Shown: piece after piece, positions 1 to 64,000 of the stretch
Position numbering within the stretch: position 1 is the stretch's first letter
Layout of the letters: every line of letters starts with the position of its first letter
IMG/VR virus record: IMGVR_UViG_3300025121_000282
Span: 248,001-312,000 of that record
Strand: one strand, 5' to 3'
DNA: 64,000 nt
Notes under the pieces: model-generated
Databases searched by the model: none
The model's input: the letters and a program-made list of their open reading frames with translations, nothing else
Told to the model about the DNA's origin: nothing
Translations under genes and position numbers: made by a program

Positions 1-3000
1 TAATTCAGTCCCAATTGATAGTGTTATGTCATTGTTGACTACAGACGAAACTTTTCTAATTAGTCTATTAGGGCTTTTGTCTGGTATAAATACCAAGTCT
101 CCCTCAGACACCCCTGTCAGGTTTGATACGAAATCTGTGAGTACAGTATCTGCAACTTGACATTCTCCGTAAACCCTATTTCTTTGGTTCGTTTTAAATA
201 TTCCACTCAGAGAGCCCATTGCCTCGGCATAATTTCTAATTAAATTTGAATCTCTCCTGGGCCTTCTTATGTATGCTTTTGTGTCCTCGTCATTAGAAGC
301 CGAATCGTACCATCTAAAAGGGTGGGCTGCATCATACCCGGGGTACACCAGTCCGGTAACTACCACCAGGGTGTCCCCAGTTGATAAATTGCTGCTTTCT
401 ACCAAGTATCGGCCAATGTTTGGCCCATACAAAATCAGTATTTGAGTACCGGGAGTAAATGTTTCAGTTAGATCTATGCTACGGCAAGTAATTCTTGAAA
501 GGGATGTAATGTCCACCATCACAAATTCGTCCACATCCATACACCCTCTGTCGATAAACCATTGTTTGTCGTTTCCAGAAGGGAAACACCCTTTTACTGT
601 TATGGTCGTCCCGTTGGAGGACAAAACTTCCCACACGCCATTACAAACCCCAACTCCGGGGACACCCTCGTCCACCGTAAGTTTTGATCCAACAGGTATA
701 CTCAGGAAGTTATCAGCCCCCAGGTCGTGCGTCAGAATGGTTGACGTTGAAACCGCCCCACTTCTACGGATAACCAGTCTATAAGTGTGGTTCGCCCCAG
801 CAATGTTAGAAAAGGGCACTCCTGCGTCTATTACAAATCTGGGGCTGGGTACATTGGTCATGGAGGCAATTTTGTACATGCCACCGTTTACTGCTGAGGT
901 TATAACCAAATACTCATCCCCAGTCAGTGCTGATATGCCGCTCGGGGCGTCTAGCAACAGTATAGTTGGGTCGGACACAACACCAGTGCCCTCTTCGTAA
1001 TCAATTTCGTAATCAATTCCAACCCCATCAATTTTCATCCCAACGTATACAGAGTCGGCATCACTGGACAGGCACATTTGCATGCCACCGCTGCCAGAGT
1101 TTGATGCCTCAGGGATCACAACCAAATCTCCTACTATGGTCGTGCTAAACCCGCCCGCTTGAGTGAGTGTCATTCCGTCCCCAGACACAACCCCTGCCAG
1201 ACCAGTCAGTGATTCTTGTGTATCTGTTAACATGGACTGTAAATATTCTAACACCAAACTTAACAAATAAGGTTCTGTGTTTAAACTTGTAACAGGTGTG
1301 GTGCTCGAAACAGGTAGTTTTGGCTGGATTCTAGGTATAGAAAGGCACTCTCTGTCATCAGTTCCCACACTATTCAGAGCAGGTATTTTTCTAGGGTTGG
1401 GGTCTGTCCATACAGTTTTAAATTTGAATTTTACTAATTGGTTTGGTTCCGGGTAGTATGCAGAATCACCCGGGTCGTGAGTTACAACCCCATCTTCGGT
1501 CACGTCAAAGTTGGGGCCCTCTTTCCACTTTGGGTCCAATGTGTAGACCGTATCTCCAGCGTACACGATATGTTCTACTGTGCCCCATGCATCAATGGGA
1601 AGTCTCAATTTTGCTAGCAGTACAATTTCTTCTTCAGTAGGCGCACCACCATTTTGAAGCGTGATGCTGGTGGTAGTAGAATCGGTAACTTTAGAACCCG
1701 GGGCTGCTACAGTGCCATCAAGCCGTACTATACTTATTACATCCCCAGCTATTATTTGTCTAACCCCGTTTGCATAATCATTTATCGGATTGTTTACAGG
1801 TATAATTACCGCGCCGTCATTAACCCCTGAAGTTACAATGCAAACCCCAGGTTTTTTCCATCCTCGCACCCTGGACGGGTGCTCAGTTTCCAAGTCAAAC
1901 ACATCATCATCGTCGGCATATTCTAATGAGGGGTCTGTTATACCCTCTTTTACAGACCAAGTCGGGAAAAATCTGCTGTACTTGTGTCTTTCCCATGCAT
2001 AGGCCCAGGTCCCCAACCAATCTATCCTGTAACCAAATGGGAAATTGGTATACGACTTTATTGCATCCTGGTTGTCTGGAGTGGGCTCCCCAATGGTTCC
2101 ACTACTAACAATTTCTTTTGGCCTGAGGCGCATGCATACCAAGGCATCGATGTCAGCCTCTGGTGTAAAAGTGCCATCAGCATCCCCCACGACTCTCCCA
2201 TCCACATTTGACAGTATCTCTTCAAATGAAATACACACGTCATTTACATATGATAAAAATCTTTTTGCCACATAGTCGGACGAAACAAGTTTGCCTCTTT
2301 TTGCTATAAACCCAACAGACCCATAGTCCCAATTTTCAGGCGTAGATGGTGTAGACGAGACCCCACGGGATGGCACCTGAGAACTGGTATCCGACTTCAG
2401 GTCTGCACTCACTTCTCCCAAAGTTGTGCTAATATGTTCTATTCTAAAATAGGTAGAATCGGGTGCAAAATAGTCAAACACACCAGACAAAGACTGACTT
2501 TTAAACCCGTCAGCGGTGGTGTCTACCATTCTGGTATATGACGCCCTAAATGACGATCCCGCTGGCAGGTAGTCTCTAGCTGTATAGGACGAGACTACCT
2601 TTTGACCTTCTTGTATTGGTGTTTTTAGTACCAAAACACGGGACCCCTCTATTTTATAACTTGTAGAGGTATACTCGTCTGAAGGGTCCTCATTTACAGG
2701 GCAAACCCAAACAGAAATTGATTCCGTAGGTATCATCTCTTTACTAAGTTTAAAATTTACCTCCCCGGTTGGAACCACAGGAAGGTCTGACCTATACACA
2801 TTCCCAGATACAGTGGTGCACGGAGATGGACCAACGAATGACACCACAACGTCGTCCCCGGACTGTTTAGCTCCGGACACCATTGCAGTGAACGACTTAG
2901 TACTCGTTACCCGCACTATGTGTCCTGGTTGCCAATTCTGAACCAAGTCATTTTTGGATGTAAAAGTGACGGACCCCACAGCAAAATCGCATGTGCCTAC

Positions 3001-5844
3001 AAGTGTGTAGTCACTACTTTCAAGAATTTTGGAAGATACCAGTACAATGGGTGCTGTATACTGACGACGAAGGTATTCGTCATCTGCAAGCGTGATAACA
3101 GTGGTATTCAGCCCCGGGTTGAAAACGGCTGTGTTGATGGTGTATGCATCACCATCAAATAACACGATGACACCGGCTAAACTTGAACGGTCGCCTACTA
3201 CACTAAACTCGTTTGTGTTTGACACCAACGAGAGTCTTGTGTCCCTCGGCGTGAAAGAAGTAGAAAATGCCTTCTCCCCTCCTAGGGCTGTTTTGGTCTT
3301 AAATTTTATTATTACGTTATCACTAATACCCACTTTAGCATTAGTGAACATAATTTTACTGTCGTCTATTGTATACTGGTCAGGACTTTTAATGGGCCTG
3401 CCCTTTATATATACCCTGGCAGAGCCGTCTACTACTTCGTGCCCTTCTGGGTTAAATGTTGCATAGGACAGGCTGTTATGTACAACGGCTGTGCTTGTCC
3501 GTTCTATTTCTAGAAATTCCTCAACCAGCACTCCAGGTTCATCCAGGTCTATGGGTTGATAATACTCCGCCAGTACTTTATCTTCAGACAGCAATCCCTG
3601 ATTTAAAGATATAGAGCCATCCGGTGAAAAGTTCACCTCGTTAAGTGGGTATTGGTACCCCACCCACACGTCTTCTTCTGGAAAGTTATCAAGTATGTTT
3701 TGACTAAAAATTATGTGTCCAGACCATGGGTCCACTGAGTATTCTAAATCATCCATGCTCTGGGGCTTAAGATGTATGCTGTACCTTAAATCGGAATCAC
3801 TGTATGCTATGTTTGGTGTTACTATAACTCTAGAGGGTGTGTCTCCTACCGGGGCGGAAACGCCAGTAACAGTATGGGTACTGGTAGTGACACCATGGAC
3901 CAAAATTCTGCTGCCAACTTCTACTAGGGTGTGTATTGGCAACTCGGATTCTGTGTCCTGGAACCAAGACGGTTGGCCCAATACAGTCTCTCCGGTGTAC
4001 CCTAGTATGGGGCTCACTTCCAATAAATCGGATTCTAAATCGATCCGTACCCTAGAATAGGAGGTTCTAATTTGAGGAGCACTGCCAACAGTGCTTTCTG
4101 CTTTATAAAAACGGTGTACAGACAGCAACGGTAAATTTAGAGTACACGGAGACAAAACATTATCTGCTAGTGTCTCTTCTGTTACAATGCTCTTAAGTGT
4201 AACAGACCCAGCACTAGAACTAAGAATGTACCTGTCAGAGTCTAATGACGCCCATGGTTTACCGTCCCTGTATTTATACTCGAATGAGTATTCTCTGCCC
4301 AATAAAACTGAGTGTGGTAGGTTTACGGCATATGTGTCTTCTGGCAAGCTTACTTCAAGGTTGTTCACCCGTCTGTGCAGCACCAATTCAGTTCCAGACT
4401 CAGATATTACATAGGCTCCATCTTTCCCTGATGGGGTAATCCCATCTTCCGCTAACTGGCCGGCAGGGAAAGCTCCAGATAGTGCTACTACATCAAATCT
4501 TAGATTGTTATTGTGTATAGGCGTCACAAATAGAGGTATTGTTGAAGAGCCCCCGATTTTAACATCAAATGGCTCGTCTGATGTGTATGAGCCTGTAGCG
4601 TATACGTCAGGTTCATTCCAGGTGGTTGGGTATGCTATGTTTCTAAAGAATCTACAGTGTATTCCGTCCTCGATATGGACGTCACCCGTCACCCAGTATA
4701 AATCCCAGTCCCCCTTGCTAGACCTATCAGAGGTTGAGGTTGTTATTTGACCTGTAGTTCTGCGTATGGCTATACTGCCCCTTTTGAGGTCTCCAGGGCT
4801 AGGGTCATAATCAACCCACTGAGGTTTAGAAAAAACATATGTGTTATCCCCAGACTTGGCATACACAAAGATTTCTCCACCCTCAGTCACTGGGCTACCA
4901 TATAAAGTTGCAAGTTCTGGGTTGTTTATTGTACCAATACTTCTTACATTCTCAAATGCATCCGGGTCTGAATAATCTGTACTAGGGCTAGTCACGGGCT
5001 GAGCTTGGGAGTTTAGCCCGTTGTTTACTCCTAAGTAATAGACATATCTACCACCGTACTCTGTTATATCTGCATCCGAAATAGTAACTTCACCCGTGTT
5101 TGATACATAAAATTCACCTGATACGGGGGTGTTATCACCTAGGTGCAAAGGAGGGTAATTACCAATTCTAATTATTGATTTTTCACCAGAGATGGGGACT
5201 GGCTGTAGGTATAAAATTTCACCAACTTTACCAATTACACCTGTACTGTCTTTAAAAGAAGCGAAGACATTTCCGAACCACATAACAGGGTGCGGTTCAC
5301 AGTCTACAGAGTTTATTCTTATTACATTATCTTGTTTAAAAAGAGAGACTGTCCCGGAGACTGGGATTTCCACTACACTGGTGGACAAATCGTCTACAAT
5401 ATTGATTGTGACAGCAACATCATTTATGGTTAGTCTAATGGACGCCGGAGTCTCTTCTGCCAAGTTGTAATTAGGCGATGGCTTAATCTGGATGTCTAAA
5501 TGGTCAGAATCACCTACTGTTATGGCTGCATTGGACGTAAGCACAGTGGGGGGTAACCCGGGTAGTGGGTCCCACCTTGACACAGAGCCATTCCACCCAA
5601 ATCTGGCTCTGTTTGGCTCATTCTTGGTCCAACGAAAAGACGCTAATGGTAGTTTTGCATTTTTGTTGGATTGAACTAGGTACTCTGCTCTGTTACCCGG
5701 GTTCTCGTCATTCGGGTCCCAAACGCTCTCATAATCATTTAGTTTTGCTGTAGGAACATACACGTCTGGGGGTAGAGTTGTAATCTTATTTGCAGACGAG
5801 ACTCTTGGTTTTTCTAAAGTGTACCCAGTAAATTTAAATGCCAT
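1..5844 (-). CDS. Giant virion structural protein (probable baseplate wedge/fibre-attachment protein), 3'-truncated by the window edge; missing from the ORF track
   Basis: ATG at 5844, 1 nt after the TGA of the upstream gene, begins MAFKFTGYTLEKPRVSSANK. Every stretch I spot-checked is stop-free down to base 1 (ends ...IRKVSSVVNNDITLSIGTEL), giving up to 1948 codons. Beta-rich composition; lies directly downstream of the hub/spike genes. Confidence 0.8.
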   Translation of the reverse strand, partial: MAFKFTGYTLEKPRVSSANKITTLPPDVYVPTAKLNDYESVWDPNDENPGNRAEYLVQSNKNAKLPLASFRWTKNEPNRARFGWNGSVSRWDPLPGLPPTVLTSNAAITVGDSDHLDIQIKPSPNYNLAEETPASIRLTINDVAVTINIVDDLSTSVVEIPVSGTVSLFKQDNVIRINSVDCEPHPVMWFGNVFASFKDSTGVIGKVGEILYLQPVPISGEKSIIRIGNYPPLHLGDNTPVSGEFYVSNTGEVTISDADITEYGGRYVYYLGVNNGLNSQAQPVTSPSTDYSDPDAFENVRSIGTINNPELATLYGSPVTEGGEIFVYAKSGDNTYVFSKPQWVDYDPSPGDLKRGSIAIRRTTGQITTSTSDRSSKGDWDLYWVTGDVHIEDGIHCRFFRNIAYPTTWNEPDVYATGSYTSDEPFDVKIGGSSTIPLFVTPIHNNNLRFDVVALSGAFPAGQLAEDGITPSGKDGAYVISESGTELVLHRRVNNLEVSLPEDTYAVNLPHSVLLGREYSFEYKYRDGKPWASLDSDRYILSSSAGSVTLKSIVTEETLADNVLSPCTLNLPLLSVHRFYKAESTVGSAPQIRTSYSRVRIDLESDLLEVSPILGYTGETVLGQPSWFQDTESELPIHTLVEVGSRILVHGVTTSTHTVTGVSAPVGDTPSRVIVTPNIAYSDSDLRYSIHLKPQSMDDLEYSVDPWSGHIIFSQNILDNFPEEDVWVGYQYPLNEVNFSPDGSISLNQGLLSEDKVLAEYYQPIDLDEPGVLVEEFLEIERTSTAVVHNSLSYATFNPEGHEVVDGSARVYIKGRPIKSPDQYTIDDSKIMFTNAKVGISDNVIIKFKTKTALGGEKAFSTSFTPRDTRLSLVSNTNEFSVVGDRSSLAGVIVLFDGDAYTINTAVFNPGLNTTVITLADDEYLRRQYTAPIVLVSSKILESSDYTLVGTCDFAVGSVTFTSKNDLVQNWQPGHIVRVTSTKSFTAMVSGAKQSGDDVVVSFVGPSPCTTVSGNVYRSDLPVVPTGEVNFKLSKEMIPTESISVWVCPVNEDPSDEYTSTSYKIEGSRVLVLKTPIQEGQKVVSSYTARDYLPAGSSFRASYTRMVDTTADGFKSQSLSGVFDYFAPDSTYFRIEHISTTLGEVSADLKSDTSSQVPSRGVSSTPSTPENWDYGSVGFIAKRGKLVSSDYVAKRFLSYVNDVCISFEEILSNVDGRVVGDADGTFTPEADIDALVCMRLRPKEIVSSGTIGEPTPDNQDAIKSYTNFPFGYRIDWLGTWAYAWERHKYSRFFPTWSVKEGITDPSLEYADDDDVFDLETEHPSRVRGWKKPGVCIVTSGVNDGAVIIPVNNPINDYANGVRQIIAGDVISIVRLDGTVAAPGSKVTDSTTTSITLQNGGAPTEEEIVLLAKLRLPIDAWGTVEHIVYAGDTVYTLDPKWKEGPNFDVTEDGVVTHDPGDSAYYPEPNQLVKFKFKTVWTDPNPRKIPALNSVGTDDRECLSIPRIQPKLPVSSTTPVTSLNTEPYLLSLVLEYLQSMLTDTQESLTGLAGVVSGDGMTLTQAGGFSTTIVGDLVVIPEASNSGSGGMQMCLSSDADSVYVGMKIDGVGIDYEIDYEEGTGVVSDPTILLLDAPSGISALTGDEYLVITSAVNGGMYKIASMTNVPSPRFVIDAGVPFSNIAGANHTYRLVIRRSGAVSTSTILTHDLGADNFLSIPVGSKLTVDEGVPGVGVCNGVWEVLSSNGTTITVKGCFPSGNDKQWFIDRGCMDVDEFVMVDITSLSRITCRSIDLTETFTPGTQILILYGPNIGRYLVESSNLSTGDTLVVVTGLVYPGYDAAHPFRWYDSASNDEDTKAYIRRPRRDSNLIRNYAEAMGSLSGIFKTNQRNRVYGECQVADTVLTDFVSNLTGVSEGDLVFIPDKSPNRLIRKVSSVVNNDITLSIGTEL

Positions 5845-5845
5845 G

Positions 5846-6424
5846 TCAACTCACTATTCCGATGCTTACAGATGGTACAACAGAAAACGGGTACTGTGGG
5901 GTTCCGACAACAGTCAGAGGGCTTGCTGAAGCCAAAACTGAGGTGCACACACCATCGGCTATTGCCAAGGACATACTCTTCAGCATTTCTCCATCACCCA
6001 CTAAAGAGCTAAAATATCCTAATAGGAAATTATATAGTGTCACTGATGGAACTGCAGTGAAATTCGCGGTCCCAGACCCGCTCCCAACTATGGTAGGAGC
6101 AGTTATCAGCCCACTGCTGCTTACATACTCAGAAATTGTAGACCCAATTGCATAGGCTAAACTTTGTGAAGCAGACCCTACCAAACCGTAAGAACTAAAA
6201 CTAGCCACCATGATTTGACCCAGTGCAGGAGGAATTATAAAATTGCCAGAAGCTGACCCAGTACCCATAGGTCCGGTGCAAGTTGCATTCGCACTCAACA
6301 TCATTAAAAAATCGGAAACGCCACTAGAAATGGCTAGTGCCTCCGCAGATGCTTTCTGTCCAACTATACCCACTGAAGTGAATTTAGAAATAAGGGCGGA
6401 GGATAATACTTTAGCTACAATCAT
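5846..6424 (-). CDS. Gly/Ala/Ser-rich baseplate/spike-associated virion protein
   Basis: Track ORF 5846..6508. Likely start is the ATG at 6424, which overlaps the spike-gene stop (ATGA). Position follows the spike gene. Confidence 0.6.
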   Translation of the reverse strand: MIVAKVLSSALISKFTSVGIVGQKASAEALAISSGVSDFLMMLSANATCTGPMGTGSASGNFIIPPALGQIMVASFSSYGLVGSASQSLAYAIGSTISEYVSSSGLITAPTIVGSGSGTANFTAVPSVTLYNFLLGYFSSLVGDGEMLKSMSLAIADGVCTSVLASASPLTVVGTPQYPFSVVPSVSIGIVS

Positions 6425-8487
6425 GACACTCTTACAAAAGGGGACCCAAAAAGTGGTAACCCCGTTATGTAGTCCAAATGCGGCCCCGGCATTGGTATGC
6501 CACCACACACCGCACCATAAATCGGAGACGGGCCTAATAACACCATAGGGGAAGCTACAATGTGTGTGGCAGAAGTTTGGATGATTGCCCCCGTGCAGGT
6601 CATCGTGATTGCCCCCGAACCAGTAGAAATAGCAACAGCCCCCGAACCAGTAGAAATAGCAACAGCCCCTACGCCTACCGAAACAGTATAAGACCCGGTT
6701 GCTATGTTATCAGTTATGGCGCCAGTCACTACATTTCTAGAAATGGAGCCAGCAACCACACTGGTCACGTCATTGCCAGCCAGTAAAGTTTTCTCTCTGT
6801 TACCAAGTAAAATTCTGATGGCGTCTGCAGTAGGACTTGGACGAAGCGGGTTGGCGTTTGCTATTGTTACCGATCTGCCTCCCCCGAATTGGGCGGAGGT
6901 GGCCCCTACTACGGTAGTGGTTTCGTCACCACCAACCATTCTGGTTTGGTCGTTTTCAGTTATTGTAGACGCTCTGGCGGCATTTATGCTCACGTTGCTG
7001 CCGCTTAGTATTCTACTTCCCTTCACATTCTCAGTTATTTTCCCTGAAATGTTTATTTCGTAGTCACCATTTACATCTTGTCTCCAGGCTAACCCGTTGG
7101 AATCCTTCCCAAAAGAAAAGTGCACCCCACCTTTCCCAACTACTTCTAGGCTTTTCCCACCCTCACCAGTTCCAGCGGATATGTCTATCTTGTTGGAGGT
7201 TTTTAGGGCAAAGCTGTTGTTGTTGCTGTCACCCCCTAGTACCACTAGGGCCCCACCCTCAAGATTTGCTTCTAAGCTTCTGCCAAGGCTCGCTGCAGAC
7301 GGTTTTGGTATGTGATACGAGTGCTTGCCATCCCAATCAACGACGTGGTATACGGAACGCCCATCAGCACGAGTCATGCGGTACAAGTGGCTCACTGCTC
7401 TCGTAGAGGTTTCCGAAGCCTCTCCTTGGGCATCGTTGACACCTACAAATTGCGGATTACCAGAGCCGGGAGCCGGGTCCTCGGTCCACATTATAAATTT
7501 AAGTGGTTTGCCGTACACGGGCAAATCGTTGAGAGCCAGAGATTTACTTACAAGGGTGCCGTCTATTATTTCTATTTCGGGAGGGTTTCTATTTAGTGTT
7601 TTTTCACCAGCCTCCGGGTTAACTGCTAAATTAGAGGTTCTTCGTATTTCAGTTCTGTGCTCTACCAGTATTGGGTACAAACCCCCCAGTGTCTGCCAAT
7701 GGCTGGCAACATAATTCAGTATGGTTCCATCTGGTGCAATGGACACATTGCCAATCATTGGGTTCGTATATGGAGAGTCCTTTATAAAATCCGGTACTGT
7801 GGCGTCAGATGGGCAATACAGATCATTTCTTTGGATAGGCCCAGAAAATATAGAGACGCCGCCATATGACTGAAAATTTTCATTTGCAGAAACTATAAAG
7901 GCGTGGTCTGAAGGCCTAAGCCTTATCTCACACCCAGTGGAATCTTGTAAGCTTACACCATCGTCTAGGTACAGGTCAGACCCATCTTTAGATGAAATTA
8001 CATACTCACCCGGGTACGACCTGGGTTTTACATGGCGAGTTACCTCTAAGTACCCCCTCATTCTTTCGGCTGTCTCAGGGTCTAAAAGGTCCGGGTCTAC
8101 GTCCTGGGTTACTCCCCCGTCATGGCCCTCTTTTGTTTGAGTGGGGTGCACCGATATAATGTATGGCTCGTAAATGTTAGAACCCGTATTTATCTCATAA
8201 AATCCACACAATACTTTGGTCCCAAACTCTAAAGTCATCCCGGATTGTGTCCTAGGACCTCCGGATGCCGGCATTCTTACTCCGGACCTTCCCCCCGTTT
8301 GACCTATCCAGGCCAAGTCCACTGTGTGGTTTTCTGCGTCTACAAAGGTAACTGTAGCAAATTTAGGCTTGCCCCTGTTTTGAGGACTATTTAAATCAAT
8401 GTTAGAAGGTAACTTCTCACCTGAGTTAGTATAAGCACCAGCGTGGCCAGGGGACCTCGATGCACTAGCAGAAGATGGCTTTCTCAT
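6421..8487 (-). CDS. Baseplate central spike (T4 gp5/VgrG-like: N-terminal OB-fold, C-terminal beta-helix repeats)
   Basis: 688 aa. The C-terminus has periodic beta-strand repeats (VTSVVAGSISRNVVTGAITDNIATGSYTVSVGVGAVAISTGSGAVAISTGSG). Follows the hub gene. Confidence 0.75.
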   Translation of the reverse strand: MRKPSSASASRSPGHAGAYTNSGEKLPSNIDLNSPQNRGKPKFATVTFVDAENHTVDLAWIGQTGGRSGVRMPASGGPRTQSGMTLEFGTKVLCGFYEINTGSNIYEPYIISVHPTQTKEGHDGGVTQDVDPDLLDPETAERMRGYLEVTRHVKPRSYPGEYVISSKDGSDLYLDDGVSLQDSTGCEIRLRPSDHAFIVSANENFQSYGGVSIFSGPIQRNDLYCPSDATVPDFIKDSPYTNPMIGNVSIAPDGTILNYVASHWQTLGGLYPILVEHRTEIRRTSNLAVNPEAGEKTLNRNPPEIEIIDGTLVSKSLALNDLPVYGKPLKFIMWTEDPAPGSGNPQFVGVNDAQGEASETSTRAVSHLYRMTRADGRSVYHVVDWDGKHSYHIPKPSAASLGRSLEANLEGGALVVLGGDSNNNSFALKTSNKIDISAGTGEGGKSLEVVGKGGVHFSFGKDSNGLAWRQDVNGDYEINISGKITENVKGSRILSGSNVSINAARASTITENDQTRMVGGDETTTVVGATSAQFGGGRSVTIANANPLRPSPTADAIRILLGNREKTLLAGNDVTSVVAGSISRNVVTGAITDNIATGSYTVSVGVGAVAISTGSGAVAISTGSGAITMTCTGAIIQTSATHIVASPMVLLGPSPIYGAVCGGIPMPGPHLDYITGLPLFGSPFVRVS
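6611..6664. repeat. Perfect 2x27-bp tandem repeat encoding GAVAISTGS x2 in the spike
   Basis: gcccccgaaccagtagaaatagcaaca occurs at 6611-6637 and 6638-6664. Confidence 0.95.
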
Positions 8488-8493
8488 AACAAA

Positions 8494-11439
8494 TTACACC
8501 CTAGGAAAGCTATCAATGTCTAAGTCAGCAGCCCACTCAAGAATCTTGGCTACCTCGTCATTGGCCTTTTCGGTATACCCTAATTCGGCTCTCAGTTCTC
8601 TTATGGCGTCGTCGGCTATTTTCCTGCGAGCCAACAGTTCTGTAGCTTCGTCGTATTCTGCTCCACTAGGCCCCGCCATCCCCATTTCTTTTTGAGTTGG
8701 AGGAGGGACCATGGCCCCGGGTGGTGAAAATCCTTCTGATTGCTGCAATAAGCCAGGGGCTGTTATGTACTCACCCGACAACTCTTTTTCTATTTCTGAG
8801 TGCGTAATGAATTCGAATTCGTTAATTGACAATAGTTGAGATACTATGTCGGACACAGATGATTTCCTAAGTGACTCTTGTGTTGCCCCGATGTGATCCA
8901 CACCTGCGTTGATCACTGCCCTAATTAAGGGGTCATCCTTTTTTAGGGAGCACAAGCACTTTCCACTTAGTTCCAGAGGCTGCATTTCTGATAACGATTT
9001 GCTGGCATCCAAAACCCCCACTTGATGCACAGACCTACTTTGGTCTGCCACAGAGGGCTTGGGTGGAGTCCTCAAATTCAAGGTTCCGTCATCTATTTCT
9101 GGGATCAACTCTGCAATCGTGTCTGCAGCCATAGACTCGTCTACACGAGTCATTTTGCCCATGGAATTGACTCGCCAACCTCTACCGTAGGGCCAGTTCC
9201 CGTATACTTCGTAGCCAAATTCATCTGAGATTGGTTGTACAAGGTGGTGGCGAAATATGGCTTTACCTTTACTTGAAGTCTCAGATACAGATGCTACTGA
9301 TATGTATTCTATTTTCTTTAGCTGCTCATTGTCAGGCACACCATCGTTTATCTTTAATAGAGCCTCGTCTTGCAACGCATATTTGTAATACCCCCAAGCT
9401 TCGGTAGCTCCGTGAGCAAAAGCGTTTATTGATGCATTCAATTCGGCGTACTCGCCTGTATACATTTCACTGTTGGCGTTGTCTTGGTTATACTCTTCTG
9501 AGTCTGTTTGGACTTTTCCGCTAGCACTCAAAATGGCATTTACACCGGGTAAAGAGAGTATATCTCTCGATGCCATTCTTGCCATTCTTGCCACATCCGT
9601 CACGAGGTTGACAACATCAGCGGCGTTTTCAAATTGATTTAAATTTTTATCAACAACTGACGCAATTCTACTTTCTAAGACTAGTTTAGCTTCAGCTGAT
9701 GCTGCTCTGGTCTTAGCTGCTTCAATTTGCTTTTGGATCTTCTTATCAAGTCTGCTCGCGCCAAGCTTCTTTCCACTTTCTCTAAACTCTTTTAGTTTTT
9801 CGAAATTTGGCATCAATACAACATTAGGTATGCCGCGATTGGCAGAATTGGTGGCTCGGATTTCGTTTCTTTTTGCGACTAGGTTAGCAGTCATGGTTCC
9901 GGAGGTTTTGGCGTCCAGATTCATGTCCCTGTCCATGGTAAAGCTTGATCGCGGGGCTGTAAGGGTTAGACTTGTAGTAGCTCTGCCGCTAAATGTAAGG
10001 CTATGATTCACGGACAGTACATACCAAAATGTGTCAGACGGCTCTATATACACTGGTATTCCCATGCGAATTTCAGGTCTATGTGGAATTTCTACGTTGG
10101 CAGACCGTCTTTTAGAATTCAAAACGTCCAGTCTATCCACGGCGTAAATCCACAAACTGTATGGGTCTGAATAATACTCCATACGGGTTTCAGGACCCAT
10201 TCTGTACCCATACCGTTTTGCCAATCTGTGATCCACCACAATACCCTGTGGTACCAACCACCCCTCGCCCCCCACCGCTATATCACTCCTGATGAAGCTA
10301 CCTGCTACCTTTAGTACGGTGTATACCCTGCTCTCGTCATCTGATTCAGACCAACTTATAATGTCTTTGTCTGTTATTATTTGGGTTGGCAAATTCATAA
10401 CATTCATATTGTACCATGGTGGTTTGAAGGTTATACCGCCGTCAGAGTCCATGTAGAATTCGTACCCTATAAGGTCTTTTATTTGGTTGGCTAACTCCAA
10501 CCTAGACATTTGTTCAGCCTCAAACACTGGCCCTGGCTGGAACTGGAGCTGCTTGGCTAATAGTACTTTAGACACATCCATTCTAACGGCATCAAATTTT
10601 GTAGTGTTCCGATTCCCTCTATCTTTTGGTTTAGTCCTTTTACCATAAAGCACCATTTGTTGCATGGCCTTAAGGTCGGGCATGAAGGTGTCTTCTGAGG
10701 TACCGTCTGCATTTTTCTTGACCCCTAATCCGTACACCCGAATATTAAATATTTGTTTTTTAAATCTTTCCACCCAATATGACATCACGTCGGCCACGTC
10801 TACAAACTTTTCAGATGGGGTAGACTGGGCATAACTTTCCAACTGTCCGGACAAAAGGGCGTTGTCGCCTGCTACGTTTAAAGCTATAAAATAAAATATT
10901 TGGAAAACGCTCCATCCTTCAAATGCATGGCCCGCTGCTCCGGTAGCACCTTGGATAGACCCACCATAGTTACTAGTAACCACACCTCGCTGGGTGGTGA
11001 CCCGTGTCAGTTCCCACCATTTTGTTATGTCTGCGCAGTTTATTGATACAGTGTGCTCACCACCACTCCACCCTGTTTGAATGGTGGTGACAACGCCCCA
11101 AAATATGGGGTAATATTTACATTCTCCGTTTATGTGATAAGCACCTTTAGAGTGTATCTCTATTTCCATCATGGAATTTATTATGAAAACGCCGTCTTTA
11201 CGAAAGTTATCAAAATCGTGTATAGGTATACATAGTGATATAGAAGCAGACCCCGGGGCATTCTCTACAGACAAATCTGTGGTTATGCCTGTTACATAAT
11301 TGTTTATGTCTATTTTACGGTGACAATCCAGACAAGATGTAACCTCAACGAGGCCATTTATGTACACGATGCAGTCTGGGGCCATCCTTATAACGGGTCT
11401 GGCGTTTTCGACCCAACTGCCACTCCATGGGCTAGACAT
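8494..11439 (-). CDS. Baseplate hub protein (gp27/GPD-like) with C-terminal extension
   Basis: 981 aa with hub-like motifs (RLELANQIKDLIGYEFYMDSDGGITFKPP; ANVEIPHRPEIRMGIPVYI). Lies between the tube-initiator-like genes and the spike. Confidence 0.75.
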   Translation of the reverse strand: MSSPWSGSWVENARPVIRMAPDCIVYINGLVEVTSCLDCHRKIDINNYVTGITTDLSVENAPGSASISLCIPIHDFDNFRKDGVFIINSMMEIEIHSKGAYHINGECKYYPIFWGVVTTIQTGWSGGEHTVSINCADITKWWELTRVTTQRGVVTSNYGGSIQGATGAAGHAFEGWSVFQIFYFIALNVAGDNALLSGQLESYAQSTPSEKFVDVADVMSYWVERFKKQIFNIRVYGLGVKKNADGTSEDTFMPDLKAMQQMVLYGKRTKPKDRGNRNTTKFDAVRMDVSKVLLAKQLQFQPGPVFEAEQMSRLELANQIKDLIGYEFYMDSDGGITFKPPWYNMNVMNLPTQIITDKDIISWSESDDESRVYTVLKVAGSFIRSDIAVGGEGWLVPQGIVVDHRLAKRYGYRMGPETRMEYYSDPYSLWIYAVDRLDVLNSKRRSANVEIPHRPEIRMGIPVYIEPSDTFWYVLSVNHSLTFSGRATTSLTLTAPRSSFTMDRDMNLDAKTSGTMTANLVAKRNEIRATNSANRGIPNVVLMPNFEKLKEFRESGKKLGASRLDKKIQKQIEAAKTRAASAEAKLVLESRIASVVDKNLNQFENAADVVNLVTDVARMARMASRDILSLPGVNAILSASGKVQTDSEEYNQDNANSEMYTGEYAELNASINAFAHGATEAWGYYKYALQDEALLKINDGVPDNEQLKKIEYISVASVSETSSKGKAIFRHHLVQPISDEFGYEVYGNWPYGRGWRVNSMGKMTRVDESMAADTIAELIPEIDDGTLNLRTPPKPSVADQSRSVHQVGVLDASKSLSEMQPLELSGKCLCSLKKDDPLIRAVINAGVDHIGATQESLRKSSVSDIVSQLLSINEFEFITHSEIEKELSGEYITAPGLLQQSEGFSPPGAMVPPPTQKEMGMAGPSGAEYDEATELLARRKIADDAIRELRAELGYTEKANDEVAKILEWAADLDIDSFPRV

Positions 11440-11474
11440 ACTGCAGTATCCTAAACGTCCATGCCGTATTCTCT

Positions 11475-12374
11475 TTAGAGGTTCCCAACAGCAACCACAC
11501 CCCTACCAATGATACCGCCTAATTCATTTACTGTGTTTCCAATACCAGAAGTCTTGAAAGAATTAGGCACCCTAATCGATTGATCCAGCCTCGTGGTTCG
11601 ATGCACTGTAAAACTTGCACTATAGTCGACAACATGTGGCATGTCTGCTGTCTCATTTATCTGGAACTCTGAAAATCTACCACTGTACATAACACCATCA
11701 TAAAACATGTTTACATAACCAATTTTATACGGGATTCTCGAATCTCCAGCAGAATTGTTGGAAGGTACAGAACCATCCACATAAACATTTCCGTTAGACC
11801 GGTATACTGCCACCAAGCTTTGTAAATTTCTCCAGGCAGCTGATCCATTTCTATGTGATCGGGTCAAACCACCATACCCATCTGGGTCGACACACACGAA
11901 ACCACCAGTTTGACCGGATATCTTAATCTCGTCTAGGTTTTCGCCCCAGTGTTCTATTTTGTATTTTCTTGTGCGGGTCATTTGACCCTCAGTTCTAACT
12001 TTTGATAAAGCAAAATCCAGGGTGGATGGGTTTATCAACAACACCAAAGTGGGCAGTGCTTCTATGGCGTCTATAACATCATTCATGTTAGCGGGGACTG
12101 TGTTGTTGTTCCCTGTGTTGACAGCCTCTAGGTTTTCAGCCCTGGGATTTTTTGGCATAGATTTCCTGCCAAATCCACTATTGATGGCAGCTTTATTTAT
12201 ACCAACAGTTGACTCGGATACTGTAGACCTGGGCGGGGGCACCAATTTGAAAGCCATAGCGGCACTTTCAGTTCTGGAAGCGGCCACGGGCCTCATGGCT
12301 GTATTGAGCCATTTTATCCCAGAATTCTCAGGAACCGGGACATTTTCTAAAGTAAATGATGTACTGTCTGCCAT
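11475..12374 (-). CDS. Tail tube initiator/baseplate hub-like protein (paralog of 12378..12995)
   Basis: Shares LxxNPS...IEHWGE...I.G.TG...Y.G.F.EF...E.A.....DYS.SF.V with the adjacent upstream gene. Confidence 0.65.
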   Translation of the reverse strand: MADSTSFTLENVPVPENSGIKWLNTAMRPVAASRTESAAMAFKLVPPPRSTVSESTVGINKAAINSGFGRKSMPKNPRAENLEAVNTGNNNTVPANMNDVIDAIEALPTLVLLINPSTLDFALSKVRTEGQMTRTRKYKIEHWGENLDEIKISGQTGGFVCVDPDGYGGLTRSHRNGSAAWRNLQSLVAVYRSNGNVYVDGSVPSNNSAGDSRIPYKIGYVNMFYDGVMYSGRFSEFQINETADMPHVVDYSASFTVHRTTRLDQSIRVPNSFKTSGIGNTVNELGGIIGRGVVAVGNL

Positions 12375-12377
12375 GTC

Positions 12378-12995
12378 CTAAACCTGACTATTCGAGTACA
12401 CGGTTTGTATAACTATTTCCTCAACTTGAAAAGAAATAGAAAATGTAAACATATAAGGCCTAGAAGCATCCTCGGTCCATGTAAACTCATTAAAGAATCC
12501 GTCGTATACACCCTGGTCAAAAGCCACTCTAATTCTGCCTGCCATATAAACAGAGCCATTTTCATCACGAATCAGGCCATTGTTTCTGTATAAGTCCAAC
12601 AACCTTTTAAATTGATAGTTTGACAAAGTTTTGTGTCTAAGTGGGGCAGATTCATTGTTAAATGTGTGGGCAGACACCAACCCGTGCTCTACCGAAATAA
12701 ATGCTCCCGTACCGCTCTCTATTTGAAAGATTTGTAGAGATTCGCCCCAGGACTGCTCGATCCATGCGCCTTTGGTGTTGAATGAGTCTACAACTTTAGA
12801 CATCTGAGTACTAAACCCAGACGGGTTCACCCTCATATAAAGCGGGGGACTTACCACTGTAGTTAAATCTGGACCTATCACCCAAAATACAAAGGGAATC
12901 CAGTCCCCGTTGACAGGTTGATCAAGTCCACCCTCATACTGAGTGGAGAGAGACTGTCGGGGGGCTCCCCTTATACCATGTCTACCGATGGGCAT
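12378..12995 (-). CDS. Tail tube initiator/baseplate hub-like protein
   Basis: Motifs MRVNPS...IEQSWGE...YDGFFNEFTWTEDASRPYMFTFSISFQV; immediately after the tape measure gene. Confidence 0.65.
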   Translation of the reverse strand: MPIGRHGIRGAPRQSLSTQYEGGLDQPVNGDWIPFVFWVIGPDLTTVVSPPLYMRVNPSGFSTQMSKVVDSFNTKGAWIEQSWGESLQIFQIESGTGAFISVEHGLVSAHTFNNESAPLRHKTLSNYQFKRLLDLYRNNGLIRDENGSVYMAGRIRVAFDQGVYDGFFNEFTWTEDASRPYMFTFSISFQVEEIVIQTVYSNSQV

Positions 12996-12997
12996 TT

Positions 12998-15900
12998 TTA
13001 AGCTGTAGCCCTTCTTCGGTCGTGGTCATACAAAATACCCAACACTGTTTGTTTTACAGCGTTGATGTCACCACCATGTATGTTTATAGTAATGTTAGCA
13101 CCCGAACCACCCCCGTTATTAGCCAGGGCCCCAGTTTTCATTTGTTCAGCTTGAGCAGGCTTATATATCTCTCCCGGCATTATCTGGGCCAAACCACCAC
13201 GAGTAATTTTTGCATCATGCATTGTAAGTAACTTAAGTCTGTTAGCCTGACCCGGGTCTGCATTCATAGCCAATTTGGTTGCACTGCTAATCTCTCCGGA
13301 CCCACCCACATACTCTGAGACTTCAGCCAATTGGTCAGGGGTAAGCGACGAGTCAGCTAGGCTGTTTAGTATATTACCCTTATTTACTTTGTTGGATATG
13401 TCATCTCCAAGTCCTTTAACCGTATCTTTGCCCAATTCGCCCAATGTGTTTAAAGACCCCCCACTTTCCACCCTTTTTAGTATGTCTTCTGTACCTTTCA
13501 TCTTTTCATCCATTTCTGCGTATAACTTATTTCCTTCAGATATAGTTTCTACAACATTTTTAAGTGGGTCCTCAGTTAACACGCCAGGGAGAGGAATCAC
13601 AGGTTCGTTTTGTGTAAGTACTGGTTCTGAACCTTTGTCAAATCTGTGACCATACTTCTTGTTAAGTTCTGTAACTCGGGTCTCTTCCTCCTTTTTTGCG
13701 TTTGCATCTTCTTGGGCTAGCTTCTCTTGGGCTTTCTGTCTTTCTTTTGGGGGTAATTTGGTTATTGTTGCCTCTTTCTCCTTACGTGCTTTGTCTTTTT
13801 CAGCTTTGTCTTTTTCAGCTTTCTTATTTTCAATTTCAAATTCTTGTTTGGCTTTAGCGTCCATTAGTGTATTAACATAAGTTTGCATAACTTCTATAGA
13901 GGCATCTTCGGCCACACTGTTGCCAGTAATGGCATTCAATGTCTCACTTTTATCTCTAACTTCCTTTAACCTCTTTTTTTGGTATGCAATTGCACCGTCT
14001 TGTTTTTCAGCACCTTCTTTATCGCCCACTTCGAGCATTTTTTCTTTTTTTCTTTGCTCATTTTTTAAGTCTGCCTTTACTGCTTTTTCTTCTTTTCTGT
14101 ATTGTGAAGTCAACTTATCTTTGTTGGTACCGCCGAACATTCGACTGTTGGCAAAGTAATCAACAATGTCATAAATACCGCCAGATATTTGATTTAAAAT
14201 TGCAGGTATAACTTGGCTCAAAGCATCGGCCATGGTTGTGGTATTTTCGGCCGTCTCTTTGGCAGGACCAGCCATGGTGCCCATAAGTGCTTTCTTCTGT
14301 TCGTCAGACATGGTGGCTATGGCCTTTTCTAAACTCCCACCACCTATGTCCTTTACATAAGATCCAAGTGCACTTAGTTGTCTAAATTGCTCGTCGTTCA
14401 TGACACCAGCACCCTCAGCAGCTAATTTGCTCCTGGAGGTCATTTTATCCATGTCACCTATGTCGTATATGCCCGTCATACGACCGATTTCTGCCATTTT
14501 TGTCTCAAGCTTTCCTTGAAGGTCTGTGGCTGGCAGAGCCATGGCAGCATTCATAATGCCACCCTTCCCAAACTGAGTGGCTTGAGACAGTGCTGCAGTT
14601 GCTTGTCTATACTTTCCTTGTTCCTCTACGGTGGCAGTTTTCTTTTGCATTTTTGGGATCAGTGCGTCCCTAATACCCTTCAACGTTTTAATTCTCTCAG
14701 ACCTATTTTCTTTGGTAGTAGTGTCCCCATCACCTATAGCTCTGTCTACACTTCTGTTTACAGAACCCTCCACGGCTTTAGTACCACGTCTGCCACCTAT
14801 AGCCAAAGCACGTATTGAACCTTGCATACTTTCGTTATGGTAAAAACTGGCTATCCCAGCCATAGCCCGCTCTGCTTCATCGGGGCCTAGGGCCATAGAC
14901 AGTTCTTTTAATAAAGAGGATGTTTCTTCTACCTTAATCCCATAAAGTCCCATACCCTTAGTGGTATTTTTAACTATATCAAAAAACCTTTTGGTCTGCA
15001 TTCCAGATGACAGTGCGTCCTGAGACAGTGCAGCCATCGACATTTTTACGTCGTCTAAGCTCATCCCAAGGTTTGTAACCCAGGTACCCAGGGCATCACC
15101 GATTTCGCTTAGTGGTACTCCCAAGTTCAGATGTAACATGACGGCGTTTTTCATCAAGTCATTTTCAAATGAGGTGAATGTTTCACCAGCTATGTTTTGT
15201 AGATCTTTGACAGATACGTTCGCCCCCTGTATAGCATTTAAAAATTCCATATGTTGTTTTGGGTCTACACGCCACATCCTATTAAAGTCAAACTTCACAA
15301 TGGCGTCATTGTACTTTTCTAGTCCGTCAAAAATGTCTTTAGAATTTGAGGACATCCCACCAGCAGTTGCACCAGAGGTATCCTTTAGGAATTGGAGTCC
15401 ACCGCCAGCTTCAACAGCCGATTTGGAGAACTCTTTAAATTGAGTGTCTGCAGCAGACAACAAACCTATGAGAGCACCTATGACACCTGCGGCTCCACCC
15501 ATATACATACCAAATTTGGCTGCTTTCAGTCCAGAGCCACCCGCCTTTTTTTCTTTATGTTCTAGGTGCGCTAATCCAGCTTTCCCCAGTCCACCGCCTG
15601 TAGTAGCAATGGCACCAAATAAGTCTTTGGACGCAAATTTCCCTATGCCACCCTTGATGGCGCCAAATACGTCTTTTGCTAGTTTGCCTTTAAATTCTGC
15701 ATCAATTTTTAACTTAATCTCTATCTCTGCTTGTTTTAATAATTTCTCTCTGGCGTCCTCAATACCACTGGTTATTTGGGCAATGTCATCTTTTATATCG
15801 CCCATCTCCACAGCAATTTTGTCTTGTTTGGGGGCATTTCCCGCAGCTTTATCATACTGTTTCTTTTTCTTTGAGAGTTTTGAGTATAACTGATCAAGTT

Positions 15901-16174
15901 TTTCCAACCCAGAGGTGTCTACACTGATTTTAAGTTCATTGGATAGTTGTGATAAGTCTTTTGATACCTTTTTATTTAAGGTTTTGAGTGCTTTGGTTGC
16001 TTTGCTCAGAGCCTTGTCAGAATTTATGCCAAATTCCAGGTCTATCCTTAAAGATTTTTCTATACGCGATTGGAACTTTTTTATGTCGTCTTCTGCGTCA
16101 CTTATAACTGATTGCAACTTATTGGTTTTTGTGTCGATATCAAGTAGAAATTTGATTGTCTCTGTGCTGGCCAT
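12998..16174 (-). CDS. Tail tape measure protein
   Basis: 1058 aa, helical, A/G/K-rich, starts MASTETIKFLLDID and ends ITINIHGGD-like; follows the tube and chaperone genes. Confidence 0.85.
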   Translation of the reverse strand: MASTETIKFLLDIDTKTNKLQSVISDAEDDIKKFQSRIEKSLRIDLEFGINSDKALSKATKALKTLNKKVSKDLSQLSNELKISVDTSGLEKLDQLYSKLSKKKKQYDKAAGNAPKQDKIAVEMGDIKDDIAQITSGIEDAREKLLKQAEIEIKLKIDAEFKGKLAKDVFGAIKGGIGKFASKDLFGAIATTGGGLGKAGLAHLEHKEKKAGGSGLKAAKFGMYMGGAAGVIGALIGLLSAADTQFKEFSKSAVEAGGGLQFLKDTSGATAGGMSSNSKDIFDGLEKYNDAIVKFDFNRMWRVDPKQHMEFLNAIQGANVSVKDLQNIAGETFTSFENDLMKNAVMLHLNLGVPLSEIGDALGTWVTNLGMSLDDVKMSMAALSQDALSSGMQTKRFFDIVKNTTKGMGLYGIKVEETSSLLKELSMALGPDEAERAMAGIASFYHNESMQGSIRALAIGGRRGTKAVEGSVNRSVDRAIGDGDTTTKENRSERIKTLKGIRDALIPKMQKKTATVEEQGKYRQATAALSQATQFGKGGIMNAAMALPATDLQGKLETKMAEIGRMTGIYDIGDMDKMTSRSKLAAEGAGVMNDEQFRQLSALGSYVKDIGGGSLEKAIATMSDEQKKALMGTMAGPAKETAENTTTMADALSQVIPAILNQISGGIYDIVDYFANSRMFGGTNKDKLTSQYRKEEKAVKADLKNEQRKKEKMLEVGDKEGAEKQDGAIAYQKKRLKEVRDKSETLNAITGNSVAEDASIEVMQTYVNTLMDAKAKQEFEIENKKAEKDKAEKDKARKEKEATITKLPPKERQKAQEKLAQEDANAKKEEETRVTELNKKYGHRFDKGSEPVLTQNEPVIPLPGVLTEDPLKNVVETISEGNKLYAEMDEKMKGTEDILKRVESGGSLNTLGELGKDTVKGLGDDISNKVNKGNILNSLADSSLTPDQLAEVSEYVGGSGEISSATKLAMNADPGQANRLKLLTMHDAKITRGGLAQIMPGEIYKPAQAEQMKTGALANNGGGSGANITINIHGGDINAVKQTVLGILYDHDRRRATA

Positions 16175-16180
16175 GCAAAC

Positions 16181-17218
16181 TCACTTCCGCTGGCGTTGAC
16201 GCCAAGCTTCCATGATGACCGAAGGGGAAACGAGACTTTCCCTCTCAAATTTGGCTTTCTCGTCTGATAACCTACGATACTCATTCATTTGAGACAAAGT
16301 AAGTCCGAACGACTCTTCGTCCAATTTTACGGCTCCATCTGGAATACTCGGCCTACTAACCCTAGCCTGTTGAATAGTGCGGTCTTTCACAAATTCTTCA
16401 AAGTCTCTATTGTCGTCTTCAATCTTTTTTTCGTGCATTTCGATGGATAAGTCGTGTTCATCCTTTTCACCCTTTATCTGCTGCTGAAGCTGAGTACTAA
16501 GTTCATCTGTTGTTCTGGCTATTTTTAATTCATACCCGTCTTCTGTTGTTTCTATACCTTCCACGAGTCTCTGTCTTTTCTTATCTCTGTCTTTTTCTAT
16601 ACTTCTCTCGTGTTTTTCTAATTTTTCGACAAACTTGGGGCTATTAGTGGCAGCTACTAGTTTAGCTGCCTCGTTGTGCAGGTGTCGCTGGAATTCTTTA
16701 TCCTCGCGAGACATAATGCTTATCCATATGTATTGATAGTCGTTTAAGCCTATAAGGTCTGTGCCTGCCATCCCGGTTATTTTCGGGTCGTTGGGTAGGT
16801 GTCCCATCAACCCGGTCCAGTGCATGCTTGACGTCCCCGTGTACGAGTACGCTTCTACGTCTGTACCCAGGTCATTTGCTTTCTTGTTTAGTTCTATTAG
16901 CTGGCGTAATGCTATATTTATTGCGTGAGGAGGCCAATAACTTAAAGACTTGATTACTTTATGTAATTTGGGTCTTATTGGAAGTATGTTTATATCGTCG
17001 ATTACAAATATAGAATATGCTAAAAAAGCAAGTTCTTGATTTTTTAGAGATTGTATTACACCTCGCTCAAAAGAATTGATAGTTTTCCATACTACTCTAG
17101 AATCACCAAATTTACTTGGTGCTGTCAGGAACCCCTGCTGAATCAGGGTTGCTACTTGACTGAGTCTCTCCGCTCTCTGAAGCAGTCTCTGTTGGTGCAG
17201 TTGGTTCACTAGTGGCAC
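16181..17218 (-). CDS. Tail assembly chaperone-like protein (pre-tape-measure)
   Basis: 345 aa, GTG start, located between the first chaperone and the tape measure; overlaps the upstream gene by 107 nt. Confidence 0.55.
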   Translation of the reverse strand: MPLVNQLHQQRLLQRAERLSQVATLIQQGFLTAPSKFGDSRVVWKTINSFERGVIQSLKNQELAFLAYSIFVIDDINILPIRPKLHKVIKSLSYWPPHAINIALRQLIELNKKANDLGTDVEAYSYTGTSSMHWTGLMGHLPNDPKITGMAGTDLIGLNDYQYIWISIMSREDKEFQRHLHNEAAKLVAATNSPKFVEKLEKHERSIEKDRDKKRQRLVEGIETTEDGYELKIARTTDELSTQLQQQIKGEKDEHDLSIEMHEKKIEDDNRDFEEFVKDRTIQQARVSRPSIPDGAVKLDEESFGLTLSQMNEYRRLSDEKAKFERESLVSPSVIMEAWRQRQRK

Positions 17219-17714
17219 CCTGTCCCGGTACTCGTTCTTGAATAGCCCTTAAAGCTTCCAATTTAGACTCTAGTACAGAGATTTGTTCTGGGATGCCTAA
17301 GTTCTCATACTCCACACCAGCTATAGCCTCAAGTTCTACTTTTGCTTGTAAAACTTGGTATTGTTTGATCAAAGCGTTGATAAGAGACTCGTCCCACCCC
17401 TCATCGTCATGGCCAATGATGTTGTCTCTTAAATAGATGTTTACGGGGACTTTAGTGTCTGCGTCTATTTCTATATTTTTTAATTCTCTAAAGCTTATAC
17501 CATTAAGTTCTATAATGGCATTAGACAGCATTCCTATTTTATATCTACGAGTGTAGAGCAGACCGTCCATTTCTCCGGCCCACTCCATTATTTCTGCGTC
17601 TCTATTTCGTGTATAAACGCGGAAAACACCCGTGATAGCACCGTCCATGGCACTAAATTTGAGTGTTTTTCTACCTAAGGCTTTGAATTTGTCTAGAGAT
17701 TCTTTTATGCTCAT
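17112..17714 (-). CDS. Tail assembly chaperone
   Basis: 200 aa, directly after the tube gene; motif LSNAIIELNG. Confidence 0.6.
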   Translation of the reverse strand: MSIKESLDKFKALGRKTLKFSAMDGAITGVFRVYTRNRDAEIMEWAGEMDGLLYTRRYKIGMLSNAIIELNGISFRELKNIEIDADTKVPVNIYLRDNIIGHDDEGWDESLINALIKQYQVLQAKVELEAIAGVEYENLGIPEQISVLESKLEALRAIQERVPGQGATSEPTAPTETASESGETQSSSNPDSAGVPDSTK

Positions 17715-17735
17715 TTAATATTTTACAACACTAAA

Positions 17736-18461
17736 TTACCGGTCGGGGCGAGGGGCAGACGCCGGGTGAGCGGCGCCATACAAAGCACTTCCGCCGCCTA
17801 CATCTCTAAACGGGTTGTTACCGGTATTCATGGCATAGAATGTGTCTACACCTTGGAACCCATGATGGCTCACTATGTCAGTGACCTTTGCAGAAACCTG
17901 TTCGTCTATGGCATTGCCGTCAGCAGCTATGCCAGTTTGGCCATAACTTTCAACCCAACAGCCCTCATACCAAGTGACCACAGCACTTGTAACACCATTA
18001 ACTCTGGCGTCAAAATCGGCGTCTGCGGCTCGGGTTGTCATGCCATCGCCGCCGCCATTGTCCATCACATTTCTGTGTGCTAGTTCGGAGAACACCATTT
18101 CCTGCTTGAGATCGAATGGCCATCTATGGTACCTGATGGACCTTACAGCACCGGCAACACCACCTCTGTAGCCCAATTGCTGGTGCAAGTTAAGCACATA
18201 CAGCAAGCGACGAGTTATCGAGATGGTTGCCTCAGCGGTATTGCCGGGTACGATTTCCTGCACTCGGTCGCCATAACCGATACCTCTGACAGCAACCATC
18301 TCTCGGCTCTCGGCTTCCTGAGTAAACTCAGAAGAGACGCCTATCTGACTGGCTGTAGCCTCACCGTATGACACCGTGTATATTTTTACTTTTTGAGAAA
18401 CAGCAACATTTGTGTTGGGTGTTGCCCCTTCTCGGTAGATATAGCCTGCATTTAGTGCCAT
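17736..18461 (-). CDS. Tail tube protein
   Basis: 241 aa, downstream of the sheath; tube-like motifs (IGYGDRVQEIVPG, RSIRYHRWPFDL, WYEGCWVESY). Confidence 0.8.
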   Translation of the reverse strand: MALNAGYIYREGATPNTNVAVSQKVKIYTVSYGEATASQIGVSSEFTQEAESREMVAVRGIGYGDRVQEIVPGNTAEATISITRRLLYVLNLHQQLGYRGGVAGAVRSIRYHRWPFDLKQEMVFSELAHRNVMDNGGGDGMTTRAADADFDARVNGVTSAVVTWYEGCWVESYGQTGIAADGNAIDEQVSAKVTDIVSHHGFQGVDTFYAMNTGNNPFRDVGGGSALYGAAHPASAPRPDR

Positions 18462-18509
18462 GACTTACACTCCATCACTGATTTTCAGGCTACACCCAGC
18501 ACAAAACAA

Positions 18510-18869
18510 TTAGACAAGCTTCGGGTAAAGCTGGAAAACTGAGTTCTCAATCCGCTCAACAGCGGCAGTTACAGTTTCCGCAGGCTCGTCCTCAAGGGGC
18601 TCAACCGCGTTGGCAACATCAGCAATCGTGGCCTTGAGAGTGTCCATAGCAGCTGTGGTGTTCACACCATACTCAGCCGCATTTTCAAAAATTTCGGCAA
18701 CATTCGCCATGTGGGCCACAACAGCGGCTACTCGGGCCTTAGCCTCAGTATGCGCAGCCGTCTTGTTGTTACCCTCAGGCTTATCCTCGGTTGCACTGCG
18801 ACGAGCGGCAAGGCGAGCGGCAATGGCACTTTCGAGAGTAGCTACAGCAGAGGCGATCTTAGTTTCCAT
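18510..18869 (-). CDS. Ala-rich helical hypothetical virion protein
   Basis: Track 18510..18923. Likely start is the ATG at 18869 (METKIAS), preceded by GGAG. Confidence 0.6.
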   Translation of the reverse strand: METKIASAVATLESAIAARLAARRSATEDKPEGNNKTAAHTEAKARVAAVVAHMANVAEIFENAAEYGVNTTAAMDTLKATIADVANAVEPLEDEPAETVTAAVERIENSVFQLYPKLV

Positions 18870-18935
18870 CTTTATTTTCTCCGTTACAACGTACTGACAG
18901 TGTTCAGTTGAATCTGTTAACAAAAAGATTATTGA

Positions 18936-21900
18936 TTACAGCTTCACTCTTAAAGTAAAGGTTGTAACAATCCACAAGACCGGGAGTATGGTTTGGTATG
19001 CAGCTGAGACTTCCCAAATGGTAGGGTCATTGTCGTTAGGCTTAATTTTCACCTTGTCGTAGGCCCCAATGATTTGAACCCCAACTTCTTGGCCCAAATA
19101 ATCTTTTACAGTCTTCTCGGCATCTCCAACTAGAGAGCCTACATTTTTCTGCCCGATGTACTTGTTCAACGCGGTGCGGACGCCTCGCTGAATTCGGTGT
19201 TTAACCTGAATCACAGACGGAGTTCTGGTCAACACCGAGGACATATCGGTAGTAACCGAATGGCGTACTTCTATTCTGGAGCCTACAGTATGGACCAGGG
19301 TGATACCAGCGCTGGCCACCTGATTCATTGTAACTTCATCCATCGTGCGCATCATCTTCTTGAAGCCAACTATGGGCTTAGAAGTGAAATCTGTAGCCTC
19401 ATCGTAAGACAGGCTTACAAACCTGCCAGCATAAGCAGCAGCAACGATGGGTCCATCCACCAAAACGGTTGTAGTTCTACCTAACTCATCCACTAAGTCC
19501 ATGGACGCAGTATCAGGGTAAACTACCTGAACCAGTTCGTTTCCTATAGCTCGGGCTCTCAATTGAGCCGCTGTAGGAGTGGTTCCGGACGGGAAACCAA
19601 CAATACCTGTACGTTCTTTTCGGTTACGAATGCTGCTCATCATCTGGCAGTGTTCTCGTACCGATTGATGTACATCAGCGCTGCCCGTTAACGGGACTAC
19701 CACAGCAGGATTGGTCCCATTCGGGAGGGCTACTTTTAGGTCATTCAGTGCAGCAATGTAAACAGAGGCCGAGGCATCAGCCGCACCCGACGATTTAAAT
19801 ACCTGCTTACAAGCCACTGCCGAGGCCCCATTTCGAATAGCAAGCCAAGCTGCTAGCGACAACCTATTGGCTGGGTTTACCGGCCCGTACTCACGAACTA
19901 CGTCATTCATGTCCGTGAAAATTTTTGGGGTTATGTCAGTTTTGGTGTAAGACCAATCGACGTAGTAACTGTCACCAATCGCGGGCTCGGCCTCTCCACT
20001 AGAACGGTCGAAGGTTTCAACCTTTGCACTGTCTCCAACGGCCACACTCAAAGTATTGGCCACTACTACGCTCAACCCTGGGATGGAATATGTCGGGGTG
20101 TTAGCACTGGCTGTATGCGTTCTGGTTACAGTGAGTCGGAAAGAGGAGTCCTCATCGTAATCAGCTTCAGATGGCAAAACCGTAAACCGTAAGCCAGTCA
20201 CGCTATCGGTGTAAGTTACACCAACAAAGCCATCCGAACCAGTCCCATCGTCACTAAGAACAGAGTCATCAGCAGACCCAGTACCACTAGCCTGATTGCT
20301 GTAAACGTAAAAACCTTGCTGGGAACCTTGACCTGAATCAGTATCACCTGCTGAAACACCAAGAACTTCCCACGCGTTCAACACCTGGGCGTCGTCCTCT
20401 GCCGATGCAAACGTGACCGCTGTTGAAGTGCCAGAGCTTCTGGTTCTGATTCTAAGGAAGGTTCCGCTGGCCCCCTCAGTGGGGTCCGTGACCGTGTCTG
20501 CTACAAAATTTGACCGGAAAGTGTTAGCAACAGGTGCAGTGAAGTTTCCGCCATCGTGTGCGTTTAGCACAGTTGCTAAATCAATTGCCGAAACCATGGT
20601 CGAGTTTGCAACTACTGCTGCCGTGAAGCCCAACAGCCCATTGGCTACAACGTTTGCTCCAATGGTAATGTTTGACGTGTCTCCTTCCGAGGGGGAGAGC
20701 AACATCAATCGGTCACCACCAGCCTGCCAGTCGGAAATGTATGCCACATCAGGCACTTCGCCTGCGCCGTACACGGCAACAAGGGTGGCATCCACGCTGG
20801 TAACAGCATTAATTGCCACAGCAACAGCTGCAGTAGTGATAGCCCCACCATCAGGCAGTGTAACTACAATGTCTACACCATCTACGCTAAACGAGAAATC
20901 GGTGTCAGCTGCTATCGCGTATGGACCAGCAACAGACCCACGTTGCCAAGCCGGCATTGTGGTGGCTCTAGAAACACCATATACCTTGGTACCCATAACC
21001 AAACCAAGGTCGGTTACATCAAGCTGGTCTCCCGAGACCGCTGTACCTATCACTTCTATGTATTTAGAAGTAGTAGACATGTCACCAATGGCAGTGTCAA
21101 CCCCTGCCTCATCCTCAAGAACCCCGGGAGCAGCCGAACCCTTGATAACGAGGTGACCATATCCAGCCTGATTCGCGTCAACTCTAAATGTGGCGCAATC
21201 AGCTAGTTGGGCATTTATCTTAACGACAATGTCGGCAATTGTATCGTCTGCTTCTATGGCAGCAGTTTCTATGCTCGTTCCATCAATGTCAAAAGCTACC
21301 TTTTTTCCAAGCCAAGCTGCTTGGTATGCTCCGTTTACATACCCACCTACTAAGTGAGCCTTGACTATAGAGGTGGCCAGTTCAATTGGAGCAACTGCCG
21401 TGTTGGACGGAACCGGACGGAACTGGTCGCTAAACCCAACTCTCAAGTCATACGATTCGGAATTGCCAACTACATACTGTGCGGGTTCTTTCAAGTAATT
21501 CTTGAAAACTACAGTAACTATCTCATCAAGAGAAGTTCCGCCGTAGTGGATGGCATCGGGCTGGCTTTCAGAACCAGACGGCCAAGCCACCGAAACCGCA
21601 GGGGCGTTTCCAGCCAACCCAGGTTTTGAAAATCTTACCTGTCGTAGTATAGTACTATTTTGACCTGTAACAGTGTAGGTTCCCGTTCCAGAACCGCCTG
21701 CAGCCACAACGGCTAAGTTGTAAGCAGACGTGTCATACGCATCTGCAAGTCTGTTGTACCAAAAGGTTGCGTATGCCTTATGATCAGGAGGGATAGGACT
21801 GGACAGAGTAACTTTTCTACTTGATGACTCTACTTTAGAAACAGTTATTGCTGGTCTATTCAGGGCATCCCTAACATCAACACCGTGATACACACTCACT

Positions 21901-23309
21901 AAGTCAGGTCGGTCGTTAGGCAAATCTCTTCGACTATTTGTTATATCCTGAAACACCGAACTGCCAAGTGGGGTGTCATACCCATTTCCGGTAGTGGGAG
22001 CAATGGGCAGGATGAACTCTTTCCGAGACGAGCCAGACCGAGTGCACTCGGTCAAATACAGTCTATTGTCAATTAACGTGGGACTTATTTGGGTAGTGTC
22101 TAAGTATTCAGACCCACTTGTGTGGGTGTTTGACACCACTCTGTATGCTGCACCCCAGAGAATCTTGGAATTCTCAGAGTCTAGTACAAATGATGTATCT
22201 TGAGTGTAGTCCGAAGACCCCTCTGTGTTACCAATTCTGTCGATGCTTACAATGCCCGCATCAGGAAGGGTGTCGCCAGTATCTTGCCAATTTGAGAAAT
22301 AGTGGGTAACTGTTACAACAGTCCCGGCTTTTGGCGGAAGAGACACAGTTACTAAACCATTGGCCCCATCAACTTCACTAACAATAACCTCGTCGTCATC
22401 GACAGTGACCGTTACATGGGAGGGGTCAGTAGTAGTGATGGCGCCGTCTCTTCCGTCAACGATGGGGAAGTGAGCAACCTTGAATACACAGTTTCTACCA
22501 CTGGTCGAGGTGGCATTCCAGCCAAGAATAGCATTTGCAGTACCTGCCCCAACAGCGACTTCCTGGTCTGCAGTAAGTCTCAGCACCGTTGAACCATTGG
22601 GACGTACATCAGTTGATGTCGTAAGTCCTACCGGGCCCACTGTATCAATATCGGTCTTGATTTGGGCTGCTGTTCTACCTAAACCGGCTGTCAGAGGTAT
22701 TGTTGAAGAGACTCCATCTACGATTAAAATTAAGGAATCGTTGGTGTCCGCAACCACATCAAAGGTCTCAGCACTGGACTCAAGTACAGCTGACCCTAAG
22801 GTCACCTGAGAGCTTAGGGTTTCGGTTATTTGTGTGTCAGACCTGCGGTAGAAGTACGTGACCTTTGTTACGGTGTCTACGTCGGGACCCACAGACAGAG
22901 TTATGTACCCATTGGCACCGTCAACCTCGGTAACTACGACGGCTTCGTCATTCACAACCACGGACACGTGTGCAGGGTTGGAAGACGATGAACCGCTACC
23001 AGACCCAGTGACTATAGGGTACTTCTGTACCCGAAATTTCACTATAGTGCCGTCTGCTTCCCCATAGACGGGGTTGTCGGTGTCGTTGTTTGTTAAAAAT
23101 CTTGACGAAACATTCTCGGAATAAACTGCCGTGTCAACCGTGGCAGAAGACCCGCGTATTACCTCGAAAGATTTTCGCTGTAATGTTTCGGACCCAGTAC
23201 CGATGAAAATAGGAACCCTAGCCGAAGCGGCTACAACAGGCTGGGGCTCTTCAACGTTTGTTCTGGAATAGTTACCAGGAGGGGAATAACCTTCAAAGGG
23301 CCCGGCCAT
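18936..23309 (-). CDS. Tail sheath protein (very large, with inserted Ig-like domains)
   Basis: 1457 aa. N-term YSPPGNYSRT...VPIFIGTG; C-term sheath core (SSIRNRKERTGIVG, IEVRHSVTTD, YQTILPVLWIVTTFTL). Confidence 0.92.
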   Translation of the reverse strand: MAGPFEGYSPPGNYSRTNVEEPQPVVAASARVPIFIGTGSETLQRKSFEVIRGSSATVDTAVYSENVSSRFLTNNDTDNPVYGEADGTIVKFRVQKYPIVTGSGSGSSSSNPAHVSVVVNDEAVVVTEVDGANGYITLSVGPDVDTVTKVTYFYRRSDTQITETLSSQVTLGSAVLESSAETFDVVADTNDSLILIVDGVSSTIPLTAGLGRTAAQIKTDIDTVGPVGLTTSTDVRPNGSTVLRLTADQEVAVGAGTANAILGWNATSTSGRNCVFKVAHFPIVDGRDGAITTTDPSHVTVTVDDDEVIVSEVDGANGLVTVSLPPKAGTVVTVTHYFSNWQDTGDTLPDAGIVSIDRIGNTEGSSDYTQDTSFVLDSENSKILWGAAYRVVSNTHTSGSEYLDTTQISPTLIDNRLYLTECTRSGSSRKEFILPIAPTTGNGYDTPLGSSVFQDITNSRRDLPNDRPDLVSVYHGVDVRDALNRPAITVSKVESSSRKVTLSSPIPPDHKAYATFWYNRLADAYDTSAYNLAVVAAGGSGTGTYTVTGQNSTILRQVRFSKPGLAGNAPAVSVAWPSGSESQPDAIHYGGTSLDEIVTVVFKNYLKEPAQYVVGNSESYDLRVGFSDQFRPVPSNTAVAPIELATSIVKAHLVGGYVNGAYQAAWLGKKVAFDIDGTSIETAAIEADDTIADIVVKINAQLADCATFRVDANQAGYGHLVIKGSAAPGVLEDEAGVDTAIGDMSTTSKYIEVIGTAVSGDQLDVTDLGLVMGTKVYGVSRATTMPAWQRGSVAGPYAIAADTDFSFSVDGVDIVVTLPDGGAITTAAVAVAINAVTSVDATLVAVYGAGEVPDVAYISDWQAGGDRLMLLSPSEGDTSNITIGANVVANGLLGFTAAVVANSTMVSAIDLATVLNAHDGGNFTAPVANTFRSNFVADTVTDPTEGASGTFLRIRTRSSGTSTAVTFASAEDDAQVLNAWEVLGVSAGDTDSGQGSQQGFYVYSNQASGTGSADDSVLSDDGTGSDGFVGVTYTDSVTGLRFTVLPSEADYDEDSSFRLTVTRTHTASANTPTYSIPGLSVVVANTLSVAVGDSAKVETFDRSSGEAEPAIGDSYYVDWSYTKTDITPKIFTDMNDVVREYGPVNPANRLSLAAWLAIRNGASAVACKQVFKSSGAADASASVYIAALNDLKVALPNGTNPAVVVPLTGSADVHQSVREHCQMMSSIRNRKERTGIVGFPSGTTPTAAQLRARAIGNELVQVVYPDTASMDLVDELGRTTTVLVDGPIVAAAYAGRFVSLSYDEATDFTSKPIVGFKKMMRTMDEVTMNQVASAGITLVHTVGSRIEVRHSVTTDMSSVLTRTPSVIQVKHRIQRGVRTALNKYIGQKNVGSLVGDAEKTVKDYLGQEVGVQIIGAYDKVKIKPNDNDPTIWEVSAAYQTILPVLWIVTTFTLRVKL

Positions 23310-23418
23310 GTTTACCTCTCAAACTTATATGGGGTTCCACACAAGTGTTCAAGCCTATTTACATCACCAAACATAATTTAAGGATTAACGTAACACACCG
23401 CACCAATGAAGAGGTGTA

Positions 23419-23787
23419 TTGTTATACATGGCAAGACAAGACCAAACAATGTCGCAAAATAAGTTGCTCAACAAAGTGCTTGAATTGATACCCGAGACGG
23501 ACTTAATAGAGGCTATAGAGGTTTTGCAGCTTAGGTTGTATGGAATACAAAAAGAACACTCAAGCCAGCCACCTAAGCCCAAATCTGACATTGGGGATGA
23601 GCAAATAAAGACATTGTTGTTAGACTTTAGCAACAAAGTCAACTCATGTACTAACTGGCAAATAAAAATTAAGGCTACAGCGTTTTTAGATGGTGTTCAA
23701 AGTTTCTACGACAGGAAGAATTACCTGACTGATAAACAGGTAGCAGCCGTTGCAAGTTACACCAAAAGCTTAGACCAACACAACTAA
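23419..23787 (+). CDS. Hypothetical protein
   Basis: First gene of the + strand island; plausible amino-acid composition. Confidence 0.55.
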   Translation: MLYMARQDQTMSQNKLLNKVLELIPETDLIEAIEVLQLRLYGIQKEHSSQPPKPKSDIGDEQIKTLLLDFSNKVNSCTNWQIKIKATAFLDGVQSFYDRKNYLTDKQVAAVASYTKSLDQHN

Positions 23788-23797
23788 AGCAGGTCAA

Positions 23798-23998
23798 ATG
23801 CCACTGTACGAATACCGATGTACCAAGTGCGAACACGAATTTGAACAAACAAACAAAATGGATAGTCCGAACCCGCCATGTCCAAAACAAAATGAGGGTA
23901 CTCAGTGTGGTTGTGATACTGTAAAACTGGTATCTAAATCGAGCTTTTACTTGAAGGGTGGTGGGTGGTACAATGACGGTTATGGCAAGTCAAATTAA
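23798..23998 (+). CDS. FmdB-family zinc-ribbon protein
   Basis: MPLYEYRCTKCEHEFE...CP...CG...KLVSKSSFYLKGGGWY. Confidence 0.9.
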   Translation: MPLYEYRCTKCEHEFEQTNKMDSPNPPCPKQNEGTQCGCDTVKLVSKSSFYLKGGGWYNDGYGKSN

Positions 23999-24170
23999 AT
24001 TTCGCAAATGCAGGTTCACTGAGTGGACTAGGTCCATACTACCTTTGATGGAAGCTCGTCAGCTTCTAGCGGGTGAGTGGTATGTTTATAATTTTAAGTC
24101 CAGCGAGTGCCAGGGGGTTATCTCAGAAGATGCGGTTATAGACTACAAACCTATAAAAATAATACATTAA
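23982..24170 (+). CDS. Small hypothetical protein
   Basis: ATG at 23982 (MASQIKF), overlapping the end of the upstream gene. Confidence 0.5.
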   Translation: MASQIKFRKCRFTEWTRSILPLMEARQLLAGEWYVYNFKSSECQGVISEDAVIDYKPIKIIH

Positions 24171-24197
24171 GCCCTAAAAACAAGTGTAGGAAAACAA

Positions 24198-25019
24198 GTG
24201 GCAGTTATAATAGCAGATGGGCTAGAGTTCGATGGGATAGCTGTAAGCGGGGTCGGGTCTGCTATTTCAATTACCAATGTTGGTATTTGTTTAGACATCG
24301 GTACTGTCACCCCTGCTTCTCTAAAGTGCAATGTAGTACTAATAACCCATGGTCACATTGACCACATGTCAGGTCTCGTTTTGCATGCCAACATTCGGGC
24401 CATGCAGGGCAATAAGACAACCACTTACGTAGTGCCACCGTGGCTCGAACCCCAGGTCCATAGCTTGTTCAGTATTTGGGCAAAACTACAAGAAGAAAAC
24501 AGCGGTCCAAATGTGACAGTTATCGCACTTGAAGCTGGTAAGTCGGTCACGTTAAATCGACACAAAATAACAGCGTTTGCTACAAACCATAGAATTCCCA
24601 GTCAGGGTTACTTAATTTCTGAAGAAAGAAAGAAACTAAAGAAAGAGTTTGCTTATTTACCCGGAGACGAAATAGGCAGGATTAGCCGGTCCGGGGTTGA
24701 AGTTATAGACATCATAGAGCACAAGAGAATAGCTTATACAGGGGACACTAGGGCCAGCATATTTGACACTAATTCTGAAGCTGTAAATGCCGATGTCCTG
24801 ATCACTGAATCCACGTTCTTAGGGGACTTGACCAACGAGTTTGTAGAAGAGCGGGGACACACCCACGTGCGTCAAATAGCCGAAAGGTCCCATCTGTTTC
24901 ACAACAAAGCAGTAATACTGGTACACTTTTCGGCTAGGTATGACAACAAAATGATTGCAGAAGAAGTTGCCAAACTGGCAAAAATCTTCCCAGTTCCACT
25001 GCACTTTTTGCCAGTTTAG
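24198..25019 (+). CDS. rnz: Ribonuclease Z (short TM-type tRNase Z, metallo-beta-lactamase fold)
   Basis: THGHIDH, YTGDT, ITESTF, GHTH, LVHFSARY motifs, plus a KKLKKEF flexible-arm motif. Confidence 0.85.
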   Translation: MAVIIADGLEFDGIAVSGVGSAISITNVGICLDIGTVTPASLKCNVVLITHGHIDHMSGLVLHANIRAMQGNKTTTYVVPPWLEPQVHSLFSIWAKLQEENSGPNVTVIALEAGKSVTLNRHKITAFATNHRIPSQGYLISEERKKLKKEFAYLPGDEIGRISRSGVEVIDIIEHKRIAYTGDTRASIFDTNSEAVNADVLITESTFLGDLTNEFVEERGHTHVRQIAERSHLFHNKAVILVHFSARYDNKMIAEEVAKLAKIFPVPLHFLPV

Positions 25020-25150
25020 GCTTTGAAACCCAAGTTTTGTCATTATGTAACTGTCCATCTACTCCGTTACTTACACAATGGCGTGTTGTATGTCAATTGA
25101 CTAATTGAGCCTATGTGTGAAAAGTAGCCTGACTACATAAGAGAGTAAAA

Positions 25151-25681
25151 ATGAGAACACTTACAATAGAGCAGATAAGAGATATTGCCATACGCGCCCA
25201 CGGGACCCAAAAATACGGAGAAGACCCGTACTCAGTTCATCTGGACGCGGTAGTCTCTATGCTTGGCGAATTCGGCTTTGATTCATTTGAAGATAAAGCC
25301 GTTGGACTGCTACACGACACCGTAGAGGACACTGATCTCACCTCAGAAAAACTAATTAGGATCGGAGTCCCTATTGTTGTGGTGGATGGTGTTCTTTTTT
25401 GTACTGATGAGCCCGGGGTTAACCGCAAAACCAGAAAGCGCCTCACATATGCCAGAATTAAAAGTGTTATAGCTGCCTGCAGTGCATACGATTCAGTGTC
25501 TACAACAATAGGGGTTAGAGTTAAGTTGGCTGACAGGCTTGTAAATATTAAAAAATGTATGAAAGACAATCCGAAGCTTTTAGAAATGTACGTGTCTGAG
25601 CATCACGATTTTTGTAACACATACTACATGCCGGGTACAAACTACGCGATGTGGGAGCACTGCTCGAAGGTGTTTGACTAA
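25151..25681 (+). CDS. RelA/SpoT-type HD-domain hydrolase (Mesh1/small alarmone hydrolase-like)
   Basis: AHGTQKYGEDPYSVHL...LLHDTVEDT...VKLADRLVNI. Confidence 0.85.
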   Translation: MRTLTIEQIRDIAIRAHGTQKYGEDPYSVHLDAVVSMLGEFGFDSFEDKAVGLLHDTVEDTDLTSEKLIRIGVPIVVVDGVLFCTDEPGVNRKTRKRLTYARIKSVIAACSAYDSVSTTIGVRVKLADRLVNIKKCMKDNPKLLEMYVSEHHDFCNTYYMPGTNYAMWEHCSKVFD

Positions 25682-26091
25682 TCTTTTTGGGCTATACTAG
25701 GGAGTGAAGTAGGCGGGGCCACACTTTCTCCAAATCTTTGATTTTGTACGTGTGTTACAGCTTGGCTATAGTGTATTGGCACGTACTTTCCATCGGAAGT
25801 TCTGGCTACATTTGTAGCTTTTTCCTTTGAAATTACGTTCATCATGTCTGAGCGTCTGTGCTCCACACTAATCCATCTTTTTTCGGCGTCAGCCCCGACT
25901 ACCTTGTCTACATCCTGAAAATCGCTAGCTACAAACCCCGGTGCATTGAACTGAGCTTCAGGGGCAGATAGTGTCCTTCTGGCCTCCTTCTTACATTCAG
26001 TGCATTTCGTAGGGTCGTCTTTTTTGGAATTAGGCCGTAAAACTTCAAATTTTAAGTTACAATGTGCACACTTATACTCGTACAACGGCAT
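25678..26091 (-). CDS. FmdB-family zinc-ribbon protein with C-terminal extension
   Basis: MPLYEYKCAHCNLKFE...KCTEC. Confidence 0.85.
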   Translation of the reverse strand: MPLYEYKCAHCNLKFEVLRPNSKKDDPTKCTECKKEARRTLSAPEAQFNAPGFVASDFQDVDKVVGADAEKRWISVEHRRSDMMNVISKEKATNVARTSDGKYVPIHYSQAVTHVQNQRFGESVAPPTSLPSIAQKD

Positions 26092-26099
26092 GGGCCACC

Positions 26100-27305
26100 T
26101 TAAATCATTGGCTGATGTGAATTTCGATTACTACTCGGTATGGATGGGTCATTGGTGAAGAACAACCCCAAAGACTTCATCAATTTCAATGTTGATTTTA
26201 CAGTTATTGAGTCCAGGTTAGACATCTGTGCCAGTTCCTCAGCGATGGTGTCGTCATAGTCTCTAACTACCCGTACCAACTGAGGCAGCGGAAATGACAT
26301 GTGATAGTCAGACAGCATGGTGAGACTTATAGAACCTATGATGTAAGTGTCCTCTCCACTCTCGTCGTAGGCTTCTTCAGCTTCTCCACTGAAATCCATC
26401 TCTGTTATTTCTATGCCCTCGTAACTCAATTGGTTTCTCGATGGGCCCCACAACAAAACCCCTAGATAGTCTATCAACTCTTCAAACTGGATACTGTCTC
26501 TGGTAATAATATCAATACTCATGTTCATGTTCCATTGACCGCCATAATTCAAACTGGTAGCGACTCTGCCTTCTGTTATCACTATGGCGTGCTGATCCCC
26601 GTTTTGTACCCTGTTCCCGAAGGCTATAAACACTCCAGGCAGTGCAGTAGTATTTGACGTGTTTTCTTGCCATGAGAATGGCCCCATCGCATTACCCAAG
26701 TGCACATACTCAGCCCAAATATAATCTCCCGGGGAGAAATCTCTAAGAATGGAAATCTCTCCAGTGTCATAGTCCACAGAGTACTCTGACTCTATTAGTT
26801 GGATGTTGTCATTTTGTATTATTCTTAGCGACCCCTGTAACGGTACGTGAGCCAGAGTTATGGCATTTTCGTTGCCCGTAACAAATTTTATAAGTGGTTC
26901 TCTGTTCTCGTAGTACCAGGGGGTAATTGTAAAAGTGCCCTGTTTTTCTATATGTGACCCGCTGATGTCTAAAATGTACACACCCGGGTTTGTGGGGAAA
27001 TGACCACCATTGCGGTCTATGGCGTAAAGGTCGTCCTTAATCCATTCCACGGAAGTTCCGGGCTTGTCTGGCATCTTAGAGAGCATGGAGTAGGAAAGTA
27101 CAGTACCCAAGAAATTATCTGAAGACAGTTTCAATGGGCTTGCAGAGTTGTTGGACACCACTACAGCCATTTGAGGTCGGTCTTCAAAAGCCCACTTGCC
27201 CTGAACGAACGGCACCATTTTAACAAACTTGGGGTGGTCTAGTAGGTGCCGTTTTATCTCTCTTATCAGGCGCTCTTTTACTGATGATAGCAGCTTATAA
27301 TACAT
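26100..27305 (-). CDS. Tail completion/terminator-like protein
   Basis: 401 aa, upstream of the sheath. C-term MSIDIITRD...EELIDYL...ITEMDFSGE is typical of terminator-type folds. Call rests on position and motif. Confidence 0.55.
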   Translation of the reverse strand: MYYKLLSSVKERLIREIKRHLLDHPKFVKMVPFVQGKWAFEDRPQMAVVVSNNSASPLKLSSDNFLGTVLSYSMLSKMPDKPGTSVEWIKDDLYAIDRNGGHFPTNPGVYILDISGSHIEKQGTFTITPWYYENREPLIKFVTGNENAITLAHVPLQGSLRIIQNDNIQLIESEYSVDYDTGEISILRDFSPGDYIWAEYVHLGNAMGPFSWQENTSNTTALPGVFIAFGNRVQNGDQHAIVITEGRVATSLNYGGQWNMNMSIDIITRDSIQFEELIDYLGVLLWGPSRNQLSYEGIEITEMDFSGEAEEAYDESGEDTYIIGSISLTMLSDYHMSFPLPQLVRVVRDYDDTIAEELAQMSNLDSITVKSTLKLMKSLGLFFTNDPSIPSSNRNSHQPMI

Positions 27306-27314
27306 GGGGCATCC

Positions 27315-28004
27315 TTACTTAGGGTCTAAAATCCGGTCTACAACTGCCTTTTTTGACATACCGCGTTTTGTTGCTATGCCTCTTGCAGCAGCTATTTTCA
27401 TTAGTGTGTCCAACTTCATTCCCTCGTTGGGGACCACAGTTAGCAAGTCATAAGCAACCCCATCCGGTTCCTCAGAGAGGTCTACCGTGGAAGGGTTTTC
27501 CTCCAGGGTCTCCAGGGTCTCCAGGGTCGTTTCGACTGGTGTTTCCACAGCCTCCATAGTAACAGGTGCTACTACTATTGTCTCCACTATTTCAGGGACA
27601 GTGGGAACCTCGGATGCTACTGCTGCCACTACCTCGGGGACAATAGGGACCTCGGGGACAACAGGACTGATTGCTTCCAATTTCTCAGGAAGTGCAACTG
27701 GGGTTTCACACGCCTGAGCACGGACAGGAGCGCTGTATACTCTAGAGTTCTTCACTTCCAGAATCCATGCACCACCACTTTGCTTTAGTTTCTTTTCCAT
27801 GTCATTTAACTCCGACAGCAGTCTATGCAATTGTTTAACCAAAAAGTTGCTAGTACTTTTGGAAGGTACCAACGACTTTACACGAGTCAGGTGCAAAATC
27901 TCAATAGGTATACTTTCTAAATTAAAGTATAACTTCCTACCGGCCTTAAATTGTATATCATTGTATTTAAGTGGCCGAGTAGACCGTAGGCACACAGCTA
28001 GCAT
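27315..28004 (-). CDS. Hypothetical protein with low-complexity VPE/ETL linker and C-terminal HeH/Rho-N-like helix pair
   Basis: C-term MKLDTLMKIAAARGIATKRGMSKKAVVDRI; ctccagggt x3 at 27501-27527. Confidence 0.55.
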   Translation of the reverse strand: MLAVCLRSTRPLKYNDIQFKAGRKLYFNLESIPIEILHLTRVKSLVPSKSTSNFLVKQLHRLLSELNDMEKKLKQSGGAWILEVKNSRVYSAPVRAQACETPVALPEKLEAISPVVPEVPIVPEVVAAVASEVPTVPEIVETIVVAPVTMEAVETPVETTLETLETLEENPSTVDLSEEPDGVAYDLLTVVPNEGMKLDTLMKIAAARGIATKRGMSKKAVVDRILDPK

Positions 28005-28017
28005 AATATTTTCAGAG

Positions 28018-28674
28018 TCATAAAAGGTCCATAATGGATTTCTTAATTGTTTTAGTTATAGTCACTCTTGCTTTCTCTTGTAAGTGTTTTTTGAATTCAT
28101 GGACACCAGCCTTAATACTGCGTTGAATGAAATTATTTTTGTTTTCTATTTTTTGTGGTGTCCACTGCTTTTTTTCATTCTTAGGTATGGAGTATACTAC
28201 AGTATTTCCGTCTATTTTAACAGGCAGACTAGATTTATCAATACCTTGCTTGCTCGTGGTGCTGTTGGTTGCATTGAGTTTCTGTGCATTGAGTGCGGCC
28301 AACAGTGCAACCGGTGTCTTGCCAAATGTAGCATTGGGGCTTATACCTTTAATAATACTTTGTATTGACCTAGCTGTTCTAATGGTTACATTTGAATTTG
28401 GCAATTGGAATGTAACATCCCCCCTGTGCACTGCGTACTTAATCCCCTGTATGTTCAACTTGACACGGTTAGCTTGGTCCCCTGCTTCACGAGCGGCTTC
28501 GTGTGTGCACACTATAGAGACTTTATCACCCAACATCTGGACTTTAAAAGACCTAGTAAAATTACCAGTAGGGGCCTTTAAGTTTTGGGGCCTAATTGAC
28601 TTTCTTACACCGGATATGAAACCCTGGGCAGACTTAAGTAAATCTGATTGTGATAGTTTAATTAATTCGTTCAA
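28018..28674 (-). CDS. Basic neck/morphogenesis-type hypothetical protein
   Basis: 218 aa, K-rich, ends NFIQRSIKAG; ATGA-coupled to the upstream neck gene. Confidence 0.5.
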   Translation of the reverse strand: MNELIKLSQSDLLKSAQGFISGVRKSIRPQNLKAPTGNFTRSFKVQMLGDKVSIVCTHEAAREAGDQANRVKLNIQGIKYAVHRGDVTFQLPNSNVTIRTARSIQSIIKGISPNATFGKTPVALLAALNAQKLNATNSTTSKQGIDKSSLPVKIDGNTVVYSIPKNEKKQWTPQKIENKNNFIQRSIKAGVHEFKKHLQEKARVTITKTIKKSIMDLL

Positions 28675-29975
28675 TTTTGTTTACCAAATGTGGGAGTTCG
28701 CCCTCTTCTCTGCACATTAGGGTCCACCCCAGGGTTGTCGGTTATCATTGGCATTACTTCCCGTGTTTCTGGGTACCTGTCCACAGTATCAGAAACACTC
28801 GCCCTGTATCTAATGTCAGATTCTGGTATTACTGACAAAGAGAACTGTTGCTGAAGAATCATCCCTCTTGCAGAAGGTAATGTTATGCCCCCCACGGTGT
28901 ACCTATCCCCATTTTGTCTAACAATAAAGTCTCTTTGGGATAGTAGCGGTGATGGGCCCATGAACACTTCATACTGATGAGTGGTTACCAAGCCCCTTGG
29001 GTCACGCGTTACAGTTTTCGCCCCATCTGACGGAGCAATTATGATGTTGTACGGGCCGTCATACCCACCTACCCAACCAGTTCCGAGGCATGTCTGGCAA
29101 TCGTTCTCGGCTTGTTTGTGACTAGGATTCCAACACAGGCACCTAGTGCCATAAAATTTTCTTAAAAATACTTTTACTCTTTCTCCGCCTTGGTCTAAGA
29201 TCCATGCATTTCGCTTTACTGCTTCTGACCAAATCCAATCGGTTTCTTCAATTCTGTCTACTGTTAGTACATTACAGTCTTCAAGTCTAGACTCCACTGT
29301 CTCATTAGAATCAAATGGGTCTACAGCAACCGTAGTTACTTTGTAGGTGGTTCTACGAGTAGAAGTAGAAGTAGGTAGAACGGATCGGGTATAACTATAT
29401 GACAACGTACACGTGTCTACACCGATACTTGGTAGTATTGGTTCCACAAACTTACCCGTTTTTATGTTGTGAGACCGTCTTGTGTTCAATTCTATGTCGC
29501 CAGTATAACCAGTAACCCTAGCCACCTTTAGTGGCGTTCCGTTTATTTTAAATATAACATCGTTAGGAGAGTCTGCCAGCGCCCCATTTGTACTAGGTTT
29601 TGTTATTGGCGTGTGTGCTGGCACCAGTATGCACTCGTGGTGCATACTCCAACTGGTCTTAAACCTGTTAGACACATTTTCGTCTACAACGGATACGTCT
29701 ATTGTTTGGTCCCTATAAAACAGGGCGCCAATTGGGTCGTCATTTAGTTTATAGTACTCTCCAGCATCAGACCTGTATATATTTACACCCAGGATAGTGA
29801 ATTTGGAGTTAGCCGTAAACGTAGACGGGTCGTCCCACCTTAGGTCCACCATACCTTTTTGGTACGGTGGTAAGACCATAGCATTTATAGGGGGTATGGG
29901 TAAGGATGGTCTTTGTATTTCAAATGGAGACGGTTTTCTATCTGGTGTTGAAGCCATACTCACACTAAAACACAA
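28671..29975 (-). CDS. Neck/head-closure protein with N-terminal FN3-like domain and CxC...CxxC zinc site
   Basis: VDLRWDDP FN3-like start; GGERVKVFLRK.YGTRCLC...CQTCLGTGWVGGY. Confidence 0.6.
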   Translation of the reverse strand: MCFSVSMASTPDRKPSPFEIQRPSLPIPPINAMVLPPYQKGMVDLRWDDPSTFTANSKFTILGVNIYRSDAGEYYKLNDDPIGALFYRDQTIDVSVVDENVSNRFKTSWSMHHECILVPAHTPITKPSTNGALADSPNDVIFKINGTPLKVARVTGYTGDIELNTRRSHNIKTGKFVEPILPSIGVDTCTLSYSYTRSVLPTSTSTRRTTYKVTTVAVDPFDSNETVESRLEDCNVLTVDRIEETDWIWSEAVKRNAWILDQGGERVKVFLRKFYGTRCLCWNPSHKQAENDCQTCLGTGWVGGYDGPYNIIIAPSDGAKTVTRDPRGLVTTHQYEVFMGPSPLLSQRDFIVRQNGDRYTVGGITLPSARGMILQQQFSLSVIPESDIRYRASVSDTVDRYPETREVMPMITDNPGVDPNVQRRGRTPTFGKQN

Positions 29976-29987
29976 AAATCCTAGTCA

Positions 29988-31082
29988 TTGACAATAGCAC
30001 AGACACCACGAAGTACCATTGTGGAACATAACCAAGAAATCTGTCTGGTAGTCGGTGGGCCGCAGAAGCGATGGCAATGGATTGTCGAGTATCTCTCCAA
30101 AAACACCGGTACTAAAATCAGAGTGTGTGAACAAGGCCGCTTTTCTTTTGGTCGTAAGATCATCAACTCTTATGTACTGGTATTAAAAGATTTAATCGAC
30201 CATAGATTCAAAAACGAGATTATTAAGTGCACTGGAACCGGATGTACACTTGTGTACTCAGACAGAACAAGACCGGGATTAATCAAGGCTTTTGAGATTA
30301 TGGGTATAAGTAGCCTAGGACTTACTAGTACACACTCTAAAGAGGACAAGGTGGACAAGGTGGACAACATTGTGTTTGGTACTGACATAAATGAGTTGGT
30401 GCACGCCATCGCCAGTGGTACGAGTTGGTCACGATTGCACACCAAGCTGGTGCTGGAGTCGAAAGTAAATGTGGAACAAACTCCATTTGTTGAACAAGTC
30501 ACCAAGTGCGCCAAAGCAAACTGTCTAAGTATACCCAAAAACCCGCCCAACAGGTCACAGCCAAAAACGAAGATTGACCCAGAATTCTACCCAAACCTAG
30601 TACCGGAGGTATTACGGATTAAGGCTACCAACTCATGGATAGACACATTTCGCATTTTATACAATTCTGGCGTGCTACACCCCGAATCCACACTGTCTGG
30701 ATTTACACAGGGGATCAGAGCCGCCATTGCTAAAACTCCGGGTACTACTGTTGAGACTACTAGTGCCACTGAGACTGTTGTTCCAGACAGACAGTACTCT
30801 GCCGTCGAGTACGACGAAGTCTTCAGTAAGTGGCACGAGGGGGAAGAGGCCCTCAAAGCTGCAAAAACTGAATTGGAAGAGAAATCAGCAGAGTTGCGCA
30901 CACTGGAGGGCAAATTTGCTGCAGTTTCCATAAACCTTCAGATGATGACTAATAGGCTGAATGTCGCACCCACAGGCACTAAGCACGACCCGATCTTTTT
31001 GAAAATGTTGGTCGCTTTGGAATCGTCTTGCACAGAGAGAGGCCCATTCCATGCTCTGTGCAAGACGATCTTGGAAGATTAG
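29988..31082 (+). CDS. Hypothetical protein with C-terminal coiled coil
   Basis: 364-aa ORF; start uncertain (the track start is the TTG of a TTGACA). Confidence 0.6.
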   Translation: MTIAQTPRSTIVEHNQEICLVVGGPQKRWQWIVEYLSKNTGTKIRVCEQGRFSFGRKIINSYVLVLKDLIDHRFKNEIIKCTGTGCTLVYSDRTRPGLIKAFEIMGISSLGLTSTHSKEDKVDKVDNIVFGTDINELVHAIASGTSWSRLHTKLVLESKVNVEQTPFVEQVTKCAKANCLSIPKNPPNRSQPKTKIDPEFYPNLVPEVLRIKATNSWIDTFRILYNSGVLHPESTLSGFTQGIRAAIAKTPGTTVETTSATETVVPDRQYSAVEYDEVFSKWHEGEEALKAAKTELEEKSAELRTLEGKFAAVSINLQMMTNRLNVAPTGTKHDPIFLKMLVALESSCTERGPFHALCKTILED

Positions 31083-31828
31083 CCCTGCCATCCAGGAGGC
31101 GCGGGTACTGAGGCCGTACTATTTGGAAACGCCTTGGGGAGGGCCCGAACCTCTATAATCGGTACACCCCACGCCTTAAGTCTAGCACGCACTCCGTAGT
31201 ACAAAGAGAATACTTTGCATGGCATTGAGGTTGCCCTTTCGAAGTCTGTCTCCATTGTAACAAACTCCTTTTTGGCCCCGTATGCCGTACTAACTACAGG
31301 CGCTTTTTCCGTTGCTTCGATTGTGGTGCTATCAAATGTTGCACAACACTGAACAGTACCACCAATCGTTGTTTCCTGGTTATAACCTCTTGTGTGTTCA
31401 GAAAACGCATTAGGCCCAGAAGACAGTGTCATGTTTGTTATGAACACGTTGGGCTTGACTTTTTCTTCAAAGATGGCAACCCCAATAACTCCATTATTAG
31501 ACGTGCCCATACCGCTTTGGTTGGTAAAGCTTTCTTCTTCAGAAGAAAATGTGAATGCAGCCACTTCCTGGTTGGTTCTAAGAAACCCAGGTATGTCAAT
31601 GGTCTGCCAGGGCCCAACCACATAACCAAGGCCATCGGGTGAAGCTTCTTTTCCATTCACTACGTTCACACCATCGACAGAGACAACTACAAGTCTTCTT
31701 TTATTGACTTGGTTGCTAATTCTGATCTTATACTCTCCAGATAAAGGAACTTCAGAATAAAGGTTTTTGTTATGCACGATGACAGGTAGTTCTTTGCCAT
31801 CTAAATTGATGCTTATTTTCAAGTCCAT
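31079..31828 (-). CDS. Conserved hypothetical beta-sandwich protein
   Basis: YKIRISN...LVVVSVDGVNV..G...GYVVGPWQTIDIPGF...GVIGVAIFEEK; SD GGAG. Confidence 0.7.
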   Translation of the reverse strand: MDLKISINLDGKELPVIVHNKNLYSEVPLSGEYKIRISNQVNKRRLVVVSVDGVNVVNGKEASPDGLGYVVGPWQTIDIPGFLRTNQEVAAFTFSSEEESFTNQSGMGTSNNGVIGVAIFEEKVKPNVFITNMTLSSGPNAFSEHTRGYNQETTIGGTVQCCATFDSTTIEATEKAPVVSTAYGAKKEFVTMETDFERATSMPCKVFSLYYGVRARLKAWGVPIIEVRALPKAFPNSTASVPAPPGWQG

Positions 31829-31838
31829 CGTAGACTCC

Positions 31839-32036
31839 TCATTTAGCCCAAAGGGCTGGGTTGTACTGTGTACCCCAGAGCGAGGACTCAGTAAGTGTAG
31901 TTGTCAAATTACGCACACGGATTACGTGTATCCAATTTGACACCAGTGTTGTGGGTTGCTGGTTGGTCTCACGTGCGTGGGTTACCAACCAATCAAGGTC
32001 TTCTTGTTCTATTCTTATTGAGAATATTTTCTTCAT
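31839..32036 (-). CDS. Ribbon-helix-helix (CopG/Arc-like) DNA-binding protein
   Basis: ATG at 32036 gives MKKIFSIRIEQEDLDWLVTHARETNQQPTTLVSNWI, a beta-strand + helix + helix pattern. Confidence 0.75.
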   Translation of the reverse strand: MKKIFSIRIEQEDLDWLVTHARETNQQPTTLVSNWIHVIRVRNLTTTLTESSLWGTQYNPALWAK

Positions 32037-32075
32037 GGCGTAATACACTATACAACAACGTATTACGCCACACAA
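32036..32075 (-). promoter_or_regulatory. Sigma70-like promoter overlapped by an 11-bp inverted-repeat operator
   Basis: -35 TTGTGT (32075-32070), 17 nt, -10 TATAGT (32052-32047). Inverted repeat TGGCGTAATAC (32036-32046) / GTATTACGCCA (32060-32070). Confidence 0.7.
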
Positions 32076-32078
32076 GTA

Positions 32079-33170
32079 CTACAGTATGTTTGCAGCCACG
32101 AGTTTTTGCAGTGTTTGTAAACTAACATTTTTGGCAAATACGTACGTATTAGACTTAGAGTTTTTAAATTTCACATAACTATTTGGGTTCTGTCTAATTT
32201 TCTCGAAGTTACCTGTTATTTTTCCATTCTCGTCTAAATGCACCCTGGAGTCTACGCCACTATTTGGGAACATAAATCCACCCAATGGTACTTTGGTCCA
32301 CTGGATTTTGTTTAACTGGTCTTCACTTAGGTTCTTAAGGTATATCTCTGTATCTCCACGTGCGTGTTGTACCCCATCTAGCACCAGACTGATTTCTTTG
32401 TTGGGGTCCTCCGTGACTATAGAGGACATTTTTCTTATAAAAGAACTTATTTTGCGAATCAAACTCCCGATGTGAATTCTGGACGAAGCACTTTCTAAGT
32501 CCTCAATGCTTAAATCGCTGGGGACTATAAGTGCTTGGTCTCTATGGTTGAACACTCTAAACTTAGATGAGTTTTTACTTATGGTGTCCATAACATGCAA
32601 AAATTTACTATTTGGACGGTCTGTTTTCCAGTCTGAAGAGCTTATCAAGTAAAATGTGTGTTTGGTATGGTCCAGCAGTTTCAGCACAGAGTCTATATTG
32701 TTGCTGTGTGTTTCGAGGTGCTCACTGAGTTTGACCTTAATTTCCTTATCTACAGGAAGTAAACTGTCTAAAGTTGCTATGTATGCAAGTACTTTTTGTC
32801 GTTGATTTTTGATCGCCTCGACCACTTCTGGCACATTTGCATACTCAACACCACCATACCGCCATCCGGATGGCTTGAAATGGGCGTTTGAGGGTGCCAG
32901 GACGACAGGTTTGCCATAAGCTATAGTCAGGTAAATCCCCCTAGTCTGCAACTGCAGGGGAGGCACTTCTAAATCGTTTTTGCCACATTCTTTTTGAAAT
33001 GCATCAATTTCGTTGCTGAAATCGGTAGATTTAGAAACAATAAGCCTAAGTTTAGTACTCAATGTCATCATACAGAAAGGTGTCCTTCCATCTTTAACAT
33101 TCGTCAACATTAAAGATGGACCGGTTATGTCACAACAATTTAAGTGACTCCATGGGCTGGTCTGTGGCAA
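32079..33170 (-). CDS. Hypothetical protein
   Basis: 363-aa ORF ending in TAG; true start probably downstream of the track start. Confidence 0.65.
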   Translation of the reverse strand: MPQTSPWSHLNCCDITGPSLMLTNVKDGRTPFCMMTLSTKLRLIVSKSTDFSNEIDAFQKECGKNDLEVPPLQLQTRGIYLTIAYGKPVVLAPSNAHFKPSGWRYGGVEYANVPEVVEAIKNQRQKVLAYIATLDSLLPVDKEIKVKLSEHLETHSNNIDSVLKLLDHTKHTFYLISSSDWKTDRPNSKFLHVMDTISKNSSKFRVFNHRDQALIVPSDLSIEDLESASSRIHIGSLIRKISSFIRKMSSIVTEDPNKEISLVLDGVQHARGDTEIYLKNLSEDQLNKIQWTKVPLGGFMFPNSGVDSRVHLDENGKITGNFEKIRQNPNSYVKFKNSKSNTYVFAKNVSLQTLQKLVAANIL

Positions 33171-33393
33171 AGGCAGTCAATTGATTGTTTAAGTCAGGTT
33201 CGTGCCACAGAACACACTTACCATTGGCGGGGACTGCCGAGATCAAATCTTGTTCTTTCGGCACACCATACACTATCACTGTACCCAGGTGCGGCCCATG
33301 GTTTAGTGCCCAGTGGTCCATAGCATGAAGAAGTTGTGCTGCTCTTTTACCCTCTGACAGGTCTTTTCTTGTCACAAAGTATAGTCTACTCAT
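33130..33393 (-). CDS. Minimal Pth2-like peptidyl-tRNA hydrolase
   Basis: ATG at 33393 overlaps the upstream TGA (ATGA). LYFVTRKDLSEGKRAAQLLHA matches the Pth2 V.R.DL...GK.AAQ..HA motif; also has WHEPDL..QLTAFA. Confidence 0.7.
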   Translation of the reverse strand: MSRLYFVTRKDLSEGKRAAQLLHAMDHWALNHGPHLGTVIVYGVPKEQDLISAVPANGKCVLWHEPDLNNQLTAFATDQPMESLKLL

Positions 33394-34070
33394 AAACCAA
33401 ACCACTTGACGTCAGGACTATTTATTGCAATAAGTTGGTTTTCCAAATTTTCCAAATTTTTGGTTTCGTCTTTGTATTTGGTTTCTCTGTCAAGTCTGTA
33501 GCCTACTATGCCCGCAGACATTGAATTACATTTGTGAATCAATACCACGTCTGAGTATTTATTTAAGGAGTCCTCTAGGGACTGGATTATACGTCTAGAC
33601 TTGTTGATACTCTCTTGGACTAGCCTAGACGCCTCTCCTACAACATTTTCTTTGGAATTTATGGCTGCGGAATTCAGCCATAAACTGATAGCACCCTCAA
33701 GAAGTGTTCTGTAATCTTTGTCTAAACACGTACCAATAAGTTTGGACAAGGACTTAACATTCGGTTTGTCTTCACCGGCCTTAAGTTTAGATTCACACGC
33801 TTTGTATGGGGTATTGTTTAAAAAAGCTAGTGCTAGATGGTGTTCTCGGAGAAGAGAAGAATTGGGAATTCTGGATCTTAAACCGTGAGATTTATTTTTA
33901 GATTTGTCCAACCTACGTTGAAGACGTGCAACCTCTGCAGCTCCATTTGGTTGTTTTAGTTGTTTACGACAACCACGTATAGTGTGTTTCAGAGCGTAGA
34001 TTTCTGTTTTCAGAAGTCTACGCGTGCAGATTTTTTCTTTTAGGGACGACTTGAGTGCTATCTTATCCAT
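33390..34070 (-). CDS. Basic hypothetical protein, first gene of the leader-controlled operon
   Basis: 226 aa, K/R-rich, motif LREHHLALAFLNNTPYKACE; SD AAGGA 8 nt upstream of the ATG. Confidence 0.75.
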   Translation of the reverse strand: MDKIALKSSLKEKICTRRLLKTEIYALKHTIRGCRKQLKQPNGAAEVARLQRRLDKSKNKSHGLRSRIPNSSLLREHHLALAFLNNTPYKACESKLKAGEDKPNVKSLSKLIGTCLDKDYRTLLEGAISLWLNSAAINSKENVVGEASRLVQESINKSRRIIQSLEDSLNKYSDVVLIHKCNSMSAGIVGYRLDRETKYKDETKNLENLENQLIAINSPDVKWFGL

Positions 34071-34139
34071 GGTCCAATTCCTTTTGTTTGATGATTTAGA
34101 AAGAAACGCAACATCTTTTCTAAATCATCAAGGAGGACC
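34071..34139 (-). promoter_or_regulatory. Translational attenuator hairpin able to sequester the SD of 33390..34070
   Basis: Perfect 15-bp stem (34088-34102 / 34117-34131). Outer GGUCC:GGACC and UCCU:AGGA pairings involve the RGPP codons and the SD. Confidence 0.8.
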
Positions 34140-34187
34140 ACGGGCTAGGTGCAGCTACATTTCGGAAGTGGGATAATTGATTCTCAT
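34128..34187 (-). CDS. Leader peptide MRINYPTSEM*(UAG)LHLARGPP* with internal amber codon and C-terminal RGPP
   Basis: Read codon by codon: ATG 34187, TAG 34157-34155, CGT GGT CCT CCT 34142-34131, TGA TGA 34130-34125. Confidence 0.75.
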
Positions 34188-34193
34188 ACTTTT

Positions 34194-34222
34194 AATTTAA
34201 TCACCCCATTGGTCATTGTCAA
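34194..34222 (-). promoter_or_regulatory. Sigma70-type promoter giving a leaderless transcript starting at the leader ATG
   Basis: TTGACA (34222-34217), 17 nt, TAAATT (34199-34194), 6 nt, ATG. Confidence 0.8.
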
Positions 34223-34268
34223 GTAGCTGTTGTTCATCTTTGGTGCGGTCAGCGGGCTGTGGTATAAC

Positions 34269-34997
34269 TCACACCTCTATCAACAATTTTGGGTTGAATT
34301 TTGGGTTTTCTGATTGACGGGCATACCCGAACGGGTTACATACGAACCGGGTCAGCCCTAGCGTTTTATCTGTCGAGTCGTGTGTATGCCCGTAGACCCA
34401 GAGCTTCGGAGTCACCAAAGTACAGTCATCGATTCCTCCGACGAAAAACGCATTAAGTTTGCTACCCTGCCAACGTTCAGTCACCAGATCGTTGTGCGGG
34501 ATCATATGGGTAACAACCACGTCTGTTTCCATGACATTCTTTTGGATCATGTCCACGTCTCGGCGTCCACGTTCATAGACCCACGGTTCGAATTTGCGAA
34601 TAGTTGTGAAATCAGCCATTGAGTCGCGCCCAAACTTCTTGGTGTACTGCTCAGGTTCAGGGAACCAAAGTGTACCACCAATAAATCGCCGCCCACTGAT
34701 AGTTACAGGTTCGTCCCGGAGAAGATAGATGTTCCCAAATTGGGAACACATGGCAGCAATCTCGGCCTCGGCGACTGCAGCCACGGACCCATAGAATTCA
34801 TGATTGCCGAGGGTGTATACTACATTTGCATATTTCTTCGAGAACGTGGTCAGGATCGTCTTCAAAGACCCACCTTGAAGGACGCCCACGTCTCCCGCGA
34901 GAACAGCAATGTCCGCGTCTGCCAAATCAGCAACGAGGCTTTCACCGTGGTCCCGGTGGAATTCTGCGTGGAGATCAGAAACAATCAGCAGTTTCAA
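34269..34997 (-). CDS. Calcineurin-like metallophosphoesterase
   Basis: SDLH, AGD, GNHE, THMIPH, GHTH motifs; TTG start. Confidence 0.92.
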   Translation of the reverse strand: MKLLIVSDLHAEFHRDHGESLVADLADADIAVLAGDVGVLQGGSLKTILTTFSKKYANVVYTLGNHEFYGSVAAVAEAEIAAMCSQFGNIYLLRDEPVTISGRRFIGGTLWFPEPEQYTKKFGRDSMADFTTIRKFEPWVYERGRRDVDMIQKNVMETDVVVTHMIPHNDLVTERWQGSKLNAFFVGGIDDCTLVTPKLWVYGHTHDSTDKTLGLTRFVCNPFGYARQSENPKFNPKLLIEV

Positions 34998-35099
34998 GGG
35001 GTGAATTTCCTTTTTGATTGCAGTACATAACCGGTCCCAATCTTTTTAAGGGAATAACCTATGGCCACTGACTCCAAGGGTATAACTGAGTATTCGGTG

Positions 35100-35276
35100 T
35101 CAGTGTTGATATTTACCCTGCATCAAGAGTGCCACTTTCTGAACAAGCCCTACAACCGTAGGCGCATCTGACTCATTAAAATGTTTAGTAAGTAGTTCTT
35201 CTAGTCTTTTTGCCCCGTCTGGGAGGGACAGCATTTTAACAAGCATGTCCACTTTTTGTTCGTGTGTATAAGTCAT
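35100..35276 (-). CDS. Small hypothetical protein (58 aa, not in the track)
   Basis: MTYTHEQKVDMLVKMLSLPDGAKRLEE...; ATG overlaps the upstream TGA. Confidence 0.55.
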   Translation of the reverse strand: MTYTHEQKVDMLVKMLSLPDGAKRLEELLTKHFNESDAPTVVGLVQKVALLMQGKYQH

Positions 35277-35482
35277 TTGTTGGTGTTAAGCAGTTCTTGC
35301 ATTTGTTGACGAATCTCAGATTTGGCCATCTGCTTTGCAACATAGTGTGTCATATTGGTCGGTACCGCGTCAACAGATAACACTCCTTTGATCATTTTTA
35401 TTGCCCCTGCAATTGCCTGTGCAGAATCCGGGTTGTATTCCCCATCTAAAACCACCAATAGACTTGCTGAGGGGTTGGCCAC
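35273..35482 (-). CDS. Small hypothetical protein
   Basis: GTG start, SD AGGAG, downstream of a promoter. Confidence 0.7.
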   Translation of the reverse strand: MANPSASLLVVLDGEYNPDSAQAIAGAIKMIKGVLSVDAVPTNMTHYVAKQMAKSEIRQQMQELLNTNK

Positions 35483-35517
35483 TGTTGCTGCTCCTAAATT
35501 AGTTGAGAACTTTGTTA

Positions 35518-35546
35518 ATTATACACTGTTAGTCACAAACTGCTAA
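35518..35546 (-). promoter_or_regulatory. Sigma70-like promoter
   Basis: TTAGCA, 17 nt, TATAAT. Confidence 0.6.
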
Positions 35547-35613
35547 AACCTGATTTATTAGATTTAAATCAGTAACATCGTAGTAGGCAGCAACAAACAA
35601 AATGTCACGTAAT

Positions 35614-35886
35614 TTAGACAGAGTCTATAGCACCAAAAAACCGTTTATCTTCGTTTTGTTGCATTTCTGCGGTTACTGCATACCAGCCCCTAATCAGTAC
35701 AACCTCACCTCTGTGAGTTCTCCTGTAGCCACCAGAGAAGATGTGACCGCAGTGGGTGCACTTATTGCCACCCTTATACTCGGAGTTCAGGGTACCGCAC
35801 ACAGAACAGTACACAATTGATAATTGCTCTATGTACTTCCTAAGGGAGGTTTGGTAGTCCTTTAGTTTCTTGCGCCACCGTCTCAT
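35614..35886 (-). CDS. Zinc-ribbon hypothetical protein
   Basis: CSVC...CTHC. Confidence 0.55.
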   Translation of the reverse strand: MRRWRKKLKDYQTSLRKYIEQLSIVYCSVCGTLNSEYKGGNKCTHCGHIFSGGYRRTHRGEVVLIRGWYAVTAEMQQNEDKRFFGAIDSV

Positions 35887-35909
35887 TTAACCCTCAGTGC
35901 GAAAATTCT

Positions 35910-36281
35910 TTACGTGGATGCGGACTTAATTTTGGTAGCTTCGATAAAGTCTATTTCTGTTCTCTCTATTCGTATAACTGGCACGCGCTGCTCTATTAGT
36001 TTGCCTACTGTGTAGGGGTCATACGGGACCAATGAAACAGCCTTACCAGCGTTGTCAAATTCTACTACAACATTTAGTCCACCAAATGTTGGATTTAGCC
36101 ACACTTCAGATTCGTATAAATGGTCGTACACGAAAAAGTGACTCGCATTGTGGATAGTAAGTGGCCTGTCCGATTTTGCACCCTTGGTTTGGACTAGAAC
36201 GTGTGCTGTTCTACCTTTCTTACTGCCACAATGCTCACATTTACCAAAATTTTTGGAAGTGAGAAGCTTGTGATCCGTCAT
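35910..36281 (-). CDS. Hypothetical protein
   Basis: 123 aa, ATGA-coupled to the upstream gene. Confidence 0.6.
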   Translation of the reverse strand: MTDHKLLTSKNFGKCEHCGSKKGRTAHVLVQTKGAKSDRPLTIHNASHFFVYDHLYESEVWLNPTFGGLNVVVEFDNAGKAVSLVPYDPYTVGKLIEQRVPVIRIERTEIDFIEATKIKSAST

Positions 36282-36586
36282 ATAATAATCCTTACGGTAA
36301 TGTCCGACTTAGCCAGCGGGTGTATTGGGTTTTTGGTAGGCACTATCACCGTGTCATTTAGCCATAAGATGGCTTCTGCGTGGCTTAAGTGTTGAGTTTC
36401 TGATGTTTTGTCAACTAAAGTCCAGAACTCTTCTTCTGGTATAACTATTTCTTCTAGTAGGCCGCAATACCCAGCAAAATTCATCCTGGTTTGCATAGCC
36501 CAAGCCAAACTAAAATAAAGTTTAGTTTTACCCTCAACTGTGAGCATGCGCTCACAAAGGGTGTCTATCTTTTGCATGTGTGTCAT
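36278..36586 (-). CDS. Hypothetical protein
   Basis: 102 aa; its SD (AAAGGA) directly follows the tRNA 3' end. Confidence 0.6.
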   Translation of the reverse strand: MTHMQKIDTLCERMLTVEGKTKLYFSLAWAMQTRMNFAGYCGLLEEIVIPEEEFWTLVDKTSETQHLSHAEAILWLNDTVIVPTKNPIHPLAKSDITVRIII

Positions 36587-36601
36587 ACATAGTCCTTTCG
36601 G

Positions 36602-36674
36602 TGCTCGCCCAGGGACTCGAACCCTGACCTGATCGATTTAGAGTCGACCCGCCTTGACATTTGGCCACACGAGC
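36602..36674 (-). tRNA. tRNA with CUA anticodon (amber suppressor type)
   Basis: GCTCGTG TG GCC AAATGTCAA GGC G GGTCGA CTCTAAA TCGATC AGGT CAGGG TTCGAGT CCCTG GGCGAGC A. Cloverleaf with a canonical T-arm and a C32 U33 CUA A37 A38 loop. Atypical points: G7.G66 mismatch, no D-loop GG, CCA not encoded (CCG). Confidence 0.85.
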
Positions 36675-36677
36675 GTG

Positions 36678-38213
36678 TTACTGTCTAAATAACACAAACT
36701 TTTTCTTTTCTTTACCAAACACTTTTACGTACCCTTTTGATTCAGCAAACTCCTTCTCTGTCATATGGCATCCAACGGCATGGTTGTATAAAGTCTTTTT
36801 GTGCATCATCCAACCAGTCGTGTCTACGTACACATAATCAGGCTTGGTAGTGGAAACATGTTCCCAATTTGAAGCTTGGTAGACGATGCCCTCATGGCCC
36901 ACGGTAGTATCGGCAAACGAAACTATTGCCTTGGTTTCTGGAAATTGGTCCCAGAAGTGTTTGGCCGATCTTGCTAAAAACCAAGACCCGAAATTAGGCT
37001 TGTGGCAGTCTGTTCTGATACAAAGTCTATCCAACTCCGACACTGTTTTTGGAGTAAGTCCTACTGAGGTGGACACCTCTTTTCTAACAACAGGAGCGAA
37101 CTTTGCCACTGCTATTAATTGGCCATCCAAGTAAGCCCCAAACATAAACTTTGCTTTACGACCACACTGGGCATAGTGCCAAGCTCTTAAAAATCTGTTA
37201 CCCTCAGAGTGCTCTATAGGCTTGACAATTAATTGGTTAAACTCGAATTCAGTTATTTTGGACTCGCTGACACCAATTACAGACTGAATTTTATCTTGAA
37301 CCAAATCAGGTATTAAAGTCTCATGCTCTTCTATACACAAAAGTAGTGAATCAGGGTTTGCAATTCTAAGATATGCTGATTTAGCAACGTCCCGCCTTTG
37401 GTTATTCGGAAGGTTGTGCCAATAATCACCTTGTACTTCAATGTATATATTAAAATCCGATAAATACAGGTCAAAATTATACGGACCCACAGATTTTTCT
37501 CTGGTGTATTTTATCTCAAGCAGGTCTAATACATCAGAAACCACTTTTTCAGGTTTAGACTGTCTGCCTGACCTAGAAAAGGCCTCTATACCAGCAGCTA
37601 TTTTAGCCCTGTACTCTGGATTTTTAAATCTTTCTTTTGCCAATTCACTGTGTATCTTTTTGTATTCTGGGTTCTGGATTGCCAAGTCATGGTTAGCTCT
37701 CGCCTCAGGCGTGTGCATTACTGACACTTTTTCCCTGAAGTATTTGTCTGGGTCGGCTTTATAATCCGCCTTGTTTCGTTCCGACACCAGCTGTTTATGC
37801 TGGTCTGACTGAAACATCTTGGTAATGCGGTCTTGCTGAAACTCCCTAAAATCTGGGTCTTCCCAAGCCTGTTTAGCTTGCTTAGACCTTTGGGCTCTGC
37901 CATCTTCAGAATTGGCTATGGCACCCAATATTTTTGACTGGTTGCTGACGTACTCTGGATTCGCCCAGGCTTGCTTGGATTGCTTAGACCTCTGAGCTTT
38001 TCCTTGAGGACTCTTAGCTCTGCACGGGGAACACCAGTATTCCCCGCGTTTTCTCAGAGTTCTATTTACAATAGACCTCTGATTGCATACAGACCTACCA
38101 CAACACTGATAGACTACCCACCCTCTTTGTTTAGGGGTGGGTAATCTATACCCAAAGTCTATTTCGTTGTGCTCTTGGTCGGAAATTTGTGCGTACAGTG
38201 TTGCTATATCCAT
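36678..38213 (-). CDS. Fusion: helical NUMOD-like repeats + DUF559/Vsr-like endonuclease + Mom-like GNAT domain
   Basis: KPEKVVSDVL...YNFDLYL....YIEVQGDYWH; C-term WHY...ELDRLC...SWFLARS...IVSFADTTVGHEGIVYQASNW. Confidence 0.75.
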   Translation of the reverse strand: MDIATLYAQISDQEHNEIDFGYRLPTPKQRGWVVYQCCGRSVCNQRSIVNRTLRKRGEYWCSPCRAKSPQGKAQRSKQSKQAWANPEYVSNQSKILGAIANSEDGRAQRSKQAKQAWEDPDFREFQQDRITKMFQSDQHKQLVSERNKADYKADPDKYFREKVSVMHTPEARANHDLAIQNPEYKKIHSELAKERFKNPEYRAKIAAGIEAFSRSGRQSKPEKVVSDVLDLLEIKYTREKSVGPYNFDLYLSDFNIYIEVQGDYWHNLPNNQRRDVAKSAYLRIANPDSLLLCIEEHETLIPDLVQDKIQSVIGVSESKITEFEFNQLIVKPIEHSEGNRFLRAWHYAQCGRKAKFMFGAYLDGQLIAVAKFAPVVRKEVSTSVGLTPKTVSELDRLCIRTDCHKPNFGSWFLARSAKHFWDQFPETKAIVSFADTTVGHEGIVYQASNWEHVSTTKPDYVYVDTTGWMMHKKTLYNHAVGCHMTEKEFAESKGYVKVFGKEKKKFVLFRQ

Positions 38214-38255
38214 ATATAACTATACAACCGTAACTATACGCTTTCGCAGTTACAT

Positions 38256-40679
38256 CTAACCCAAGTACACGTAGTCATCATGGAGAGCGCTGGTACCAAC
38301 CATCACCACGGGAAGTCCTGAGCAATTTTCCAGCATATCAATAAACGCTCTGGTTTCAGAGCTAAACTTGACTAATGCCTCTTTGCCCCCGCGCAGACCG
38401 ACGTCGATGTGGTTGATTTGATTCACAAAATTCAGTACAAGCTTGGTTGCACCGCAGGTTCTAGCAGCGTCCTTAAGCCCAATTTGGGAGAATGTCCCTA
38501 CGCGTCGAATGCGCTTAGTAACCGTGGTTCGCTCGCGTTCCGCCAACATTTTTGCCTCTTCCTCTGGCATGTTGGCTCTCTTTGCTATCTCATCCCAGGT
38601 CAATTCCTGTTGGTCGGGGTACCACCCTCCAGAATTCCCCAGTTCTTTGCCAGACTCGTCATACACGTTTCCAACCCTAATTGGGTGCGACCTTAAGTTT
38701 AAGTAGACGTCGCCCACCATGTTTGGGGGAATGGCCATATAGTCCATGGCTGCCTGAACTGTGCAGTTTCTAGAAGTGCAGTTTGGATAGTGTGAGCCGT
38801 GGTCAATACTCAGTGCATAGCCCTGGCTTCCTTCATGGAGCCAGTAGTCACCCTTACTGATGATTTTGTGGGTGGCATCACGAAATGCCATGCCGTTGGT
38901 GATTTGAATGTTTCCAGGGAGGTCTATTGGTGCTGGTGTGTTACCAACCAGGGGCACATTCTGCTTCCGTAAAACCTTATCAGCCAGGGCGGTCCCGGAA
39001 CCCTGCATAGTGGAGGCTAGGTGCTTGGTGCTTTCTGCTCCCTCACGCTCTCGTGCAGCGTGGTCCTCGGTTACAATACCTGCACGATCATGAACATAAA
39101 GGTCTGGTCCACCACACTCCTCATACTCCTTGATGAACTGTTCCCAACGAAAAGATGAACCGGGAGAAATCCATCCAGCAACCTCACGGCCAAGTGCTTT
39201 CTTCAGACCGCATGCGGTGGGCAGAGCCTTGGCTACAAACTTCCCATCTTTCAAATTCGGGTGAGCAATAGTGTTGTGTGAAATAGCACCATTGGCTAGA
39301 TAACTGTGGGTTTGGGGCATGGTTACATCAAAAACCCGTTCTTCCCCAATTGCCAAATTGACTTCTTTGATGTCTACTACATGATAGTCCTCGGCCAATT
39401 TAACTAAGCCGGTAAATCCAGCCGCTCGGAGTGTGGCGGCATTGCGTAAAACATACGCACCTGCGATGGCTCCATTCTCAGTTGAATTCGTGCTGTGTGC
39501 AGCTTTGCGTATTTGAATCAAACGGTTATAATTGAGATTGATGAGAGAGCCTTGAGACCAATCAGCATCGTATGTGGCTATTTCCACATTTAATCTAGCC
39601 GACTTGACCTCTGAAAGAAAACCTACTCGCTCACGAAAAAGGGTTAAATTTTCCAAACCCGCCATCTCAATTTGATGTGATCGACTGCGAGAAGGTCGCT
39701 TGTCCTGGTAGGACCGGTAAGTGGAATTAATACCCAACAACAATAATAACTGTTGGGCCATCAGCACCACATCTTTTGAAATGTTGCCAAAAGAAACCCT
39801 TCGCTTTTTGGCCGACCCATCCGAGTCAAACAGACCCCGCAGAAATGCTCCAATTATTTCAGGGGTGCCCACAGTGACAGCAGTCGGTATCTCTTTTTCG
39901 GCTTTAGTAGCTAGCTTCAACCCCACTTGTTCAAAGATCTGGCGAAGTTCGGAAATACTGCAGGTTTCCAGAACGTGGCACTGTTTGTCTTTTACCTTGT
40001 AAACATTCCATGGGATGCCGATGCCATCGTAAAATTTTTGAGTCTTGCAGCAAACATCCATCTGGTCAGAGTGGAACGCTATGCTAACATTTGCCTTTTT
40101 GGGACTGTAACACCCATCACCAACCAACAGCCCCAGGTATTCAGCCATTAATAATTCGTCTGGTTTATTTGTCAGTGCGGTTCCATTCGCTCTGTGTATC
40201 AGGGATAACATGTCTATAGGTAGACTGGTTCCCACCCAGTTAGTCTTTTTAGGAAATAAAAACTGGTGTACTCCAGGTACTAAATCCATTGACCGTATCC
40301 ACTGTGGGGCGTTTTCAGTGGGGTCCCAAACATAGTACTGATGTATGTCAGTACATTTGTACTCAATGCCATTCTTGAGTTTGATTTTGTTGACTACTCT
40401 AACCCCGTCATCAACCAAATCTGTAGGCGACTCCCAACAGCCGTCCATGTTGAGAAGCTGCAGACCCTTTTGGTTCTGAGTGACAATATCCCCAAGCTTT
40501 TTTAATCCCCGGTCAGTGGGGATTATGGCGTCAAAAGTTTGACAGTGGCCTGCATTGGGATAGTTGGCAGAAGACACATTTCGGACATTGAAAATATCCA
40601 CCAAACGAGACGACAAAGCTCCCTTACCTGAGCTACCCCAGGCTTGGTCGAGGACAACATTGAACTTTCCAGGCTGCAT
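38256..40679 (-). CDS. purZ: Adenylosuccinate-synthetase homologue with PurZ signatures, interrupted by an intein
   Basis: GSSGKG (Ser in place of the PurA catalytic Asp), NAGH|T, ASTMQG, EGSQGY...YPNCTSR, RSHPIRVG, NSGGWYPDQ.ELTW, TTVTKRIRR, NFVN. Confidence 0.8.
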   Translation of the reverse strand: MQPGKFNVVLDQAWGSSGKGALSSRLVDIFNVRNVSSANYPNAGHCQTFDAIIPTDRGLKKLGDIVTQNQKGLQLLNMDGCWESPTDLVDDGVRVVNKIKLKNGIEYKCTDIHQYYVWDPTENAPQWIRSMDLVPGVHQFLFPKKTNWVGTSLPIDMLSLIHRANGTALTNKPDELLMAEYLGLLVGDGCYSPKKANVSIAFHSDQMDVCCKTQKFYDGIGIPWNVYKVKDKQCHVLETCSISELRQIFEQVGLKLATKAEKEIPTAVTVGTPEIIGAFLRGLFDSDGSAKKRRVSFGNISKDVVLMAQQLLLLLGINSTYRSYQDKRPSRSRSHQIEMAGLENLTLFRERVGFLSEVKSARLNVEIATYDADWSQGSLINLNYNRLIQIRKAAHSTNSTENGAIAGAYVLRNAATLRAAGFTGLVKLAEDYHVVDIKEVNLAIGEERVFDVTMPQTHSYLANGAISHNTIAHPNLKDGKFVAKALPTACGLKKALGREVAGWISPGSSFRWEQFIKEYEECGGPDLYVHDRAGIVTEDHAAREREGAESTKHLASTMQGSGTALADKVLRKQNVPLVGNTPAPIDLPGNIQITNGMAFRDATHKIISKGDYWLHEGSQGYALSIDHGSHYPNCTSRNCTVQAAMDYMAIPPNMVGDVYLNLRSHPIRVGNVYDESGKELGNSGGWYPDQQELTWDEIAKRANMPEEEAKMLAERERTTVTKRIRRVGTFSQIGLKDAARTCGATKLVLNFVNQINHIDVGLRGGKEALVKFSSETRAFIDMLENCSGLPVVMVGTSALHDDYVYLG
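39273..40544 (-). mobile_element. Intein (424 aa) with LAGLIDADG homing endonuclease
   Basis: Starts CQTFDAII, ends VFDVTM...HSYLANGAISHN, with Thr at +1. LAGLIDADG blocks YLGLLVGDG and FLRGLFDSDG. Confidence 0.95.
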
Positions 40680-40681
40680 GA

Positions 40682-42370
40682 CTAAACTCTCCTAACCCAC
40701 TTGGTTTTTGGCACCTCTGATACTGTACAGAGACCGGTATACTCTACAAACTGTCGTTCTGTCATATGGTTTGACAGTGCTTGATCATACACAGTACGTT
40801 TGTGTATGTATCTCACTGTGACTGGGTCAAAATAATGATACGATTCCCCGGTCTGGCCCGCTTCAATAAAACTACAGGCTTTGTACAAGCCACCAGAATC
40901 ACCAACATTGGGGTCAGAAAATGAAACCAGTAACTTTAGCTTTGGGCTTTCTGATTTATAGGCACCAATTAACTTAGACATACAGTAAGAAGATAGATTA
41001 TTCACATCCAGTCCAGACCTTACGCAAAACCGTCTAATCTCTCTGACACTACCTGGATTCAACTTACCCAGCCCCAGTTGCTCTGCGGTTTTTTTGACAG
41101 TTCCGTGTCGGGTTACACCACCAAATACCAGCAAACACACCAATGTGTCCTTAAAATAAGCCCCATAGGGAGAGGCTGCTGTCCCCAAAGTGCCCAAGTA
41201 ATGATTGGTGGTTAGAAACACGTGGGCTTCTTTTAACGGAACAGGTCTAAACTCCAAGTCCGACAACTGAAATTGTATTGGTTCTTCAATGGCTCGCAAA
41301 ATGTGATAGTCCAACACTTTACGAAGTCTTCCCAGATGCAGTTCATGCTCCCATAACCACACTAACTTATACTTTGAATACTTTTCTATGTATGTAGCTT
41401 TGGCCTTATCTCTGGGTGTTCCAGAGTACCCGTTGTCTTTAAAATTGTGAAGATAATCACCATGGGTCTCTATCAACAAATTGCATAATGGTACATAAAA
41501 ATCAAACGAGTATGGGCCCACCGTGAAACTGCGTTCGAATGGAACCTTATAGTGGGACTCCAAAATGGAGGCTACTATCCTTTCTGTAGTAGGGTTCTGT
41601 AATTTCTCTTTGACACCCGGGATGTCAAAACCAGATTCTGACCCGTATAATTTCAGTAAGGTAGTTCTGCGTTTAATGGCTTTACATTTGGCAGACCCAC
41701 AGGTTAACGGGTGGGCCTGGGTGTAATACGACATCTTGGTTTCAGAGGTATTGTCACACACATAACACTTATAAATTATGGTCTTTTCACACAGTGGGAA
41801 TATTTTCGTGGCCTTGTACCCAAATTTAACAAACGTGGCATCGTCATCAGCCCATGCATAGTCTGGGGGCTTTCGTTTCGACAACCAAAAGTCATGCTTA
41901 CTTTGTGTGGATTCTTCGCGAATCCAAGTAGCAGCCACAGGACTGCACAGTTTGCAGCACACTACTTTGTTGCTTCTGGATAGACTTTGCAAACTGGTAG
42001 TGTACTGCTCTAGGCAAAATTCACATACAGCTTCAACAGCTTTTTCTGACCTTGGAGACAGTGTGTCTAGGCCATACCCATGTTTGGCTATGGTCAACAA
42101 AGAGTCTGCCCCAGCGGGCCGTTTAAGTACACTTAATAAATAGTACTCTCTAGGTGTTGTTTGTTTCTGCCTTACCCAATGAGATTTTAACTGATCGCAG
42201 CCCGAACAGGCATCTGGCGGAACGCGTCCAGGTTTGGAAAACTGATATTTCTTCCTCTCAAACACTTCTAAACAGAAATCGCATTGCACCACTACAGGTT
42301 TCTTAGACTGTGGCGCTAAGTCACTGTACCGATATCCGTATTTCTCAACAGTCAAGTCATCTTGGTGCAT
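40682..42370 (-). CDS. Fusion: three CxxC zinc-ribbon repeats + DUF559/Vsr-like endonuclease + Mom-like GNAT domain
   Basis: Repeats (T.xKxGY...S.K.V...CxxC) x3; ERIVASIL...YSFDFYV....LIETHGDYLH; NHY...EIRRFC...LVSFSDPNVGDSGGLYKACSF. Likely start is the ATG at 42370, 6 nt after TATAAT. Confidence 0.75.
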   Translation of the reverse strand: MHQDDLTVEKYGYRYSDLAPQSKKPVVVQCDFCLEVFERKKYQFSKPGRVPPDACSGCDQLKSHWVRQKQTTPREYYLLSVLKRPAGADSLLTIAKHGYGLDTLSPRSEKAVEAVCEFCLEQYTTSLQSLSRSNKVVCCKLCSPVAATWIREESTQSKHDFWLSKRKPPDYAWADDDATFVKFGYKATKIFPLCEKTIIYKCYVCDNTSETKMSYYTQAHPLTCGSAKCKAIKRRTTLLKLYGSESGFDIPGVKEKLQNPTTERIVASILESHYKVPFERSFTVGPYSFDFYVPLCNLLIETHGDYLHNFKDNGYSGTPRDKAKATYIEKYSKYKLVWLWEHELHLGRLRKVLDYHILRAIEEPIQFQLSDLEFRPVPLKEAHVFLTTNHYLGTLGTAASPYGAYFKDTLVCLLVFGGVTRHGTVKKTAEQLGLGKLNPGSVREIRRFCVRSGLDVNNLSSYCMSKLIGAYKSESPKLKLLVSFSDPNVGDSGGLYKACSFIEAGQTGESYHYFDPVTVRYIHKRTVYDQALSNHMTERQFVEYTGLCTVSEVPKTKWVRRV

Positions 42371-42478
42371 ACCTGCATTATACACAAAAGTGTGGCACTA
42401 ACGGCAAGGGTGCTATACATTAAAAATTACTTCGTACTTGGTTGTACAATACCATCAGACCCACAACAGGAAGACACA

Positions 42479-42739
42479 ATGAATAAGTTTGACATTGTCG
42501 ATGCTATCATGCAACCGCACAACATTAACTTTTCTTTTGCCAAAGGGGAGGTAGTGGCTTGTCTAACTTATCCAGGGCAGAACACTGTGGGGGGCATACC
42601 CATGGTGTTAAAACTTGAGACGAGCGGCCACAACTTTATGGTACAACCATTTGCGGCTGGAACAACCAAAGAAGAGGTTAAGGCTAGACTTTGTGATCAG
42701 GTAGACAGACTGTTTATGGCCATTGCCGATATTTTATAA
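42479..42739 (+). CDS. Hypothetical protein
   Basis: ATG at 42479 with SD AGGA. Confidence 0.6.
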   Translation: MNKFDIVDAIMQPHNINFSFAKGEVVACLTYPGQNTVGGIPMVLKLETSGHNFMVQPFAAGTTKEEVKARLCDQVDRLFMAIADIL

Positions 42740-42767
42740 TTTTGTTAGTATAATTAATAGAGCCTTA

Positions 42768-43334
42768 TTAAACTACCGCCACATTGGTGTGCGAGAAGAA
42801 GCTTCTGTTATTTTTGTCGTCTATCCCGATAGATATAATTTGGTCTGTTGGAATGTTTTTGTCTACTATAAGCCACGCACCCCACATTCTTCCCATCCCA
42901 CCTGCTCTGAGTACGTCGAGTCGAGTCTCAATTTCCAAGTCTTCTCGACCGAACCTCCTCACACCAGCATAAACCTTAGCTGACATTACTAGCCCCTCAG
43001 TAATTGCACCAATGTTTTCGTGCCCCTCCAGTATTGACTGAATCACACCGCTAGTTAGTGGGGGCACAAAAACCAGTCCACTTTCTACTGCCACAGAACT
43101 CTTCGCTGCTTGTGCCAGTGCGTCTGCAGCAAGATCTTTTAGGCTGTTTACTTGTGCAACCAATCGTTCAGTGTATACTGCTTCGTTCACATTGGGTACC
43201 AAAGCATCAAAAATCGGGCCAACTACTTCGGCCACGCCTTCGGGGAGTCCAGCTTGTTCAATAGAGTCCGCCAGGGCAGACAGCTGACTCGACTTTATGC
43301 GGAGCATAGAAACCATTTTATTTATACTAGACAC
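42768..43334 (-). CDS. Hypothetical protein; C-terminal half resembles a segment of a large-phage major capsid protein
   Basis: VMSAKVYAGVRRFGREDLEIETRLDVLRAGGMGRMWGAWLIVDKNIP (recalled resemblance only). Confidence 0.45.
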   Translation of the reverse strand: MSSINKMVSMLRIKSSQLSALADSIEQAGLPEGVAEVVGPIFDALVPNVNEAVYTERLVAQVNSLKDLAADALAQAAKSSVAVESGLVFVPPLTSGVIQSILEGHENIGAITEGLVMSAKVYAGVRRFGREDLEIETRLDVLRAGGMGRMWGAWLIVDKNIPTDQIISIGIDDKNNRSFFSHTNVAVV

Positions 43335-43470
43335 GGGGCTCTCTCCATCTTTGTTGCGTAGACACTATTAATTTTACATTTGTGGGCCCCAAATAACAAC
43401 TCCTATGGTGCACTTCTAAATACAGATTGACAAGCAGGTGTGGTACACAAATTATTTGTTGGAGGGTTAC

Positions 43471-44535
43471 ATGTCTAATTTAGATTTCGATCTAGTAAAA
43501 CACACAATAGTCATGACGAGAGGTGGGTCTGTCTCTTATGGAATGGCTACGCCCACCTCGGATTTAGACATCAAGGGTATTTTTATACCCCCAGAAGAGT
43601 ATACCCTAGGGTTTTATCTAAATTGTGAAACCATCAATAAGAACGAGGATTTAGAACTGTTTAGACACTTGTTAAATCAAGATAGTCTCAGGTATGTTGA
43701 CAATGGCCTTGAGGGGTCTGTTTATTCATTAGTAAAATACTTATTCTTAGCCGCCAAGGGAAACCCAAACATACTGGAAGTACTGTTTTGCGAAGAGGAA
43801 GATGTAATACACACCTCTGAGGAGGGTGAGATTCTTCGTGAGCACAGAGGTCTATTTTTAACCCAAGTTGTTAGACACCAATACGTTAGATATGCAATGG
43901 CTCAACTTGAAGATATTAAACGGCACAAGTCGTATTTGCTTAACCCCATAAAAAACAAGCCCACCCGATCTGATTTTGGGCTACCTACCCAGCCTGCAAT
44001 TAAGAAACACAAACTCGGGCTAATTGAAGCTGCAATTAAAAAACAGACAGACAGAGGGTACACTAGAGACCAAGCATTAAAAATTTTGGTAACGTACCCT
44101 GAGTACGAGAAGGACTTAAGTACACCAAACTTTATTGCAAATCTAAATGGGGAGGCTGCTTATACCAGTGCCGCCACTACATACACACGTCAGCAGCTTC
44201 ATTGGGAAAATAGAAACGCAAAAAGGGCAGCATTAGAGGCAAAGTATGGATTTGATACTAAACACACCTCACATGTTGTTAGGCTACTAAAAACGGGGCA
44301 TGAGATTTTAACTCAAGGGAAGTTAACAGTCCGCAGACCAGATTTCGAGGAATTGTTGGCTATCCGTGCTGGCTCATGGAGTTATGAGGAAGTAATGACT
44401 TGGGCCAATGACATGGTAAGAAAAATAAATTATGACTCTTTGGATTCCCCAATTCCATTAGAGCCGGATATGGTGGCTATCAACAATTTGTGTGTAAGAT
44501 TACACAAGATGTTTTACAAAAAGTTGGGATTTTGA
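43471..44535 (+). CDS. RlaP/YcgL-like Pol-beta nucleotidyltransferase (RNA-repair associated family)
   Basis: GGSVSYGMATPTSDLDIKGIF, KGNPNILEVLF, FDTKHTSHVVRLL, LLAIRAGSW; SD GGAGG. Confidence 0.85.
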   Translation: MSNLDFDLVKHTIVMTRGGSVSYGMATPTSDLDIKGIFIPPEEYTLGFYLNCETINKNEDLELFRHLLNQDSLRYVDNGLEGSVYSLVKYLFLAAKGNPNILEVLFCEEEDVIHTSEEGEILREHRGLFLTQVVRHQYVRYAMAQLEDIKRHKSYLLNPIKNKPTRSDFGLPTQPAIKKHKLGLIEAAIKKQTDRGYTRDQALKILVTYPEYEKDLSTPNFIANLNGEAAYTSAATTYTRQQLHWENRNAKRAALEAKYGFDTKHTSHVVRLLKTGHEILTQGKLTVRRPDFEELLAIRAGSWSYEEVMTWANDMVRKINYDSLDSPIPLEPDMVAINNLCVRLHKMFYKKLGF

Positions 44536-44537
44536 GT

Positions 44538-45041
44538 ATGCTGGACAAAATACTTGATTCTATAAAGTCGGATAGCGTATTGCACTGTGCCATGAGCACT
44601 CCAGAAATTCGTGCACGTATCAGTCCGCACATGGACGACTCAGCTACAATCGTTGTGTGGCTCAAAGAGAAGAACGAGATTTTCAACACCCCATCAGCAC
44701 TTGAGACGTGTGCTTTGTTTGTTATGTCTGTTTTAGACGAACCTAGATGGTTGGAGAAAGTAGCGATCAGAATAACGCTTATAGATGAGGACGGCGAGGT
44801 TGTTTCTTCCCATTCCAGACCGTTAACTCCGGTAGGAGACAAGCCAGATGGCTATTACGAATCAGACCCAATACCCGACAAGCCAAACTTTGACGTAGAG
44901 GATATGCTAAGAGATCATGTGGCCAGACATGTCATGGCCGAATTGGGGTGTGATACCGATTTTGTGTTAGACCACTATGTTGAGGTGCTTCAGGAAGAAT
45001 TTTGGAAGAAACCAGTATCTCAAGACAAGGAACCAGTATGA
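44538..45041 (+). CDS. Acidic hypothetical protein
   Basis: In-frame ATG at 44538 follows the upstream stop. Confidence 0.6.
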   Translation: MLDKILDSIKSDSVLHCAMSTPEIRARISPHMDDSATIVVWLKEKNEIFNTPSALETCALFVMSVLDEPRWLEKVAIRITLIDEDGEVVSSHSRPLTPVGDKPDGYYESDPIPDKPNFDVEDMLRDHVARHVMAELGCDTDFVLDHYVEVLQEEFWKKPVSQDKEPV

Positions 45042-45580
45042 AGAACCAGTATGTATTTTCTTTTGATGTAGAGAGTGTTGGGCTGTGGGGTCCATCTTTT
45101 GCTGTAGGCTGGGTGCTATTCTCACCTTTGGGTGCTGCCTTGTCATCTGGTATACTAGCCTATGACCCAAAGTTGTGTCCACCTACTTATTCTTTTGCAG
45201 ACGAGGAATGGGTTGCCACCAATATACCTCCACTTCCATATAAGTGTAATTCTTTATTTGAAGTGACATCTAAGTTCGAACAAACCTTACGAGAAGTGCA
45301 GTCGTTTGTATTAAATCAGAACCCATACGGATACATCTTGTATTTGGCTGATTGTCCACACCCGGTGGAGACAAACTTTTTACGAGAATGCCATCAACAC
45401 TTTCCAGTTACAAATACAATAATGCACCCTCTTGTTGACTTGGGGTCAATCAGACTAGCTAAGGGGTTAAATCCTACAAGTGTAGAGCCTAGACTGCCAC
45501 TTGAACTGCCCATCCACGACCCAAGGTGTGACGCTTTGCAGTCTGGGAGGCTATATTTTGAGGCTATGCGTCGGGGATAA
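45038..45580 (+). CDS. DEDDh 3'-5' exonuclease/exoribonuclease-like protein
   Basis: FSFDVESVGL (ExoI), ETNFL (ExoII-like), HDPRCDA (ExoIII); ATGA coupling. Confidence 0.75.
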   Translation: MKNQYVFSFDVESVGLWGPSFAVGWVLFSPLGAALSSGILAYDPKLCPPTYSFADEEWVATNIPPLPYKCNSLFEVTSKFEQTLREVQSFVLNQNPYGYILYLADCPHPVETNFLRECHQHFPVTNTIMHPLVDLGSIRLAKGLNPTSVEPRLPLELPIHDPRCDALQSGRLYFEAMRRG

Positions 45581-45584
45581 ACCA

Positions 45585-46043
45585 CTACTTGGGGAGCTTA
45601 CTTAACAAGTCTCCCACTTTTATACCACTATCGTCTTTAATTTTTACTACATAAACTTGTGGTTTTATGCTAATCACTTGAGACACATGCTTGTCTTCTA
45701 TACCGACTGGCAACGCAATGTCTACTTTGTTTCCATTGTCTGTAATAGTGATCTTTTCTTTGTCTCTTAGGGGATTTTTAGATAATTCTATTGGGTGCGT
45801 TTTGATTTCAACCCAATACTTGGCGTCAGGAGCACCCACAGGCACGGGTCTAACTGGTTCGGATTCTAAAATTATGTCTAGTGGGTCTGTGTAGTCTCGT
45901 ATTTTTAAAAGTTTCTTTATTATACCGCCAAAATTTAAAACGTCAGATTGACCTAATACCACACAAAACAGCGCCACAAGTACGAATAATACGAGTGGCG
46001 CTGCCATTACCAACCAGCGAGGTAGTCTTTTTAGTACTTCCAA
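45585..46043 (-). CDS. N-terminally membrane-anchored protein (possible lysis accessory)
   Basis: One TM helix at the N-terminus; close to the holin. Confidence 0.5.
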   Translation of the reverse strand: MEVLKRLPRWLVMAAPLVLFVLVALFCVVLGQSDVLNFGGIIKKLLKIRDYTDPLDIILESEPVRPVPVGAPDAKYWVEIKTHPIELSKNPLRDKEKITITDNGNKVDIALPVGIEDKHVSQVISIKPQVYVVKIKDDSGIKVGDLLSKLPK

Positions 46044-46044
46044 T

Positions 46045-46323
46045 TCACTTGATGCTGTTTAATACAGATGCAAGTTTATTTAGCGAAACATCAATGCTTG
46101 TGGGAACAGAGGCGATCTTGTACTTTTCAAGTAAAACCTTTTGTGCTGCCTCAAGTGTGTTCTCTGCATTTTCAACAGCACGATGCACGTTGCCCAAAAA
46201 GGAATCCCCTGCATTTCCCTTTTTAGCTTCCTCTAGTCCTAGCTTCAACGATTTTAGCTGAACTAGAATTTCAGAAACCTTGGCTTTGGCAGAATTGGGG
46301 GTGAGTGCTGTTTTGGTGCTCAT
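46045..46323 (-). CDS. Helical hypothetical protein
   Basis: 92 aa, ATGA-coupled to the holin. Confidence 0.55.
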   Translation of the reverse strand: MSTKTALTPNSAKAKVSEILVQLKSLKLGLEEAKKGNAGDSFLGNVHRAVENAENTLEAAQKVLLEKYKIASVPTSIDVSLNKLASVLNSIK

Positions 46324-46688
46324 TTGGCGCGAGCCTTATTTAACTGGGCTTCTATGACGGCTTCAAGGCTGTGTACGTGGCTGTCCACCCACTCATCCAT
46401 GCCGGCCTTCTTGGCCTCTTTCTTGACGTATTCGATGGCCTTCTGAAGCTTCTCTTCACTTGACGTAGGACTATCTACCTTCAACTTCTTGTGTGCGTAT
46501 TCTTCCGCACTGGAAATACCAGACTTTATTAGACCTAGAAGTCTAGACTCCATCTCAGAGTCTATCTGGATCTGGAACTTGGCCTCAATTACTTTAACCA
46601 GCTGGCGTCCCAAAACTGTTAAAACTCCTGCCACAATCATCACCACTACAGGAAGCAGGTTGTCCAGCATTATCTTTAGGTATTCCAT
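46320..46688 (-). CDS. Phage holin (LL-H-like, single N-terminal TM)
   Basis: TM followed by GISSAEE...EEKLQKAIEYV...IEAQL. Confidence 0.7.
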   Translation of the reverse strand: MEYLKIMLDNLLPVVVMIVAGVLTVLGRQLVKVIEAKFQIQIDSEMESRLLGLIKSGISSAEEYAHKKLKVDSPTSSEEKLQKAIEYVKKEAKKAGMDEWVDSHVHSLEAVIEAQLNKARAK

Positions 46689-46723
46689 TATTAACTCCTT
46701 TAACCAAATTTGGTATAAAAGTA

Positions 46724-49700
46724 TTAGGCCAACTGATTGTTTCGGTTTGGTAGAGCTACCAATGGATGCCCTTTGATACGGTACCTGTCCACAGCCGAAA
46801 ATCCTTCCCCAACACCGTTGTGCCCGATTCTGGAGTGTAAGTTCTTTAGTACAGAACTAGATACAGTATTATATTCTACGCTAGTAGACACCACAAGTTG
46901 GAGTTCACCACCCCGATGTATAACCACTCCGTCATGTTGTTCTTCTACTGTTCGCACCAAGCATGCAATACCTACTAGAACCGGGGATAACGAGTATGTT
47001 TCTTTCGGTGTTTCCAGCGTCGCTGCATCCACAGTTATGGGGCCATAATTACCATTTCTTCTGATCAAAGAACCAGTGTCACCTCTATAAGTACGAAATT
47101 GGGTACCCATGGTATCCGTATTTACACCCTTAGACAAGACCATGGTGGCCCCAAAACCCGGAACCATGACGGTCTGCGGGTCGCTAAAGTCAATACTGTC
47201 CCTGTCGGTTTGGGCTTGAGATGACACTATCCTGCTCAGCACATTTATTGCAAAATTAGACAACTTTCCATCAAATTTATAGTCTTGTCCCACAAAGTTC
47301 TTGTCTAAAAATAAACGACCCATGGGCAGTCTGGTTGTAGCCCCAGCGTACCTTGGGTGAATAAACGACCCATAATCACCTCCAGCCACCCCCACAAAAT
47401 TTATCGGCAAATCTTCACTCTGGATGTCATACTCATATGCAGAATCCAGAATCGACCATTTTTCTACTACGGTATTGCCGTTGAATCCAGCTATTCTTCC
47501 CGTGCCCAAGGTTGTAGCAAAACAAATAGAATCCATTACCTCAAACGACACAGGCTCAACCAAGTCTGTGTATGTGTCTGTTGTAGAGATAGCAGTACGA
47601 CCTGCTACCGAGATAGCACCTCTGCGGTCCACTTTGTCATACGTGCCAGTTATAGGGTCTCCTTGGTATGGCCTACGTGTGTAAGTGACAGCAATGTCTG
47701 CTTCTTTATTCCCAGCAGAGCCTCTAACCGGTCCAGGGGTGACTAGGTACACATCCCCGTTTTCCAAAAGTCTATCAGCCCACACATCACTATCCACAAC
47801 CCCACCCGGGGCGCCTTGTCTAACTACAAGCTTTTGACTTGTGGCATAACCCTCTGTGGACCCCACCAAGAATCCTCTGCTAAAACCGAAACAAGTAGCT
47901 TCCACTACATACTTACCAGAATCAAACGAAGCAATGGCATTTGGCGATCTAGTAATGTCTACCATCGATTCATCTAAAACGAAAGTCCCATCTTCCTCGG
48001 CATCAAGCCAGTACCAGAGCGGGACACCCTCACAGTCGTCCCTTAACAAGTTCACGGCTTTTCCTACGGTGCTACTAAGGGGCTCTCTTGTAGTCTCGTC
48101 TGTAGATGTTCCGTTGTCTCTAAAGTCTCCAACCTCGTATACCGCCCACAACCTAGCAATACCGTGGAATGTCGAGAACTGAATACCAGACCTACCCCAC
48201 GGAGTTTGGGAAGCAGTTACAACTCTGCACCCAATTCTCTTATTCTCTACGTCTACACCAACTTGTCTATTAAATCCCGTGGCTACAGGGACATCGTCGA
48301 CAGTATGAGTCATAAAAGTGACCCAAGTACTGCCTGAGGTGGCATAATCAAGGATGCCTGAGTTTACAGTTTGGCTGCTTCTAGCTTGCACAAAACAATT
48401 GATACCACCTGAATAAACAAAATTACCATCATTAGTGGGGTAGCGTGTGCCGTACTGTACCGGATACACCGGAACGTCAATTCCCACATACGGTTTGCTT
48501 GTGTGTATTATAGTCGGGAAAATACCGGGCGGAATCTCTATACTTCGAGTATTGTCCCAGATGCCAAGGGGGTCGTGTGCATCCTTGTTAGGAAAAGACC
48601 CCGTACTCGGGTCTTCAGTTATAGGCATTGTGGCATATGTTATTACCTGTAATGGGTATAACTTTATTTGCTGCCAGGGCGTAAGCATGAAGGTCTTTGA
48701 CCCGGGGTCCACATAACAAGCTGTCAGAGTGGGTTGGTCATTTTCATAATAATTGGTGTGTACACTATGGTGCATCTGTATAGGCTGAGTTTTAGTTATA
48801 ATGTTATTTCGGGGCAACAATAAATCTTTGTGCCCTTCCAATATTGATACACTTAGTATCTTTTCGGGTCTTCTACTTAAACCATGTCCCCCTGTAGTTA
48901 GGGTCGTGTACCTCAAGTAGCATCTGTAACTAGAATCAAATACGGCGTCCCCTGTGGGAGCAGGTGCACCACTGATATACACACACATGTCCTCATCATA
49001 GGCGAATGGGGAACTGCTCGATGGGCTTATTGGCGTATCTATTATGGCAGTGCTGGCATCAATGTTATAAGCTAATAGCGTGGCATCCGCTGAGGACCCA
49101 GTACCATAGTATGTGTTTTGTGTGTGCTCAGTTGTAAGCCCGTCTGTCCAAATGGACACTAGCTCTTCATTTACGCCCCTCCCCGGATATTGTCTACTAT
49201 CCGAAAGAGGAACTAGAGTGATGGGAGTTGGGCCTCCTGGAAACACAAACCTGTTTTGAGCACCCCCAACATTGTGTGGATATATACGAACTCTTATAAC
49301 GTCACCGTTGGAAAACTTATTTGCCACTGTTTGTTTTATGATATTTATGGCATGGGCATCTAACGTGTAATTTGAGTCTACTGCGCTAACATCGTCCCCT
49401 ACATTTACTATGGCAGTATGCGGCTTTAGGGCCACCACATGGTGTCGCCAGGGAGTTGCAGCATCGGACCAAACAGTACGCAAGCCATTGGCACTTTCCC
49501 CTATAGAATACGCACCCGGCATGTCTTGATCGTCATCAGAAAACCGGTCGGTAGACACTAACAGAGGGCCAACACAAGAAGAATCTTGTTGATCCATCTT
49601 CCAAGTGGAATCCAAATTTCCACCCATAAGATCCATAAAAGTACTTATCAATAAGTTGCGGTCGGTATTCGTGTTTACAGTATGTCTTAAGTCTAGTATG

Positions 49701-50938
49701 TCATCTTGGGTTATTTCGTCCGCAAATAAACCATCGGGTCTTACGCTGGTCCCTCTACCCGCCAACAGAGTTATTATTGCCCCCGTAGAGTGGGACCTTT
49801 TAACAGTATTTAACTCACCTCTAGTCACACCTACTAAGTACCCGTTGGAAATACTACTAAATGACAGGACTTCGTCATCGATTTTTATCAAACTGCTCCC
49901 AGAAGTAGGGATACCGGCTGAAGTAGTAGCAGTTAATTTTATATTGGTTACAGTGGTGCTGCTTATGTCACTAAATAGCGTAGCCACGTCAGTTATTGTT
50001 GTAGCACCCGAGGCAGAGTTTATGGTGGGTATTCTATTTATACTGTGATTTTTAGCGTCATCTAGTACAGAGTACCCACCATTTACTTTCCTAAAAACTG
50101 CACATATAGGTATTGCTTTCACCCAACCGTCAGCAGTCCCAAGCCCATTGGTTGGGTCTGCTCCCACTTCTACATCGAGCACATTGTTTACGGGGGCATC
50201 CCCGCTCCAACCAGCCAGCCAAAGCCCGTGGTCAGACGGAGACATGTAATACCTAGAGTTTTCTAGAGGGGAAGACAAATTTGCTTGTGCTAGTACTAAA
50301 CTATTCAAAAAACCATCTGGGTTATTTAAAAGGGCTAGTTTGTTTACGGACACCACTCTGATTCTGTATTGTAGCTGGACTCTTTTAGTAGTTTGTGCGC
50401 CGTACGTACTGTCTTTGGTATAATCCGTTAAATTCGTCCCACCAAACAACACGTTACCATACTTCCACATAGTGGAGGAGGATGGTTTGTTTGACGTAGA
50501 CGGTGTAGGGGACACCAGTGCCCTCCACACTTCCAAAAACACAAGGTCTATTCTGGTATCGTCCGAAGGTGGGGGCGGAAGTTTAATCCAGTTTAAAAAA
50601 TTCCCACTAACCGGGTTATCAGTACCAGCGATGGGTATGACATACCCATCTATTATAGCGGTTAGTGGTCTGTCCTCAAACCCAAAAGTAAACTGATTTA
50701 CATACGACTTATTTGTGTTGTAAACTCCAGGAGACGTAGAGTCGCAGGCCCATCCTGAGGCAGGAAATGTGGCCTTGACCAATGCCCGGTTATGATCCAG
50801 AGCACTTTGAGCAACTAAATTGAGTTCTGAATCCAGTGGTGCTTTGTACTTTTGAAATACAACATCTGTTATTTGATAGTTGTCTGACGGAACAACTCTT
50901 GAAACAACACCACCCAGGCTATTTATTGTGTCGGCCAT
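46724..50938 (-). CDS. Large tail-fibre/baseplate-type virion protein
   Basis: 1404 aa, beta-rich; shares FLEVWRA, KYGNV, RVQLQYRIRV, AIPICAVFR and RPDGLF blocks with 51698..54247. Confidence 0.7.
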   Translation of the reverse strand: MADTINSLGGVVSRVVPSDNYQITDVVFQKYKAPLDSELNLVAQSALDHNRALVKATFPASGWACDSTSPGVYNTNKSYVNQFTFGFEDRPLTAIIDGYVIPIAGTDNPVSGNFLNWIKLPPPPSDDTRIDLVFLEVWRALVSPTPSTSNKPSSSTMWKYGNVLFGGTNLTDYTKDSTYGAQTTKRVQLQYRIRVVSVNKLALLNNPDGFLNSLVLAQANLSSPLENSRYYMSPSDHGLWLAGWSGDAPVNNVLDVEVGADPTNGLGTADGWVKAIPICAVFRKVNGGYSVLDDAKNHSINRIPTINSASGATTITDVATLFSDISSTTVTNIKLTATTSAGIPTSGSSLIKIDDEVLSFSSISNGYLVGVTRGELNTVKRSHSTGAIITLLAGRGTSVRPDGLFADEITQDDILDLRHTVNTNTDRNLLISTFMDLMGGNLDSTWKMDQQDSSCVGPLLVSTDRFSDDDQDMPGAYSIGESANGLRTVWSDAATPWRHHVVALKPHTAIVNVGDDVSAVDSNYTLDAHAINIIKQTVANKFSNGDVIRVRIYPHNVGGAQNRFVFPGGPTPITLVPLSDSRQYPGRGVNEELVSIWTDGLTTEHTQNTYYGTGSSADATLLAYNIDASTAIIDTPISPSSSSPFAYDEDMCVYISGAPAPTGDAVFDSSYRCYLRYTTLTTGGHGLSRRPEKILSVSILEGHKDLLLPRNNIITKTQPIQMHHSVHTNYYENDQPTLTACYVDPGSKTFMLTPWQQIKLYPLQVITYATMPITEDPSTGSFPNKDAHDPLGIWDNTRSIEIPPGIFPTIIHTSKPYVGIDVPVYPVQYGTRYPTNDGNFVYSGGINCFVQARSSQTVNSGILDYATSGSTWVTFMTHTVDDVPVATGFNRQVGVDVENKRIGCRVVTASQTPWGRSGIQFSTFHGIARLWAVYEVGDFRDNGTSTDETTREPLSSTVGKAVNLLRDDCEGVPLWYWLDAEEDGTFVLDESMVDITRSPNAIASFDSGKYVVEATCFGFSRGFLVGSTEGYATSQKLVVRQGAPGGVVDSDVWADRLLENGDVYLVTPGPVRGSAGNKEADIAVTYTRRPYQGDPITGTYDKVDRRGAISVAGRTAISTTDTYTDLVEPVSFEVMDSICFATTLGTGRIAGFNGNTVVEKWSILDSAYEYDIQSEDLPINFVGVAGGDYGSFIHPRYAGATTRLPMGRLFLDKNFVGQDYKFDGKLSNFAINVLSRIVSSQAQTDRDSIDFSDPQTVMVPGFGATMVLSKGVNTDTMGTQFRTYRGDTGSLIRRNGNYGPITVDAATLETPKETYSLSPVLVGIACLVRTVEEQHDGVVIHRGGELQLVVSTSVEYNTVSSSVLKNLHSRIGHNGVGEGFSAVDRYRIKGHPLVALPNRNNQLA

Positions 50939-50959
50939 GTGTTACACCGCAGTCAAGTG

Positions 50960-51688
50960 TTACTGAGCAACTAAACAAAACCAATTAAGGTCTATGTCCC
51001 TAGATGTGTTGTTTTCTATCTTTATCACTAAACTAACGCCATCATTTTCCACTGGTATTGTCACCGGTACCCCAGAGCCACTTAAGGTGCTGTAACCAGC
51101 ACCACCATTCACCGAAACCCTTATTGTGCACCAATAGTCTGATGTCTGCGCAGTAAATTGGTGCCAAAACTTAACGGGACCAATATTTGATGTAGTATAT
51201 TCAGATATACTAGACCCACTTACAGAGTCCTTATTACTCTCACTTCTCACCCACCTACCCATGCAAAATAGTGGGGTTACCGTTCTTATGTCACCGCACT
51301 CAGACCACATAAACCCTCTAGCAGTAGTAACTAAAACACCACCTTGTCTTACGGTTATCGTACCACACTTTCCTATGTTTATCTTGGACGAGTTGCCCGT
51401 GTCCACGTCGCTAGAACTTAAAAACGGGTACATATACGTAGAAGCAGATCCTACGCTCCACCCGTAACGGGGGAGTGCCCAAGACCAAGTTGCTTTTCTG
51501 ATCTGGTCTATCAGCCCATCACTTACCACGGTATTTGGCTGAGTAAAGCCTAGTGTTAGGTCAGACTCATTAATCTCAATTTCGTCATGAACGGGTACTA
51601 CAAACGCACCATTCAATATAACTCCAGAAATGTCATCGGTGGCATACATCACACGCTGGGTAAATTGGTCTATTACGTAGTATCGCAT
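50960..51688 (-). CDS. Virion/fibre-associated hypothetical protein
   Basis: 242 aa, between two fibre-like paralogs. Confidence 0.55.
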   Translation of the reverse strand: MRYYVIDQFTQRVMYATDDISGVILNGAFVVPVHDEIEINESDLTLGFTQPNTVVSDGLIDQIRKATWSWALPRYGWSVGSASTYMYPFLSSSDVDTGNSSKINIGKCGTITVRQGGVLVTTARGFMWSECGDIRTVTPLFCMGRWVRSESNKDSVSGSSISEYTTSNIGPVKFWHQFTAQTSDYWCTIRVSVNGGAGYSTLSGSGVPVTIPVENDGVSLVIKIENNTSRDIDLNWFCLVAQ

Positions 51689-51697
51689 TTTGTTATC

Positions 51698-54247
51698 TCA
51701 GAGCCTTACCAATGGGTGCCCAATGGGTCTGTATATGCCTACACAAGACCATGAATCTGCCGCTGTATCCGGGTTAGTTATTTTGTTGTATTTATCGACA
51801 GACCATCCTGAAAAGACCAAGACCACTACGGTTCCCTTGGGACCCACTGTAGCGATGTCAGAATTTATAACACCGATCATGGTAAACCAATTTCGATGAT
51901 TTATAAAAGAACCCATATTGTGAGAGGCCACCACAGGCCGGATGGTTCTGTTGTCTATAAACTTGTAGTACACCCGGTCTTCTGCGTCAACACCTGTGTA
52001 CTGCGCGTCTAAGTCTATTTGAGACAAATCAGACTTAACAAGAACTGGCAGACTCGCTAGACCAGTATCAGTGGAAAAAGTCACTAGGTCCATGTCTATT
52101 GAACTGGTGAGTTCGTGGTCTCCATTCCAATTGCTAAGTTCGTCCACCACAACAGGTATGTGTTTACCCGGGTTGCGATATTGGTATGACATTCTCCAAC
52201 AGCTAGGTCCGTGAATAGAAGAATAGACTATTGGTGCTGTCTCAATGACGCGTATGGAAATGTTTTGTAACTGAAATGCAGCCCCTGGTATATTTCCTGG
52301 CACTGTCTGTGGCGCATTAGCTTCGTATGCCACCAACACTGAAGAATTGGCACTTGGGGAAAGTGGCCTTATGGGAGAATAAAGTATGTGTATCTGGTCA
52401 GCTGCAATGGGCTTGTCAGATGTAAAAGTAATCCTGCTGCCAGCACCATCTTCCACAAATGTCCAGTTATTTATGTCTGCAGCAGCCCCTATTGTAACAC
52501 TAAGCACGTCATAGATGCGGTCAGGCACTATAGCATAAACATCATCTCCCTGCACTATAGCACCGCAATTATAATTGGTAGACACTCTCTCGTATACTAG
52601 CTGAAAACCACTGCTGGCTACGTCAGCCTCAAAATAAGCAGACAAAAATGACTCAAAATAGTCTATACCATCTGGAACGTGGTATGTACCAATGTCACTT
52701 AAAAAGGTACTTTCCTGCGTGGCATAAAAGTGTGCCGCGTTACTTACGTACGTAAACAACGACCTATTAGCACTAAACATTTGACTTGGATTTCTTCTAA
52801 GTCCAAGACCAGCTGGGTATGACACTTCCAATAGCACTATTACTTCGTCCCCTGGACTGAAACCGCCAGCCAGTGGACCCACATTAAATGTTATGGTGCC
52901 AGTACCCAACCCGGTTATGGTGTAGTCTAGATCATTGCTTGTAAGGTCTTTCCAGTTAGCATACAAAACACCAGTAATTATGGCCCCGGCGCTCTGTGCG
53001 TTGGCCGGAAGTGCATACACCGCATCAGGGTCTACTGCCCAACTTTGACCGTCTAGGGTTATCCAGTAGTTTTCTATGGTGGGTTTGTCAGAAAACCTTC
53101 TACGTATGGAATCAAAATTACCTATTTTGTAGGCAAATGCGTTGTCTCCTGTGGACAACTCATCAATTCTAAGTGTTTTGATGCCGGTGGCACCGTCTGC
53201 AAATTGGGTGTCTTCCCATTGCGTGCAAAGGTTGCCATTTATAAGAGCTTCTTGCGTTAGGAGGTGGGCCCTGCTGGTAGAGGTAGAGGTGTGAGACCTC
53301 AAGTCCATAATGTCTTTAATATCAATTATGTTGTTAAACAGCCCGTCTGGTCTGTCACTAGTTCCGGGGCTGGCAACACCACCATTTTGGTTTGTACTTA
53401 CATTAAATGCTGCAGCATTTCTTCTAAAAATTGCACAGATGGGTATTGCATACACATACCCGTCTATAGACCCAAGGTCTGTTCTGCTTTGTGCATCTCC
53501 CGAGCCTGCTTGCCACAACCCAGGGTCCACACTGGATATGTTGCTAAATGTACGCGACCCCTCACCAGAATTGGCCCCGTGTGCGAATAATTCCGTCATC
53601 CCCAAAAACTTGGGGTTGGTTACCGGATCTTCAGGACCAAAACCAGAGATTGAGTACACACGAATTCTGTGCTGTATCTGTACCCTTACGGTAGACTCGG
53701 CATTCTGCTGTGGGTCTATTAAATCGTCGGATAAGTTTGACCCATGTGGAGACTCCACATTCCCGTATCTAAATATTTTGTCTGGTACTCCAGCCGACTT
53801 GTTGGTGGCTGTGCTGTCTATTTTTGCTCTCCACACTTCTAAAAATATAAAGTCTATACACTTATCACCAAGAAATTCAGACGGCTCAGGTAGGGTTACG
53901 TTTCTAGTCTCTCCCAGTGGGACAACAACTATTTCCCACCCATTCACTTCTGCCCTTATACCCTGTGCTCTTCCATCCAGTGTTATCGTATTTGCAGTGG
54001 CTGTATAACTACTTCCTAGTATGTCACCGGTTGTGTCGTTACTATGGCACGGATGCATTACAATAAACCCGGATGGGCGTATACTGGCTCTAATGCCTGC
54101 CATACCGTAAGACGATAGGTCACTGTCTAGATTGTGCTCAGAGTCTAAAAATATCTTGCCAGTTTGTCCAACAACACCCTCCCAAGAATACCCGCGGGGG
54201 TCTAGCCATCTAGTAACTGAAGCACCGTAGTTTTTTTCACCAGCCAT
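51698..54247 (-). CDS. Tail-fibre/baseplate-type virion protein (paralog of 46724..50938)
   Basis: 849 aa; shares the N-terminal blocks listed above and a C-terminal YRxxGHPLV motif. Confidence 0.7.
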   Translation of the reverse strand: MAGEKNYGASVTRWLDPRGYSWEGVVGQTGKIFLDSEHNLDSDLSSYGMAGIRASIRPSGFIVMHPCHSNDTTGDILGSSYTATANTITLDGRAQGIRAEVNGWEIVVVPLGETRNVTLPEPSEFLGDKCIDFIFLEVWRAKIDSTATNKSAGVPDKIFRYGNVESPHGSNLSDDLIDPQQNAESTVRVQIQHRIRVYSISGFGPEDPVTNPKFLGMTELFAHGANSGEGSRTFSNISSVDPGLWQAGSGDAQSRTDLGSIDGYVYAIPICAIFRRNAAAFNVSTNQNGGVASPGTSDRPDGLFNNIIDIKDIMDLRSHTSTSTSRAHLLTQEALINGNLCTQWEDTQFADGATGIKTLRIDELSTGDNAFAYKIGNFDSIRRRFSDKPTIENYWITLDGQSWAVDPDAVYALPANAQSAGAIITGVLYANWKDLTSNDLDYTITGLGTGTITFNVGPLAGGFSPGDEVIVLLEVSYPAGLGLRRNPSQMFSANRSLFTYVSNAAHFYATQESTFLSDIGTYHVPDGIDYFESFLSAYFEADVASSGFQLVYERVSTNYNCGAIVQGDDVYAIVPDRIYDVLSVTIGAAADINNWTFVEDGAGSRITFTSDKPIAADQIHILYSPIRPLSPSANSSVLVAYEANAPQTVPGNIPGAAFQLQNISIRVIETAPIVYSSIHGPSCWRMSYQYRNPGKHIPVVVDELSNWNGDHELTSSIDMDLVTFSTDTGLASLPVLVKSDLSQIDLDAQYTGVDAEDRVYYKFIDNRTIRPVVASHNMGSFINHRNWFTMIGVINSDIATVGPKGTVVVLVFSGWSVDKYNKITNPDTAADSWSCVGIYRPIGHPLVRL

Positions 54248-54329
54248 ATTGCCTCAGACTACCATCCAGGGATTTACACTACTCACCCATACAAAATTAC
54301 TACCACAACATGTACTTTACAGTTGAAAG

Positions 54330-54977
54330 TTATGTGGATGTGTACTTTTTGGTGAAATACGATGTGGCGTGGGCGTTTAGATACGACCTGAAGAGTCTGT
54401 TGGGAATGCCTGCTTGTTTTGCAGTCTCCATTACATCAGAGTGTAAAGACTTCATTATACTGTAATTTATAGGGGACTTGATTTTAAATGAATGTTCCAT
54501 GTTTGGGTTGTGAGCATCACTTTCAGGACACGTACTTGGTAGTCGTTCGTGTACTGTATCCCCTCGATTTCGTATGTAATATTCCCACACACTTTGGGCT
54601 GGTCCAGTAACTCCATCTCGGTCTGGAATCACCCCCATACCATCTTCCTTGGCTACAGAAAGGGCTGTGTCATACAACAGTGGGCCATATCCCTTCTTAG
54701 CTGCTACAATGCTTATTTCGTAGTTGTAGCCGCACCCATCCGTAGCTAATTCCATACTTAAAATCCCAGTTATAGACTCTTTTAAAGTAGCAACAAAATT
54801 AGTCATCACATCCGGGTTTGTGTCTTTCTCTTTGCCGTATGTGTCTGCCGCGTTGTTAACTACCTGGGCGTCGTACATAATGAAGCTGTGGTCGCCCCCA
54901 TTATCGTTATGCTGAAGAGCCACATTGCTACTTGTGCTGTAGGCTACACATCGTAGTACTGCACTTAACTTGGTCAT
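54330..54977 (-). CDS. GNAT-like protein, paralog 1
   Basis: YEISIVAAKKGYGPLLYDTAL (acetyl-CoA motif A-like), VIPDRDGVTGPAQSVWEYY. Confidence 0.5.
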   Translation of the reverse strand: MTKLSAVLRCVAYSTSSNVALQHNDNGGDHSFIMYDAQVVNNAADTYGKEKDTNPDVMTNFVATLKESITGILSMELATDGCGYNYEISIVAAKKGYGPLLYDTALSVAKEDGMGVIPDRDGVTGPAQSVWEYYIRNRGDTVHERLPSTCPESDAHNPNMEHSFKIKSPINYSIMKSLHSDVMETAKQAGIPNRLFRSYLNAHATSYFTKKYTST

Positions 54978-55648
54978 GTGGACCTGTATTTAGTTCTAAA
55001 AAACACAGCAGACTGAATGCTCAGTGTGTTGATATAACTGTCCGCAGGAATTCCGGCTTTTTTGACCATGGTTACAAGCGATGTATGCCTACTTACAGCT
55101 TCTTCGTATTTTATTGGGGATTTTATGTAGTATTCGTACTCTAAGATGTCGTCACCCACGTCATTCCTGAGCGATGATTTACTTTCTGGACATTTGCCAC
55201 TAAGTGGGTGAGTAATTATGTCGTTTCTTCTATACTTGTAAAAATCCCAAACCCCCTGGGCTTTCCCAGACACCCCATCCCGGTCTGGAATCACCCCCAC
55301 ACCCTCGTTTTTGGCTATGGACAGGGCCACATCATACAGTAAGGGGCCATTTCCACCTATTGCTGCTGAGGAGGAGATTTCATAGTTACTACCACACCCG
55401 CTTGTAGCTGGTTCCATGGTGATGGTTCCCAGCACAGAAGACTTTAAAGAAACGAAAAAGTCGTCTATACAATCCGGGTTTTGTAATTTTTCTTTTTCAA
55501 ATTTTTCTATCGAGGATTTAACTACGTCATAATTGTACGCAGTTATGTCATAAGCATCAGAGCCATGGACTATGCATAAGGCCAAGTGCTTATCTACGAC
55601 GCCAACATCGTAGGCTATTTTACGTAGGTGAGCACTTAGTTTGAGCAC
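54974..55648 (-). CDS. GNAT-like protein, paralog 2
   Basis: YEISSSAAIGGNGPLLYDVAL, VIPDRDGVSGKAQGVWDFY. Confidence 0.5.
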   Translation of the reverse strand: MLKLSAHLRKIAYDVGVVDKHLALCIVHGSDAYDITAYNYDVVKSSIEKFEKEKLQNPDCIDDFFVSLKSSVLGTITMEPATSGCGSNYEISSSAAIGGNGPLLYDVALSIAKNEGVGVIPDRDGVSGKAQGVWDFYKYRRNDIITHPLSGKCPESKSSLRNDVGDDILEYEYYIKSPIKYEEAVSRHTSLVTMVKKAGIPADSYINTLSIQSAVFFRTKYRST

Positions 55649-55659
55649 AAGTCCATACC

Positions 55660-56421
55660 TTAGAGTGACTTAATCTCTGAGATGATGCGTTGTGCTCGCA
55701 TCAGTACTTTCTTAAGCTGCTCTGTCTGTTCCGTGGACTCCAGTCCTTCCGGAAGTTCTTTTCTAGCAGACATAAATAGCAAGACAGCATCCTGAAGAGT
55801 GTCTGCTGCAATCTCCATTTTATCTTCCGGAGTTAGACTGTTGTACCCACTCCTGAGTGTTCTAATTTCGTTCATTATGTCTACCATTAATGAACGGGCA
55901 GGAGTCGAAAAGCCAGACTCCTGTAGGTCAACTGCGGCTACTTTGCGGAGACTAGCTGCCAAGGTTCTAAACTTCATGTGCTCATCCCTTATCCCTGTGT
56001 ACTTCTTTTGAGTTTCCAAATCAACGAATCCAACAGAATCTACCATTATCACCTTACCATTTTTAAGTTTGATAAGGTCACCCACAGTCATGCTACTGTG
56101 GTTTGTGTGCTTCAACTTTAGCATTTGATCAGCTTGGCCATCGGGACACCAAACTGAACGTTGCATCATTTCCAGTATGTGCTCAGGTGTTATTTCGTCC
56201 ACATATCCAATTTTGGCATGCGTCGTCAACAAAGTTTCATCCGGATTGGACAAATTGAGCAGCAGACTTGGGGATTGGTTTTTTAAATGTCTGAATCCCT
56301 GTAAAAACGAAGCAGAATGCTCTTTTTTTACAAACCATACAGACGACTGCCCGTGGCCGTATCTATGGTCCCCCGTAGCCTTTATTGCATCGCGAAGTGT
56401 TATGTAGTTTTTAACGGACAT
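55660..56421 (-). CDS. Two-domain hypothetical protein
   Basis: HSSMTVGDLI motif; internal LAASLRKVAA motif. Confidence 0.6.
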   Translation of the reverse strand: MSVKNYITLRDAIKATGDHRYGHGQSSVWFVKKEHSASFLQGFRHLKNQSPSLLLNLSNPDETLLTTHAKIGYVDEITPEHILEMMQRSVWCPDGQADQMLKLKHTNHSSMTVGDLIKLKNGKVIMVDSVGFVDLETQKKYTGIRDEHMKFRTLAASLRKVAAVDLQESGFSTPARSLMVDIMNEIRTLRSGYNSLTPEDKMEIAADTLQDAVLLFMSARKELPEGLESTEQTEQLKKVLMRAQRIISEIKSL

Positions 56422-56453
56422 TGCGTACTAAATAGTACGCATAAAAATGTTAT

Positions 56454-56903
56454 TTAAACATAGTGTTCGGATATAAGCAAAATAGCAACAGCGGAGTATC
56501 CAACAATGTCTCTCCAGGCGTCTACCATGGGCTCACCCACCGCAGTGGCACCACTGCGAGCCAGCATGTTTTCTATCCTGGCCAGCTTGTCCACTGTTCT
56601 CACCTTAATACCAAATTCACCAAACTCAACAATGTTCTTAACACCATAGTCATGGCGCTTTTTAGATAAAAACACGGAGAGTTCAGCAACAGTATCTACA
56701 GAGCTAGAGGACAGTGTGCTAAATTCCACAAAAGCGATAGATCCAATTTGGGTCCAGGTTTCAGTGTTGTTTCTATCCTGAAACGGACTGTTAGCCACCC
56801 TACCTAAAAGGTCTCTTATTGCATGGTGTGCAACACACTGGGTCGGTGTGTTGAATGTGTTTAGTACACTCTCAAATTGCTTTATGTGTTCTGGATTTAC
56901 CAT
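56454..56903 (-). CDS. DUF1599-like all-alpha NTP-pyrophosphatase fold protein (nucleotide-modification-associated)
   Basis: KKRHDYG...GIKVRTVDKLARIEN...DAWRDIVGYSAVA. Confidence 0.75.
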   Translation of the reverse strand: MVNPEHIKQFESVLNTFNTPTQCVAHHAIRDLLGRVANSPFQDRNNTETWTQIGSIAFVEFSTLSSSSVDTVAELSVFLSKKRHDYGVKNIVEFGEFGIKVRTVDKLARIENMLARSGATAVGEPMVDAWRDIVGYSAVAILLISEHYV

Positions 56904-56937
56904 GTAGCTTTTCTATTACTAAGGGACTGTTGTTAAT

Positions 56938-57843
56938 TTACCACGACATCCAATTGCGGGGGGACTGTACACCATCACGGGTTGTTGGTCCCAGTTTGTG
57001 GCCTCCCCGAATACCGCCATTAAACCTAGACTGTCGGAGGCCTAAAGAGAATTTTAGTGTCCTCTTTGCAAGTTCTAGTTGTGTGTTAAACTGTTGTTCA
57101 GAGGCCGAGGCTAGCCCCTCATACTTGGAAGATTTCTCAATACTTAATGATATACCACCGATTGAATAGTCAAATTCATCAGCCACCCAGTTGAATTGTA
57201 TGGCCCGTGCTGCAGAGGCAATAGTGTGATTTAATATCAGTGCTCTCCAGGCTGGTTTCTGAGCTACCATGGCATCAAAATCCCCAAACATGCCGTCCGT
57301 AGCTGGGGGTGCTAGATTTATGGCATCTACTGCAAAATCCAAATATTCTGATATTTCCTCGTCTTCCCATATAAACCCGAATACTCTATTAAATTGAGTC
57401 AGTGTGCCTTCCGATGTAGGAGGCCTCCAACGGTAATTTTTATCTGGGGCATTGTCTCGTACGAGGATTCTTACACGTCTTATCATAGTGGCCCTGGCAT
57501 CATTGTATAACGGGGCAGACACCTGAACATTTGAGTCCACTACACTAAATTCTTGTACTATTTCTATCGCTTCAGAACCAACATACTGTTTAAAGTACCA
57601 GTGAATTCTAAATTCTCCTAGGTTAGAGTTAGGAGGTACAATAAATGAGGCATAATACTCCCCTACATCCGGGTGTACAGGCAGCCTGTTTTCGTTCCCT
57701 ACCAGGACCTCTATGCCAGTTGTAAAATCACATACATTGTATACTATTTCTGCTGCGTCAGACGAGTTGTTATCCTCATCTTTCAGAAAAATGCTGAGGT
57801 CACTTCTACCTAGTTCTTGACCTCTATAAAACGAGACAGACAT
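56938..57843 (-). CDS. Head-tail adaptor/neck protein with N-terminal Ig-like domain
   Basis: RILVRD...IWEDEEI..YL..A...N..PP; YSIGGISLSIEKSSKY. Confidence 0.65.
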   Translation of the reverse strand: MSVSFYRGQELGRSDLSIFLKDEDNNSSDAAEIVYNVCDFTTGIEVLVGNENRLPVHPDVGEYYASFIVPPNSNLGEFRIHWYFKQYVGSEAIEIVQEFSVVDSNVQVSAPLYNDARATMIRRVRILVRDNAPDKNYRWRPPTSEGTLTQFNRVFGFIWEDEEISEYLDFAVDAINLAPPATDGMFGDFDAMVAQKPAWRALILNHTIASAARAIQFNWVADEFDYSIGGISLSIEKSSKYEGLASASEQQFNTQLELAKRTLKFSLGLRQSRFNGGIRGGHKLGPTTRDGVQSPRNWMSW

Positions 57844-58176
57844 TTATTCCTCTTCTGATTGAGTAAATCTTTCGTTCTGAATGACTAGAAACTGGTGGGC
57901 GACAATCAAAATGTCCAGTACCAGTGTACCTGCAAGGGCAAAAACACACCCAACAAAACCAAATCTTATCAAATCTAGGCAGTCTGTGTTACTAAAATTA
58001 GAAGAGTGAGAAAGCCTTACTAAAACGCCTGCCGAAAAACCCACACAAAATGGGCAGGTGGAGAAGTATTCTAACTTTATTCTTGTTAATAAGAGTCTAA
58101 AGGGATGCCCAATTTTAGACCTAGTAAGTGTGTAAACAATGCCAACAACCGTTAAAGCAAAATCCACGTAGGTCAT
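57844..58176 (-). CDS. DUF1360-like membrane protein
   Basis: TM helices with CPFCVGF. Confidence 0.6.
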   Translation of the reverse strand: MTYVDFALTVVGIVYTLTRSKIGHPFRLLLTRIKLEYFSTCPFCVGFSAGVLVRLSHSSNFSNTDCLDLIRFGFVGCVFALAGTLVLDILIVAHQFLVIQNERFTQSEEE

Positions 58177-58535
58177 ACATTAGCCTTTTTTGTCTTACTA
58201 GTGGGCACAGACTTTTTAGGAGTGGCCAATACTTTGGCATGATGGCCATCAACAGTTGTAATCACTGTACAACAATTTGTAGTGGAAGACTCTTTTATGA
58301 TTGCTAAAGCATCATTACCCTTTGGTCTGTCAAAATCAATGTCACACGCAAAACTCACCTCAACTCTGTGCTGATTCAAAGCCTCCACCAACGATTCTAT
58401 TTCGGTGGATAAACGAACGTTATTAATTTTTCTAATGTTGGTATAAGATACAAGTAGGGCTAGGCGACGAACCGCATCACCTAGCCCTAAAGAAGAAACA
58501 CCGTCTTTTGCTTTGTTTTGTGCGGAATGACTCAT
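58173..58535 (-). CDS. Hypothetical protein
   Basis: 120-aa ORF in the operon. Confidence 0.55.
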   Translation of the reverse strand: MSHSAQNKAKDGVSSLGLGDAVRRLALLVSYTNIRKINNVRLSTEIESLVEALNQHRVEVSFACDIDFDRPKGNDALAIIKESSTTNCCTVITTVDGHHAKVLATPKKSVPTSKTKKANV

Positions 58536-58562
58536 ACTAAGTTAGTCCGCACAAAAAGACGA

Positions 58563-61247
58563 TTACGGCAGGATGATGGGCTCGCCAACTCTTAAGAGAA
58601 GAGAAGAAGCGCCAATGGCAATACCCATGGGCAAAACTACATCGCCACTGCCGCTGGGGGCGGTGGCAGTGATCTGCCCGTCTGTGGTGGACAGGTATAG
58701 TGTCGCACCAGAAGTCCAAGCTCCACCACCGGCTCCCGATGCGATCTTGCCGAAGAGTGCAACGCGGATGGTGCTTGCCGTGTCCAGCGCAGAAGCGTCC
58801 AGCGCAACACCAGCTACCTGCGAGTTGGCAGCTGCATCAGCATCAGCAAGCTGCACCTTGCCATCAGCATCGATGTACACAACACTGCCAACATCCACGG
58901 CAGCATGTACAGCGGGTGTGTCAAAGTGCACGGCGAACGGAGCCGCTGCAGCACCAGTCTGGCCAACAACCAAACCACCTGAACCTACGATCTTAACTTT
59001 CTGGTTGGTGGTTGCATTGCCGAACGAGATGACCTCAGCACCATCGGTGGTGTCAAGGGTCAGGTATGCATTTGTGCTCTCGCCAATCACCAACGAGGTG
59101 GCAGAGTTGTCTACGATCCCGTAGGTCGAAGCAGCAGCAGCACTCAGGTTAAGTGCACCGGCAGAGGTGAGCGCCAAAGTACCAGAAGTAATGGTGCTTA
59201 GGGTAAGACTGCCGCTGGTAGCGCTGACGTTCGAGTTGCCTGTACCGTCGATGCTAAACACGCCTGAAGACAGAATGTCTACAGTGCCCGTCACATCAAT
59301 GTCCAGGTTGGCGCCCGCATTCAAGTCCACGAGGCCAACGCTATCCAGGACTAGGGTGCCCGAGGTAAGCGTCGAAAGCGTCAGGTTACCACCTGTGACG
59401 GAGACGTTTGAGGCGCTTGTGCTGTCAATGGAGAACGAGGCCCCATCCACCGAGAAGGCCGAGGCCCCCACGTTATACGTGAACGTACCCGTCGTCTGTC
59501 CGACGTTGCCCGTGAAGGTCGTCACACCACTCTGGGCCAGTGTCCCGGCATTCTCGATACCCGCGTCGAAGCCCGAGATGGACAGACCTACCGAAGCACC
59601 CGCACCCGCATTCGTCGCGCCGGTCAGCTTCACACCGTAGATGTCCCCGGCATTGTTGAACGAGGTTGCATTACTCAGGTCAACCACGATGCCATTCGAC
59701 GTACCCGTGAAGGCCGAGGCCGCATACACAATACTCAGGGTGCCAACGTTTTCAGTCGTCTTGGCTTGCGTCAGTGCAACTGCACCGTTGTCTACAGTGA
59801 TACCGACACCACCGTTGTAGGCCCCATCAAGTGTAGCCCCACCACTTGCTTCCAAGCTCACCCAAGCTGCACCCGTCCGGTACTTCAGGGTCGAAGTAGT
59901 GGAGTCGTAAAGGAGGTCACCGGCTGCGGGGACCGCGATGTTGTCGGTGATCTCCTGGGTCGTGAAAACCGGCAGACTCAAAAGCACCTGGGCGTCGGTG
60001 CCAAGCTTCACGCGGTCATTCGCATCCAGGCTGGTGATCGTGTCGACGTAGGCAGCCGAGAACGCTGCCGCCGACGTGCCGAGCGTGACGGTCGAGTCCG
60101 CACTCGGGTACATGCTGCCGTTGCCGACGATCACTTGATCGGCGTTGTTCGCGAACAGGTGCAGTAGGCCGCCAGCCATGCCGCCACCGATGGAGAAGTC
60201 TCCACCGCCGGTGATCATCGTGGCCCCGCCCTTGGGGATCATCGTGCCGTCACCATTGACGCGGAGCAGTTCGTTGCCGGAGTTGTTCTTGACCACGAAC
60301 CCGGTCGCGGTCGTGTCGGCGCCGAGCATCATCACGATGTCGGAAGCGACGGCGACGTTGTCGAACCGCAGCTCGCCCGTCGCCGATGTCGCGACCGTAT
60401 TCGTGCCGTCGTGCTGGATCGCGAAGTCGGATCCGGTGCCAATCGTGATGCTCACCGAATCCGGCAGCATCGCGCCGCCCGTGAGCGTCGCGAGATCGTC
60501 GGCGGCCAGCGTTCCGACGCGCAGCGGAAGCGCGTCAAGGACGGCATCGCCGCCAAGGCGGCCGGTCAGGTGCGCGACCACCCACACGTCGTTCGTCTCG
60601 TCGTACACGAGACCGTGGAACGGCGAGTAGATCGAGACCGCCTCGGTGTCCGCGGGCTGCGTGGTCCAGGCAGAAGCGACCGTCGCGATATTCGAGATCC
60701 CGTTGTACTCGGTGACGAGCCGGACGTTGTCGCCCGCGCTCTTCAGCCACATGCCGGTGTAGTAGTCGTTCGTGGCGCTGCCGCCCGCGAGCTTCACCTG
60801 GACGTTCGTCATGCCCGTCTGATCGCCAATATCGGCAATCGTCGCGACGAGCGCGTTCGCGTCTGTCACCACATCACCGGTGCCGACATCATTCGCGGCC
60901 TGATACCGCTGCGCGGCATACCCGGCATTCGCGGATCCGGACGGCCCCGCGTTCACCAGCGCAATGTTGTCGTCGACCTCCATGATCGTGCTATTAACCG
61001 TAGTAGTAGTCCCGTTTACGGTTAAATTACCAGTAATGGTGACACCATCTGCAAACACAGCAGCCCCTGTAAAGGACTTACTGTTCAGGGCAAGGTCTCC
61101 GCCCAGCGACAACGTGGAGTTGCCAGCACCACCACCTAGGGTGATAACACCAGCTGCAGCGCCCAAATCAAAGGACGTACCATCGAGGCCTAGACTCAAC
61201 GACGACGTTTTACGTACGCCACCGTCCAGTACTAAAATTTGTGCCAT
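58563..61247 (-). CDS. Fibre-like virion protein (G/A/T/S-rich) with a high-GC internal segment and a C-terminal cement/DUF2190-like domain
   Basis: 894 aa; GNLTVNGTTTTVNS motif, low-complexity beta repeats, C-term VGSVVYIDADGKVQLADA...LYLSTTDGQITATAP. Confidence 0.8.
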   Translation of the reverse strand: MAQILVLDGGVRKTSSLSLGLDGTSFDLGAAAGVITLGGGAGNSTLSLGGDLALNSKSFTGAAVFADGVTITGNLTVNGTTTTVNSTIMEVDDNIALVNAGPSGSANAGYAAQRYQAANDVGTGDVVTDANALVATIADIGDQTGMTNVQVKLAGGSATNDYYTGMWLKSAGDNVRLVTEYNGISNIATVASAWTTQPADTEAVSIYSPFHGLVYDETNDVWVVAHLTGRLGGDAVLDALPLRVGTLAADDLATLTGGAMLPDSVSITIGTGSDFAIQHDGTNTVATSATGELRFDNVAVASDIVMMLGADTTATGFVVKNNSGNELLRVNGDGTMIPKGGATMITGGGDFSIGGGMAGGLLHLFANNADQVIVGNGSMYPSADSTVTLGTSAAAFSAAYVDTITSLDANDRVKLGTDAQVLLSLPVFTTQEITDNIAVPAAGDLLYDSTTSTLKYRTGAAWVSLEASGGATLDGAYNGGVGITVDNGAVALTQAKTTENVGTLSIVYAASAFTGTSNGIVVDLSNATSFNNAGDIYGVKLTGATNAGAGASVGLSISGFDAGIENAGTLAQSGVTTFTGNVGQTTGTFTYNVGASAFSVDGASFSIDSTSASNVSVTGGNLTLSTLTSGTLVLDSVGLVDLNAGANLDIDVTGTVDILSSGVFSIDGTGNSNVSATSGSLTLSTITSGTLALTSAGALNLSAAAASTYGIVDNSATSLVIGESTNAYLTLDTTDGAEVISFGNATTNQKVKIVGSGGLVVGQTGAAAAPFAVHFDTPAVHAAVDVGSVVYIDADGKVQLADADAAANSQVAGVALDASALDTASTIRVALFGKIASGAGGGAWTSGATLYLSTTDGQITATAPSGSGDVVLPMGIAIGASSLLLRVGEPIILP

Positions 61248-61273
61248 TTTGTCTCTCCAATTTTTTGATACAA

Positions 61274-61346
61274 AGGAATTAGATGTGAGGAATTAGATGT
61301 GAGGAATTAGATGTGAGGAATTAGATGTGAGGAATTAGATGTGAGG
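61274..61346. repeat. Intergenic tandem repeat, 14-bp unit AGGAATTAGATGTG x5 plus AGG
   Basis: Five identical units at 61274, 61288, 61302, 61316 and 61330, with no spacers. Confidence 0.97.
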
Positions 61347-61378
61347 CTTAGCTTAAGCTTCAGATAGAAGACCTACCG

Positions 61379-61681
61379 TTAAATACCCAAGTCTTCTTCA
61401 TCTAGTGCCGGGGTTTTGTTTGAGGGAGAGGCCGCCAGCGTATCGGGGTCTTCCTCTTCCTCTACCAATTTTGTGACTAAGTTGTTAATGTCAACCAGTA
61501 GAGTTCCAATGTCAGTGTTTATAACATTGATTCTTTCTTGGTCTACTTTGAGTCTTTCTTCAATTTTGGAGTTGACCCGGTCTCTCCACGCTTCAAACTC
61601 TTCCTTAATTTTTAAGGCCTCTTGGTTTAGCAACTCCCTACGGTGTCGAAGTTGCTTAATCTGTCCACGGATACTACTCAT
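61379..61681 (-). CDS. Small coiled-coil protein
   Basis: 100 aa, heptad pattern, acidic tail. Confidence 0.6.
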   Translation of the reverse strand: MSSIRGQIKQLRHRRELLNQEALKIKEEFEAWRDRVNSKIEERLKVDQERINVINTDIGTLLVDINNLVTKLVEEEEDPDTLAASPSNKTPALDEEDLGI

Positions 61682-61985
61682 TTGCGTTACTCCTTGCTAT
61701 AAACACGGCATCACGAATTTGTTTGTGCTTTTTTAACAACAACGAAAGTACTGAATTGTCTAAAATTGATTCAAAACTTGTTACTGAGTTTGTGTCCATG
61801 TTTTCAAGTTCAGTAACAAGTTGAGTTAAGTGTAATAACATTTTAGACTTAGATAGTTCTATGGCATTGGAGCCAGTGTCGTACACCATAGTTTGGAATC
61901 TGTCCCCACGCTCTATGGAGACTCTTTTTGTACCAGAAAATTCTAGCACGGTTCCTAACAGTAGGTTGTTGGTCTTTAAAGCCAC
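61674..61985 (-). CDS. Hypothetical protein
   Basis: 103 aa, GTG start. Confidence 0.55.
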   Translation of the reverse strand: MALKTNNLLLGTVLEFSGTKRVSIERGDRFQTMVYDTGSNAIELSKSKMLLHLTQLVTELENMDTNSVTSFESILDNSVLSLLLKKHKQIRDAVFIARSNANE

Positions 61986-62765
61986 TTAGTTTAGCTCAAT
62001 TGGTCGTTCTACATGCACCAGCACGCCGCCCTTAAAAAACTTACCAACCACTGTTATAACACCAGTGACTGGTGACATAGTAGTGACTGTACCGGCCTGA
62101 GTATTAGACAAAAATAGCTGCTGGTTGCTTTGCGGTTCTGGACTGCCCTCTTCTTTAATACATATACTAAACCCGTTAAATACAAATCTTCCCTGTGCGT
62201 TATTTACTACTGTGGTAGGCAAAGAACCTACTACATCAGATGTTAGTAGTGCCGTGGCTATAGCTGGGGCCATAGACCCGTCTTGCTTTATATACACCAT
62301 TGTTCCGGCTGCTATACTAGACCCAGTCCTGTTCCAAACTGGTTTAGAATGAATCCCGTATGCTAGCATGCTATCATCCCACTCAAAATCATTAGGGTTT
62401 GGAATACTTCCAAGCTTTTGTGCAGGCATTTTATCTAGTGTGGCTTGCCTGCACACGTCCCTCACTACATCAAATCTCTGTATCGATTTTACCACGTTGG
62501 ATTGTTGAGTGGATTTGTACTTCCACTCTATTATATGACTCCCTATGTTCCATTGTCCAGCCATAAAAAACAAAAACACAAAATATTCACCAACACCTGC
62601 CCTGCTTGGTGCCCCAACCAGTGGTTTTGCTATTTTGTTGCCAGTAGTACAATCGTATATTGTGTATGTGATCCAAAAAGGGTCTACAGGCACGTTTCCG
62701 CTGTCATACAGCAGTATGTCTAAATCACCAACACCAATGTGGTCCCCTATCTTGAATGAATTCAT
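61986..62765 (-). CDS. Virion protein: N-terminal Ig-like domain + C-terminal cement-like domain
   Basis: N-term resembles 56938..57843; C-term resembles the end of 58563..61247. Confidence 0.65.
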   Translation of the reverse strand: MNSFKIGDHIGVGDLDILLYDSGNVPVDPFWITYTIYDCTTGNKIAKPLVGAPSRAGVGEYFVFLFFMAGQWNIGSHIIEWKYKSTQQSNVVKSIQRFDVVRDVCRQATLDKMPAQKLGSIPNPNDFEWDDSMLAYGIHSKPVWNRTGSSIAAGTMVYIKQDGSMAPAIATALLTSDVVGSLPTTVVNNAQGRFVFNGFSICIKEEGSPEPQSNQQLFLSNTQAGTVTTMSPVTGVITVVGKFFKGGVLVHVERPIELN

Positions 62766-63145
62766 GTGCTACTGAATGCCCTCAATCCGCCACCAAACCC
62801 ACCAAAGTCCAATACAGTGGCTGCGTCTTCTAAGCTTAAATCGTTGTCATCCGAGTCTAAACCCTTAAATTCTATATAGCACACAGTATACGGAGGTAAC
62901 TCAGCAGAAACGTCCCATCTATAATGAAATCTACCTGTGTATCCGCTGTATGTCATTTCTGTAGTGGATATAACGTCAGTTACTGCGTTATCCACGTACC
63001 TTACTATCCTCACAGTGGCTTCTACGGGTGACATGGGTGTGTTGCCGGCGGAACTCTTGAATAAACAAGACAGGTAGTTTGTAGACCCCCTTAGTACAAA
63101 AATCATTTTATACCCCGTGAACCAGTGGTTTAAGTCTCTTAACAC
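62762..63145 (-). CDS. Ig-like virion protein
   Basis: FKSSAGNTP.SPVEATVRI...TGRFHYRWDV, a stand-alone version of the same Ig-like module. Confidence 0.5.
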   Translation of the reverse strand: MLRDLNHWFTGYKMIFVLRGSTNYLSCLFKSSAGNTPMSPVEATVRIVRYVDNAVTDVISTTEMTYSGYTGRFHYRWDVSAELPPYTVCYIEFKGLDSDDNDLSLEDAATVLDFGGFGGGLRAFSST

Positions 63146-63557
63146 ACGAGATAAAATTGCCGGAGTTTACAAAAGACCCACTTATAAACTCAATTCTAAG
63201 TTTTTTAATCTCTTTTTCAGAGTTGAACGGACGGAAATGAAAATAGAATCTGTTACCTACTTTAGACGTACCAGTGAGTTCCACATTATTGGCACGTAAA
63301 AATGCAGCAAAAAACAAATCTGACGTTTTAGGATTACAAAAGTCTAAACAAAAGTCACCAAGTGTGTATGATTTAAGAGTGCGCATGGCACTGATCAAAA
63401 GGCTGTTGTTTACATGTTTACTTTTTAGGTCGGGGATACTGGGTACGTTAAAACAAAAGTAGTGCTTGTTGTTGTCTATGCGACAATCAAACAACACAAA
63501 CCCAGCAGCCAGCAAAGTCGCTGCATAATTGGTATCATTCGTAACAAATTCTTCCAT
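63108..63557 (-). CDS. Tandem two-domain DUF5659-like protein
   Basis: TNDTNYAATLLAAG...HYFCF and TSDLFFAAFLRANN...FYFHF repeats. Confidence 0.55.
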   Translation of the reverse strand: MEEFVTNDTNYAATLLAAGFVLFDCRIDNNKHYFCFNVPSIPDLKSKHVNNSLLISAMRTLKSYTLGDFCLDFCNPKTSDLFFAAFLRANNVELTGTSKVGNRFYFHFRPFNSEKEIKKLRIEFISGSFVNSGNFISCVKRLKPLVHGV

Positions 63558-63583
63558 TCACATATGTCCGCATGGACTAAGAT

Positions 63584-64000
63584 TTAAAGAGCGAATGCCG
63601 AGTTGTTGGCATTATCAGCCAACACAGTAAGTGCAACGGCAGTCGCGCCACCTGCAACCCACTCTCTAGAAGTTGCAAAACCAGCAATTACACCCTCAGT
63701 AAATGAGAGTCTAAATGCGTCGGTTTCCACAATCCTAGGGGCAAGATAGTCTAACAAAACTAACGTCTGCTCATCCGTCATGCCGACAACGCCCTGGTAC
63801 GACGCAAGTCTCATGTCACCCGCAAGTGCTAGCGCCACCATACTATCAGCATTTGCTGCTGTTATAGTGACACCGGCTGCGTCAGCACCCTTTAGACAAT
63901 TAGCTTGGGTGGGGTACCCAACAAACTGGGACTGAGGGTGCTGGAGGTATGGGACGTGGTTGGACCGAGGCTCAAGATCCCCAACAAAAAGGGGACCCAG
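63584..64000 (-). CDS. Hypothetical virion-type protein, 5'-truncated at the window edge
   Basis: The frame of the track ORF 63584..63841 stays open to base 64000 (LGPLFVGDLEPRSNHVPY...). Confidence 0.65.
   Translation of the reverse strand: MGPLFVGDLEPRSNHVPYLQHPQSQFVGYPTQANCLKGADAAGVTITAANADSMVALALAGDMRLASYQGVVGMTDEQTLVLLDYLAPRIVETDAFRLSFTEGVIAGFATSREWVAGGATAVALTVLADNANNSAFAL

What the first reader, a model, noticed from the sequence alone, without database searches (positions are those of the whole stretch)
39273..40544. LAGLIDADG intein inserted in the catalytic NAGH|T motif of PurZ
Seen: a 424-aa Cys...His-Asn intein with Thr at +1, splitting the conserved NAGHT motif, whose His is catalytic in the AdSS family. 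Inference: an intein in purZ is unusual. It makes precursor synthesis depend on splicing and suggests homing among purZ-carrying phages. It also raises the question of how the endonuclease recognises Z-substituted DNA.
Basis: partly seen in the sequence, partly recalled or inferred. Interest (0 to 1): 0.6.

Follow-up and report, generated by a model that had tools for sequence, protein, structure and literature searches.

The report
Homing intein splitting a jumbo-phage PurZ
A 315-kb groundwater phage carries a self-splicing, endonuclease-bearing intein exactly inside the catalytic NAGH|T motif of its PurZ-like enzyme; it is an ordinary kind of intein in a host gene where none seems to have been described, and it recurs at the same site in about 18 other metagenomic phage lineages.

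Summary
Window 39273-40544 (- strand) encodes a 424-aa class-1 intein with Cys1, T65-x-x-H68, two LAGLIDADG motifs that keep their acidic residues (D143, D242), a C-terminal His-Asn and Thr at +1. It sits in an 807-aa ORF and splits NAGH|T of an adenylosuccinate-synthetase homologue. An AlphaFold model (pLDDT 93) matches the TliVMA, PI-PfuI and PI-SceI inteins.

The host protein is PurZ-like. It has Ser in place of PurA Asp13, its best PDB and NCBIfam matches are PurZ, and it is sister to characterised PurZ in a quick tree. It is below the PurZ model cut-off, and the 314.9-kb genome has no detectable DatZ or MazZ, so a Z-genome is not shown.

The intein is not unique. Homologous inteins occupy the same site in 18 other protein clusters, one of them a PurA-type enzyme. 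Two unrelated intein families occupy a second site (HYPx|CTS). At least 486 homologues are intein-less. Presence is patchy, and one pair of genomes about 92% identical differs by precise in-frame insertions, which indicates mobility.

No paper on an AdSS or PurZ intein was found. Verdict: a new member of a known kind, of moderate interest.

The parts
38256..40679 (-). Precursor ORF: PurZ-like adenylosuccinate-synthetase homologue interrupted by an intein (807 aa plus stop)
40545..40679 (-). N-extein, 45 aa, ending in NAGH (His45 corresponds to E. coli PurA His41)
40620..40637 (-). P-loop GSSGKG; Ser16 stands where PurA has the catalytic Asp13, which is the PurZ signature
   Evidence: PMC12884076
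39273..40544 (-). Intein, 424 aa: Hint splicing domain plus a double-motif LAGLIDADG endonuclease
40515..40544 (-). Intein block A (CQTFDAIIPT), with Cys1 as first nucleophile
40341..40355 (-). Intein block B, CTDIH (T65-x-x-H68); T65 and H68 are invariant in all 19 site-a inteins
40107..40145 (-). LAGLIDADG motif 1, AEYLGLLVGDGCY; putative catalytic Asp143 at 40116-40118
39807..39845 (-). LAGLIDADG motif 2, FLRGLFDSDGSAK; putative catalytic Asp242 at 39819-39821
39273..39335 (-). Intein blocks F and G, VFDVTMPQTHSYLANGAISHN, ending in His423-Asn424
38259..39272 (-). C-extein, 338 aa; Thr+1 at 39270-39272
38778..38780 (-). Cys codon of HYPN|CTS. This is the second intein insertion site of the gene family. 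It is empty in this genome.
36678..38213 (-). Context: downstream neighbour, 511 aa, with a nuclease-like region plus a Mom-family domain
   Evidence: PMC7824862
40682..42385 (-). Context: upstream neighbour, 567 aa, paralogue of the other one (30% identity). It stops 2 nt before the purZ start codon.

Best explanation
This is a canonical class-1 'large' intein, a Hint splicing domain with a nested double-motif LAGLIDADG homing endonuclease. It lies in the purZ-like gene of an uncultured 314.9-kb groundwater jumbo phage, between His45 and Thr of the catalytic NAGHT motif. After translation, Cys1 attacks the His45-Cys46 peptide bond. The acyl group passes to the hydroxyl of Thr+1. Asn424, helped by His423, cyclises and releases the intein. 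An O-to-N shift then restores NAGHT in a 383-aa enzyme, so the enzyme is made only if splicing occurs. The free intein, or the precursor, is expected to cut intein-less purZ alleles of co-infecting relatives near ...CCNAAYGCNGGNCAY|ACN.... Repair from the intein-bearing copy then spreads it (homing). The intein belongs to an old family specific to this site of AdSS-type genes, and purZ of huge phages is an intein hot spot with two sites and three intein families. Shown here: the anatomy, the fold, the exact insertion site, homologous inteins at the same site, and empty versus occupied alleles in near relatives. Inferred: splicing, endonuclease activity and target, and the dGMP-to-dSMP (PurZ) chemistry of the host enzyme.
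For: All splicing blocks and both LAGLIDADG acidic residues are present. Pfam, NCBIfam and PDB sequence hits are to inteins. The AF2 model (pLDDT 93.1, pTM 0.92) best matches TliVMA, PI-PfuI, PI-SceI and PI-TkoII. The insertion is clean relative to an HMM of 120 intein-less homologues. Eighteen other clusters carry a homologous 414-436-aa intein at the same site, always with Thr or Ser at +1. L012 (both inteins) and L013 (none) are about 92% identical in DNA and differ by precise in-frame insertions of 1269 and 1140 bp. P0016 and P0019 have near-identical exteins and differ at site a. Intein presence is scattered on the extein tree; starred branches alone force at least 8 changes. Intein GC is 0.45 against 0.50-0.51 for the exteins. 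In S-2L PurZ, H52 and T53 contact the (d)ATP triphosphate (PMC8342488). The host enzyme has Ser for Asp13 and PurZ is the top hit.
Against: There is no experimental evidence of splicing or cleavage. No intein-less allele of this phage itself was found: the nearest extein is about 64% identical, the nearest intein 51%, and the contigs show no intein-less joint. Recent homing in this particular lineage is therefore not shown. Deep clades of the intein tree match extein clades, so much of the pattern could be vertical descent with repeated precise loss. Three family members have Asn in place of the first catalytic Asp, so endonuclease decay does occur in the family. The Pfam Intein_splicing score is below its gathering cut-off (29.5 against 35.8 bits).
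Confidence: 0.85

Rival explanations
1. The intein still splices but is a fixed passenger. Its endonuclease no longer homes, and the patchy distribution reflects an ancient invasion followed by many precise losses.
For: The query intein is only 38-51% identical to its relatives. Deep intein clades mirror extein clades. No empty allele was seen in the metagenomes that hold the phage. Some relatives have GNG instead of GDG in motif 1.
Against: Both catalytic Asp residues and the conserved Lys are kept here. The endonuclease domain is modelled with high confidence. Many pairs of inteins are more alike than their exteins, for example P0006 and P0036 at 52% against 41%. A PurA-type host (P0175) carries the same intein family. 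The query intein is sister to that of P0023 (100*), while their exteins are placed apart, although that placement is weakly supported.
Confidence: 0.3
2. The host enzyme is not a PurZ. It would be a divergent PurA-like enzyme with another role, such as AMP synthesis or another purine substrate, and the phage DNA would contain ordinary adenine.
For: No DatZ (HD or YfbR-like), MazG, DUF550 or DUF5664 was found in this complete genome or in three related jumbo records, while the DatZ model finds phiVC8 and ZP6. The NCBIfam PurZ score is far below its cut-off (140 bits; 194 for the intein-less P0056, against 300), and the archaeal-type PurA model is nearly as good (186). Pyrococcus PurA scores 143 bits against 157-175 for PurZ.
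Against: Ser replaces Asp13, as in 100% of phage PurZ and PurZ0, whereas 99% of PurA sequences keep Asp. The best PDB, PHROG and NCBIfam hits are PurZ. The clade shares the insertion after IRVG that the S-2L paper links to deoxyribose preference. In a quick tree it is sister to characterised PurZ, excluding PurZ0 and bacterial PurA.
Confidence: 0.3
3. The insert is not an intein but an inserted domain or an assembly artefact.
For: None beyond the sub-threshold Pfam Intein_splicing score.
Against: All splicing motifs are present, the fold is that of an intein, and the in-frame boundaries are exact. Identical sequence, including both junctions, stands in contigs of independent runs.
Confidence: 0.01

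Closest known systems
Large LAGLIDADG inteins of the VMA type: TliVMA (7QSS), PI-PfuI (1DQ3), PI-SceI (1VDE, 1LWS), PI-TkoII (2CW7)
   Same: Same bipartite architecture: a split Hint domain with a nested two-motif LAGLIDADG endonuclease. Cys1, TxxH and a terminal His-Asn are present. The size is about 420-450 aa. Foldseek E values are 1e-23 to 1e-13, with TM up to 0.70.
   Different: Sequence identity is only 11-19%. The host protein is different (an AdSS-family enzyme rather than V-ATPase, RNR or polymerase). The +1 nucleophile is Thr. The host organism is a phage.
PurZ of Vibrio phage phiVC8 (6FKO, 6FM1) and cyanophage S-2L (7ODX)
   Same: AdSS fold. P-loop GS(S/T)GKG with Ser in place of Asp13. 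The NAGHT motif and the EG(S/A)QG...YPxCT(S/A)R motif are shared. The profile scores 175 and 157 bits. It is the sister clade in a quick tree.
   Different: Identity is about 30-32%. The protein is about 40 aa longer, with extra segments. It is encoded by 200-430-kb phages without detectable datZ or mazZ neighbours. It is below the NCBIfam PurZ cut-off. The characterised PurZ genes that were examined carry no intein.
Phage inteins in nucleotide-metabolism and replication genes (RNR, helicases, terminase); from general knowledge, and from this genome's own RecD2-like and DnaB-like helicase inteins
   Same: Insertion in a highly conserved catalytic motif of a phage gene, a nested LAGLIDADG endonuclease, and sporadic distribution among relatives.
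   Different: The nearest inteins outside AdSS genes are only 23-29% identical, in MetK, RNR and helicases. The site-a family is confined to AdSS-type hosts.

Membership tests
Class-1 intein (Hint-domain protein-splicing element) | Cys or Ser as first residue | tested here: met
   Cys1 (precursor residue 46); invariant in 19 of 19 relatives
Class-1 intein (Hint-domain protein-splicing element) | Block B TxxH | tested here: met
   T65-D-I-H68; T65 and H68 are invariant
Class-1 intein (Hint-domain protein-splicing element) | C-terminal His-Asn followed by Cys, Ser or Thr at +1 | tested here: met
   H423-N424 | T; TIGR01443 scores 21.6 bits against a cut-off of 15.6
Class-1 intein (Hint-domain protein-splicing element) | Hint fold formed by the N- and C-terminal parts | tested here: met
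   AF2 pLDDT 93.1; Foldseek hits to intein structures at E down to 1.7e-23
Class-1 intein (Hint-domain protein-splicing element) | Precise in-frame insertion relative to intein-less homologues | tested here: met
   HMM of 120 intein-less homologues aligns at positions 1-51 and 50-392; empty and occupied alleles L013 and L012
Class-1 intein (Hint-domain protein-splicing element) | Pfam Intein_splicing (PF14890) above the gathering score | tested here: not met
   29.5-31.6 bits against 35.8. The model spans the split Hint domain, and the large endonuclease insert lowers the score.
Class-1 intein (Hint-domain protein-splicing element) | Splicing actually occurs | not testable with these tools
   Needs expression and mass analysis
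LAGLIDADG homing endonuclease (double-motif, monomeric) | Two LAGLIDADG helices, each with a terminal acidic residue | tested here: met
   YLGLLVGDG (D143) and LRGLFDSDG (D242); Pfam LAGLIDADG_3 E 1e-18
LAGLIDADG homing endonuclease (double-motif, monomeric) | Alpha-beta-beta-alpha-beta-beta-alpha fold repeated twice | tested here: met
   Structural matches to I-DmoI, I-Tsp061I and the endonuclease domains of PI-SceI and PI-PfuI
LAGLIDADG homing endonuclease (double-motif, monomeric) | Site-specific cleavage of the intein-less allele | not testable with these tools
   Only indirect evidence: patchy distribution and empty/occupied pairs
PurZ (succino-amino-deoxyadenylate synthase) | Adenylosuccinate-synthetase homology | tested here: met
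   PF00709 E 2e-18; PDB hits
PurZ (succino-amino-deoxyadenylate synthase) | Ser in place of PurA Asp13 | tested here: met
   GSSGKG aligned to GSTGKG of phiVC8 and S-2L; criterion from PMC12884076
PurZ (succino-amino-deoxyadenylate synthase) | NCBIfam NF038379 above its cut-off (300 bits) | tested here: not met
   140 bits for the C-extein and 194 for the intein-less homologue P0056. It is the best model but below cut-off, and archaeal-type PurA scores 186.
PurZ (succino-amino-deoxyadenylate synthase) | Phylogenetic placement with PurZ rather than PurA or PurZ0 | tested here: inconclusive
   Quick ML tree: sister to characterised PurZ inside a 95* group that excludes PurZ0 and bacterial PurA. 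There are long branches, no archaeal PurA in the set, and the careful search did not finish.
PurZ (succino-amino-deoxyadenylate synthase) | Companion Z-cluster genes (datZ; mazZ or DUF550) | tested here: not met
   No hits in G000 or in three related jumbo records. The DatZ model does find phiVC8 and ZP6. The DUF550 and DUF5664 searches had no positive control.
PurZ (succino-amino-deoxyadenylate synthase) | dGMP + Asp + (d)ATP gives dSMP; Z in virion DNA | not testable with these tools
   Needs an enzyme assay or nucleoside LC-MS
Canonical PurA | Catalytic Asp13 in GDEGKG | tested here: not met
   Ser16 at that position; purA equivalog models are far below their cut-offs

The most novel reading that the evidence does not exclude
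This large clade of huge phages (at least 486 protein clusters, on contigs up to 436 kb) really does replace adenine by 2-aminoadenine, by a route that needs no DatZ or MazZ. Three independent LAGLIDADG intein lineages then home within Z-substituted DNA. They would be natural meganucleases that cut DNA resistant to most restriction enzymes. In this phage, purZ would sit in a purine-modification cluster between two nuclease-Mom fusion genes that may further acylate the same base.
Probability: 0.2. Interest if true: 0.7.

Novelty: new member of a known kind. Interest (0 to 1): 0.45.

Why it matters
It adds the adenylosuccinate-synthetase/PurZ family to the list of intein host proteins. It shows that in huge phages this gene is a repeated target: two catalytic-motif sites and three intein families. 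It also points to a large PurZ-like clade in 200-430-kb phages that lacks the usual dATP- and dGTP-clearing partners and that I did not find discussed in the literature searched. If those phages do make Z-DNA, the intein endonucleases offer a direct experiment on how a sequence-specific nuclease reads 2-aminoadenine. Thr+1 inteins that restore a catalytic NAGHT motif could also serve as splicing-dependent switches of Z synthesis. If the enzyme is not a PurZ, the finding is only one more phage intein.

Tried and rejected
Megablast of the gene against 50,697 phage records found nothing. tblastn finds only homologues at 37% identity or less among cultured phages.

An IMG/VR scan with the C-extein gave 10 loci, at most 59% identical and all intein-less at site a. 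No close relative of this phage turned up.

Contigs of four runs were laid on 36600-42400. There were no joints and no intein-less form. Contigs drop rare variants, so this is no proof of absence. X9 and X10 may be one data set filed twice.

L010 and L011 are 99.95% identical for 3.7 kb upstream. Divergence begins about 300 bp before site a and continues downstream at about 80%. I considered a co-conversion tract centred on the intein and rejected it as unproven, because the boundary lies near the gene start and the divergent tract runs for more than 6 kb.

I asked whether the flanking Mom-domain genes are insertions absent from relatives. L007 and L009 share no neighbour at all with this genome, so nothing can be concluded. 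Adjacency of Mom and purZ is not general.

The careful IQ-TREE search did not finish in two 300-s runs, so only the quick tree is reported.

Literature searches for PurZ or adenylosuccinate together with intein gave no relevant paper. InBase could not be consulted.

The exteins were searched separately by reference, or the whole precursor was used with a region. The large representative search was not used, because the word search and family scans settled the question.
Full report
**1. What is in the sequence**

The window lies at 248001-312000 of a 314,886-bp virus record. CheckV rates it 100% complete, and its GC content is 47.1%. Runs that hold the stretch are groundwater metagenomes from several studies.

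On the minus strand, 38256-40679 is one open frame of 807 codons. It divides as follows.
- Residues 1-45 (40545-40679) read MQPGKFNVVLDQAWGSSGKGALSSRLVDIFNVRNVSSANYPNAGH.
- Residues 46-469 (39273-40544) run from CQTFDAIIPT... to ...THSYLANGAISHN.
- Residue 470 is Thr (39270-39272). It starts a 338-aa C-terminal part.

**2. It is an intein**

- Pfam finds LAGLIDADG_3 (E 1e-18), Hom_end, and Intein_splicing. The last is below its gathering score, at 29.5-31.6 against 35.8 bits.
- NCBIfam finds the intein C-terminal model above its cut-off. It also finds the intein portions of intein-containing DnaB, RNR, GyrA, IF-2, RFC and RecA models.
- By sequence, the nearest solved structures are the TliVMA intein and a DnaX mini-intein.
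- An alignment of 19 homologous inteins (A2) shows these invariant residues: Cys1, T65 and H68 (block B, TxxH), G142 and G144 of motif 1, D242-G243 of motif 2, D406, H413, H423 and N424.
- The query has YLGLLVG-D143-G and LRGLFDS-D242-G, so both LAGLIDADG acidic residues are kept.
- AlphaFold2 on that alignment gives pLDDT 93.1 and pTM 0.92.
- Foldseek against the PDB returns TliVMA (E 1.7e-23, TM 0.70), PI-PfuI, PhoVMA, PI-SceI and PI-TkoII. These are followed by free LAGLIDADG enzymes such as I-DmoI.
- An HMM built from 120 intein-less homologues aligns to the precursor at positions 1-51 and 50-392. The 424 residues are thus a clean insertion.

**3. The host protein**

- The C-extein matches Pfam Adenylsucc_synt and PHROG 1211, which is annotated as the PurZ product.
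- Its best solved relatives are phiVC8 PurZ and S-2L PurZ.
- The 45-aa N-extein aligns to phiVC8 PurZ 25-63 and S-2L PurZ 19-58, both ending in PNAGH.
- The P-loop is GSSGKG, so Ser16 stands where E. coli PurA has the catalytic Asp13.
- According to PMC12884076, Asp13 is kept in 99% of PurA sequences and is Ser in 100% of 147 phage PurZ and PurZ0 sequences.
- In S-2L PurZ, H52 and T53 (the H|T pair split here) contact the triphosphate of (d)ATP (PMC8342488).
- That His41 is a catalytic residue in PurA is established enzymology, which I cite from general knowledge.
- A profile of 32 intein-less homologues scores 175 bits on phiVC8 PurZ, 157 on S-2L PurZ and 143 on Pyrococcus PurA. It scores 80-105 on bacterial and eukaryotic PurA, and 93 on PurZ0 of phage Archimedes.
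- The clade also shares the insertion after IRVG that the S-2L paper links to deoxyribose preference.
- In a quick maximum-likelihood tree rooted on bacterial PurA, the jumbo-phage clade (98*) is sister to the characterised PurZ clade (phiVC8, ZP6, JeffCo, BCSR129; 97*). Both lie inside a 95* group that excludes PurZ0.
- Caveats on that tree: branches are long, archaeal PurA was not in the set, and the careful search did not finish.

Evidence against a simple PurZ label:
- The NCBIfam PurZ model is the best hit but far below its cut-off. It scores 140 bits for the C-extein and 194 for the intein-less P0056, against a cut-off of 300. The archaeal-type PurA model scores 186.
- The genome has no hit to HD, YfbR-like (DatZ), MazG, DUF550 or DUF5664.
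- The DatZ model finds phiVC8 and ZP6 but none of three related jumbo records, one of which is rated complete.
- A family-A DNA polymerase is present.

I therefore call the protein PurZ-like. I put the probability that it has PurZ chemistry at about 0.65. Z-substitution of the genome is unproven.

**4. The intein is not alone**

I searched with the C-extein region while allowing only long proteins. This returned about 40 interrupted homologues of 737-1212 aa, on contigs up to 383 kb. Searching with the intein region added two more.

*Site a.* Nineteen clusters, the query included, carry NAGH|C...(S/A)HN|(T/S) at exactly this position.
- The inteins are 414-436 aa long, clearly homologous, and 33-51% identical to the query.
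- One host, P0175, has GDEGKG and QAGH|C. It is a PurA-type enzyme with Asp13 and His41 at the E. coli positions.
- The family therefore follows the conserved AGH|T motif rather than one narrow lineage.
- Outside AdSS genes, the nearest inteins are only 23-29% identical. They lie in MetK, RNR, helicases and FtsH.

*Site b.* A second site, HGSHYPx|CTSR, is occupied in at least 23 clusters by two unrelated intein families.
- One runs CLSGDSRV...NVEN|C, is about 375 aa long, and is of LAGLIDADG_2 type.
- The other runs CYSPDT...GHN|C and is about 400 aa long.
- Four proteins carry inteins at both sites.
- Site b is empty in this window (Cys codon 38778-38780).

*Intein-less homologues.* At least 486 clusters at E <= 1e-20 have no intein. 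The best are 54-62% identical, about 390-420 aa long, and lie on contigs up to 436 kb.

**5. Evidence for mobility**

- On a tree of the extein segment between the two sites (164 proteins), intein states are scattered. The 18 site-a carriers need 17 changes. Well-supported branches alone force at least 8 changes for the site-a-only group, 9 for site-b-only and 4 for the double carriers. Sampling is biased, because the intein-less set consists of the 120 best hits.
- L012 carries both inteins and L013 carries none. They are syntenic and about 92% identical in DNA on every flank. They differ by exact in-frame insertions of 1269 bp at site a and 1140 bp at site b.
- L010 and L011 differ by a 1254-bp site-a intein in an otherwise near-identical extein.
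- Around site a, the N-extein side of the target is conserved at the nucleotide level in seven alleles: AAYTWYCCNAAYGCNGGNCAY | ACN.
- Many intein pairs are more similar than their exteins.
- The query intein is sister (100*) to that of P0023, whose extein is placed elsewhere.
- Against pure horizontal spread, deep intein clades mirror extein clades.
- The best reading is an old, site-specific intein family maintained by cycles of homing and loss.
- For this phage itself no empty allele was found, neither in IMG/VR nor in contigs of four runs.
- The intein is less GC-rich (0.45) than the exteins (0.50-0.51).

**6. Mechanism**

The mechanism is inferred from the conserved residues and the established class-1 pathway.
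1. An N-S shift occurs at Cys1.
2. The acyl group is transferred by trans-esterification to Thr+1.
3. Asn424 cyclises, helped by His423.
4. An O-N shift gives a 383-aa enzyme with NAGHT restored.

The N-extein is only 45 aa and carries the P-loop and the catalytic His. The unspliced precursor is therefore very unlikely to be active, so synthesis of the product depends on splicing.

The endonuclease is expected to cut the empty allele near the insertion point and to be copied in during repair. If the DNA does contain Z, the extra 2-amino group lies in the minor groove. LAGLIDADG enzymes cleave across the minor groove, which is why the A-DNA versus Z-DNA comparison would be informative. This last point is inference.

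**7. Context noticed**

- The genome carries at least three further LAGLIDADG inteins. They lie in a RecD2-like helicase, a DnaB-like helicase and an unassigned 1066-aa protein.
- purZ is flanked on both sides, on the same strand, by the only two Mom-domain genes of the genome. The upstream one ends 2 nt before the purZ start.
- Their architecture is a nuclease-like region plus a Mom domain. Iyer et al. describe this architecture in jumbo phages as a predicted restriction-plus-momylation module (PMC7824862).
- The adjacency is not seen in relatives.

**8. Comparison, novelty and limits**

The element is a standard large intein. What is new is the host protein, the recurrent targeting of two catalytic motifs of that protein in huge phages, and the exposure of a large PurZ-like clade without DatZ or MazZ.

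No paper in the library mentions an intein in PurZ or in adenylosuccinate synthetase. InBase could not be checked.

The exteins were handled separately by reference.

Noticed in passing
window 36678-38213 (-) and 40682-42385 (-): purZ is sandwiched between the only two Mom-family (PF25680) genes of the 315-kb genome. Both have N-terminal Cys-rich repeats, a PD-(D/E)xK/Vsr-like motif (GPYxFDxY...IExxGDYxHN) and a C-terminal Mom domain, and they are 30% identical to each other. PHROGs label the family 'homing endonuclease/HNH'. Iyer et al. 2021 describe such REase-Mom fusions in jumbo phages as a predicted restriction-plus-adenine-acylation module. Two adenine-N6-modifying genes next to an adenine-replacing gene is curious. 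The adjacency is not seen in relatives.
   Followed up: partly
genome G000 2993-6454 (+), 24999-28199 (+), 45576-48407 (+) (loci L014-L016; outside the window): There are three further LAGLIDADG inteins in the same genome. They lie in a RecD2-like helicase (1153 aa), an unassigned 1066-aa protein and a DnaB-like helicase (943 aa). The phage is intein-rich.
   Followed up: partly
P0175 (828 aa, metagenomic; no locus fetched): A PurA-type adenylosuccinate synthetase, with GDEGKG and with Asp13 and His41 at the E. coli positions, carries a homologue (33% identity) of the same intein at the same AGH|T site. The intein family therefore crosses the PurA/PurZ divide.
   Followed up: partly
window 38778-38780 (-); proteins P0005-P0040; loci L010-L012: There is a second intein site in the gene family, HGSHYPx|CTSR, which is empty in this window. 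Elsewhere it is occupied by two unrelated intein families. One of them ends in Glu-Asn instead of His-Asn. Some intein-less alleles have Ser, Thr or Ala instead of Cys at that +1 position.
   Followed up: partly
loci L007, L009, L010-L013: In relatives, purZ lies one to a few genes from a ThyX gene. In L007 and L008 it lies directly after a protein with a faint match to deoxynucleotide monophosphate kinase. This is a nucleotide-metabolism neighbourhood that the present genome does not share; tblastn finds only PurZ in common.
   Followed up: partly
L010 3777-4072 compared with L011: Two phage contigs are 99.95% identical for 3.7 kb. They become about 80% identical from roughly 300 bp upstream of the site-a intein onward. 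This is a mosaic boundary at the start of purZ, and its link to the intein is unproven.
   Followed up: partly
window 43438-44535 (+) and 34269-34997 (-): Near purZ there is an RlaP-type nucleotidyltransferase (PHROG 388, E 2e-57) and a calcineurin-like metallophosphoesterase (PHROG 1649, E 1e-38). A phosphoesterase could in principle stand in for the missing dATP- or dGTP-clearing enzymes. This was not tested.
   Followed up: no

Follow-up and report, generated by a model that had tools for sequence, protein, structure and literature searches.

A PurZ-like gene split by an intein in a 315-kb groundwater phage

Does a jumbo phage carry the enzyme that lets some phages replace adenine with 2-aminoadenine (Z), and if so does its own DNA contain that base? 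The question is raised by an open reading frame within the window, the 64,000-nucleotide stretch analysed here, which covers bases 248,001-312,000 of the 314,886-bp viral contig IMGVR_UViG_3300025121_000282. From sequence alone, the initial annotation had described a PurZ-type synthetase with Ser for the PurA catalytic Asp and an NFVN motif in place of the guanine-specific motif, in a large contractile-tailed phage with no clear datZ, mazZ or dpoZ in the window, and had inferred that the phage may carry Z or a Z-derived base. The observation proved to be correct. The frame is uninterrupted, with no internal stop, and encodes an adenylosuccinate-synthetase-type extein split at NAGH|T by an intein. 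Each of the five motifs that had been listed is present, and excision of the intein leaves exactly the 383 residues expected (Table 1). The match of the protein to Pfam Adenylsucc_synt has an E-value of 5.7e-17, and the C-extein matches the PurZ of phiVC8 (6FKO) at 3.4e-22 and that of S-2L (7ODX) at 4.3e-19, so that the similarity is more than chance. Nor is the locus an assembly artefact, as it is assembled identically in three groundwater runs, once as a single 54.7-kb contig, and is identical in several samples taken over years. The large size of the phage is confirmed. That it is contractile-tailed has only weak support, from PHROG baseplate-hub and tail-lysozyme matches at E about 1e-4, and no sheath protein was found among the window ORFs. 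Pfam and PHROG scans of about 50 of these ORFs were mostly empty. A DNA search of positions 36000-43000 against GenBank phages found no match, and there is no cultured close relative.

Table 1. Features of the purZ-like locus, in window coordinates. P numbers denote proteins of the library searched and L numbers related loci.
Feature	Position (strand)	Length	Description	Support
Precursor ORF	38256..40679 (-)	807 aa plus TAG stop	PurZ-like extein interrupted by an intein	Identical to P0121
N-extein	40545..40679 (-)	Residues 1-45	Holds the P-loop; ends in N-A-G-H, the catalytic His	NF038379, E 3.4e-5
GSSGKG	40637-40620		P-loop; Ser16 at the PurA Asp13 position	
Intein	39273..40544 (-)	Residues 46-469, 424 aa	Class-1, inserted as NAGH|C...SHN|T; Cys1 (C46), T-D-I-H block B, C-terminal S-H-N469, T470 at +1; LAGLIDADG homing-endonuclease domain	LAGLIDADG_3, 65.6 bits (cut-off 22.5); TIGR01443 intein C-terminal model, 21.6 bits (cut-off 15.6); same insertion site in P0123, P0128, P0136 and the L039 gene
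C-extein	38259..39272 (-)	Residues 470-807, 338 aa	Holds EGSQGY, YPNCTSRN, RSHPIRV plus a long loop insertion, TTVTKRIRR and NFVN	
RSHPIRV	38693-38673			
NSGGWYPDQ	38636-38610			
TTVTKRIRR	38528-38502			
NFVN	38432-38421			
Mom1	36678..38213 (-)	511 aa	Downstream neighbour; Zn-ribbon and repeated DNA-binding-type modules, then an I-Bth0305I/Vsr-like endonuclease domain, then a Mom methylcarbamoylase domain	Pfam Mom (PF25680), 98.5 bits (cut-off 27.1)
Mom2	40682..42385 (-)	567 aa	Upstream neighbour; paralogue of Mom1 with the same endonuclease-Mom architecture	Pfam Mom (PF25680), 68 bits (cut-off 27.1); 30% identical to Mom1 over 299 aa, E 2e-38
tRNA(CUA)	36600..36674 (-)		Amber suppressor type; directly downstream of Mom1 and part of the same inserted island	

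The residues that distinguish PurZ from PurA were mapped onto the extein. Ser16 takes the place of PurA Asp13 (S14 in phiVC8, S23 in S-2L), and Phe327 and Asn329 replace the guanine-specific Lys331 and Asp333, equivalent to F295 and N297 of phiVC8 and F306 and Q308 of S-2L. Pro242, Tyr263, Trp271 and Thr294 are likewise PurZ-like, the last of these opening T294-T295-V296-T297, the equivalent of the loop tip that lies over the reactants in PurZ. The positions equivalent to K16, N38, H41, T129, R143, Q224, V273, T301 and R305 (E. coli numbering) are all kept, and every residue that contacts dGMP, ATP and aspartate in the PurZ structures is kept or conservatively replaced. The roles of these residues have been described for the S-2L and phiVC8 structures (PMC8342488) and in the metaGPA preprint (10.1101/2025.10.22.683976), and the Ser in place of Asp13 is also described in PMC12884076. 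As in PurZ, the PIR motif is followed by Val (V245) and an inserted loop, here of 21 residues; in PurZ this loop crowds the 2'-OH (PMC8342488), but its effect on the choice of sugar here is inferred only. Sugar specificity cannot be read from the sequence, as the residue equivalent to PurA R303 is Arg. The copy in the window departs from its family at 10 of 141 conserved positions, more than any other member. One of these changes is Tyr to Gln at the residue that stacks on adenine (Y298 in phiVC8).

An ordinary PurA, making adenylosuccinate from IMP to boost the supply of AMP and dAMP, would be an alternative, and sources indeed annotate the family as adenylosuccinate synthase. The catalytic Asp13, however, is conserved in 99% of 251 PurA-group sequences (PMC12884076), whereas all 120 family members examined have Ser, as do the 124 with a recognisable P-loop among the 150 nearest cluster representatives. 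The guanine-binding Lys and Asp are replaced by Phe and Asn/Gln, and the family is virtually absent from cellular genomes, with 2 MAG contigs among 185,579 species. The C-extein scores 112.8 bits with NF003295, the archaeal short-PurA model, and 74 bits with TIGR00184, against cut-offs of 368 and 395. The PurZ model (NCBIfam NF038379) is not reached either. The C- and N-exteins score 140.4 and 23.2 bits, and the intein-less relatives P0002, P0003 and P0027 score 178-195 bits, against a cut-off of 300, and the archaeal PurA model scores almost as high as that of PurZ. Amongst solved structures the best matches by sequence are phiVC8 PurZ (82.7 bits) and S-2L PurZ (72.5 bits), at only 30-33% identity, followed by Pyrococcus horikoshii PurA (54.6 bits), PurZ0 (53.4 bits) and E. 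coli PurA (30.7 bits). An AlphaFold2 model of the closest intein-less relative, P0001 (pLDDT 97), has as its best Foldseek match phiVC8 PurZ with ATP and dGMP (6FM1, E 1.7e-31). By fold, on the other hand, P. horikoshii PurA (5K7X/2D7U), which has the catalytic Asp and uses GTP and IMP, is as close as PurZ, with a target-normalised TM-score of 0.90 (rmsd 2.4 Å) against 0.84. Taken together, a PurA-type role is very unlikely.

To place the protein more precisely a maximum-likelihood tree, one of the checks that had been proposed for this locus, was rooted on E. coli PurA; it included no archaeal sequence, neither short-type PurA nor the four archaeal Ser/Gly sequences of PMC12884076. PurZ0 branches first (100/99), and the window protein lies in the remaining clade with PurZ (97/86). 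It is nested in a jumbo-phage family (97/97) that is outside the PurZ subclade (100/99), the only one characterised biochemically. PurZ0 of actinophages (Gordonia phage Archimedes, 7VF6; Wayne; Ghobes) shares the Ser, the TTVT loop and phage origin, but keeps the guanine-specific Asp (D302 in Ghobes, D326 in Wayne), is the least similar of the Ser-type references (23% identity in the structural comparison) and occurs in genomes that carry dutZ and dmtZ (PMC12884076). The family of the window protein comprises at least 493 non-redundant proteins, almost all on phage contigs of 200-436 kb. It differs from the characterised PurZ in two clade-specific insertions, after PIRV and before TTVT, and in the size of the phages, since phiVC8, S-2L and their like are 40-65 kb sipho- or podoviruses. 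Inteins recur in the family at two active-site motifs, which is usual for genes under strong constraint.

We next asked whether the usual partners of PurZ are present. Sequence searches (phmmer) with three DatZ, MazZ, DUF550, three DpoZ, DutZ/DmtZ and DUF5664-type neighbours from phiVC8, S-2L, Bhz20, Wayne, Ghobes and BCSR129 were run against the window and the related loci. The only hit was the phage's own PolA, which is only remotely like any DpoZ (E 1e-7). The absence of datZ, mazZ and dpoZ from the window is therefore confirmed, and no homologue of these, or of DUF550, dutZ or dmtZ, was found in about 161 of the 315 kb of this genome (the window plus about 97 kb of flanking sequence) or beside 30+ related genes. 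Nor was there any HD, MazG, dUTPase or NDT Pfam hit in this part of the genome. Profile-profile alignment (hhalign) of 29 conserved neighbour families of the relatives with the same references gave probabilities below 6% in every case. In 15 of 16 relatives the gene lies next to ThyX, with a dNMP-kinase-like gene within 10 kb in 12 of them, and in L005 an NDT-like gene lies about 1 kb upstream of purZ. A further conserved neighbour, g189, has a confident AlphaFold2 model (pLDDT 86) but gave no PDB fold match and no Atlas lead. Profiles of ThyX and g189 were also used to look for a nucleotide-metabolism cluster in this genome, but the window's contig was not among the hits.

It would seem more likely than not that the gene encodes a PurZ-type synthetase made as an 807-aa precursor. 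In this view the intein, sitting in the catalytic motif, splices itself out to leave the 383-aa enzyme, which like phiVC8 and S-2L PurZ would use ATP (or dATP) rather than GTP to phosphorylate O6 of dGMP and then add aspartate, giving N6-succino-2-amino-2'-deoxyadenylate. Host PurB and kinases would turn this into dZTP, and the phage's own family A polymerase could then put Z opposite T. The homology, the intact catalytic set, the PurZ-specific substitutions, the position in the tree and the anatomy of the intein rest directly on the analysis, while the substrates, the splicing and any Z in the DNA are inferred. The interpretation in the initial annotation is thus partly supported: the call holds at the level of the enzyme, though outside the characterised PurZ clade, and synthesis of a Z precursor is likely, but a Z-substituted genome is no more than plausible. 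Because no gene for removing dATP or converting dGTP to dGMP was found, replacement of A may be only partial, or may depend on unrecognised enzymes. The tetranucleotide GATC is under-represented (observed/expected 0.65), as are CATG and ATAT, which for GATC argues weakly against complete replacement of A.

The separate clade, its insertions, its scores below the PurZ cut-off, the lack of canonical Z helper genes next to 30+ family members and the different conserved partners (ThyX, the dNMP-kinase-like gene and g189) could also mean that these are Ser-type enzymes with a different job. They may act on another purine nucleotide, for example GMP, dIMP or a modified dGMP, or make 2-aminoadenine nucleotides for something other than bulk substitution of DNA, such as manipulation of the pool, a precursor of a hypermodified base, or low-level Z. 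This is possible but unlikely, given the retained ligand contacts and neighbours that are deoxynucleotide enzymes, as a dZ route needs.

Z-genomes are so far tied to small sipho- and podoviruses with a compact purZ-datZ-mazZ(-dpoZ) cluster. If the clade is active, Z metabolism would extend to jumbo phages from groundwater and many other habitats and would use a different gene set, which current PurZ models and cluster-based searches miss. This would change estimates of how common non-canonical purines are in viral DNA, point to new enzymes for removing dATP and supply new parts for making Z-DNA. If the clade does something else, it is a new reaction in the PurA superfamily. A more far-reaching possibility, which is not excluded but is doubtful, is that a large, overlooked group of jumbo phages makes 2-aminoadenine DNA with a divergent PurZ and without DatZ, MazZ or DpoZ. 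Exclusion of dATP and supply of dGMP would then fall to unrelated, still unknown enzymes, for which g189, the 250-aa gene upstream of purZ in the relatives, the dNMP-kinase-like gene and, in some lineages, the NDT-like gene are candidates. In this phage the two flanking Mom-domain enzymes might then methylcarbamoylate the N6 of Z (or of A), giving a Z-derived hypermodified base.

The surroundings of the gene in this phage differ from those in its relatives, and the initial annotation had missed both that the two flanking genes are homing-endonuclease-Mom fusions and that the gene looks like an acquired island. It lies in a tail/baseplate gene region rather than with the replication genes, is flanked by the two fusion genes and the tRNA(CUA), and looks horizontally acquired; none of the module genes of the relatives has a homologue in the 161 kb examined. 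The protein has the longest branch in the family, and its 10 departures from family-invariant residues compare with a median of 1. The gene may even be a mere recently acquired passenger of selfish elements, the intein and the two endonuclease genes, that contributes little or is decaying. We consider this unlikely, since the frame is intact, all catalytic residues and intein splicing residues are present, the start matches that of the family and the locus is identical in several samples. No intein-less or Mom-less variant was seen among the sequencing reads, and a search through a flanking gene for relatives with the empty site returned only the contig itself. Read-through from purZ into Mom1 at the TAG stop, using the tRNA(CUA), was considered and rejected, as further stops lie in the 42-nt spacer. 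Recoding of TAG is not evident, as TAG ends 13 of 50 long ORFs and genes are not broken at TAG.

A family profile of Mom1 matches the catalytic domain of the homing endonuclease I-Bth0305I (3R3P) at E 1.1e-11 through its middle domain and Mom of phage Mu (8BV8) at E 2.3e-10 through its C-terminal domain. The two activities are predicted from these matches alone, and to our knowledge no such fusion is known. Mom1 is probably a mobile gene, and a link to the function of PurZ remains hypothetical. Homologues 51% and 44% identical to it sit directly after purZ in L040 and L044, so that a Mom1-like gene travels with purZ there, but they are absent in the other 13 relatives that carry purZ beside ThyX. 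Both the intein sites in two active-site motifs and these fusions are useful material for studying mobile elements in phages, and the fusion genes are multi-copy in other jumbo-phage contigs.

The ORF on the minus strand that holds the PurZ-like gene is a single open frame of 807 codons ending in TAG. The initial annotation had proposed a PurZ-type synthetase here, and every motif it listed (GSSGKG, RSHPIRV, NSGGWYPDQ, TTVTKRIRR and NFVN) is present where it had been placed, so the observation is confirmed. The frame is a fusion of two things, a PurA/PurZ-type protein being cut after N-A-G-H (residue 45) by a 424-residue intein (residues 46-469). The intein begins with Cys, has a T-D-I-H block B and a LAGLIDADG_3 domain (65.6 bits), and ends in S-H-N followed by Thr. 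Removing it restores N-A-G-H-T, the catalytic-His motif of the superfamily, and gives the 383-aa protein that the initial annotation had described. The locus is assembled identically in at least three groundwater metagenome runs, once as a single 54.7-kb contig, and no variant joints were seen.

The best solved relatives of the C-extein are PurZ of phiVC8 (82.7 bits) and PurZ of S-2L (72.5 bits), followed by P. horikoshii PurA (54.6), PurZ0 (53.4) and E. coli PurA (30.7). In an alignment with reference enzymes all the catalytic and ligand residues of E. coli PurA are kept, namely K16, N38, H41, T129, R143, Q224, V273, T301 and R305. The changes specific to PurZ are also present: Asp13 is replaced by Ser16, Lys331 by Phe327 and Asp333 by Asn329, the aspartate loop reads T-T-V-T, and P-I-R-V is followed by an inserted loop. 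These are the positions that the S-2L and phiVC8 structures use to explain the choice of dGMP and ATP (PMC8342488), and most of them also rank among the residues that best separate proteins of dZ-enriched contigs from proteins of canonical contigs in a metagenome association study (10.1101/2025.10.22.683976). The protein matches PurZ at S14, P233, Y244, W252, T262, F295 and N297, and departs from it at Y298, which is Gln. PurZ0 keeps the guanine-specific Asp, so the protein is not a PurZ0 and is inferred to be of the ATP type. While PMC12884076 states that PurZ0 and PurZ prefer ATP and GTP "respectively", the order appears to be swapped. The retained Asp in PurZ0, the ATP/dATP use shown for S-2L PurZ (PMC8342488) and what was reportedly found in the original PurZ0 paper all point to the opposite order, and we treated PurZ as using ATP. 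A plain PurA-type metabolic gene is contradicted by the loss of the catalytic Asp and of the guanine pocket, and we consider this explanation very unlikely.

A careful maximum-likelihood tree of 50 sequences, rooted on E. coli PurA and without archaeal short PurA sequences, splits off PurZ0 first (100/99), and all the remaining Ser-type proteins form one clade (97/86). Inside this clade the characterised PurZ enzymes form one subclade (100/99), while the window protein lies in a different subclade of 21 rows (100/99), nested among proteins from jumbo-phage contigs (97/97). An AlphaFold2 model was made of the closest intein-less relative (P0001, 66% identical, pLDDT 97) rather than of the spliced protein itself. 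Its best Foldseek match is phiVC8 PurZ bound to ATP and dGMP (E 1.7e-31), then S-2L PurZ, and then P. horikoshii PurA with an equally good TM-score. On the NCBIfam PurZ model the family scores 178-195 bits, against a cut-off of 300, and it scores only about 5 bits less on the archaeal short-PurA model. By every residue that could be checked it would work like a PurZ, though it is not a member of the characterised PurZ equivalog. A Ser-type enzyme with another substrate or purpose is possible, but would seem unlikely.

To investigate how widely the family is distributed, a protein library at 90% identity was searched, which gave 493 relatives at E below 1e-5 among 2,316 scored candidates. The best 120 are 53-62% identical and 365-423 aa long, and many sit on contigs of 200-436 kb. 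All 120 have Ser at the Asp13 position, and 120 of 120 read N-F-x-Q-Y where the window has N-F-V-N-Q. An exhaustive search of representatives at 50% identity gave 768 proteins at E below 1e-10, and of the top 150 the 124 with a recognisable P-loop all have G-S-x-G-K-G. Among 185,579 species genomes the family occurs in only two MAG contigs, and it has no close counterpart in GenBank phages, where the best match is 33% identical, to Bacillus phage vB_BpsS-140. No paper linking PurZ with jumbo phages was found in the literature searched. Inteins recur in the family at two active-site motifs, N-A-G-H|C and Y-P-x|C-T-S-R. While the chemistry is probably known, the clade, its size, its hosts (jumbo phages), its different gene neighbourhood and the intein are new.

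The window covers bases 248,001-312,000 of a 314,886-bp viral contig from groundwater. Around the gene it encodes mostly large proteins without family matches, of which a few have weak baseplate-hub, tail-lysozyme, tail-fibre and virion-protein matches. The purZ-like gene lies in an accessory stretch with a metallophosphoesterase, a nucleotidyltransferase, small ORFs and a tRNA with anticodon CUA (amber suppressor type), which ARAGORN labels Pyl. Even so, TAG ends 13 of 50 long ORFs in the window, including purZ, and genes are not visibly broken at TAG.

Both immediate neighbours, here called Mom1 and Mom2, are paralogues with 30% identity. Each has an N-terminal Zn-ribbon and repeated S..K..W.(D/N)PE(Y/F) modules, then a Vsr-like domain matching the catalytic domain of the homing endonuclease I-Bth0305I (3R3P, E 1.1e-11), and then a domain matching the Mom methylcarbamoylase of Mu (Pfam 98.5 and 68 bits; 8BV8, E 2.3e-10). 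Such fusions are multi-copy, with two to three copies per locus, in other jumbo-phage contigs that lack purZ nearby. Close homologues of Mom1 (51% and 44% identity) sit directly after purZ in two relatives, but are missing in the other 13 that carry purZ beside ThyX. This patchy, target-linked pattern fits free-standing homing-endonuclease genes better than an obligatory partnership with PurZ, though the fusions could also be single-chain modules of a nuclease plus a protective modification.

In 15 of 16 relatives purZ lies in a conserved module, purZ - g189 - ThyX, and a dNMP-kinase-like gene is within 10 kb in 12 of them. The g189 product is a protein of roughly 190 aa, for which the AlphaFold2 model is confident (pLDDT 86, pTM 0.80) but has no PDB fold match and no Pfam family. 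A family of roughly 250 aa just upstream of purZ is equally without an assignment. None of these module genes has a homologue in the parts of the phage genome that were seen. The purZ-like gene, perhaps together with Mom1, was therefore probably acquired horizontally, although this is inferred rather than demonstrated. That it is a little-used passenger of selfish elements we regard as improbable.

Coordinates of the features in the window, in other assemblies of the same phage and in related loci
Source	Position (strand)	Feature
Window	38256..40679 (-)	PurZ-like precursor ORF
Window	40544-39273	Intein
Window	36678-38213 (-)	Mom1, endonuclease-Mom fusion
Window	40682-42385 (-)	Mom2, endonuclease-Mom fusion
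Window	36600-36674 (-)	tRNA, anticodon CUA
Window	61274-61346	14-nt tandem array
Window	58563-61247 (-)	894-aa gene
Window	6611-6664	27-nt tandem duplication
Window	54575-54705 and 55237-55367	131-nt direct repeat
Window	54330-54977 and 54974-55648	Adjacent genes linked by the 131-nt repeat
L040 (relative with purZ)	3075-4529	Endonuclease-Mom fusion
L044 (relative with purZ)	7152-8717	Endonuclease-Mom fusion
L027, L028, L029, L031 (other loci)		Endonuclease-Mom fusions
L020, with homologues in L034-L066 (related loci)	11236-11805 (-)	g189
L035 (related locus)	5924-6679	Example of the roughly 250-aa family upstream of purZ
L005 (related locus, 275-kb contig)	8518-8904 (+)	NDT-like protein
L075 (same phage, right of the window)	17929-21129	1066-aa MJ0330_N-type protein
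L077 (same phage, right of the window)	11255-14128	957-aa N6/N4 DNA methyltransferase with a LAGLIDADG_2 domain
L078 (same phage, right of the window)	10741-13572	943-aa DnaB helicase with an intein
L067, L067 and L082 (same phage, just beyond the window's right end)	5058-5729, 3315-4178 and 11519-13063	Two PARP-domain proteins, one with WGR and PARP regulatory domains, and an R2K-type ATP-grasp protein

Known dZ phages carry HD-type DatZ, MazZ or DUF550, PolA-type DpoZ or dUTPase/NDT genes within about 3 kb of purZ (PMC12884076). Consistent with the initial annotation, which saw no clear datZ, mazZ or dpoZ, none of these was found in the window, nor within 10 kb of purZ in over 30 related loci, by phmmer or by profile-profile comparison. 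The exception is NDT-like (nucleoside 2-deoxyribosyltransferase) Pfam matches near the purZ of some relatives. The one that was located lies about 1 kb and two genes upstream of a purZ-like gene in L005, and at 25.4 bits is just under the cut-off; NDT-like enzymes were recently linked to dZ metabolism. We then walked about 94 kb beyond the right end of the window through other assemblies of the same phage, and about 161 of the 315 kb, roughly half of the genome, were examined in all. In the walk we found PARP-domain proteins, an ATP-grasp protein, helicases, class II ribonucleotide reductase, clamp loader, NAD-dependent ligase, RecA, SbcCD, primase, an intein-bearing DnaB, a methyltransferase with a LAGLIDADG insert and a 925-aa family A polymerase, which is only remotely like any DpoZ (E 1e-7). 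There was no HD, MazG, dUTPase, NDT, dNMP-kinase or ThyX hit, though the Pfam and PHROG libraries recognise few of the proteins of this phage. The genome is rich in inteins and LAGLIDADG inserts, examples being a 1066-aa MJ0330_N-type protein, the 957-aa N6/N4 DNA methyltransferase with a LAGLIDADG_2 domain and the 943-aa DnaB helicase with an intein.

It would seem most likely that the gene encodes a self-splicing precursor yielding an ATP-dependent dGMP:aspartate ligase that makes the dZMP precursor, with host PurB and kinases completing the synthesis of dZTP. Our analysis establishes the homology, the residue pattern, the position in the tree and the anatomy of the intein, while the substrates, the splicing and any Z in the DNA are inferred from these. 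The interpretation in the initial annotation, that the gene encodes a PurZ-type synthetase and that this large phage may carry Z or a Z-derived base, is only partly supported: we consider the mechanism at the level of the enzyme more likely than not, but substantial Z substitution of the phage DNA is doubtful. Several points argue against a fully substituted genome. The helper genes are missing from the parts examined, and the window copy is the most divergent member of its family, with 10 departures at 141 conserved positions. In addition, over 98 kb made up of the window and three stretches from other assemblies of the same phage (L071, L074 and L077), GATC (observed/expected 0.65), ATAT (0.62) and CATG (0.78) are under-represented, which would be unexpected if every A were modified, although the signal is weak and could be inherited. 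CTCGAG and GAGCTC are absent from the same 98 kb.

Repeats were also seen elsewhere in the window. A perfect tandem array of the 14-nt unit AGGAATTAGATGTG, in about five copies, lies in the gap upstream of the 894-aa gene. A perfect 27-nt tandem duplication inside the 688-aa gene with the weak baseplate-hub/lysozyme match keeps the reading frame, adding nine codons. The 131-nt direct repeat, with 73% identity between its copies, links two adjacent genes, which therefore look like tandem paralogues.
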